Assembly: GCF_014077625.1 (NCBI RefSeq)
Contig: NZ_JACFXU010000017.1
Location: forward strand, 183,284-215,283
Reading direction: 5' to 3'
Length of the DNA stretch: 32,000 nucleotides
From: Sediminihaliea albiluteola
GTDB taxonomy: Bacteria; Pseudomonadota; Gammaproteobacteria; Pseudomonadales; Halieaceae
Part shown: positions 1 through 32,000 of the stretch, one piece after another
How positions within the stretch are numbered: the first letter of the stretch is position 1
Layout of the letters: the number at the start of each line of letters is the position of its first letter
Position numbers and translations under genes: made by a program
Notes under the pieces: model-generated
Told to the model about the DNA's origin: nothing
What the model saw: only the letters and a program-made list of their open reading frames with translations
Databases searched by the model: none

Positions 1-748
1 CCGATGACGGCCGTCCCACTACCTTAGCGGGAACACCGGCCACGGTGGTGTGAGGCGGTACATTTTCTAGCACGACACTGCCGGCGCCAACTTTGGCACC
101 GTCACCCACAGAAATATTTCCTAGGATTTTTGCACCGGCACTGATCAGTACGCCGTTGCCAATCTTCGGGTGTCGGTCACCATATTCTTTGCCAGTACCG
201 CCCAAGGTCACTGACTGCAAAATAGAGACGTTGTTGCCAACGACCGCGGTTTCACCGATCACTAAGCCCGTGGCATGATCAAGCATGAGACCGTGGCCTA
301 AGGTGGCATTGGGGTGAATGTCGACACCGAATTCGGCTGACACGCGGTTTTGGAAGAATAAGGCCAAGGATTCCCGGCCACGCTTCCACAGCCAATGGGC
401 CACCCGGTGTGTCTGCAGGGCATGAAAACCTTTGAAATATAAAAAAGGAATATACAACTCGTGACAGGCTGAGTCGCGATCCATTACTGCCAGCAGGTCT
501 GCCCGCACGGTTTCAAGCAAGCAGCTGTCGTCTCTAAAGGCTTCAAGTATGACTTCACGCAATAGCAAAGAGGATGCAGCGGGGCTATCGAGCTGATTCG
601 CCAGGTGGAAACTCAGTGCGCGCTCCAGTTTGCAGTGGTTGAGTATTGTGGCGTGTAAAAAGCTGGCTAAAATAGGTTCTTTTGCCGCATGAACGGCGGT
701 TTCTTCACGTATCCGATCCCAAACAGGGTCGCCTTTTTGCGTGGACAT
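1..748 (-). CDS. cysE: Serine O-acetyltransferase; C-terminus runs off the left window edge
   Basis: Absent from the ORF track because there is no stop inside the window. My minus-strand translation from the ATG at 748-746 gives MSTQKGDPVWDRIREET... and later ...GHGLMLDHATGLVIGETAVVGNNVSILQSVTLGGTGKEYGDRHPKIGNGVLISAGAKILGNI. These are the hexapeptide-repeat beta-helix and DHATG motif typical of CysE. Confidence 0.85.
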   Translation of the reverse strand, partial: MSTQKGDPVWDRIREETAVHAAKEPILASFLHATILNHCKLERALSFHLANQLDSPAASSLLLREVILEAFRDDSCLLETVRADLLAVMDRDSACHELYIPFLYFKGFHALQTHRVAHWLWKRGRESLALFFQNRVSAEFGVDIHPNATLGHGLMLDHATGLVIGETAVVGNNVSILQSVTLGGTGKEYGDRHPKIGNGVLISAGAKILGNISVGDGAKVGAGSVVLENVPPHTTVAGVPAKVVGRPSS

Positions 749-852
749 AAACGGCCTACCTCAAAACTAACAGAGCACTCTAGCGTAAAATCGCCCCAGC
801 GTCACGATGGGGGCTTGCTAGTCTGTGCATGATGCCTAGCGGAGAGAGCCCG

Positions 853-1563
853 CTAAGCGAGTGCTGATTGACCGCGATAACGCCACAAAGCATGGCCGCT
901 AGCACGGTATTTTTTTTCAAACAAAGTGATGGGTGCTTCATCAATTTGGCTGACGACGCCCCTGCCATCGGCTAAAGACATTGCTAGGCCAAATTCTTCA
1001 ACATAGCTTTGCCAATTAGAGCGCAGTTCAATTTTACCGCCAAGTTGTACGAGTTGTAAAAATGATGGGTGCCCATGTATGCGGCGCTGCAGGTGGCCTG
1101 ATTTGGGCCAAGGGTTGGGGTAGAGCAAGTAGTGAAAATCCACCTGCCACTGCTCCTGTAATATCAGCTGCCAAATATCTTCGCACTGGGCGCGCAGCAG
1201 TAAATAGTTGCTCGCCTCTTGCTTAACATGACGCTCTAGTCGATGAGCGGATTGATCAATGCCAACCACCAGATGATCCGGATGGCGCTCGGCCAGTATA
1301 GCAGTGCTCTGTCCGGTGCCGCAGAAGGAATCGATCACTAGGGCTTGTGGCGCGTCATTTATCCGCTGTTGCAGCGCTTTAAAAGCCTCGCGATTGTGCG
1401 CTGCTAGCGGCTTTTTGCTCGGCGATTGCAAATGGCGCTGTACCACCCGCACTAGCTTGGGGTGGAGGAAAGCTTGATTGCTGGTAACGGCTCGCGACTC
1501 AGCTTGCAAAACGTCGGTGCTCCTGTAAAAGTGTCTGCCGCTCGCAGATAAGGGCCATTTCAC
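853..1563 (-). CDS. SAM-dependent methyltransferase, TrmB-like (Methyltransf_4-type)
   Basis: 236-aa ORF. It has a SAM motif I-like DSFCGTGQST and an NPWPKSGHLQRRIHG segment resembling the TrmB PDPWxKxRHxKRR motif. The exact substrate is not inferable. Confidence 0.6.
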   Translation of the reverse strand: MKWPLSASGRHFYRSTDVLQAESRAVTSNQAFLHPKLVRVVQRHLQSPSKKPLAAHNREAFKALQQRINDAPQALVIDSFCGTGQSTAILAERHPDHLVVGIDQSAHRLERHVKQEASNYLLLRAQCEDIWQLILQEQWQVDFHYLLYPNPWPKSGHLQRRIHGHPSFLQLVQLGGKIELRSNWQSYVEEFGLAMSLADGRGVVSQIDEAPITLFEKKYRASGHALWRYRGQSALA

Positions 1564-1628
1564 AACAGTGTGGGCGGCGCTATGATAAGCGGGTCTCAGC
1601 TATCCTGTCATTACAAGGCGAAATTTTC

Positions 1629-2360
1629 ATGCGCCAAGACCTGCGTCCTTACTGGTTAAAAAAAATATATTTGGCATATCGCCGCTGGTATACAGATTAT
1701 TTCCTGCGGCCCGAGTGCAGTGAATTTGGGCCCAATGAAACCGTAATGAAGCCATGGTATGTGCATATTTCTGGCCCCAATATCAGTATTGGTCGCAACT
1801 TCACCGCAATCGGGGAGCCCATGCACCGGGTGGAAATTGGCGTTTGGGGGCGAGAAGAGGGGGCCGGTCGAATAGAGATAGGTGACTGTGTGTTAATGAG
1901 CCCGGGCTCGCGAATCAGTGCTAGCGATGAGATCACTGTTGGTGATGGCACTATGTTTGCTAATGGCGCTTATGTCACCGACTCCGATTGGCATACTTTG
2001 TACGACCGCACGGAACGTGATCAGCGGGTCACGCCAGTGCACATTGGGCGCAATGTTTGGCTGGGCGATCACGCGACGGTATTGAAAGGAGTCAGCATTG
2101 GTGACAATTCTGTGGTGGCCGCCCGTGCTGTCGTCACTAAGGATGTACCAGCCAATGTGGTGGTGGCAGGCAACCCCGCCCGGGTGGTTAAGGAGCTTGA
2201 TCCGAGCCGGGGTTATATCACGCGCATGGATTATTTTGCTAAGCCAGAAGAATTAGCGCGTTTTTTTGATGAGGTCGACCGGCAAGTTCTGGGCAAGAAT
2301 AGCTTTTGGTTCTGGCTCTGCTCAGTTGTTTATCCCGCATCGAAAAAGAAGCGCAAGTAA
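1629..2360 (+). CDS. Hexapeptide-repeat (LbH) acyl/acetyltransferase
   Basis: 243-aa ORF with repeated [LIV]G-x4 hexapeptides (IGRNVWLGDHATVLKGVSIGDNSVVAARAVVTKDVPANVVVAGNPARVV), typical of the maltose/galactoside O-acetyltransferase-like family. Confidence 0.7.
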   Translation: MRQDLRPYWLKKIYLAYRRWYTDYFLRPECSEFGPNETVMKPWYVHISGPNISIGRNFTAIGEPMHRVEIGVWGREEGAGRIEIGDCVLMSPGSRISASDEITVGDGTMFANGAYVTDSDWHTLYDRTERDQRVTPVHIGRNVWLGDHATVLKGVSIGDNSVVAARAVVTKDVPANVVVAGNPARVVKELDPSRGYITRMDYFAKPEELARFFDEVDRQVLGKNSFWFWLCSVVYPASKKKRK

Positions 2361-2390
2361 GCAGCTACTTTGGTTCGCAGCTGCAGTGAC

Positions 2391-3371
2391 TTAGAGCAAG
2401 CGCAGTGGCTGCTCTTGCAGTGCCCACAATTGTTCGCGCAACTCTAGTACATGGTCTGCCCAATAGCGTTCAGTGTTGAACCAAGTAAAGCTGCGAGGAA
2501 AAGCTGGATCTTCCCAGCGTCGAGCTAGCCAAGCGGCGTAGTAGACCAAGCGCATCGTCCGCAATACTTCAATCTGTCGCAGCTGCCGAGGATCAAAGTC
2601 ACCAAACTCACTATAGCCTTCAATCAATTCTGACAGTTGCAGTTCCCGCTCGTGGCGCTCGCCGCTTAAGAACATCCACAAATCTTGTATCGCAGGGGCG
2701 CTGCAGCAGTCGTCTAGGTCGACAAAGTGCGCGATATTGTCTCGCCAAAGAATATTGCCGACGTGGCAGTCCCCGTGAACTCGCAGCATGTCGGAAGGCT
2801 CTAGTTCGGCATAAAGGGTGCTGATAATGGGTAGTAGATCGGCGGTGACGGTTTCGTAGGCGGGGCGCAATTCAGCCGGGATAAAGTGTTCCAAGACAAA
2901 TTCGCGATTCTGAATAAACATGCGCTCTACAGACAACACTGGGCGGTGTACAAATGCGGCTGTGCGCCCGACGTTATGCATCCTTGCGAGGGTGCGGCCC
3001 AGCACCAGTAAGTTGTCCATGTTGTCCAGCTCTGGCGGGTAGCCGCCGCGCCGAGGAAATAGGGCAAAGCGGAAGCCGGCATAGCGGTGGAGGCTGACAC
3101 CCTGCGAGTCGACTAGCGGTGCCACCACGGAAATTTCTGCATCCTGCAGTGCCAAACTAAATTGGTGTTCCTCTAGAATTTGCTCATCACTCCAGCGGCC
3201 CGGGCGATAAAATTTCGCAATCAGTGGTTGTTCATCCTCTATGCCCACCTGGTAGACGCGGTTCTCATAGCTATTTAAGGCTAGCAGCCTGGCATCACAG
3301 AGGTAGCCCGCGGACTCAACCGCATCGATGACTAGATCTGGTGACAGAGATTCGTAAGGGTGTGAAGTCAT
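2391..3371 (-). CDS. srkA: Stress-response Ser/Thr kinase SrkA (YihE/RdoA family)
   Basis: 326 aa. It has an aminoglycoside-phosphotransferase-like kinase fold with the catalytic HGDCHVGNILWRD and a downstream FVDLDD motif. N-terminal YENRVYQV and FYRPGRWS segments match the YihE family. There is a 4-bp overlap with modC upstream. Confidence 0.8.
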   Translation of the reverse strand: MTSHPYESLSPDLVIDAVESAGYLCDARLLALNSYENRVYQVGIEDEQPLIAKFYRPGRWSDEQILEEHQFSLALQDAEISVVAPLVDSQGVSLHRYAGFRFALFPRRGGYPPELDNMDNLLVLGRTLARMHNVGRTAAFVHRPVLSVERMFIQNREFVLEHFIPAELRPAYETVTADLLPIISTLYAELEPSDMLRVHGDCHVGNILWRDNIAHFVDLDDCCSAPAIQDLWMFLSGERHERELQLSELIEGYSEFGDFDPRQLRQIEVLRTMRLVYYAAWLARRWEDPAFPRSFTWFNTERYWADHVLELREQLWALQEQPLRLL

Positions 3372-4456
3372 GCTTGGCTCGCAATTTCAGAGAGTAAGGC
3401 AGCACTTTTGATCTGGGCGTACACACGGTCACCGACTGCCAACTTTAGGGTGGCTGCCGATTTGCGGGTAATCCGCGCCAATAAATACTGCTGTCCTAGA
3501 GCCAAGCGCAGTAACACAGGACTGTCATGCCGTGCTTCTATCTCAACTATGGTGACAGGCAGTATATTCAATATGCTGCTATCTACCGGCAGTGTACGGC
3601 AAATGCTCACGTCGCGGGCTGGAATACGTATACGAAAGTACTCCCCTTTTTGAGCTTTTAATTGATTGACCCAGAGGCTTTGGCCCTCTAGCGCAAGTTC
3701 ACTCAAACCATAGTCATCTTGGCCGCGCAATTGGGTGAGCAAGATGGCGGCGGCTTTTTCCTCCTGAGCTAGGCGGGTATCGATGCGGCTGCTCAATTCA
3801 AGCATAGAGCCATGCTCTCTAACCCGCCCCTCGCTTAGGATTAACATACGGTCTGCGAACTGACTGACTTCCTCGATATCATGGCTGACATAGAGCATGG
3901 GAATCTTGGCGTGCTCGATGACTTGTCGCAAATAGTGCAGGCACTGTTGGCGGCTCGCGCTGTCGAGGTTGGCTAGCGGTTCGTCTAATAGTAGTAGGCG
4001 GGGTGCGCTGAGCAGGGCTCTGGCGATCGCAACCCGTTGTCGTTGGCCGGCCGATAGCGTGTCAGGCATGCGCTGTAATAAGTGCTCGAGCCCTAGCCAG
4101 CTTACAACTTGATCTTGGGCAAGAGCCTGCACAGGGCCGCGGCGGCGGCTGGCAAAATCGAGGTTGCCGCTGACATCGAGGTGGGGAAACAAACGTCCGT
4201 TTTGAAATACATAGCCGACCCGGCGCTGCCAGCTCGGCAGGGAATAGCCGCGTCGCTGCCAGCACTGGGCGGCAAAGTTGATTGTGCTGTCACCCTCGGG
4301 TTTACGTAAACCCGCAATGCACTCCAACAGGGTCGTTTTACCGCTGCCGCTAGGACCGTAAATCGCGGTGACACCCTCTAGGCTTAAGCTTTCCTCAAGC
4401 GCTAGGCTAAAGCCGTCAGCACCACGGCAATGTAGCTTTAACTCAAGCATCGTCAT
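3368..4456 (-). CDS. modC: Molybdate ABC transporter ATP-binding protein
   Basis: 362 aa with Walker A GPSGSGKT, ABC signature LSAGQRQRVAIARAL and Walker B LLLLDEP, plus a C-terminal TOBE-like domain. It lies in an operon with modA and modB. Confidence 0.9.
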   Translation of the reverse strand: MTMLELKLHCRGADGFSLALEESLSLEGVTAIYGPSGSGKTTLLECIAGLRKPEGDSTINFAAQCWQRRGYSLPSWQRRVGYVFQNGRLFPHLDVSGNLDFASRRRGPVQALAQDQVVSWLGLEHLLQRMPDTLSAGQRQRVAIARALLSAPRLLLLDEPLANLDSASRQQCLHYLRQVIEHAKIPMLYVSHDIEEVSQFADRMLILSEGRVREHGSMLELSSRIDTRLAQEEKAAAILLTQLRGQDDYGLSELALEGQSLWVNQLKAQKGEYFRIRIPARDVSICRTLPVDSSILNILPVTIVEIEARHDSPVLLRLALGQQYLLARITRKSAATLKLAVGDRVYAQIKSAALLSEIASQA

Positions 4457-5130
4457 GCGCCAATACCGAGACTGCGGCGATTACTGCGATACAGCAGAAA
4501 CAGCAAGGCCAGTGAAAATGCCACCAGTAAAGCCGCCAGGCGATGGGCCTCGGCAAACTGCAGCGATTCTACGTAATCAAATAGTGCCACTGACAGTACC
4601 CGTGTCTCCCCGGGGATATTGCCGCCGATCATTAGGATCACTCCAAACTCGCCGACGGTGTGTGCAAAGCCTAGGCTGGCAGCAACTAGAAAACTGCGCC
4701 GGCTCAGTGGTAGGACCACCGAGCGGAATTGGTCAAAGGGCTTGGCGCCGAGGGTGGCGGCGGCTTGGAGTAATTCTTGGGGTACTCGGCTGAAGGCAGC
4801 TTGCAGTGGCTGGACAACAAAGGGCAGGGAATAAATGACCGAGCCGATCACTAGGGCTTGGAAGCTAAAGGCGAGCTGAGAGCCAGTGGCTTGCTGCCAC
4901 AGACTACCAATGAAGGACCCGGGAGCGAGCAGTAGCAATAGATAAAAGCCCAGCACTGTGGGCGGCAGGATCAGCGGCATGGCAACGAGGGCTTCGATCA
5001 ATGCGGCCAGTGTGCCCTCGCGTCGGGATAGCCACCAAGCCAAAGGCGTGCCGAGCAAAACCAGTAGGACAGTAGTGGTTCCCGCAAGTAACAAAGTGAG
5101 GTAAATCGCGTCTAATTCAGCGGCGCTCAT
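4453..5130 (-). CDS. modB: Molybdate ABC transporter permease
   Basis: 225-aa polytopic membrane protein with the MetI-like permease signature region (FAHTVGEFGVILMIGGNIPGETRVLSVALF). It has 4-bp overlaps with both modA and modC. Confidence 0.9.
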   Translation of the reverse strand: MSAAELDAIYLTLLLAGTTTVLLVLLGTPLAWWLSRREGTLAALIEALVAMPLILPPTVLGFYLLLLLAPGSFIGSLWQQATGSQLAFSFQALVIGSVIYSLPFVVQPLQAAFSRVPQELLQAAATLGAKPFDQFRSVVLPLSRRSFLVAASLGFAHTVGEFGVILMIGGNIPGETRVLSVALFDYVESLQFAEAHRLAALLVAFSLALLFLLYRSNRRSLGIGA

Positions 5131-5882
5131 AGGCAGTTATCGTAACCGTATTGTCGGATCTGTTGTCGCACCGCTGGGCTCAGCAGCCATTTAAGGTAAG
5201 CTTGAGCCTGAGGCTTATCAGCGGCCCTTGGCAAAAGCACGGCTTGTTGCTCGATCGCATTGTGCCATTGTTGTGGCACAAGCAGGCCAGCATCTAAACT
5301 TAAAGATTGTGGCACCAGTGCTAAATTAACCCCGCCACTGTGCCAGAACTGCCAGGTTTGCACAGCATTGTTGCCCAATACCAGTTTGCGCTTATGCCCA
5401 GCTTGAAACTCATCGCGGCTCAGCACTTCCTCTGCGGCGCGGCCGTAGGGTGCTGTTGTCGGGTTGGCTATAGCTAGGCTTTGCCTAGGGTCAGCTAGAG
5501 CCGACCAGTCACTGGCGCCGAGCAGAACGAGGCGCCCGAGAGCATAGCAATAGCGTTGGCCGGGCAGGGTAAAGCCTTCCTGCTCTAAGATAGCTGGAGT
5601 GTCGCTGTCCGCGGCGAGCAGAATATCGAAGGGCGCGCCGTAACGAATCTGATTGTGCAGGACGCCCGTAGAAGCGCTGCTGAGTAGCACAGTCGTGTCC
5701 TGAGCAGCTTCGAATTCAGGGTTGATTTGCTCCAGCACCGGGCGGAAGTTAGCGGCCACGGCAACTCTCAATGTCTCATTGCTCCAGCAGGGAAGAGCTA
5801 AGCAGAGGCAAAATAGCCAGAGGTAGCGCACGATTCTCCTTGCGACTGTTAGTCCGGTGGGGCGGGAGTGCGAGCGAGGCAC
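5127..5882 (-). CDS. modA: Molybdate-binding periplasmic protein (true start probably downstream of 5882)
   Basis: 251-aa ORF with a signal-peptide-like LWLFCLCLALPCWS followed by LRVAVAANF...SSASTGVL...APFDILLAAD, typical of ModA. The longest ORF overlaps the comF 3' end by 34 nt, so the start is uncertain. Confidence 0.85.
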   Translation of the reverse strand: MPRSHSRPTGLTVARRIVRYLWLFCLCLALPCWSNETLRVAVAANFRPVLEQINPEFEAAQDTTVLLSSASTGVLHNQIRYGAPFDILLAADSDTPAILEQEGFTLPGQRYCYALGRLVLLGASDWSALADPRQSLAIANPTTAPYGRAAEEVLSRDEFQAGHKRKLVLGNNAVQTWQFWHSGGVNLALVPQSLSLDAGLLVPQQWHNAIEQQAVLLPRAADKPQAQAYLKWLLSPAVRQQIRQYGYDNCL

Positions 5883-6625
5883 CAGAGCTGCACTGTATGG
5901 GCGCCAGCTTCTTTTAGGCAGCGCGCCAGGGCGTTGGCAGTGGCTCCCGTGGTCATCACATCATCCACAATTGCGATCCGCAAATTGTCACAGCCTCTGC
6001 TTAATGTAAAGGCGCCGGCCAGGTTGCCTTGGCGGGCTTTGGCATTCAGCCCAGCTTGGGCGAGTGTTGAGCGTTGCCGCCGACACCAGCGACTAGCTAG
6101 CTTTGTACTGCGCAAAGCCGGGTGATGTTGTTGAAGCTCTTGGCATAGTTGCAGTGCTTGGTTGAAGCCCCGCTGTAGCAGCTTGCGCCAGTGCAGCGGT
6201 ACAGGGAGCAGGAGATCGACTGCTGGCAGCTCGGCCGGAGCAGCGTAGAGCCACAGGGCAGCCATCAGCTTGGCGAGTTTGGGGTCGGGCTGGTACTTCC
6301 AGCGCTGTATGAGCAGCGCGAATTGCTCGTCATAGAGGTAGGGTGCCAATACAGCATCAAAGTGAGGACTGCTGCGCAAACAGTGGCCACAATAGCGCGG
6401 GCCTAGTGAGTCGTGCTGCTGATTAATGCTGGCCAAAGGTAAGGCGCAGCGGCTGCAGCAATCCTTATTGAGTTGCAGTTCACCGCGACAGGCGCTGCAC
6501 AGGGGCTCTTTCCGGCACTGCAAACCACAGAACAGGCAGCATTGTGGGAACAGCCCATCGAGTAGCATTTGGCGCCAGCTGTTAACCATGGCGATGCTTA
6601 TTGGTTGACAGTGGGAGTTGAGCAT
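5849..6625 (-). CDS. comF: ComF family protein (PRTase-like). The start is possibly the second ATG at 6589.
   Basis: Cys-rich N-terminus (CCLFCG...CSACRGEL...CSRC...CGHC) and a C-terminal phosphoribosyltransferase motif [14 protein letters not shown]. The first 12 codons would overlap the predicted bio operator and promoter. Confidence 0.75.
6580..6610. promoter_or_regulatory. Candidate BirA operator (bioO)
   Basis: Inverted repeat TGTTAACC (6580-6587), 15-nt spacer, GGTTGACA (6603-6610), with 7 of 8 positions complementary. This resembles the E. coli bioO half-sites TGTAAACC/GGTTTACA and sits immediately upstream of bioB. Confidence 0.55.
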
Positions 6626-6632
6626 TTATCAT
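6605..6632 (+). promoter_or_regulatory. Candidate sigma70 promoter of the bio operon
   Basis: -35 TTGACA (6605-6610), 16-nt spacer, -10 TATCAT (6627-6632). The -35 box lies inside the right operator half-site, as expected for BirA repression. Confidence 0.5.
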
Positions 6633-6663
6633 GGCGCCTTCGTTAACTGCCTGGACATTACCC

Positions 6664-7722
6664 ATGCCTAGCCCCTCCTCTGAGTCCGCTGATATTCGTC
6701 ACGATTGGTCCCGCACTGAAGTGGAAGCCTTATTTGCGCTGCCTTTCAACGATCTGCTATTTCGAGCTCACAGCCTGCATCGTCAGTATTTTGACCCGAA
6801 TCAGGTGCAAGTAAGCACTTTGCTTTCGATCAAAACCGGAGCCTGCCCAGAGGATTGTGCTTATTGCCCCCAGAGCAATCGTTACGATACCGGCCTGGAA
6901 GCCGAAAAGTTAATGGAAGTGGAGAAGGTTCTAGAGCAAGCGCGTGCTGCTCGGGCTAGTGGCGCCACTCGTTTCTGTATGGGGGCAGCTTGGCGCTCGC
7001 CTAAAAAGCGCGACATGCCCTATGTGGTTCAGATGGTGAAAGGCGTGCGTGAGCTGGGGCTAGAGAGTTGCATGACACTGGGAATGCTGAGCGCTGAGCA
7101 GGCCGCAGAGCTGTCAGAGGCAGGACTGGATTACTACAACCACAACCTCGACACCTCGCCGGAGTTTTACGGTGAGATCATTACCACCCGTACCTACCAA
7201 GATCGGCTAGAGACGCTGGACAATGTGCGCCGGGTGGGCATGAAAGTATGCAGTGGTGGCATTGTTGGCATGGGCGAGAAGTCCAGTGACCGCGCCGGTT
7301 TGTTACAGCAGTTGGCCAATATGCCGCAGCATCCCGAGAGTGTGCCGATCAATATGTTGGTGCGGGTTGAGGGAACGCCCTTGGCGGAACAAGCTGAGCT
7401 GGATCCCTTTGATTTTATTCGCACCATCGCGGTAGCTCGGATCATGATGCCGGCCTCACATGTGCGTCTGTCGGCGGGGCGTGAAGAAATGAACGAGCAA
7501 ATGCACGCGCTGGCATACTTCGCCGGTGCTAACTCGATTTTCTATGGTGAAAAACTACTCACCACCCCCAACCCCCAGGCGAACCAAGATATGGCCCTGT
7601 TTGCCCGCTTGGGTATTGCGCCTGAGCAGCGCCAAGTGAGCGAGCCTCCCCAGGCTCCCACACCGCAGTTCTATGACGCCACTGAGGTTTCTACTGCTGG
7701 CCGCAATGCCGAGCTGGCTTGA
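6664..7722 (+). CDS. bioB: Biotin synthase (the ORF track starts at 6631; ATG 6664 is preferred)
   Basis: Radical-SAM motif [11 protein letters not shown] inside [24 protein letters not shown], near-identical to known BioB. The ATG at 6631 falls within the predicted -10 box. [15 protein letters not shown] gives an N-terminal length matching BioB homologues. Confidence 0.92.
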
Positions 7723-8903
7723 TACCACCCTCATTGAATATTTTTGAGCAACGGCTGGCAGCCCAGCTAGCAGAACGCGAAGCAGCTAATCTGTACCGCA
7801 GGCGCCTGAGCTTAGACACAGCTCAGGGACCTGTGATTCAGGTTAATGGGCGTCAGCTGGTCAATTTTTGTAGTAATGATTACCTGGGCTTGGCGGCTCA
7901 TCCGCAGCTAAAAGAGAGCTTGCGCAATGCTGTCACGCGCTACGGGGTAGGCAGCGGTGCTTCGCATTTAGTGTGTGGGCACTCTGCTGCCCACCACGAG
8001 CTGGAAGAAGCTTTAGCTGAGTTTAGCGGCCGTCCACGCGCGCTACTTTTCGCTAGTGGCTTTGCTGCCAATACGGGCACGCTCAGCACCCTGCTACAAC
8101 CCGGTGATACCGTACTACAGGATCGTTTAAACCACGCTTCCTTACTCGATGGTGCCTTACACAGTGGCGCCCGCTTACAGCGTTTTGCGCACAATGATTT
8201 GCAGGTATTAGAGCGTAAGCTCGACGCAGTTCGCGGCCCTGCGATGGTAGTGGTGGATGGTGTGTTTAGCATGGATGGCGATGTCGCCCCCCTAGCTGCC
8301 CTGGCGCAATTGGCTCAGGCCAAACAGGCTTATTTAATGGTGGATGATGCTCACGGCTTTGGTGTGCTGGGCCAGCGGGGCATCGGCAGTACCGAAGCGG
8401 CTGGTTTGGGCGCGCAGGATGTCCCGGTATTGATGGCGACTTTGGGTAAGGCCCTAGGTACTGTGGGGGCCTTTGTTGCCGGTAGCGACACTTTGATTGA
8501 GTCCTTGCTGCAAGGGGCGCGCAATTATGTTTACTCCACGGCCATGCCGCCTGCTCTAGCCGCTGCGGGGCTAACGGCATTGCACTTATTGCAGAGCGAA
8601 GCTTGGCGGCGCAGTCATGTATTGAGTCTAGCTGCGCGATTCCGTCGCGGCGCTGAGCAATTGGATTTGCCACTGCTCGATGCTGCTGGCCCTATTCAGC
8701 CGCTGATTGTTGGCAGTGCCGATCGCGCCTTAGCGCTAAGCCGTGAGTTACAGCAGCGTGGCCTATTGGTCAGCGCTATCCGTCCGCCCACGGTGCCGCC
8801 TAATACCTCTCGTCTGCGCATTACTTTTAGCGCGGCGCATAGCGAGGCGCAGGTCGATACATTGCTGCAAGCCTTGGCGGATTGTTGGCAGCGACATGCC
8901 TGA
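7719..8903 (+). CDS. bioF: 8-amino-7-oxononanoate synthase
   Basis: 394-aa PLP-dependent class II aminotransferase. Motifs include [19 protein letters not shown] and the PLP-lysine context TLGKALG. It overlaps the bioB stop by 4 bp. Confidence 0.9.
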
Positions 8904-10476
8904 GCCTTTAGTTATGGAGCGTTTGCTGGCCAGTGGCGCTGCGCAGCAGGAAGTGGTCTTGCTACATGGCTGGGCGAGTAGTCGCGAGGTATGGCGGCCA
9001 CTGCTGCGAGCCTTGCGGCCCTGGGCCAATATCACACTGCTCGATTTGCCTGGCTTGGGAGGGGAGGGCGAAGCTCTCGATCTCGAGGCATTATTACAGG
9101 CCATTTTGGATCAGGCGCCGAGTCGTGCAGTCTACATTGGCTGGTCCCTAGGTGGACAGTTGGCGACCTTGCTAGCGGCCAAGCATCCGCAGCGGGTGCT
9201 TGGGCTTGTCAGCTTGGCGAGTAACCCGCGCTTTACCGCCGATAAGGACTGGCCCGGTGTCGATCCGCAGCATTTGCAAAAAATGAGCGAGGAGCTGCAG
9301 CGGGCGCCCGAGCGCACATTGCGTCGCTTTGAGGCCTTACAAGTGATGCAGCAGGGGCCATCAAGTTTGATCAAGGACTTGGCTGCATGTCGCGGCACTG
9401 CGAGTGAGGGCTTGTCGCTAGGCTTGCAGTGGCTGGCCTCGCTGGATAATCGAGAGATTTTGGCAACCCTGCAGCAACCCCAACTCCATTTGCTAGGCGC
9501 TGAAGATGCGCTGGTGCCGGCGAGCCTAGAGCCAGTTCTATCGAGCCTATTAGCTTCTAGTTTGAATGCTGAAGTGCTCTTAGTTTCAGGCGCTGGGCAT
9601 GCCTTGCCGATTCAGTCAGCGCAGTCGGTGGCCGAGAAAATACAGAGCTTTTTGAGCGAGCAGGCTCTGCTTGGCGCGCCATCGCTACCCGCTAGCCGGA
9701 TTAATAAAAGCGCGATTGCTGACTCATTCAGCCGAGCCGCTGCGAGCTATGACAGTGTGGCTAGTTTGCAGCGCGATGTCGGCAAGCAATTATTGCGCAG
9801 TATTGAATCACTCGAGTTGCAGCCTCGAAGGGTGTTGGACTTAGGTTGTGGTACGGGTTTTTTTCAGCCGGCCTTGCGCCAGCGATTTCCACAGGCCCAT
9901 TATGTTGGTCTAGATATCGCGCTAGGTATGCTTAGCTACGCGCGCCGTCAACACGACCCGAATGGCTCATGGTTAGCCGGAGACGCCGAGCAACTCCCCT
10001 TGGCAGAAAACTCAGTGGACCTGGTGTTTAGCAGTTTGGCGATACAGTGGTGTCAGCAGCCGGAGGCCTTATTTGCTGAGCTTGGCAGAGTGCTTCGTCC
10101 GGGGGGGCTCTGTGTTTTTAGTACCTTGGGGCCGAAGACTTTGCATGAGTTGCGCAGCGCTTGGGCGGCGGTGGACTCACACCAGCATGTCAACCAGTTT
10201 TTATCTGCTGATGATTTACTGGCCGCTAATCAAGCAGCCGGTAAGCAAGCGCTGCGACTGCAGCCCAAAATGTTTCGCTTGCACTACGGCAAGGTCAGGG
10301 AGTTGTTTGACGAATTGAAAACCCTCGGTGCGCGCAACATGAATAAGGGGCGCTCTGCAGGACTGACGGGTCGCAAACAACTCAGCACTATGATGCAGGC
10401 TTATGAGGGCTTTCGGCAGGAGGGTTTGCTGCCGGCCAGTTACGAGGTCTATTTTGGTGTGTTGGAGAAACAATGA
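8896..10476 (+). CDS. bioHC: Fused BioH (pimeloyl-ACP methyl ester esterase) and BioC (malonyl-ACP O-methyltransferase)
   Basis: One uninterrupted frame. The N-terminal alpha/beta hydrolase has LLHGW and the nucleophile elbow GWSLGG. A linker [13 protein letters not shown] follows. The C-terminal methyltransferase begins [23 protein letters not shown] and has SAM motif [12 protein letters not shown] 8896 overlaps the bioF stop. The ORF-track start at 8743 is an out-of-context 5' extension inside bioF. Confidence 0.8.
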
Positions 10477-11150
10477 GTCGTACTTGGTTTGTAACAGGCA
10501 CTGATACCGAGGTAGGAAAAACTGCAATTAGCTGTGCGCTCCTGCATGCCGCCGCCGCGCGTGGCTTGCGAACCGCGGCCCTGAAGCCGGTGGCAGCGGG
10601 TTGCGATGAGCAGGGTCACAATGAGGATGCACTCGCCCTGCAGGCTGCGATGACAGAGCCCTTAAGTTATTTACAGGTCAACCCAGTGGCGCTGCAGCCG
10701 GCGCTGGCTCCGCATATCGCTGCAGCACAAGTGGGTAAGCGCCTGCAAGCTTCTCGCTTAGCGGGGCTGTGCCGCGGAGTTATGAACAGTGGCGCTGAGT
10801 TTGTGCTGATTGAAGGTGCGGGGGGCTGGCGAGTGCCTTTGAGCGAGCGTGAAACGCTGGCTGATCTAGCGCAGCAGCTGCAGGTGGGCGTCATTATGGT
10901 GGTTGCTATGCGCTTGGGTTGCATCAATCACGCCCTGTTAACTGCTGAGGCTATTGCCCGTGATGGTTTGCAGCTAGCTGGCTGGGTAGCGAACCAGCCA
11001 GGACAGCGTATGGCCTGTCACGAAGAAAACCTCAGGACTTTACAACAACATTTATCAGCTCCCCTGCTAGCTGAAGTTCCTCAGCTATCCCCCTACTCGC
11101 CAGAGCGAGCAGCGACTTACCTCGATATACAGCCGCTTATAGGTTCGTGA
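10473..11150 (+). CDS. bioD: Dethiobiotin synthetase
   Basis: 225 aa with N-terminal P-loop FVTGTDTEVGKT and EGAGGW. There is a 4-bp overlap with the upstream frame. Confidence 0.9.
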   Translation: MSRTWFVTGTDTEVGKTAISCALLHAAAARGLRTAALKPVAAGCDEQGHNEDALALQAAMTEPLSYLQVNPVALQPALAPHIAAAQVGKRLQASRLAGLCRGVMNSGAEFVLIEGAGGWRVPLSERETLADLAQQLQVGVIMVVAMRLGCINHALLTAEAIARDGLQLAGWVANQPGQRMACHEENLRTLQQHLSAPLLAEVPQLSPYSPERAATYLDIQPLIGS

Positions 11151-11361
11151 GTACTCACTGTCAGGCCTCATTTTGAAGCTTTGATATAACTCAACTGAGT
11201 TTTACTGCTGCTCTAAGGCCTAAAAAGTTATTTGACATTGCTGGTGATATACGCAGAATGTGAACACCGAACACATAGGCCGATATTGCTACCCACTGCG
11301 AGTGCTGCTCACGGCAGTCGCTTCGGTCTCCGCTACCAGAACCTGACGAGAGGTTAATCGA

Positions 11362-13158
11362 ATGCCTGAGTACAAGGCCCCACTGCGGGATATCAGTTTT
11401 GTGATGAATGAGCTGCTTGAATCAGAGCAGCTCTACCAGACGCTGCCGGGCTTCGAAGAGGCCACCGCAGACTTAATGAATGCCATTGTGGAAGAGGGCG
11501 CTAAGTTTGCTGAAAACGTGCTCTCGCCACTGAACCAGAGCGGTGATGAAGAAGGCTGTCAGTGGTCACCTGAGGGTGTAAAGACCCCCAGTGGCTTCGT
11601 TGAAGCTTATCAGCAGTATGTCGATAATGGCTGGCCGGCGCTCTCTGCTGACGCAGAATACGGTGGCCAGGGCATGCCAGACTTCCTCGGTAGCATCATC
11701 AGTGAAATGATCGGCACGGCGAACTGGTCCTGGAGCATGTACCCGGGCTTGAGCCACGGTGCTATCAACACACTTGAGGCGCACGGTGACGAGCAGCAAA
11801 AGCAGCTCTACCTGACCCGCTTAGTCGAGGGCAGCTGGACCGGCACCATGTGCTTGACCGAGGCGCACTGTGGCTCTGACCTAGGTCTGCTGCGCACTAA
11901 GGCCGAACCACTTGATGATGGTAGCTACGCCATTAGCGGCACCAAGATCTTTATCAGTGCCGGTGAGCACGATATGGCTGAAAACATTGTCCACATCGTA
12001 TTGGCTCGCCTACCGGATGCCCCAGAGGGTACCAAAGGTATTTCGCTGTTTATCGTGCCCAAATTCAATGTCAATGAAGACGGCAGCCTCCTCGGTGAGC
12101 GCAACAGCTTAGAGTGTGCCTCCATCGAGAAGAAGATGGGTATCAAGGCATCTGCGACCTGTGTGATGAACTTCGATGCTGCTAAAGGCTATCTGATTGG
12201 CCCGCCAAACCGCGGCCTAAACTGCATGTTCACCTTTATGAATACCGCCCGTATCGGCACAGCGATTCAGGGTTTGGCACACGCAGAGTTGTCTTATCAG
12301 GGGGCTTTGGCTTACGCCCGTGATCGTCTTTCAATGCGCAGCCTTAGCGGGCCTAAAAATCCCGATGGGCCAGCAGATCCGCTGATCGTGCACGCTGATG
12401 TGCGGCGCATGTTGTTGACCCAAAAAGCCTTTGCCGAAGGAAGTCGAGCCTTAATTTACTTCTTGGCCCAGCAAGGCGATATCGTTGTTGCTGGAGATGA
12501 AGAGCGCGCTAAAGCAGCCGATGATCTGATGGCTCTGCTGACACCAATTGCCAAAGCTTTTATTACCGAAACCGGCTTTGAGTCCGCTAACCACGGCGTG
12601 CAGATTTTTGGCGGTCACGGCTACATTCGTGAGTGGGGCATGGAGCAAATTGTGCGTGATGCGCGGATTGCCATGCTCTATGAGGGCACTACTGGTATTC
12701 AGGCTTTAGACCTAGTCGGGCGCAAAGTGCTGGGCTCCGGCGGGCAATTGCTGTTGGGCTTTACCAAGCTCATCGAGGAGTTCTGCGCTGCCAATAGCAG
12801 TGAAGCTGATGCGTCTTTCATTAAGGTGTTGGAAGCTTATAAAGATGAGTGGCTTGAGATATCGATGAAGATCGGTGAAGCAGCGATGAAAAACCCTGAT
12901 GAAGCAGGCGCGGCTGCGGTGGACTATTTGATGTACAGCGGTTATGTCACTTTGGCCTACTTCTGGGCGCGAATGGCGGTTCTGGCGCGTCAAAAAATTG
13001 CGGCCGCCGACGGTGATGCCTCGTTTTATGAAGCTAAGCTGATGACGGCACAGTTCTATTACGACCGCTTGCTGCCGCGCACTGTGGCGCACAAGCAGGC
13101 CCTGTTGTCAGGCTCTGATAACTTAATGCAGATGCCAGACGAGCTCTTCGACTTCTAA
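11362..13158 (+). CDS. Long-type acyl-CoA dehydrogenase (FadE-like, ~600-aa class)
   Basis: 598 aa. The N-terminus MPEYKAPLRDISFVMNELL is typical of the Pseudomonas FadE1/FadE2-type family. It has an ACAD middle and C-terminal region (TEAHCGSDLG, IFGGHGYIREWGMEQIVRDARIAMLYEGTTGIQALDL) plus a C-terminal extension domain. Confidence 0.85.
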   Translation: MPEYKAPLRDISFVMNELLESEQLYQTLPGFEEATADLMNAIVEEGAKFAENVLSPLNQSGDEEGCQWSPEGVKTPSGFVEAYQQYVDNGWPALSADAEYGGQGMPDFLGSIISEMIGTANWSWSMYPGLSHGAINTLEAHGDEQQKQLYLTRLVEGSWTGTMCLTEAHCGSDLGLLRTKAEPLDDGSYAISGTKIFISAGEHDMAENIVHIVLARLPDAPEGTKGISLFIVPKFNVNEDGSLLGERNSLECASIEKKMGIKASATCVMNFDAAKGYLIGPPNRGLNCMFTFMNTARIGTAIQGLAHAELSYQGALAYARDRLSMRSLSGPKNPDGPADPLIVHADVRRMLLTQKAFAEGSRALIYFLAQQGDIVVAGDEERAKAADDLMALLTPIAKAFITETGFESANHGVQIFGGHGYIREWGMEQIVRDARIAMLYEGTTGIQALDLVGRKVLGSGGQLLLGFTKLIEEFCAANSSEADASFIKVLEAYKDEWLEISMKIGEAAMKNPDEAGAAAVDYLMYSGYVTLAYFWARMAVLARQKIAAADGDASFYEAKLMTAQFYYDRLLPRTVAHKQALLSGSDNLMQMPDELFDF

Positions 13159-13242
13159 GCGAAGACGAACAGAACAAGCGCTGCGGGGTGACTTCCGCGG
13201 TGGAAGAGGGGACAATACTTATATAAGTGGAGTCCCCTTGTT

Positions 13243-13482
13243 ATGTCTAATAAGCAAAAAACTGACACGCCATCCAGCGCCAGCTCCGCCAAGGCTAAAG
13301 ACCCCGAAAACCGTCTTTATCCCGAGGATCAGGCCAAAGTTGATGCTTTTCTCAGTAGTGGTGTTAACTCGGTAGAGCGCAAACCTTTCAGGCCGCTGCG
13401 CCTATTGTTAGTGCTGATAGCCATTGTGATAGGGATCAGCTTTTTTAGCCAACAGCTGCCCCGCTGGGCGGGTATCTATTAA
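13243..13482 (+). CDS. Small membrane protein (one C-terminal TM helix)
   Basis: 79-aa ORF with a hydrophilic N-terminus and the TM segment LRLLLVLIAIVIGISFF. It may belong to a small conserved DUF family, but I cannot confirm that without a search. Confidence 0.5.
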   Translation: MSNKQKTDTPSSASSAKAKDPENRLYPEDQAKVDAFLSSGVNSVERKPFRPLRLLLVLIAIVIGISFFSQQLPRWAGIY

Positions 13483-14489
13483 TCCAATGCCTGTTTAACC
13501 TGGTGTAGTTGCTTAACAATGGCGTTTAGCGTCATATCGTCTCTACGTTTTGTGTCTTTACGCTTTTCAATAGCATCAAGTTGTTCTTTGGCGGCACTAG
13601 AGTCAGGTGCTAGCGCTAATACTTGACGATAAGTTTGCGCCGCGGCGGAATAGATACCCAGTAAACGCTGACAGTCTGCAAGTCCTAATAGTGCATCAGT
13701 ATCTTCGGGCTGTGCCTGCAGGATTTGCTTGTAACAATCGCCGGCCGCAGAATATTTTCCAAGGCTTAAATAGGCCTTAGCCAAGCTTTTACGTGCCGGC
13801 AGAAAGTTTTCTCTAATGCCTAGGGCATCCTGGAAATTAGCAATTGCTTGTTCAATGGCGCCCAAGTCGAGGTGACTTCTGCCCAGTTCGTAGTGTGCGT
13901 CAGCAGAAAGTGGCCGGAGCTGGATGGAGCGTTGATAGCTATTTATCGCATCCGAAAGTTCGCCTTGCTTACGCTGTACATTGCCTAGGTTGAACCAAGC
14001 ATCCGGGTCGCGTGGCTCGGCTTGTAACAGGCTGAGGTAGCATCGCTGGGCCTGCTCAGTATGCCCCAGTTTGGTATAAGCTGAGCCGAGGTTGTTGATG
14101 GCATCGCTGAAGTCGGGCTGTAGTTGCAGTGCTATACCGAGCTGCTCTATCGCCGCTTCTAGCTTGTTTTGCCGAATGAGGATAACTGCCAACAAGTTGT
14201 GTAGAGCCGGTTGCCCGCGGTGTAATCTGATCAGTTGGCTGGCATCGGCCTGTGCCGCATCAAGCTTGCCACTATGAAATAGTCGCATAATGCGCTCGAA
14301 GTCTTCACGGCTCAGTTGACTGCCGCCCCTTTCCTGCAAGGCTTTGAGTTCCTTGCGTGCTTTTTTGTTCTGCGGAAACTGCGCCAATATTTCACCGTAG
14401 AGGCGTTTAGCAGCTTCTATATCACCCTGCCGGGCAAGTTTTTTGGCTTGAGAAAGTTGTTGATCGGCTGAAAAGCTGCGCTGAGTCAT
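13479..14489 (-). CDS. Tetratricopeptide-repeat protein
   Basis: 336 aa with multiple 34-residue TPR units (for example AWFNLGNVQRKQGELSDAINSYQRSIQLRP and AHYELGRSHLDLGAIEQAIANFQDALGI). Confidence 0.75.
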   Translation of the reverse strand: MTQRSFSADQQLSQAKKLARQGDIEAAKRLYGEILAQFPQNKKARKELKALQERGGSQLSREDFERIMRLFHSGKLDAAQADASQLIRLHRGQPALHNLLAVILIRQNKLEAAIEQLGIALQLQPDFSDAINNLGSAYTKLGHTEQAQRCYLSLLQAEPRDPDAWFNLGNVQRKQGELSDAINSYQRSIQLRPLSADAHYELGRSHLDLGAIEQAIANFQDALGIRENFLPARKSLAKAYLSLGKYSAAGDCYKQILQAQPEDTDALLGLADCQRLLGIYSAAAQTYRQVLALAPDSSAAKEQLDAIEKRKDTKRRDDMTLNAIVKQLHQVKQALD

Positions 14490-14679
14490 AGTTTGCTAAG
14501 GGCTGGTGGACTAGGGCGCTAATGTAATCCTCTGCTGCAAATTAGTACAGGAAGTAGGCGGATGTTGGTTAATTTTTGGCCTAATAAGATACTGTTTTCT
14601 GGTAAGTAGGCTTCGCATAGTTAGGCGGGGATTGGTAAGGCTTAAGTGCTTTGCTATATTAGCGCGCCCTAAATGTACT

Positions 14680-14756
14680 CGGTGTGTAGCGCAGCCTGGT
14701 AGCGCACTTCCTTCGGGAGGAAGGGGTCGGAGGTTCGAATCCTCTCACACCGACCA
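14680..14756 (+). tRNA. tRNA-Pro (anticodon CGG)
   Basis: Manual cloverleaf. Acceptor CGGTGTG/CACACCG, D arm GCGC-AGCCTGGTA-GCGC, anticodon arm CTTCC-TTCGGGA-GGAAG (anticodon CGG), variable GGGTC, T arm GGAGG-TTCGAAT-CCTCT, discriminator A and encoded CCA. Confidence 0.9.
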
Positions 14757-14757
14757 A
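14743..14757 (+). repeat. attL core (direct repeat, copy 1)
   Basis: TCTCACACCGACCAA, identical to 31352-31366. It covers the 3' acceptor strand and CCA of tRNA-Pro. Confidence 0.75.
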
Positions 14758-14869
14758 AGCTCTGTCTGATCACGTCCAGACGCGTCCTTAAGTAATTGTT
14801 TTTCTTCAGCTTTTTCTGTTCAGCTCCGTACCATGATGTCCTGAGCGTCTCACTTCATACCGCTGCCGG

Positions 14870-14919
14870 TGACGGTACCGCTGACGGTATGAGTGGGTTC
14901 GCCGAGACTGATACCGTCA
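14870..14919. promoter_or_regulatory. Cluster of TGACGGTA repeats (candidate integrase/excisionase arm-type sites)
   Basis: TGACGGTA occurs at 14870-14877 (+), 14882-14889 (+) and as TACCGTCA at 14912-14919, just upstream of int. Further copies lie at 19290-19297 and 31279-31286. Confidence 0.4.
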
Positions 14920-14937
14920 TGGCGCAGGAGATACCCC

Positions 14938-16179
14938 ATGCACAAGCTGACAGCAACAGCGATTAAAAACGCCAAACCAGAAAGCAAACCACGCAAACTC
15001 GCCGATGGAGGCGGGCTGTACCTTCTCATTGACCCAAAAGGTCGTAAGTACTGGCGGTATGACTACCGCTATGTCAGTAAGCGAAAAACTCTGGCCCTGG
15101 GGGTGTACCCGGAAGTTACTCTGAAAGAGGCCCGGGAGGCACATTACGAAGCCCGGCGGCAGCTCGCCAAGGGTATCGATCCTGGAGAGGTCAGAAAGGT
15201 TGAAAAACAGACACGCCTCCTGGCTGCAGCAGACAGCTTCGAAGCGATTGGTCGTGAGTGGTTCAACCAGATCATGGATGGTAAGTCTGAAAGCTATCGA
15301 GTGCGCACTGGTCGTATTCTGGAGAAAGACCTATATCCGTACCTAGGTAATCGGCCTATTGCCAGTATCACGCCGCCAGAGATCCTTGGCGTCCTTCGGC
15401 GCATTGAGCGGCGGGGAGCGGTAGACATTGCTCATCGGGCCAAGCAGACGGCAGGTCTTATCTTCAGGTACGCAGTGGCAACCGGGCGGGCTGAGCGCGA
15501 CCCAACCGGAGACCTCAAAGGTGCATTGAAACCAAAGAATAAAAAACACCACGCTGCGATTACCGAGCCTGCTGAGGTAGGGCGCCTGTTGGTCGCCATA
15601 GATGACTTCCAGGGTACCGCAGTAGTCAGCGCTGCACTTCGCCTTTCCTGCCTGTTGTTTCAGCGGCCTGGTGAGATCCGGTCTATGGAGTGGGCAGAGG
15701 TTAACTGGGAGGCTCAACGCTGGGAGTTGCCCGCAGAGAAAATGAAAATGCGTCTCCCCCACATTGTGCCTCTCAGTCGTCAGGCCCTGGATATTCTGGG
15801 AGAGCTGCATCGGCTGACGGGTCGTGGACGTTACGTGTTTCCGAGTGCTCGCGGTGCCAGCCGTGCCATGTCGGACAACGCTGTGCGGACAGCGCTCCGG
15901 ACGATGGGCTACACCAATGACCAGATGACCGCTCACGGTTTCAGGGCCATGGCCCGCACTCTGCTGGATGAAGCCCTCGGGTTTAAGGTCGACTGGATCG
16001 AGCATCAACTGGCGCATGCTGTTAAAGACCCCAATGGGCGTGCCTATAACCGTACTTCCCATTTGGAGGGTCGTGTGGAGATGATGCAGTCTTGGGCTGA
16101 CTACCTGGATGAGCTCCATCTAAACGCCGAAGCCACTTCTGGAACTGGATCCAATCACGAGAAACTGGCAGCAACTTAG
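14938..16179 (+). CDS. int: Tyrosine recombinase/integrase, P4-like (DUF4102 N-terminal arm-binding domain)
   Basis: The preferred start is ATG 14938, with GGAG 8 nt upstream; the ORF track starts at 14893. The N-terminus LTATAIKNAKPESKPRKLADGGGLYLLIDPKGRKYWRYDYR is the P4-integrase signature. The catalytic region has RPGEIRSMEW, HGFRAMARTLL and AYNRTSHL. Confidence 0.9.
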   Translation: MHKLTATAIKNAKPESKPRKLADGGGLYLLIDPKGRKYWRYDYRYVSKRKTLALGVYPEVTLKEAREAHYEARRQLAKGIDPGEVRKVEKQTRLLAAADSFEAIGREWFNQIMDGKSESYRVRTGRILEKDLYPYLGNRPIASITPPEILGVLRRIERRGAVDIAHRAKQTAGLIFRYAVATGRAERDPTGDLKGALKPKNKKHHAAITEPAEVGRLLVAIDDFQGTAVVSAALRLSCLLFQRPGEIRSMEWAEVNWEAQRWELPAEKMKMRLPHIVPLSRQALDILGELHRLTGRGRYVFPSARGASRAMSDNAVRTALRTMGYTNDQMTAHGFRAMARTLLDEALGFKVDWIEHQLAHAVKDPNGRAYNRTSHLEGRVEMMQSWADYLDELHLNAEATSGTGSNHEKLAAT

Positions 16180-16342
16180 ATTGCTTCCGCACGCTTAGCA
16201 TAGTGTCCTCAGAGTTTCATAGATTTAATTTCAGCCAATAGGTTAATTATTTAAGAAAAGCATTATTAGATCCTACAAGATCCTCTGCATGGCGTTGGAA
16301 AGCGCCAGACGACGAACCTTTTAATTACCAGAGGATTTACTT

Positions 16343-16591
16343 ATGAAAGAACAGCAAAAACTTCACCGCCACACAGTTAATCGTGGCCCTCGTCTGATCC
16401 GCCTTCGTGAGGTACGAGATCTGACGGGACTTTCCCGGTCTTACATTTATGCCCTCGCGGCCGATGGTCGCTTCCCTAAGAGCGTTGCTCTGGTTCCTGG
16501 TGGTAGTTCTCGTGCTTGGGTCGAAGCCGAGGTGACTGCATGGCTACAACAACGGATCGCTGAACGCGACCAGGAGGTGGCTAATGCCTAA
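16343..16591 (+). CDS. alpA: AlpA-family transcriptional regulator / excisionase
   Basis: 82 aa. LIRLREVRDLTGLSRSYIYALAADGRFPKSVALVPGGSSRAWVEAEVTAWL matches the AlpA/MerR-like HTH_17 pattern. Confidence 0.85.
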   Translation: MKEQQKLHRHTVNRGPRLIRLREVRDLTGLSRSYIYALAADGRFPKSVALVPGGSSRAWVEAEVTAWLQQRIAERDQEVANA

Positions 16592-16913
16592 GCGCAGTGT
16601 AACCGTGCCACTGCCCAATTTGGTGCCAGAAGTGAGTGTCCCGCCCCACTTAGCGGTGCCGCTTACCCATTTAATTAATGCTGGTGTACAGGGTGCCACT
16701 ACTCTAGAGCTCCAGGCGGTAGGTTGCCTTCACCCGTCCAGGTCGGTTGCCAAACTGAAAATGCTTGGCGCCCTAATCGTCGCTGATCAAAGTGATGCAG
16801 TGGACGCTCAGGGCGCCTACCGCCGTCGCATTGCGCGATATGTATATCAGGGTTGGAGGCAAGAAAACGCTATAGCAGACAAAGACAGCGAAGACATTGA
16901 GGATCGAAAATGA
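16584..16913 (+). CDS. Winged-helix DNA-binding protein (HTH_39-like), hypothetical
   Basis: 109 aa. GATTLELQAVGCLHPSRSVAKLKMLGALI resembles the small wHTH proteins that precede primase genes in P4-like islands. It overlaps alpA by 8 nt and the downstream gene by 4 nt (ATGA). Confidence 0.5.
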   Translation: MPKRSVTVPLPNLVPEVSVPPHLAVPLTHLINAGVQGATTLELQAVGCLHPSRSVAKLKMLGALIVADQSDAVDAQGAYRRRIARYVYQGWRQENAIADKDSEDIEDRK

Positions 16914-18385
16914 TGCAAGACTTAGCAATAGAAGTTTGTATGAATACAGTAGCGCAGGAGAAGGAGGAGGCCATGGTCGCTGCCAGGCAATCGCATGGCC
17001 TCTCCAAAGTACAGCCAAGCAATGTTACTTCAACCGTTGCCACAAATCACCAGCAGCCTGCTCAAAGTGTCGGCCTGGACCCAAAACTCTTAGAGGATCC
17101 TGACCATTGCGTCGCTGAACTGAACAAGCAATACGCAGTAGTGAATGCGGGTGCACAAGTCCTCATCGCTGACGAGTTCAATGAAACACACCCTTTTCTT
17201 GCTTTGAGTGCCTTCCATGATCTCTTCGCCAATGTCAGGGTTCGAATTGACTCAAAAACGACGAAGCCGGTAACTAGACACTGGTTCACGCACCCCAATC
17301 GTCGGCAGTACAAGGCCGGTATGCGGTTCGATCCAGGGGGTGGTTCTTCCGTGGATTACTACAATCTCTGGAAGGGGTTTGGTGTTCAAGGTGATCCTCA
17401 TGCTTCGTGCCAGCGGTTCTTGGATCATGTGAAGACAGTGATCTGCGATGGAGATCAGGATTGTTATGACTATGTAATGGACTGGCTGGCGCTTACAGTT
17501 CAGCAGCCAGGGGTGCTTCCTGGTGTGGCAATTTGCCTGCTGTCAGGACAGGGTACAGGGAAGGGTATTTTTACCAATTACGTGGGCAAATTATTCGGCA
17601 AACATTTCAAGCACATCACGGACAGGGGGCAGCTGTTTGGGCGATTCACCGATCACCTTGATGATGCGCTGTTGATGTTCGCGGATGAGATGTACTGGAG
17701 TGGCAATAAGGAGGAAGCTGGCTTGCTGAAGGTCTTGATTACCGAAGAAAGCAGGTCGTCAGAGCGTAAATACGGGGCAACAATGCCCGTTAAAAACTGC
17801 GTTCACCTCATTATTGCCTCTAATGAAGATTGGGTGATTCCTGCTGAGTTGGACGACCGCCGCTTCTTCGTCATGAATGTGACGAACCAGCGCGTAGGTG
17901 ACTATAGATACTTCGACCGACTATCCGCAGAGATGCGTAATGGGGGGCCTGAAGCATTACTTGTTAACCTCCAGGCTAGGGATATTAGCTCATTTAATCC
18001 AAGTGACTTTCCTCGGACAGAGGCCCGGGTGTCACAGCAATTGGCGTCGCTAACCAATATTGAGCGATGGTTGTACGAACTGGCAGACACAGCTCAGTTG
18101 AAACTGGAGGATGAGGTGTTCGAGCCGCCTTGGCCGACGAAGGTACCGAAAGATACGTTGCATGCGGCATACTCAAGATGGCGGGGCGAGTCTCGAATAA
18201 CTGGTCCGGTAGAGGGCAAGGCCGCATTTACGAAGACATTGTTGAAATTCAGTTTTAAGACCAACAAGATGTCGATGCCTGGTAAGAAAGGTCGAGCTCA
18301 GGCCTATGTTCTACCACCTGTCGAAGATCTTCGCCAGGTGTTTGATGACATGCTGCGTTTTCCCTGCGACTGGCCGACCCTTTAG
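16910..18385 (+). CDS. DUF5906 / SF3-helicase-type replication protein (P4 alpha / D5-like C-terminal NTPase; no obvious primase domain)
   Basis: 491 aa with Walker A LLSGQGTGKGIF, Walker B LLMFADE and motif C IIASNE. It occupies the position of the primase-helicase in integrase-AlpA islands. Confidence 0.75.
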   Translation: MMQDLAIEVCMNTVAQEKEEAMVAARQSHGLSKVQPSNVTSTVATNHQQPAQSVGLDPKLLEDPDHCVAELNKQYAVVNAGAQVLIADEFNETHPFLALSAFHDLFANVRVRIDSKTTKPVTRHWFTHPNRRQYKAGMRFDPGGGSSVDYYNLWKGFGVQGDPHASCQRFLDHVKTVICDGDQDCYDYVMDWLALTVQQPGVLPGVAICLLSGQGTGKGIFTNYVGKLFGKHFKHITDRGQLFGRFTDHLDDALLMFADEMYWSGNKEEAGLLKVLITEESRSSERKYGATMPVKNCVHLIIASNEDWVIPAELDDRRFFVMNVTNQRVGDYRYFDRLSAEMRNGGPEALLVNLQARDISSFNPSDFPRTEARVSQQLASLTNIERWLYELADTAQLKLEDEVFEPPWPTKVPKDTLHAAYSRWRGESRITGPVEGKAAFTKTLLKFSFKTNKMSMPGKKGRAQAYVLPPVEDLRQVFDDMLRFPCDWPTL

Positions 18386-18780
18386 TGTTGTGCTGGGTGG
18401 CGCTGGACCATCAGTGTCCACGCCACCCTGTCTTACTTCAACAAAGTTGGACTCTCTCATCCCGCGTAGTTGCTGGTGATTGCCGAGCTGTCCAAGTTGT
18501 TGGGGTATTTTTGTTAAAGTTCTTCTTTCCTTCGGTGTGTATTGTATTCCAACTTTTAATTTGAGTTGGACAAGTGCGACAACCGTGCCTGACTCAGGGG
18601 GAACATGGTCTTAAGCTGTCCGTCTCGGTAAGTCGAGGGTGGACACGTTAGACACACAGGCTTTTAACTCCTACTCTGGTCGAATAAGCAACCTGTGAAA
18701 ACTCGCAGAGGCGTGCGCAGCGCAGTCCGCTGCGAACAAGTGATCCAGTGAGTTTAATGAAGTGTTCTGCTTTTTTAACT

Positions 18781-18985
18781 CGTTTTTCCCGGTAGGGTGC
18801 CTCCAGGGTCCTCGGTTGCGGGCGGTTTGTTCGGGGCCGTCGCCTCCGCTGCGCTACGGTGCCTTGCCCGAACAATCCCGTCCTCCCGGCACCCTGGGCG
18901 GCCCCTACCGTAGCGCAGGGGCAAGGGGGACCGGGCGTCAGCCCGCACGCCCCCGTAGGTCCGGAAGCTACGGGAGGGGCCATAG
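18781..18985. other. GC-rich, densely self-complementary non-coding element (possible structured RNA)
   Basis: By my count 18781-18980 is about 72% G+C (145 of 200), inside AT-richer intergenic DNA. Perfect complements are 18827-18835/18867-18875 (9 bp), 18849-18859/18908-18918 (11 bp), 18795-18801/18888-18894 (7 bp), 18933-18938/18947-18952 (6 bp) and 18952-18958/18968-18974 (7 bp). The overlapping ORFs are Pro/Arg/Gly-rich and look non-coding. Confidence 0.3.
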
Positions 18986-19390
18986 AAATCAAAAAGATCA
19001 CTAGCCTGACCAAACGATATATCAACGCGAAAAAACCGATACCGATATGGTGCCGATATCTTAAGTATTGGGTTGTTTCAATTGCCTATACACCAACCAG
19101 TCTCAAACTGAGACATTTGACTATATGGAGCCGAGGCACTAACGAAAACCATATAGAGATTTTTGTCACATAAGTACGGCACTAGTACTTGATGGCAGTG
19201 TTTGTTCAGGAAAATTACCCCCCCCCCTTCTCTTACCCTCATCGTCTTTAACGGTGAGTCTTGCTGGCTCTGCTTGGTAGCACCTTCGGTGACGGTATGG
19301 GATCCAGTTGTTGCGTACTGGCTCCCATCAATCGCGCTGGTAGTTACCAGTGACTTCAGTTTCAATCCGATAGATTACTCGGGAGGCTCG

Positions 19391-19885
19391 ATGAATAATC
19401 TGCCCAAATTTCAAGCATCTGAAAGAACGATATATGGTGAGATCGGATCCAGTGAGGACAACTTAATTCGCGAGGCTATCGGCCTCATTGAATCTCGTTT
19501 ACGGAACACGGAGGTGTTCTCTCGACCCGACGACGCCCGTAGATTCTGTCAACTTCAGATTGCCTCAGAGCCGGACGAATACTTCTGCTGTCTTTACTTG
19601 GATTCCCAGCATCGCCTAATCGAGTTTGAAAGACTCTTCAGGGGCACCGTTGATGGCGCCGCTGTGTACCCAAGGGTCGTCGCCAGGCGAGCGCTGGAAC
19701 TCAATGCTGCCGCTCTCATATTGACCCACAATCATCCTTCCGGCGTGACTGAAGCCAGTGAGGCAGATAAGCGGATCACCAGAAGGCTGCAGGATGCACT
19801 CGGTTTAATGGATATAAGAATACTGGACCACATTATCGTGGGTACCTCCGGTACTTCATCGATGGCAGAAGCAGGATTTATCTAG
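19391..19885 (+). CDS. radC: RadC-like JAB-domain protein (YeeS/YkfG-type island RadC)
   Basis: JAMM motif region ALILTHNHPSGVTEASEADKRIT. The preferred start is ATG 19391, preceded by GGGAGG at 19381-19386. The ORF-track start at 19202 adds an implausible hydrophobic extension. Confidence 0.85.
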   Translation: MNNLPKFQASERTIYGEIGSSEDNLIREAIGLIESRLRNTEVFSRPDDARRFCQLQIASEPDEYFCCLYLDSQHRLIEFERLFRGTVDGAAVYPRVVARRALELNAAALILTHNHPSGVTEASEADKRITRRLQDALGLMDIRILDHIIVGTSGTSSMAEAGFI

Positions 19886-19892
19886 CTGGATC

Positions 19893-19920
19893 GGCGCCCT
19901 GAGGGGCGCTACTTTTTTTT
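19893..19920 (+). terminator. Rho-independent terminator after radC
   Basis: Stem GCGCCC (19894-19899) / GGGCGC (19904-19909) with loop TGAG, followed by TAC and a T8 run (19913-19920). Confidence 0.6.
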
Positions 19921-20169
19921 AAACCCTGGAAAATGGAGTCTCAGACTGAACATAAAATGGGATTATGCGCAGTGCCTCAGGCACTGTCCGCTACGCCGCA
20001 TAATCAATTTTATGTATAAATCTTTTCCTACTCTTTCAGTCGGCGGTACCGCCTCCCTGCTCCCGGCGCTGCGGTCCGCCTCGTCCGTCAGGCTCGCACC
20101 TCGTCGTCTTCCTACCTCGTTGGGCCTAGCTTGGGGAACAGCGCGGAGGCCACCGACCTACAAAAAAGT

Positions 20170-20457
20170 TCAGTCGTAGATGCCACCGCCGTACTCACCA
20201 AGACCTCGGTCCAGCTCCCTGGTCGGGTTCACGCTGGAGCTATCCCTCATTTGAGCGTCAGGATCAATACTGTACTCAATCTGGTCACCTGGGTCCGAAA
20301 GATCATATTCATAACGGTTCCCTGTTGAGCTCTCGTAGCCACGTGTCTCCGAAGTCCCATAACTCCCACTTGAAGAGCTACTACCATAGATCTGGGTTGA
20401 GTTGTCATTGCCATAGACATCCGAGTCCTGAGCCAATGCGCCTGACGCCACAAACAA
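20170..20457 (-). CDS. Small secreted Ser/Gly/Tyr/Asp-rich protein; start unresolved
   Basis: The 95-aa ORF starts at a TTG. The same open frame upstream reads (I)KKLTLTLLFVASGALA-QD, a textbook signal peptide, but its first codon at 20481-20479 is ATA rather than ATG. The mature part is low-complexity (YGSSSSSGSYGTSETRGYESSTGNRYEY). Confidence 0.4.
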   Translation of the reverse strand: MFVASGALAQDSDVYGNDNSTQIYGSSSSSGSYGTSETRGYESSTGNRYEYDLSDPGDQIEYSIDPDAQMRDSSSVNPTRELDRGLGEYGGGIYD

Positions 20458-20571
20458 CAGTGTGAGAGTGAGTTTTTTTATTTTTAGTCTTCTCTGGGTG
20501 AATTTGACATTGATCCTACATGTAGTCTGGGCTGAATCCTGGAACTCTAGGCTAATTCTGCGACATGATTC

Positions 20572-23500
20572 TCACGCTGTGCGACTGCAGCCCTGATCAT
20601 TGTTTGTTCGGCGCCCAATCAGTAGCTCTAGGATCAGCAAAGCGAATGCCCTACTGGTCTCTTCACTGTCCAGAACCGGCAAGGACAGCTTCTCGTTGTC
20701 CCCAATTGTATCCAGTACAGCATCGGTCACGCGCTTGGGAAGCAGACCGTGCATTACCTTCTCGGTGGTATGACCACGAATCTGGGCCATAACCTCCTCG
20801 TCACGCTCGATCCGGTCAGCAATGCCATTGGCGAAGTGGAGCTTATCCTGGTCATCAACCTCGGCACCAAACAAGTCGTTCAGACGCTCGATGATTTCCG
20901 ATAGCCGTGCCTTTTCGAGGTCGTGGGGCTTGCCGGTGCCCACTTCCTTCAGTGGTTTGAGAGCGTACTCGCCTTCTTTTTCAGCCAGGCGTAGCTGTTG
21001 CTCAGTCCGCTTGGTCAGCCGGTAATGGGTCAGTGACAGCTCGGATACGTCGACCTTTGCCTCGTCCAGACGATCCACCCTCAGCAGCGGATGGAGGTGT
21101 CGGGCATAGACACATAGTTGTTCCAGGTCGGCATCGTCGTAGTGGACGATCTGCGATAGGAACTCATAGGCCCTGACTAAGCTCTGCAAGTTCTTACGAA
21201 AAAGGTCCAGAGTATCCCTGGCTTTGCCCGCTTCCTCCAGCTCTGCCTGGGCACGCTGCAGGCCCTCACGGTCGCCGCTTCTTTCTGCGCTAGCATGGGC
21301 CTGACCCCAGGCCTGAATGTCCTCCAGGGCTGCTTGGTAGCGCACGCGAAAACGATCCACTGCAGGCTGGCAGTAATAACTCAGACGAGAGGCCGGCACC
21401 TTTGGATCAAAGAAAGCTAAGGCAAAGGATGAGACTTCATCCGCATGGTAGATCCCCTCGGCATCTAGGTTACGCTGCAGGTCATAAACGATCTGGGCAT
21501 CGGATACGTCTTCTAGTTCCGCCTTGCCGTAATACGGAGCGAAGGCATCGAGGATATCCTGGGGATCATTGTAGAAGTCGAGAATGAAAGTATCCTTGCC
21601 CGGGAAGATCCGGTTCAGCCGAGACAGGGTCTGAACACAGTCTACGCCCTGCAGCTTCTTATCCACATACATGGCGCAGAGCTTGGGTTGGTCGAAGCCA
21701 GTCTGATACTTGTTGGCTGCGATCATCACGTTGAAGTCAGTGGTATCGAAGGCGTCGGCCAGGTCCCGTCCCCGCAAACCAGGGTTCAGAAGTTGGCTGG
21801 TTTCCGACACTTCCTCGGGAATCACGTCGTCTGCAGGCACGGTGCCCGAGAAGGCCACCAGCGGATGAACATTGTCGTACTCCATCTGTGCAATGTACTT
21901 CCGCATGGCCAGCGCATAGCGCACTGCCTCCTGCCGGCTGCCCGTCACCACCATGGCCTTGGCTTGGCCATCCAGTAAATGCCGTACATGTTCCCGGAAG
22001 TGTTCGACGATGATCTCCACCCGCTGGCTGATGTTGTAGGGGTGAAGCCGTACCCATTTAGCCAGGGTCGCGGAAGCTTTGCGGGACTCGACTTCGGTGT
22101 CGTCACCGTCGGGGTGTGAGAGCTTCCAGGCAGTGTTGTAGGTGAGGTAGCGTTTCAAGACATCCAGGATGAAGCCTTCCTCGATGGCTTGCCTCATGGA
22201 GTACATGTGGAAGGGCTCCGGCAGATTATCCTTGCTCGTCGGCTGCTTCGGGTTTGGCGGTCGACCGAACAGTTCCAGGGTTTTGGCTTTGGGGGTGGCA
22301 GTAAAAGCGTAGTAGCTGATACGTTCCGTCGGCTTGCGGGCCTGTACTGCGGCATCCAATAGTTCCTCGGCGCTGACCTCTTCGCTGTCTGGCTTGTCGG
22401 CTCCCAGTATGGCCTTCAGCTTCGTTGCTGAGGAGCCGGTCTGTGAAGAATGCGCCTCATCGGCAATCACCGCATACTTCCCACTGGCCAGTTCCGGGTA
22501 TTTGTCCAGTGCATCGAACAGCGCCGGGAAGGTCTGGATGGTCACGATGATGATGCGGGTCTGGTTGGCCAGGGCCTCGGCCAACTGTTCCGACTTGCTC
22601 TGATTGCCAATGTCCCGGGTGATGGGCCTCACCACACCCTGGGCATGTTTAAACTGGTAGATAGTGTCCTGCAGCTGGCTGTCGAGCACGGTACGGTCAG
22701 TGACGACTACCACGGAGTTGAACAGTTTACTGGCACCGGTGGCGTCATAGAGGGAAGCCAGTTGATGAGCCAGCCAGGCAATGGAATTTGACTTGCCCGA
22801 CCCCGCCGAGTGCTGGATCAGGTAGCGTTGGCCTGCCCCTTCGTCCTTGGTGGTTTCAATCAGTCGGGTCACCGCCTGCCACTGGTGGTAGCGGGGGAAG
22901 ATCAGGGTCTCCTTGATGGTTTTGGTGCCGTCGAAGTTCTGGTTTTCCTGACTATCTAGGTGCAGAAAACGACCCAGAATGATCAGCCAGGCATCCTTCT
23001 CAAACACTTGGTTCCACAGGTAGGCCGTGGCGTAGGTGTTCTCATTGGGGGCCGGAGGATTGCCTGCACCACCTTCCAGTGAGCCCTGGTTGAAGGGCAG
23101 GAAGTAAGTGGCCTTCCCATCCAGGCGGGTGGTCATGGCCACCTCGGACTGGCTCACAGCAAAGTGGACCAGGGCGCCACGCTTGAAAGTTAGCAGCGGC
23201 TCTGGCTTGCGGGTCACCGGGTCCTTTGGCGGCCGGTCTTGTCGGTACTGCCGCTTGGCGTTCTCCACCGATTGCTTGAACTGGCTCTTCAGTTCCAGGG
23301 TAGCGGTGGGAATGCCGTTGACGAAGAGTACTAGGTCCAGCCTCGGGTTGTACTCTCCCGGCCTGGCATGTGGGGAGTAGGAGACCTCAGGTACAACTCT
23401 CAGCCGGTTCGCCCCATAGCGCGCCTGCGCCTCCGGATTCATGCCGTGGTCAGGCCGGAAGCTGCACAGGTCAATCTTAACCCCGGGCACTTTGAAGCCA

Positions 23501-23760
23501 TGGCGCAGCACTTCCAAAGTGCCGTGCCGGTCCAGCTCTCGCGCCACCGCCTTGACCAGAGCCGCTGCAGGGTCCTGAGGATTGTTCTTACAGAACTTTT
23601 CCCAGCGCTCCGGATAGGCCTCCTGAACGAAGCCAAGCAGGTCCTCAGTATAGAGGGCGGTGGCGGGGTCGTAGCCGGAGGCAGGGCCAGTCAGCCAGCC
23701 ATCGGCCACCATCTGGTCGATGATGTCCTGCTGGAATTGAAGTTCGCGACTGTTTGCCAT
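20572..23760 (-). CDS. hsdR: Type I restriction enzyme R subunit
   Basis: 1062 aa. It has an N-terminal PD-(D/E)xK nuclease (DLVLFVNGIPTATLELK), SF2 helicase motif I HSAGSGKS, motif II ADEAHSSQ, a later YQTGFDQP, and the long C-terminal helical domain typical of HsdR. Confidence 0.95.
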   Translation of the reverse strand: MANSRELQFQQDIIDQMVADGWLTGPASGYDPATALYTEDLLGFVQEAYPERWEKFCKNNPQDPAAALVKAVARELDRHGTLEVLRHGFKVPGVKIDLCSFRPDHGMNPEAQARYGANRLRVVPEVSYSPHARPGEYNPRLDLVLFVNGIPTATLELKSQFKQSVENAKRQYRQDRPPKDPVTRKPEPLLTFKRGALVHFAVSQSEVAMTTRLDGKATYFLPFNQGSLEGGAGNPPAPNENTYATAYLWNQVFEKDAWLIILGRFLHLDSQENQNFDGTKTIKETLIFPRYHQWQAVTRLIETTKDEGAGQRYLIQHSAGSGKSNSIAWLAHQLASLYDATGASKLFNSVVVVTDRTVLDSQLQDTIYQFKHAQGVVRPITRDIGNQSKSEQLAEALANQTRIIIVTIQTFPALFDALDKYPELASGKYAVIADEAHSSQTGSSATKLKAILGADKPDSEEVSAEELLDAAVQARKPTERISYYAFTATPKAKTLELFGRPPNPKQPTSKDNLPEPFHMYSMRQAIEEGFILDVLKRYLTYNTAWKLSHPDGDDTEVESRKASATLAKWVRLHPYNISQRVEIIVEHFREHVRHLLDGQAKAMVVTGSRQEAVRYALAMRKYIAQMEYDNVHPLVAFSGTVPADDVIPEEVSETSQLLNPGLRGRDLADAFDTTDFNVMIAANKYQTGFDQPKLCAMYVDKKLQGVDCVQTLSRLNRIFPGKDTFILDFYNDPQDILDAFAPYYGKAELEDVSDAQIVYDLQRNLDAEGIYHADEVSSFALAFFDPKVPASRLSYYCQPAVDRFRVRYQAALEDIQAWGQAHASAERSGDREGLQRAQAELEEAGKARDTLDLFRKNLQSLVRAYEFLSQIVHYDDADLEQLCVYARHLHPLLRVDRLDEAKVDVSELSLTHYRLTKRTEQQLRLAEKEGEYALKPLKEVGTGKPHDLEKARLSEIIERLNDLFGAEVDDQDKLHFANGIADRIERDEEVMAQIRGHTTEKVMHGLLPKRVTDAVLDTIGDNEKLSLPVLDSEETSRAFALLILELLIGRRTNNDQGCSRTA

Positions 23761-23943
23761 CCCTGGGCTCCAATGTGTTGTTCTAGTTTTGTTGACGGGT
23801 AAAGGTATGGCATGGGGAGGCCTGGTGCAAACACAAGGCGATTGAGTACTGGCGGCCTGTATCCACTCTCTGTGCTTGCAATCGCTGTCTCAGCGGGGTA
23901 TCTACCTCACTGTGGTACAACAACAAAAAATAGGAGGCCCATC

Positions 23944-24276
23944 ATGGCCGGCAAGTACGACCTTAAAACCAGCCCCAGTGGCAAGTTCATGTTCAACCTG
24001 AAGGCTGGCAACGGCCAGATCATTCTCACAAGCCAGCTGTATGAGTCCAAAGCAGCGGCGGAGAATGGTATTGAGTCAGTCCGTACGAACTCTCCAGATG
24101 ACAACCGCTACGAGCGCAAGGTCTCGAAGAGCAACGAGCCTTACTTCGTTCTGAAGGCTGCCAATGGCCAGGTCATCGGGACCAGTGAGATGTACTCCGG
24201 CAATGCTGCCATGGAGAACGGCATCCAGTCGGTCAAGACCAATGGTCCAACCGCACCTGTAGAAGACCATGCCTGA
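23944..24276 (+). CDS. yegP: YegP-family protein (tandem DUF1508)
   Basis: 110 aa from ATG 23944, with AGGAGG 7 nt upstream. There are two DUF1508 repeats: FMFNLKAGNGQIILTSQLYESKAAAENGIESVRTN and YFVLKAANGQVIGTSEMYSGNAAMENGIQSVKTN. The ORF-track start at 23812 is a 5' extension. Confidence 0.8.
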   Translation: MAGKYDLKTSPSGKFMFNLKAGNGQIILTSQLYESKAAAENGIESVRTNSPDDNRYERKVSKSNEPYFVLKAANGQVIGTSEMYSGNAAMENGIQSVKTNGPTAPVEDHA

Positions 24277-24371
24277 GCATATTGATGTCTGGGCCAGCTT
24301 CCTCTGACCCAGACCTTCCTTCCACCTGTACACTGTTCTGGTTCAATCCAGTTCAGTGAGTCAGCAACGCT

Positions 24372-25046
24372 ATGTGCGGTCGCTTCAACATCACAGACCT
24401 GCCGGGGCTTCAGGGCTTACTCGATTACCTGGGGATTGATCTGCAGTTACCAGAACCTCGGTACAACGTAGCCCCGACAGAAGACATCCTCTTGTTGCGT
24501 GAAGGGCGCGGTGACCTTGCTCGGTGGTGGCTGGTGCCCTCCTGGGCCAAGGAGGTCAGCACGAACTACAGCATGTTCAATGCTCGAGCCGAGTCTCTGG
24601 CCAAGAGCCCGGCCTTTCGGGGACCATTCCGCCGGCAACGCGGCGTTGTACCCATGTCCAGTTTCATAGAGTGGCGGGTAGAACAAGGGAAGAAGCAACC
24701 CTGGGTCATTACCAATGAAGCCAACACCATCATTGCAGCGGCTCTGTGGGATCTATGGGAGGGTGAAGATACGCCACTGCTCTCTTGCACCCTGGTCACC
24801 ACGGAAGCAGCAGAGGCCTTCAGGCCTTGGCACAACCGAATGCCGGTGATGCTCACACGGGAGGAATGTCTACGGTGGCTGGACAACTCTCAACCCATTG
24901 AACCTGGCGATCTGATGCTGGCGCCTGTTCTAAAAGAAGATCTGCAGCTGTATCCGGTCAACCGAGCGGTGGGTAATGCCTCAAACACAGATCCAGCCCT
25001 CTTCAAGCCGACTGAACCGGCCATTGTCTTGAAGTCGAGTCAGTGA
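24372..25046 (+). CDS. SOS-response-associated peptidase (SRAP / YedK family, abasic-site processing protein)
   Basis: 224 aa. The N-terminal MCGRF carries the catalytic Cys2. YNVAPT, MFNARAESL and RCVVP-like RGVVPMSSFIEW segments are typical of SRAP. Confidence 0.85.
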   Translation: MCGRFNITDLPGLQGLLDYLGIDLQLPEPRYNVAPTEDILLLREGRGDLARWWLVPSWAKEVSTNYSMFNARAESLAKSPAFRGPFRRQRGVVPMSSFIEWRVEQGKKQPWVITNEANTIIAAALWDLWEGEDTPLLSCTLVTTEAAEAFRPWHNRMPVMLTREECLRWLDNSQPIEPGDLMLAPVLKEDLQLYPVNRAVGNASNTDPALFKPTEPAIVLKSSQ

Positions 25047-25077
25047 GTAACCAGGCACTGTCCAGGAGAACCGCACC

Positions 25078-25786
25078 TTGAACCCCGACAGGCTCACCAT
25101 TGTTGGCATTGATTGCGCTACTGACCCACGTTCAGTGGGCTTGGCTCTGGGTGTGTTGGACGCTGGGCAGCTTCACATCAGCCATGCAGAGCTTGGATCA
25201 AGCAGTCCTGAGATTGCCACATGCATTGCTCAGTGGCTGCCTCCTAGTACTCCGGCTCTGATTGCCTTGGATGCGCCACTGGGCTGGCCCGAGCCACTGG
25301 GCAGAACTCTGGCGACACATCAGGCAGGCGATCCTGTGACCCGGGAGGCCAATCTGCTCTTTCGTCAAGCTACGGATCGGTACATCAAGGCACAAACCGG
25401 CAAGCAACCTCTGGATGTTTGTGCTGACAGTATCGCTCGTACTGCAGTAGCCGCCCTTACTTTACTGGACCGTACCAGAGCAGCACCAGGACAGGCGATT
25501 CCATTGGCATGGTCTCCGGATGTCACCACTCTGTCTGCCATTGAGGTCTATCCAGTAGGCACCCTGACAGCCCATGGGCTCCCCAGCTAAAGCTACAAGC
25601 TGAACCGGCCAGGTCCATTGGCAGATACACGAACACATTCTCGGAGCACTGCCTAACTGGGTCACCGTGGAGCAGACTAAGGCATTGCTCGAGAACGCCG
25701 ATGATCTGGATACAGCTATGTGTTGCGTGGCTGGAGCTGACTTTCTGGTAGGTCTCAATTCTCATCCTGACGAGATCAAACCTTAG
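25078..25786 (+). pseudogene. DUF429-family (RNase H-like fold) gene, disrupted
   Basis: The 170-aa ORF (TTG start, AGGAG upstream) begins IVGIDCA...ALDAPLGWP like DUF429 and ends at an in-frame TAA (25588-25590). The expected C-terminal part (...EHILGALPNWVTVEQTKALLENADDLDTAMCCVAGADFLVGL...) continues in the +1 frame to the TAG at 25784-25786. This implies one nonsense change plus one frameshift. Confidence 0.6.
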
Positions 25787-25937
25787 TCTGCACGGAGCGC
25801 TGGATTTGGGTAAGACGCATGTAAGATTGAAGAAGCAAGTGCTCTTCAAACCATGGGCCCCCACAAGCGTTCTGAAGTCATGCGAGTGATCACCTAACCG
25901 GTCCCGCATTGAGTCCAGCAACGTGAATTTACCTCTT

Positions 25938-27629
25938 CTAATGAGATATGTGTCCCCGGAGCCACTCGGTGAACATCGACCACAACGAGGCGTCACCTAG
26001 CTCTGAAATCAACAGAGTCACGCTAGCCACCGCCATAGAGCAACCAGCAACGACTAGTGCTCGATTCCCAATCCGTGCCGATTCCGCGCTTGCCCCCAGC
26101 GCCGCAGCTGTGGCGAGAACCGCGCGGTAGTTTTTGTCCTCTTCGAGCAACTGCCTAAACTGATCAGCGCCACGCTCACCGAAGAACTTGATCAGATCGA
26201 ACCCTTCGCGCCTTGGTTGGTCGGCCTCGAAAGGTAAGGCCCTCACCTCAATCCCGTAAAAATTTCGCCAACGCTCGCTCCACAGTTGGCGACTATCACG
26301 TGCCAGTGCCGGCAGATCGAGGCCAGACTCTAGTAACTCAACACTTAAACGGCGAGCCCTTCGAACGGTGAATCGCCGATGCCGAATGGTCGCCAAGTCA
26401 CGCGCAGCCGAATACACGGCCCGCTGCTCCTGGAGGTACCGCATAACGGCAAGGTAGAGAATGAAAGAGCGTGCGGCATGGTTGAACATGTGACCGATCG
26501 TCCCAGCAGCGTAGGGCTTTTCCCCATAGCCGACGCCATCGTTCTCGTCCACGACTCTCTGGTACTCACCGGCTATTGCCCAGCAGTTCCGCAGCGGCTC
26601 GTGCGGCCCCGAATGTCCCTCGGTCGGAATGAGGCAAGCGCCCAGCATCTGAGGCGATACGAATCGGTCGTGCCCGGCATTACTCATGCCCAACGCTCTC
26701 AATCCATCATCCGCTTCAGCTAGCTTTTGCTCGTCGGCAAGGTCAATCCCGTCGAACAAGTTCAAATCCAGCACCGGATGCGAATCTGATCGCGACGAGA
26801 AGAACCCCGGACACCGTTGGGAAAGCCACCGCCTCGCAAGGTGGTGAAGCCGCTGCCGCTCACGCTGAGTGGCTTCAATTGCGGCAAAGTAGCGATTGGC
26901 CACCCTGGGCTGCTGAAACCATCGCCATGTCAATGTTGGCTCATGATTCCTTCGCCAAACATTATCAAGACTAGACTCGCCAAAGGTGCTGAAATGGAAG
27001 AACGCGACCACAGCAGTAACACCACCTCCCAGCTGAACTGCTGTGATGTCTATGAACTTGAACTCACTCGGCAAGTCTTCACGCTTGGCGCCCAAAACTG
27101 GGTTCTTGGTGTCTGTCCTCGCAACAGAGCCAATTACCCACCAACCAAGTCCCTGGCCGTCACGTGCACGCCTGAGCGATTCTATATTGGATTCTTCGAG
27201 TCCGCGAGCTAGAGATTGCTCCCAGCCATTGTGCCGTAGCGATCGCTCCAGGTCTCTGTACTTGCTAGGGGGAAATAGTTCAACTGTCCACAATCCACCC
27301 TGACGGACCCGTGCTTGCTCAGGAAGTACAAGATTTTGACTGGGATCATCTAACGCTTCAACCTTGTTCCGTTGATGCTGATCGAACGCTAAAAGGGCGT
27401 TGATGCCGCTAAGGAGTATACGACGAGCTGTAGCCGGGATCATTCGGCGAGGCCAGGACCACAGACACCAGCCCAGGAACCGGTATATAACGTCGTACCA
27501 GCGCCACCGAGTGCCAATTTCCGGAACGAGCTCGAATAGGCGGCTGACTCTGTCATTCACCACCGCTGATGGTGCGACCTTCGAGCCCCGTCGGCTACGC
27601 TCGGAAGTACTAGTAGGCGAATGGCTCAC
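25938..27629 (-). CDS. Hypothetical 563-aa protein embedded in the type I R-M operon; no recognisable domain
   Basis: Long uninterrupted ORF on the same strand as hsdM-hsdS, 90 nt downstream of the hsdS stop. It has a GTG start with AAGGA upstream. It is Trp/Arg-rich, with hydrophobic segments near aa 46-59 (VIYRFLGWCLWSW), 200-213 and 523-543 (ALVVAGCSMAVASVTLLISEL). I found no Walker, nuclease or HTH motif. Confidence 0.7.
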   Translation of the reverse strand: MSHSPTSTSERSRRGSKVAPSAVVNDRVSRLFELVPEIGTRWRWYDVIYRFLGWCLWSWPRRMIPATARRILLSGINALLAFDQHQRNKVEALDDPSQNLVLPEQARVRQGGLWTVELFPPSKYRDLERSLRHNGWEQSLARGLEESNIESLRRARDGQGLGWWVIGSVARTDTKNPVLGAKREDLPSEFKFIDITAVQLGGGVTAVVAFFHFSTFGESSLDNVWRRNHEPTLTWRWFQQPRVANRYFAAIEATQRERQRLHHLARRWLSQRCPGFFSSRSDSHPVLDLNLFDGIDLADEQKLAEADDGLRALGMSNAGHDRFVSPQMLGACLIPTEGHSGPHEPLRNCWAIAGEYQRVVDENDGVGYGEKPYAAGTIGHMFNHAARSFILYLAVMRYLQEQRAVYSAARDLATIRHRRFTVRRARRLSVELLESGLDLPALARDSRQLWSERWRNFYGIEVRALPFEADQPRREGFDLIKFFGERGADQFRQLLEEDKNYRAVLATAAALGASAESARIGNRALVVAGCSMAVASVTLLISELGDASLWSMFTEWLRGHISH

Positions 27630-27719
27630 TGGCGAACACTTTCCTTCGAGAGGCTACCAAAGAAACTGTCGAGCGCCCAAGCGGGAAACTCGCTCCAGAA
27701 CAGATGCTGCAACCTTGGT

Positions 27720-29117
27720 TCATGACACCACCTCCAAACCTGCCTGACGGACTTCTTCATCGAAGGCGGTCTCGTCAGCGGGTGGCTTCCAGTTACGGAC
27801 ATCGATCTTGCCGGTGACGGCGGCTGAGATGAGGGCGGAGCGGCGTTCCGAAATGATTTCAATGGCGGCTTGAGCTTCCTGAATAAGAGAGCCAAAGCTG
27901 CCTGACAACCTGGCAACGTAATCTAGTATTTGCTTTTGTTCAGGTGGAGGCGGCAGAGGCAGCCGAACTCTGCCAAGAGTCTCTGTATTCAGGTTTTCCA
28001 TGGTAGAACCCTTGGACTCAAGAGAAAGTTCACTGACAACCCCCTTGGAGGTCACGAGGAGATATGCATACTCTGGCAGGAGCTTTGCGTTTAGTTTGGC
28101 CTTCAGACTGCCTGTACCGCATAGCCAACCCTTCTGGGCCTCAGTAACGACAGCACATCGGCCTAACTCTCCTCTTCGGGCGAACACCAATTCACCCGGA
28201 CTCAGTTGGTGCCTCTCCAGCCGATGCCAGGTATCTTGGTCAACGGAAGCCTGAGAATCAGGAATAATCTTCCCATCTTTCATGTGTGCCGGGTTCACTA
28301 GTGGCACACCATCCTGAATGTAGTCTTCAGCATGGAGCTGACTGCCGAATGGGCCGGTCTGCATGAGTAGTGTATTGAACTTCAGCTGTGAAACGCGCCA
28401 ATGCTCCGGCACCTCCCCCAACCACTCCACCCCCGAGTCCTTCATCGGCACCGAGGGATCCAGTCCCTTGGTCACGGCATGGGAGATAACCGCCTGACGC
28501 TTCTCCTTCAGGAGCTCGATCAGACGCTGCTGCTCCTGGATCAGGGCATCGATCTTGGCGGTCTCGTGGTCGAGGAAGCGGGCTATTTGGGTTTGTTCTT
28601 GGAGCGGTGGCAAGGCTATTTTGAAAGTGTTGATCACTTCGGGAGGAACCCGTTTCAGACCTCCCGCTCCAATCATGCTCGAAGTGCATACAGACATGTA
28701 TCCATCTTCTTGAACTCTGTAGTAGAGAAACTCAGGCTTCAAATCCCGCCCTGAACGTAGGACATTGATTTCTGTAGAGCCAAAGCCAACCCCGTTGGTT
28801 AACCCCCGTGCTAGGGCGATGTTCTTGTTTTCAAAGCAGGGAGTAACCTTGGCCTGTAAGACATCACCTTCCTCGAAGTATGTATATCCCCCAAGAACAT
28901 CTTCAGCTGGTCGCACTTCGTCGAGAATAATGCGCCCGGTCTTCAGCTTCTCCATAGGGACGAAACTGTAAACCTCGTCAAGACTGCCGTTGAAATTGGC
29001 TTTGGTGGGGTTCAGTGACGCAACGTGCTTAAGACTGAGCAGTCGCCATTGTTCTGGCACCTCACCAAGCCATTCCACCCCAGAATCCTTGTAGGCCGGA
29101 TACCTCGGAAAGCTCAC
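27720..29117 (-). CDS. hsdS: Type I R-M specificity subunit
   Basis: 465 aa. Two target-recognition halves are each introduced by [13 protein letters not shown](Q/H)WR. Each is followed by a coiled-coil conserved region ([50 protein letters not shown], and [12 protein letters not shown]...[26 protein letters not shown]). There is a 4-bp overlap with hsdM. Confidence 0.9.
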
Positions 29118-31093
29118 GCCGACAGCTCCTGGATCATCGCCTTGATCCGGTCCGTACAGGCCTTCAGGTCAGCGTCAATCTCTTCTAGGGGCCGTGGTGG
29201 CACGAACTTGTAGAAGTGCCGGTTGAAGGGGATCTCGAAACCAACAATGCCCACCTCACCATCCAGGGGGTCACGCTTGCTTTCGTCGATCCAGGCATCC
29301 GGTACGTGGGGCTTCACCTCCCGCTCGAAGTACTCGTAGATGCACTCACCCAGGGGGACGTTCTCATTGTCCCGTAGGCTGGTGTCTGGCTCAGGGTTGC
29401 CGTGCTTGTCGGTACAGATCTCGGCCTCGGGGTCACGCTCCGACAGGGCATTCAGTACCGCCTTCAGCTGCGGTGCCCCCAGCTTGAAAGCCAGTGGCTT
29501 CAGGGCAGCCTTCAGGGCCTTGGTGAAGGCAGGCCGGCTCTTGTACACCTGCTTGGGGTCGAGGCTCCCACAGGCCTGTACGAGGGCCTGGAGCTGTTCC
29601 GGTTCCAGCTTCTGCAGGGGCTTCTCCTCTTCCAGCCTGGCCAGACGTTCCGGGCTGGCCTGGAAGTTCAGCTGCAGGGGCCGCTCCACGGTAATGCGCC
29701 GATAGCCAAAGGCATCGACCGGGAAGATCTTGCTCTCCTCGGTTTCCTCAAAGGCCCCGTAGGCCCGGACAATGGACTCACTGTTGGCGTCGTCCACGTA
29801 CTGGCGCTTTGAGCCCAGAGACTTGCGCATCTTGCTGTAGCGATCTGTGGCATTGATCAGCTGGACCTTGCCCCGGCGCTCAGTTGGCTTGTTGTTGTTG
29901 AGCACCCAGACATAGGTGGCAATGCCGGTGTTGTAGAACATGTCCGTAGGCAGGGCCACGATAGCTTCCACCAGGTCATGCTGCAGCAGGTAACGGCGGA
30001 TCTCCGACTCTCCACTGCCAGCACCCCCAGTGAACAGCGGGCTGCCGTTCAAAATAATACCTATGCGCGAGCCGCCCTGTTTGGGATCCTGCATCTTGCT
30101 GACCAGGTGCAGCAGGAACAGCAGAGAACCATCCGAGACCCGGGGCAAACCAGGCCCGAAACGACCATCAAAGCCGCGCTCCTCATGTTCCTTGAGCACG
30201 TCCTTCTGAACCTTCTTCCACTCCACGCCAAAGGGTGGGTTGGCCAGCATGAAGTCAGCCTGCAGGGTTGGCAGCTGGTCATCCGAGAGGGTATTCCCCA
30301 GCTTGATGTTGTCGACCCCCTGGCCCTTGATCAGCATGTCGGCCTTGCAGATGGCGTAGGACTCTGGATTCAGCTCCTGGCCATGCAGGGACACGGTGAC
30401 GCCCTGGCTTACCTGCTGGATGTACTCGTCACCCTCCGAAAGGAAGCCACCGGTACCAGCCGTCGGGTCATAGATGGTGATGATGCTGGAGGGCTTGAGC
30501 TTGTGCTCCTGCCCGGTCAAAACCAGTGAGGTGGTCAGGTGGACGATGTCCCGGGGGGTGAAGTGCTCCCCTGCCGTCTCGTTGGAGCTCTCGGCAAACT
30601 TGCGGATCAGCTCCTCGAAGATGATGCCCATGCCGAAGTTGCTGATGCGCTCCGGGCTCAGGTCGATGCTGGCGAAGCGCTGCACTACCTGGTAGAGCAG
30701 GTTGGCGCCGGCCAGCTGCTGTACGAAGTCCTCGAAGTGGAAGTGCTCAAAGATCTCACGGGCCGCCTGGCTGAAAGACTGCACATAGCTCAGGAGGTCA
30801 TCGGCGGTCTGGGTATCAGACAGGGTGGCCAGCGTTAGCGGTGAGGCATTGAAGAACTCTTTGCCCGAGGCCCGCAGCAACAGCCGCTCCCGAATGGCGT
30901 CTGTCTGGTTGGCACTGGCGTTAGCCTCGGCCAGCAACTGTTCCCGAGTAGGCTCCAGGACGCACTCCAGGCGCCTCAGCAGGGTGAAAGGCAGGATCAC
31001 CCGCCCGTATTGAGACTGCTTGAAATCCCCCCGCAGGAGGTCTGCCACGGACCAAATGAAGGCGGCGGTCTGAGAATGGTTCTCGGTGTTCAA
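29114..31093 (-). CDS. hsdM: Type I R-M DNA methyltransferase subunit (N6-adenine), long form
   Basis: 659 aa. It has an HsdM N-terminal domain ([34 protein letters not shown]), SAM motif DPTAGTGGF, catalytic NPPFG, and a C-terminal extension of roughly 180 aa ending in a coiled coil. The start appears to be TTG; no in-frame ATG lies upstream before a TGA. Confidence 0.95.
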
Positions 31094-31351
31094 GTCGGCT
31101 GTCCCTGTCTGGCTTGATGGATCGACCGGTGATCATACCCAACCAGGACAGGGTCTGTCGCGTAGAAGGGGGCGAGCTCTACCGATCGTTAACGCGAGGT
31201 GGTAATCTTACTGGGTAGGGTGATTCTTGACCCTACAGGATTCGAACCCGCACAGTGGGTCCTCAGCGTCGGTATTTTTGACGGTAGACGGGCAATATCG
31301 AATAGTGAATAAGCCAATGAAAACAATAGGTTAATGACGCTTTTCGGGCGG

Positions 31352-31366
31352 TCTCACACCGACCAA
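31352..31366 (+). repeat. attR core (direct repeat, copy 2)
   Basis: TCTCACACCGACCAA, identical to the tRNA-Pro 3' end at 14743-14757. Flanking bases differ on both sides. Confidence 0.75.
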
Positions 31367-31834
31367 TAATTTCAATAAAATCAATATTTTACGATTCTTT
31401 GTGCTGCTTGATCTGTCGGCTTGAACCTAAGTTTTTGTTGGTGGTGGCCAGTTAGTGGCCAGTGTCGGCGGTCAATATAGGCTCTTATCTTGATCGGTAA
31501 GGACATAACGGAGCGGAATCCAATTCTAAGCAGCAATGCTTGTGAGTATCTCTTTCCTTTTTATAGTTCTCGTAGTTATCCAGTTAGCAATAATAGGGTT
31601 TTGGTTGGTTTTCAGGGCGGTGATTTGGTTGCTATGCGGTGGAGAGGTCCAGCAGTAATATAGGAACTCAGTCACTACCGCTTTCATGGCAGGAATCTAC
31701 ACTGAATATTCGCAGTGGCTATACCATGTGTAGTTGTTCACTGGGTCGTTACTGCTTAGCGTCCGGTGAGGGCAATCGCTTCTGCTTTGATATTATTGAC
31801 GGTTGCTTAGGTAGCCGAGTTTGCTTTTAGGTCA

Positions 31835-32000
31835 TTACAGGGGCGCGACTGTACCATTGGATAGCCAGCTGTGGATCTCTTGGATTAGCTCGCCATTTTT
31901 CGCTAGGGCCTCGGTTGCCGGCATTTTATAGTGGCGGTGATGGGGCAGGGGCTCTAGTCCCTCGTAGGGGCTTTCCTGGCAAGGGTCGACGTAGAGTATC
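31835..32000 (-). CDS. C-terminal 55 codons of an unidentified gene entering from the right window edge
   Basis: My minus-strand translation is ...ILYVDPCQESPYEGLEPLPHHRHYKMPATEALAKNGELIQEIHSWLSNGTVAPL*, with the stop at 31837-31835. The frame is open to the window edge. It is not in the ORF track because it is truncated and under 60 aa. The product is unknown. Confidence 0.35.
   Translation of the reverse strand, partial: ILYVDPCQESPYEGLEPLPHHRHYKMPATEALAKNGELIQEIHSWLSNGTVAPL

What the first reader, a model, noticed from the sequence alone, without database searches (positions are those of the whole stretch)
25938..27629. Unrecognisable 563-aa protein in the prrC/rlo position of a type I R-M operon
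hsdM and hsdS overlap by 4 bp. After a 90-nt gap they are followed on the same strand by a 563-aa ORF for which I can recognise no family or catalytic motif. It is Trp/Arg-rich with a hydrophobic, probably membrane-inserting C-terminal tail. In other type I loci the slot next to hsdS holds accessory defence genes such as the anticodon nuclease PrrC and the rlo (restriction-linked ORF) genes, which act as back-up when the restriction enzyme is neutralised. The position, co-orientation and location on a defence-carrying island make it a candidate new R-M-coupled effector or sensor. This is my best guess for the undescribed system in the window.
Basis: partly seen in the sequence, partly recalled or inferred. 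Interest (0 to 1): 0.78.

Follow-up and report, generated by a model that had tools for sequence, protein, structure and literature searches.

The report
Unnamed membrane-anchored defence-island protein family
The 563-aa gene is a real, intact member of a conserved, unnamed family of membrane-anchored proteins that sits beside bacterial anti-virus genes on mobile DNA, which makes it an untested candidate single-gene immune protein rather than a dedicated helper of the restriction enzyme next to it.

Summary
An intact 563-codon ORF lies on the minus strand at 25938-27629, 90 nt downstream of overlapping hsdM/hsdS. It matches nothing in Pfam, NCBIfam, PADLOC, PHROGs or PDB sequences.

It is not an orphan. 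A family profile finds 975 clusters, mostly Actinomycetota, plus some Gammaproteobacteria, one archaeon and one conjugative plasmid. No phage carries it.

AlphaFold (pLDDT 83.5) predicts a large cytoplasmic alpha/beta domain, a helical stalk and one conserved C-terminal transmembrane helix. Only the magnesium channel CorA resembles it, and weakly. CorA's GMN motif, second transmembrane helix and sequence signal are all missing, and the alpha/beta domain alone matches no solved fold.

Across 60 non-redundant contexts there is no conserved partner gene. Neighbours are integrases, resolvases and assorted defence genes: type I, III and IIG R-M, Abi_C, AbiEii, SIR2, STAND and KAP NTPases. Only the window and one close relative place the gene inside a type I R-M operon.

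Here it is cargo of a 16.6-kb tRNA-Pro island, within a four-gene block that splits hsdS from hsdR.

Best reading: a stand-alone membrane defence effector that travels in defence islands. It is not a PrrC-like R-M guard. Function is inferred, not shown.

The parts
25938..27629 (-). orf563: intact 563-aa member of an unnamed protein family (GTG start, stop included)
   Evidence: ORF. 53 homologue clusters. 975 representative clusters with the family profile. No Pfam/PADLOC/NCBIfam/PHROGs/PDB sequence hit.
27444..27524 (-). Residues 36-62: conserved aromatic/basic N-terminal motif (VPxIGTRWRWYDxPYRxLxWxLxSWRRR), predicted helical
   Evidence: Nearly invariant columns in alignment A1. Helices 44-57 and 59-63 in the model.
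26520..27344 (-). Residues 96-370: cytoplasmic alpha/beta domain with no recognisable solved fold; candidate sensor
   Evidence: Sub-domain model has pLDDT 86 and pTM 0.86. Foldseek against PDB gives no match at E<=1e-3; the best is E 0.046, and no CorA appears among the 50 best matches listed. The domain holds most invariant residues: W114, S122, R156, Q199, R258, R266, W268, G275.
26067..26507 (-). Residues 375-521: helical hairpin plus long stalk helix, ending in the conserved small-residue segment YRxVLSTxAALGASAxSARxGRR
   Evidence: Helices 383-415, 422-450 and 479-542. In the whole-chain Foldseek search all 50 matches shown are CorA, at prob 0.63-1.0 (>=0.87 for 49 of them), E from 8e-4 and TM-score 0.12-0.34. 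Conservation.
26004..26060 (-). Residues 524-542: single C-terminal transmembrane helix (tail anchor), preceded by basic residues
   Evidence: Family-mean Kyte-Doolittle score is 2.26, the only conserved TM-grade window. A C-terminal TM-grade segment appears in almost all of the 24 members printed from the 87 scanned.
27630..27719 (-). 90-nt hsdS-orf563 intergenic gap with no promoter-like or terminator-like consensus site
   Evidence: consensus scan only, so weak evidence for co-transcription. Sequence.
27720..29117 (-). hsdS (type I R-M specificity subunit)
   Evidence: Pfam Methylase_S, E 3.9e-18.
29114..31093 (-). hsdM (type I R-M methyltransferase), overlapping hsdS by 4 bp
   Evidence: Pfam HsdM_N and N6_Mtase. 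Coordinates.
20572..23760 (-). hsdR (type I R-M restriction subunit), separated from hsdS by the four-gene embedded block
   Evidence: Pfam HSDR_N, ResIII, SWI2_SNF2 and T1R_D3-like.
23812..25790 (+). Three opposite-strand genes that share the embedded block with orf563. DUF1508/YegP tandem (23812-24276; likely true start near 23944). SRAP/YedK (24372-25046). DUF429 (25078-25590), apparently frameshifted, with its C-terminal part readable in another frame up to about 25790.
   Evidence: Pfam hits. Weak PADLOC PDC-S44 hits for DUF429. Sequence read.
14680..14756 (+). tRNA-Pro(CGG); its 3' end is the left attachment repeat (attL, 14743-14756)
   Evidence: ARAGORN and Rfam.
14893..16179 (+). Island integrase (Arm-DNA-bind_3 / Phage_int_M / Phage_integrase)
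31352..31365 (+). Right attachment repeat (attR): exact 14-nt copy of the tRNA-Pro 3' end. It bounds a 16.6-kb island spanning 14743-31365.
   Evidence: Two exact matches against 0 expected in shuffles.

Best explanation
orf563 encodes an intact member of an undescribed, horizontally mobile protein family. The protein is tail-anchored in the cytoplasmic membrane by one C-terminal helix. Its roughly 520-residue cytoplasmic part consists of a conserved aromatic/basic N-terminal motif, a large alpha/beta domain of unrecognised fold, and a CorA-like helical stalk that runs into the membrane helix.

I propose that it is a self-contained, single-gene anti-phage or anti-MGE defence protein. In this model the cytoplasmic domain senses an infection cue directly. 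The signal passes through the stalk, and the oligomerised membrane helices open or disrupt the membrane. The resulting ion leak or depolarisation aborts the infection.

In this window the gene is cargo of a 16.6-kb tRNA-Pro island and lies in a four-gene block embedded between hsdS and hsdR. It is probably read through from hsdMS, but it does not need the R-M enzyme to work.

Shown: the family exists, the fold prediction, the single TM helix, the lack of a partner gene, and the MGE and defence-island contexts. Inferred: the defence role, oligomerisation, pore or leak activity, and direct sensing.
For: 1. The family is real and conserved: 53 clusters, 975 representatives, and invariant residues across divergent members.
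2. The model is confident (pLDDT 83.5, pTM 0.80). There is one conserved C-terminal TM helix with basic residues on the N-terminal side.
3. CorA is the only recurring fold match. All 50 PDB matches shown are CorA, and in the viral library the one named match above prob 0.25 is a phage CorA at prob 0.6. CorA-family proteins already serve as membrane effectors in type III CRISPR immunity (background knowledge).
4. No partner gene is conserved in 60 non-redundant contexts, which fits a single-gene system.
5. All nine distinct low-GC (proteobacterial-type) contexts have defence genes within 5 kb:
- window, type I R-M
- L001, type I R-M
- L034, Abi_C and type I R-M
- L036, nSTAND1 ATPase
- L037, type III R-M at a 60-nt gap
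- L042, AbiEii
- L043, a 1255-aa SIR2 protein
- L057, DUF4268 and Mod
- L077, KAP NTPase on a relaxase/TrbL element
6. Actinobacterial contexts add type IIG R-M, NB-ARC/TPR and STAND NTPases, Abi_C, resolvases and integrases.
7. The distribution is patchy and crosses domains: 27 Actinomycetota, 1 gammaproteobacterial MAG and 1 methanogen among the genome hits, plus one conjugative plasmid.
8. The gene is absent from 50,697 phage genomes and from viral contigs.
9. Several copies are broken into 2-3 ORFs (L016, L064, L071, L076), as expected for costly accessory genes.
10. Genes embedded in type I R-M loci are often defence genes, the 'guilt-by-embedding' argument (Payne et al. 2024; TgvAB).
Against: - There is no experimental evidence of any kind.
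- The CorA resemblance is weak: TM-score 0.12-0.34, E about 1e-3, 10-14% identity.
- That resemblance does not survive when the alpha/beta domain is searched alone.
- There is no sequence or profile signal to CorA.
- A single TM helix is an unusual basis for a regulated pore.
- Many actinobacterial contexts show only recombinases and hypothetical genes. Guilt by association there points to 'MGE cargo' rather than specifically to defence.
- Two members carry an N-terminal GNAT acetyltransferase fusion. The pore model does not explain this, and it may point to an enzymatic or regulatory role.
- Defence-gene enrichment was not tested against a background rate.
Confidence: 0.4

Rival explanations
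1. R-M-coupled guard. The protein is held inactive by, or monitors, the HsdMS/HsdR complex. It fires when a phage anti-restriction protein neutralises the enzyme, as the anticodon nuclease PrrC does with EcoprrI.
For: The gene lies directly downstream and co-oriented with R-M genes in three unrelated R-M types:
- type I hsdMS here and in L076, with a 90-nt gap
- type III mod-res in L037, with a 60-nt gap
- an Eco57I-type methyltransferase in L029
Type I R-M genes also lie within 10 kb in L001, L034 and L043. Window HsdM is only about 24% identical to the L001/L034 HsdM, so these associations arose independently. No terminator-like site separates hsdS from orf563.
Against: R-M genes of any type lie within 10 kb in only 9 of the 60 non-redundant groups, plus L076. 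The gene is embedded in an R-M operon in only one lineage. None of the R-M types is shared, so no common protein partner is available to be guarded. R-M systems are the commonest defence genes, so adjacency is expected for any defence-island resident. There is no similarity to PrrC or Rlo models in PADLOC or Pfam.
Confidence: 0.1
2. MGE-serving membrane protein that is not an abortive-infection pore. Examples are an entry- or superinfection-exclusion factor, an inter-element competition or addiction factor, or a membrane-tethered enzyme acting on the envelope. Integrative elements and plasmids would carry it for their own benefit.
For: The most frequent neighbours are serine resolvases and tyrosine integrases. 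The gene occurs on a conjugative Arthrobacter plasmid and on a relaxase/TrbL element. A pSAM2-type RepSA replication gene is among its neighbours. Nudix genes and an integrase lie directly upstream in L040. GNAT fusions occur in two members. In the window it rides a tRNA-Pro island with an integrase and a DUF5906/VapE-like protein.
Against: No transfer or replication gene is consistently linked. The immediate neighbours in the low-GC clade are classical anti-phage genes, not transfer genes. No catalytic motif or enzyme fold is detectable.
Confidence: 0.25
3. A highly diverged but genuine CorA/MIT-type divalent-cation channel with an ordinary ion-homeostasis role.
For: Whole-chain Foldseek returns only CorA structures, most at high probability.
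Against: - No GMN motif in 87 of 87 members.
- One TM helix instead of two.
- No CorA Pfam or profile signal.
- The cytoplasmic domain does not match CorA's when searched alone.
- The gene is patchily distributed on mobile islands rather than in core genomes.
Confidence: 0.05

Closest known systems
CorA / MIT-superfamily Mg2+ channels (e.g. Thermotoga maritima CorA, PDB 4i0u/2iub/3jcf), including the CorA-family membrane effectors linked to type III CRISPR-Cas
   Same: Same order of parts: a cytoplasmic alpha/beta domain, then a helical hairpin, then a very long stalk helix that continues into the membrane at the C-terminus. CorA is the only fold that Foldseek returns. CorA-family proteins are known immune membrane effectors (background knowledge).
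   Different: There is no sequence or profile similarity. There is no GMN motif, and only one TM helix instead of two. The protein is about 200 residues longer and has an extra conserved N-terminal motif. The alpha/beta domain alone does not match CorA's. No signal-producing partner such as Cas10 is present.
PrrC anticodon nuclease and the Rlo (restriction-linked ORF) genes of type I R-M loci
   Same: Position in the window: an accessory ORF embedded between hsdS and hsdR on the same strand as hsdMS.
   Different: There is no homology in PADLOC or Pfam, no ATPase or nuclease motif, and the protein is membrane-anchored. PrrC is almost exclusively embedded in type I R-M. This family is embedded in one lineage out of 60 contexts.
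'Guilt-by-embedding' phage-defence candidates (PDC/HEC systems of Payne et al. 2024) and TgvAB of Vibrio cholerae VPI-2
   Same: Uncharacterised genes nested inside a type I R-M operon on a genomic island. The same logic infers a defence role.
   Different: orf563 matches none of the PDC models present in PADLOC-DB v2.0.0. It is a single membrane protein, not a GmrSD-like nuclease pair. It belongs to the more than 50% of embedded genes left unexplained in that study.
Single-protein or accessory membrane effectors of abortive infection (e.g. CRISPR-associated Csx28 and Csx23, CBASS and Pycsar TM effectors)
   Same: The proposed logic is the same: a cytoplasmic sensing part coupled to a membrane-disrupting part (papers listed; background knowledge).
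   Different: Those effectors respond to a partner enzyme or a second messenger. This family has no conserved partner and no detectable similarity to them.

Membership tests
CorA / MIT superfamily (Pfam PF01544) | Detectable sequence or profile similarity to CorA | tested here: not met
   No CorA hit in Pfam for the window protein or for any of 43 members at E<=10. The family profile against PDB sequences finds no CorA. hhalign of the family profile against T. maritima CorA gives probability 0.17; the CorA sequence was verified as 100% identical to 3jcf. A full profile-profile test against a CorA alignment was not run.
CorA / MIT superfamily (Pfam PF01544) | GMN (G-M-N) signature at the outer end of the first TM helix | tested here: not met
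   GMN is absent from the last 90 residues of all 87 members. G[MVIL]N occurs in 1 of 87.
CorA / MIT superfamily (Pfam PF01544) | Two C-terminal transmembrane helices | tested here: not met
   Only one conserved TM-grade segment, residues 524-542. The preceding segment, 503-521, scores 0.65 and carries a conserved Arg or Lys.
CorA / MIT superfamily (Pfam PF01544) | Cytoplasmic alpha/beta/alpha domain followed by a long stalk helix continuous with the TM helix | tested here: inconclusive
CorA / MIT superfamily (Pfam PF01544) | Homopentameric funnel assembly | not testable with these tools
   Only single-chain prediction was available.
PrrC / Rlo restriction-linked accessory genes | Homology to the PrrC (ABC-ATPase-like plus anticodon-nuclease) or RloA/B/C models | tested here: not met
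   No PADLOC, Pfam or NCBIfam hit at E<=1.
PrrC / Rlo restriction-linked accessory genes | Near-exclusive embedding in type I R-M operons across homologues | tested here: not met
   Embedded after hsdS only in the window and in L076, which belong to the same lineage at about 80% nt identity. Type I R-M genes lie within 10 kb in 4 of the 60 non-redundant groups (window, L001, L034, L043), plus L076.
PADLOC phage-defence candidates (PDC) from guilt-by-embedding | Match to a PDC HMM in PADLOC-DB | tested here: not met
   No PADLOC v2.0.0 hit for orf563. The library does contain PDC models, since the neighbouring DUF429 hits PDC-S44. Later PADLOC and DefenseFinder releases could not be tested.
PADLOC phage-defence candidates (PDC) from guilt-by-embedding | Found nested inside a BREX, DISARM or type I R-M system | tested here: met
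   orf563 lies between hsdS and hsdR in the window. The hsdM-hsdS-family order recurs in L076.
Second-messenger-activated membrane effectors (type III CRISPR CorA, CBASS/Pycsar TM effectors) | Conserved linkage to a signal-producing enzyme (Cas10, CD-NTase or a cyclase) | tested here: not met
   No conserved neighbour in 60 contexts. No such domain appears among the 25 most frequent Pfam families of 140 neighbours (82 families matched in all).

The most novel reading that the evidence does not exclude
The family is a new class of autonomous immune effector. It would be a tail-anchored, CorA-like oligomeric gate driven by a sensor domain of previously unseen fold that detects phage infection, or the crippling of a neighbouring R-M system, directly and without any second messenger. 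It would have been exchanged between Actinomycetota, Proteobacteria and Archaea on integrative elements.
Probability: 0.25. Interest if true: 0.75.

Novelty: new variant of a known kind. Interest (0 to 1): 0.55.

Why it matters
If the family is confirmed as a defence gene, three things follow. First, it adds an unnamed family of roughly a thousand clusters to the prokaryotic immune repertoire. Second, its sensor domain matches no solved structure, and its membrane module only distantly resembles the CorA channel, so it would offer a compact one-protein model for how infection sensing is coupled to membrane disruption. Third, it is a concrete example of the unexplained majority of genes embedded in type I R-M operons, and it shows that embedding can flag rare systems that abundance-based screens miss. 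If it instead serves the mobile element itself, for example by exclusion or competition, it would be a caution against reading every R-M-embedded gene as anti-phage.

Tried and rejected
**Library searches with no hit.** Pfam, NCBIfam, PADLOC and PHROGs scans of orf563 found nothing. A Pfam scan of all 43 aligned members at E<=10 found nothing recurrent. PDB sequence searches with the protein and with the family profile gave only noise: Gfo/Idh/MocA and YafQ at E 0.5-2.

**Direct test against CorA.** hhalign of the family profile against the T. maritima CorA sequence gave probability 0.17.

**Searches for the gene in phages and for a partner.** Phage genomes and viral contigs hold no homologue. 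All-versus-all clustering of neighbours found no conserved partner gene.

**Second profile search.** A search of the large protein collection with a more divergent alignment returned the same set plus one fragment, with no annotated relative.

**Literature.** A search for a CorA-like anti-phage protein found no paper. A second search returned nothing that describes this family.

**N-terminal extensions.** Most of the ten longer members scanned have no domain in the extension and may be start-codon artefacts. P0055, whose sequence was read, shows a low-complexity high-GC extension. Only the two GNAT fusions look real.

**Rejected idea: a conserved three-gene cassette.** Endonuclease_NS + DUF7673 + family gene (L001, L034) is not a general cassette. 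It occurs in only one lineage, where the family proteins are 90% identical.
Full report
**1. Observation**

The ORF list shows a 563-codon ORF on the minus strand at 25938..27629. It has a GTG start, and an AAGGA motif lies about 12 nt upstream. On the same strand upstream, hsdM (29114..31093) and hsdS (27720..29117) overlap by 4 bp. The hsdS-ORF gap is 90 nt. Pfam confirms HsdM_N/N6_Mtase, Methylase_S and a full HsdR at 20572..23760.

The protein is Arg-rich (11.4%) and Trp-rich (3.2%). It has one strongly hydrophobic C-terminal segment. The factual part of the finding is therefore correct.

One detail needs correcting. hsdR does not follow the ORF directly. Three genes on the opposite strand lie between them:
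- DUF429, 25078-25590, apparently frameshifted
- SRAP/YedK, 24372-25046
- a tandem DUF1508/YegP gene, 23812-24276

The R-M operon is thus split by a four-gene embedded block, and orf563 is one of the four genes.

**2. Is it a known family?**

It is not, by any library available here. Pfam, PADLOC v2.0.0, NCBIfam, PHROGs and PDB sequences give no hit, even at permissive thresholds. The same holds for all 43 aligned relatives in Pfam and for the family profile against PDB sequences.

It is not an orphan either. The word-indexed search found 53 clusters at 33-69% identity. None carries a Pfam domain, and every name a source gives is 'hypothetical protein'. An exhaustive profile search found 975 representative clusters at E<=1e-3, of which 190 are at E<=1e-30.

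The alignment shows strong conservation along the whole length. In a more divergent set, R156, W268, G275, R410 and D411 are invariant.

**3. Structure**

AlphaFold2 on the family alignment gives a confident model, with mean pLDDT 83.5 and pTM 0.80. Its parts are:
- a disordered N-terminus, residues 1-17
- conserved helices at 20-90, which carry the RWRWYD..PYR..W..SWRRR motif
- a large alpha/beta region at about 107-362
- a helical hairpin at 383-450
- a 64-residue helix at 479-542
- a short amphipathic C-terminal helix

Family-averaged hydropathy shows a single TM-grade segment at residues 524-542, scoring 2.26. It is preceded by a conserved basic G-R-R, which fits a cytoplasm-facing bulk and a tail anchor. 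Segment 503-521 (VLSTxAALGASAxSARxGRR) is among the best-conserved parts of the C-terminal region. It is rich in small residues and is not TM-grade.

Foldseek of the whole model against the PDB lists 50 matches, and all are the Mg2+ channel CorA. Probability is 0.63-1.0 and 293-382 columns align. The match is weak, however: E from 8e-4, TM-score 0.12-0.34, 10-14% identity. In the viral library, the one named match above probability 0.25 is again a phage CorA, at 0.6.

I then modelled residues 96-370 alone (pLDDT 86, pTM 0.86) and searched that model. Nothing reached E<=1e-3, and no CorA appeared among the 50 best matches listed. The CorA resemblance therefore rests on the overall order of parts and on the stalk plus TM half. 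The alpha/beta domain has no recognisable solved relative.

**4. CorA membership test**

- Profile against the T. maritima CorA sequence gives hhalign probability 0.17.
- The GMN signature is absent from 87 of 87 members.
- There is one TM helix instead of two.

The protein may work like a CorA-type gated funnel, but it cannot be filed as a CorA family member.

**5. Genomic context of the family**

Scans of one-genome-per-species contigs gave 29 loci. Of these, 27 are Actinomycetota, one is a gammaproteobacterial MAG and one is the archaeon Methanosphaerula. Metagenome contigs gave 34 more loci. Viral contigs and 50,697 phage genomes gave none. Plasmids gave one hit, on a conjugative Arthrobacter plasmid.

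After removing near-identical copies, 60 contexts remain. All-versus-all clustering of neighbours finds no conserved partner gene. The only recurring neighbours are tyrosine integrases, serine resolvases, helicases and Abi_C proteins.

Contexts annotated with Pfam:
- type I R-M beside or near the gene in L001 and L034
- type III mod-res directly upstream on the same strand in L037, with a 60-nt gap
- nSTAND1 ATPase in L036
- AbiEii in L042, a 1255-aa SIR2 protein in L043, a STAND NTPase in L053, and DUF4268 in L057, which also carries a Mod homologue
- type IIG or Eco57I-type enzymes in L008, L030 and L029
- NB-ARC/TPR in Amycolatopsis
- a resolvase directly adjacent in Nocardioides and Mycobacterium
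- Nudix genes, a WYL regulator and an integrase in L040
- KAP NTPase on a relaxase/TrbL element in L077

All nine distinct low-GC (proteobacterial-type) contexts have a recognised defence gene within 5 kb. R-M genes of any type lie within 10 kb in 9 of the 60 groups, plus L076. These R-M systems are unrelated to one another. For example, window HsdM is only about 24% identical to the L001/L034 HsdM.

Only the window and L076 show the hsdM-hsdS-family order. L076 is a metagenomic relative at about 80% nt identity, with the same 659-aa HsdM. Its copy is split into two ORFs. Three other loci also carry broken copies.

**6. The window's island**

tRNA-Pro(CGG) lies at 14680-14756. The rest of the island, in order:
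- an integrase
- a DUF5906/VapE-like protein
- RadC
- hsdR
- the embedded block
- hsdS
- hsdM

An exact 14-nt copy of the tRNA 3' end lies at 31352-31365, against 0 expected by chance. This bounds a 16.6-kb integrative island. Biotin-synthesis and acyl-CoA dehydrogenase genes lie to the left of the tRNA and are core genome.

**7. Interpretation**

The evidence fits an autonomous cargo gene of mobile elements that accumulates in defence islands. This is the standard signature of a single-gene defence system. It has also been argued that embedding in a type I R-M operon is a predictor of defence function (Payne et al. 2024; TgvAB of V. cholerae). orf563 matches none of the PDC models in the PADLOC release used, so it falls in the unexplained majority of embedded genes.

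I propose a mechanism, stated as inference. A cytoplasmic sensor domain is coupled through a CorA-like stalk to an oligomeric bundle of tail-anchor helices. Opening or rearrangement of that bundle depolarises the cell and aborts infection.

It is unlikely as the general rule, because most homologues have no R-M neighbour and no common partner exists.

A non-defence role serving the mobile element (exclusion, competition, or a membrane-tethered enzyme) is the main rival. Two members with an N-terminal GNAT acetyltransferase fusion are not explained by the pore model.

**8. Verdict**

The gene belongs to an undescribed family with a partly novel fold. It is a reasonable but untested candidate for a new single-gene membrane defence system, that is, a new variant of a known kind. 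Interest is moderate, because many such candidates exist and none of the functional claims has been tested.

Noticed in passing
window 25078-25790 (+): The DUF429 gene, convergent with orf563, looks frameshifted. The 170-aa ORF matches only profile positions 1-98 of 214, and a DUF429-like C-terminal part (…ENADDLDTAMCCVAGADFLVG…) is readable in another frame up to about 25790. It gives weak hits to the PADLOC candidate PDC-S44 (E about 1e-8).
   Followed up: partly
window 23812-25046 (+): An SRAP/YedK-family gene and a tandem-DUF1508 (YegP-like) gene share the block embedded between hsdS and hsdR, on the strand opposite to the R-M genes. Their role there is unexplained. The DUF1508 ORF probably starts at the internal Met near 23944.
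   Followed up: no
window 14743-14756 and 31352-31365: Exact 14-nt direct repeats (TCTCACACCGACCA), one of them the 3' end of tRNA-Pro(CGG). They delimit a 16.6-kb integrative island that carries the integrase, a DUF5906/VapE-like gene, RadC and the whole R-M locus.
   Followed up: yes
window ~31228-31262 (-): A stretch that reads on the minus strand like the T-arm and acceptor 3' half of a tRNA (…GCGGGTTCGAATCCTGTAGGGT…). It lies just upstream of hsdM inside the island. Neither ARAGORN nor Rfam calls it as a tRNA. It may be a remnant of an older integration site.
   Followed up: no
proteins P0104 and P0115 (family members from the representative search): Two divergent family members carry an N-terminal GNAT acetyltransferase domain (residues about 26-156) fused in frame to the family domain.
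   Followed up: partly
L016 9857-11604; L064 9926-11373; L071 601-2030; L076 7983-9816: In four loci the family gene is split into two or three ORFs, by frameshift or pseudogenisation or by assembly error. In L076, the closest relative of the window, the N-terminal part is only 59% identical to the window protein while the C-terminal part is 83% identical, which suggests a mosaic.
   Followed up: partly
L001 1251-2541 and L034 8568-9858: An Endonuclease_NS gene and a small DUF7673 gene lie directly upstream of the family gene on the same strand. This is seen in one lineage only, where the family proteins are 90% identical.
   Followed up: partly
L004 8965-9900 (Amycolatopsis) and a second contig: A DUF3825 gene sits immediately upstream of the family gene on the same strand in two contigs that carry the same protein. 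Nearby lie an NB-ARC/TPR protein and a DUF6879 / HTH_31 / DUF5753 cluster.
   Followed up: no
window 27797-27836 and 28544-28583 (within hsdS): A 40-nt internal direct repeat at 70% identity, spaced 747 nt apart. It probably reflects the two-fold repeated conserved regions of HsdS that flank its two target-recognition domains.
   Followed up: no
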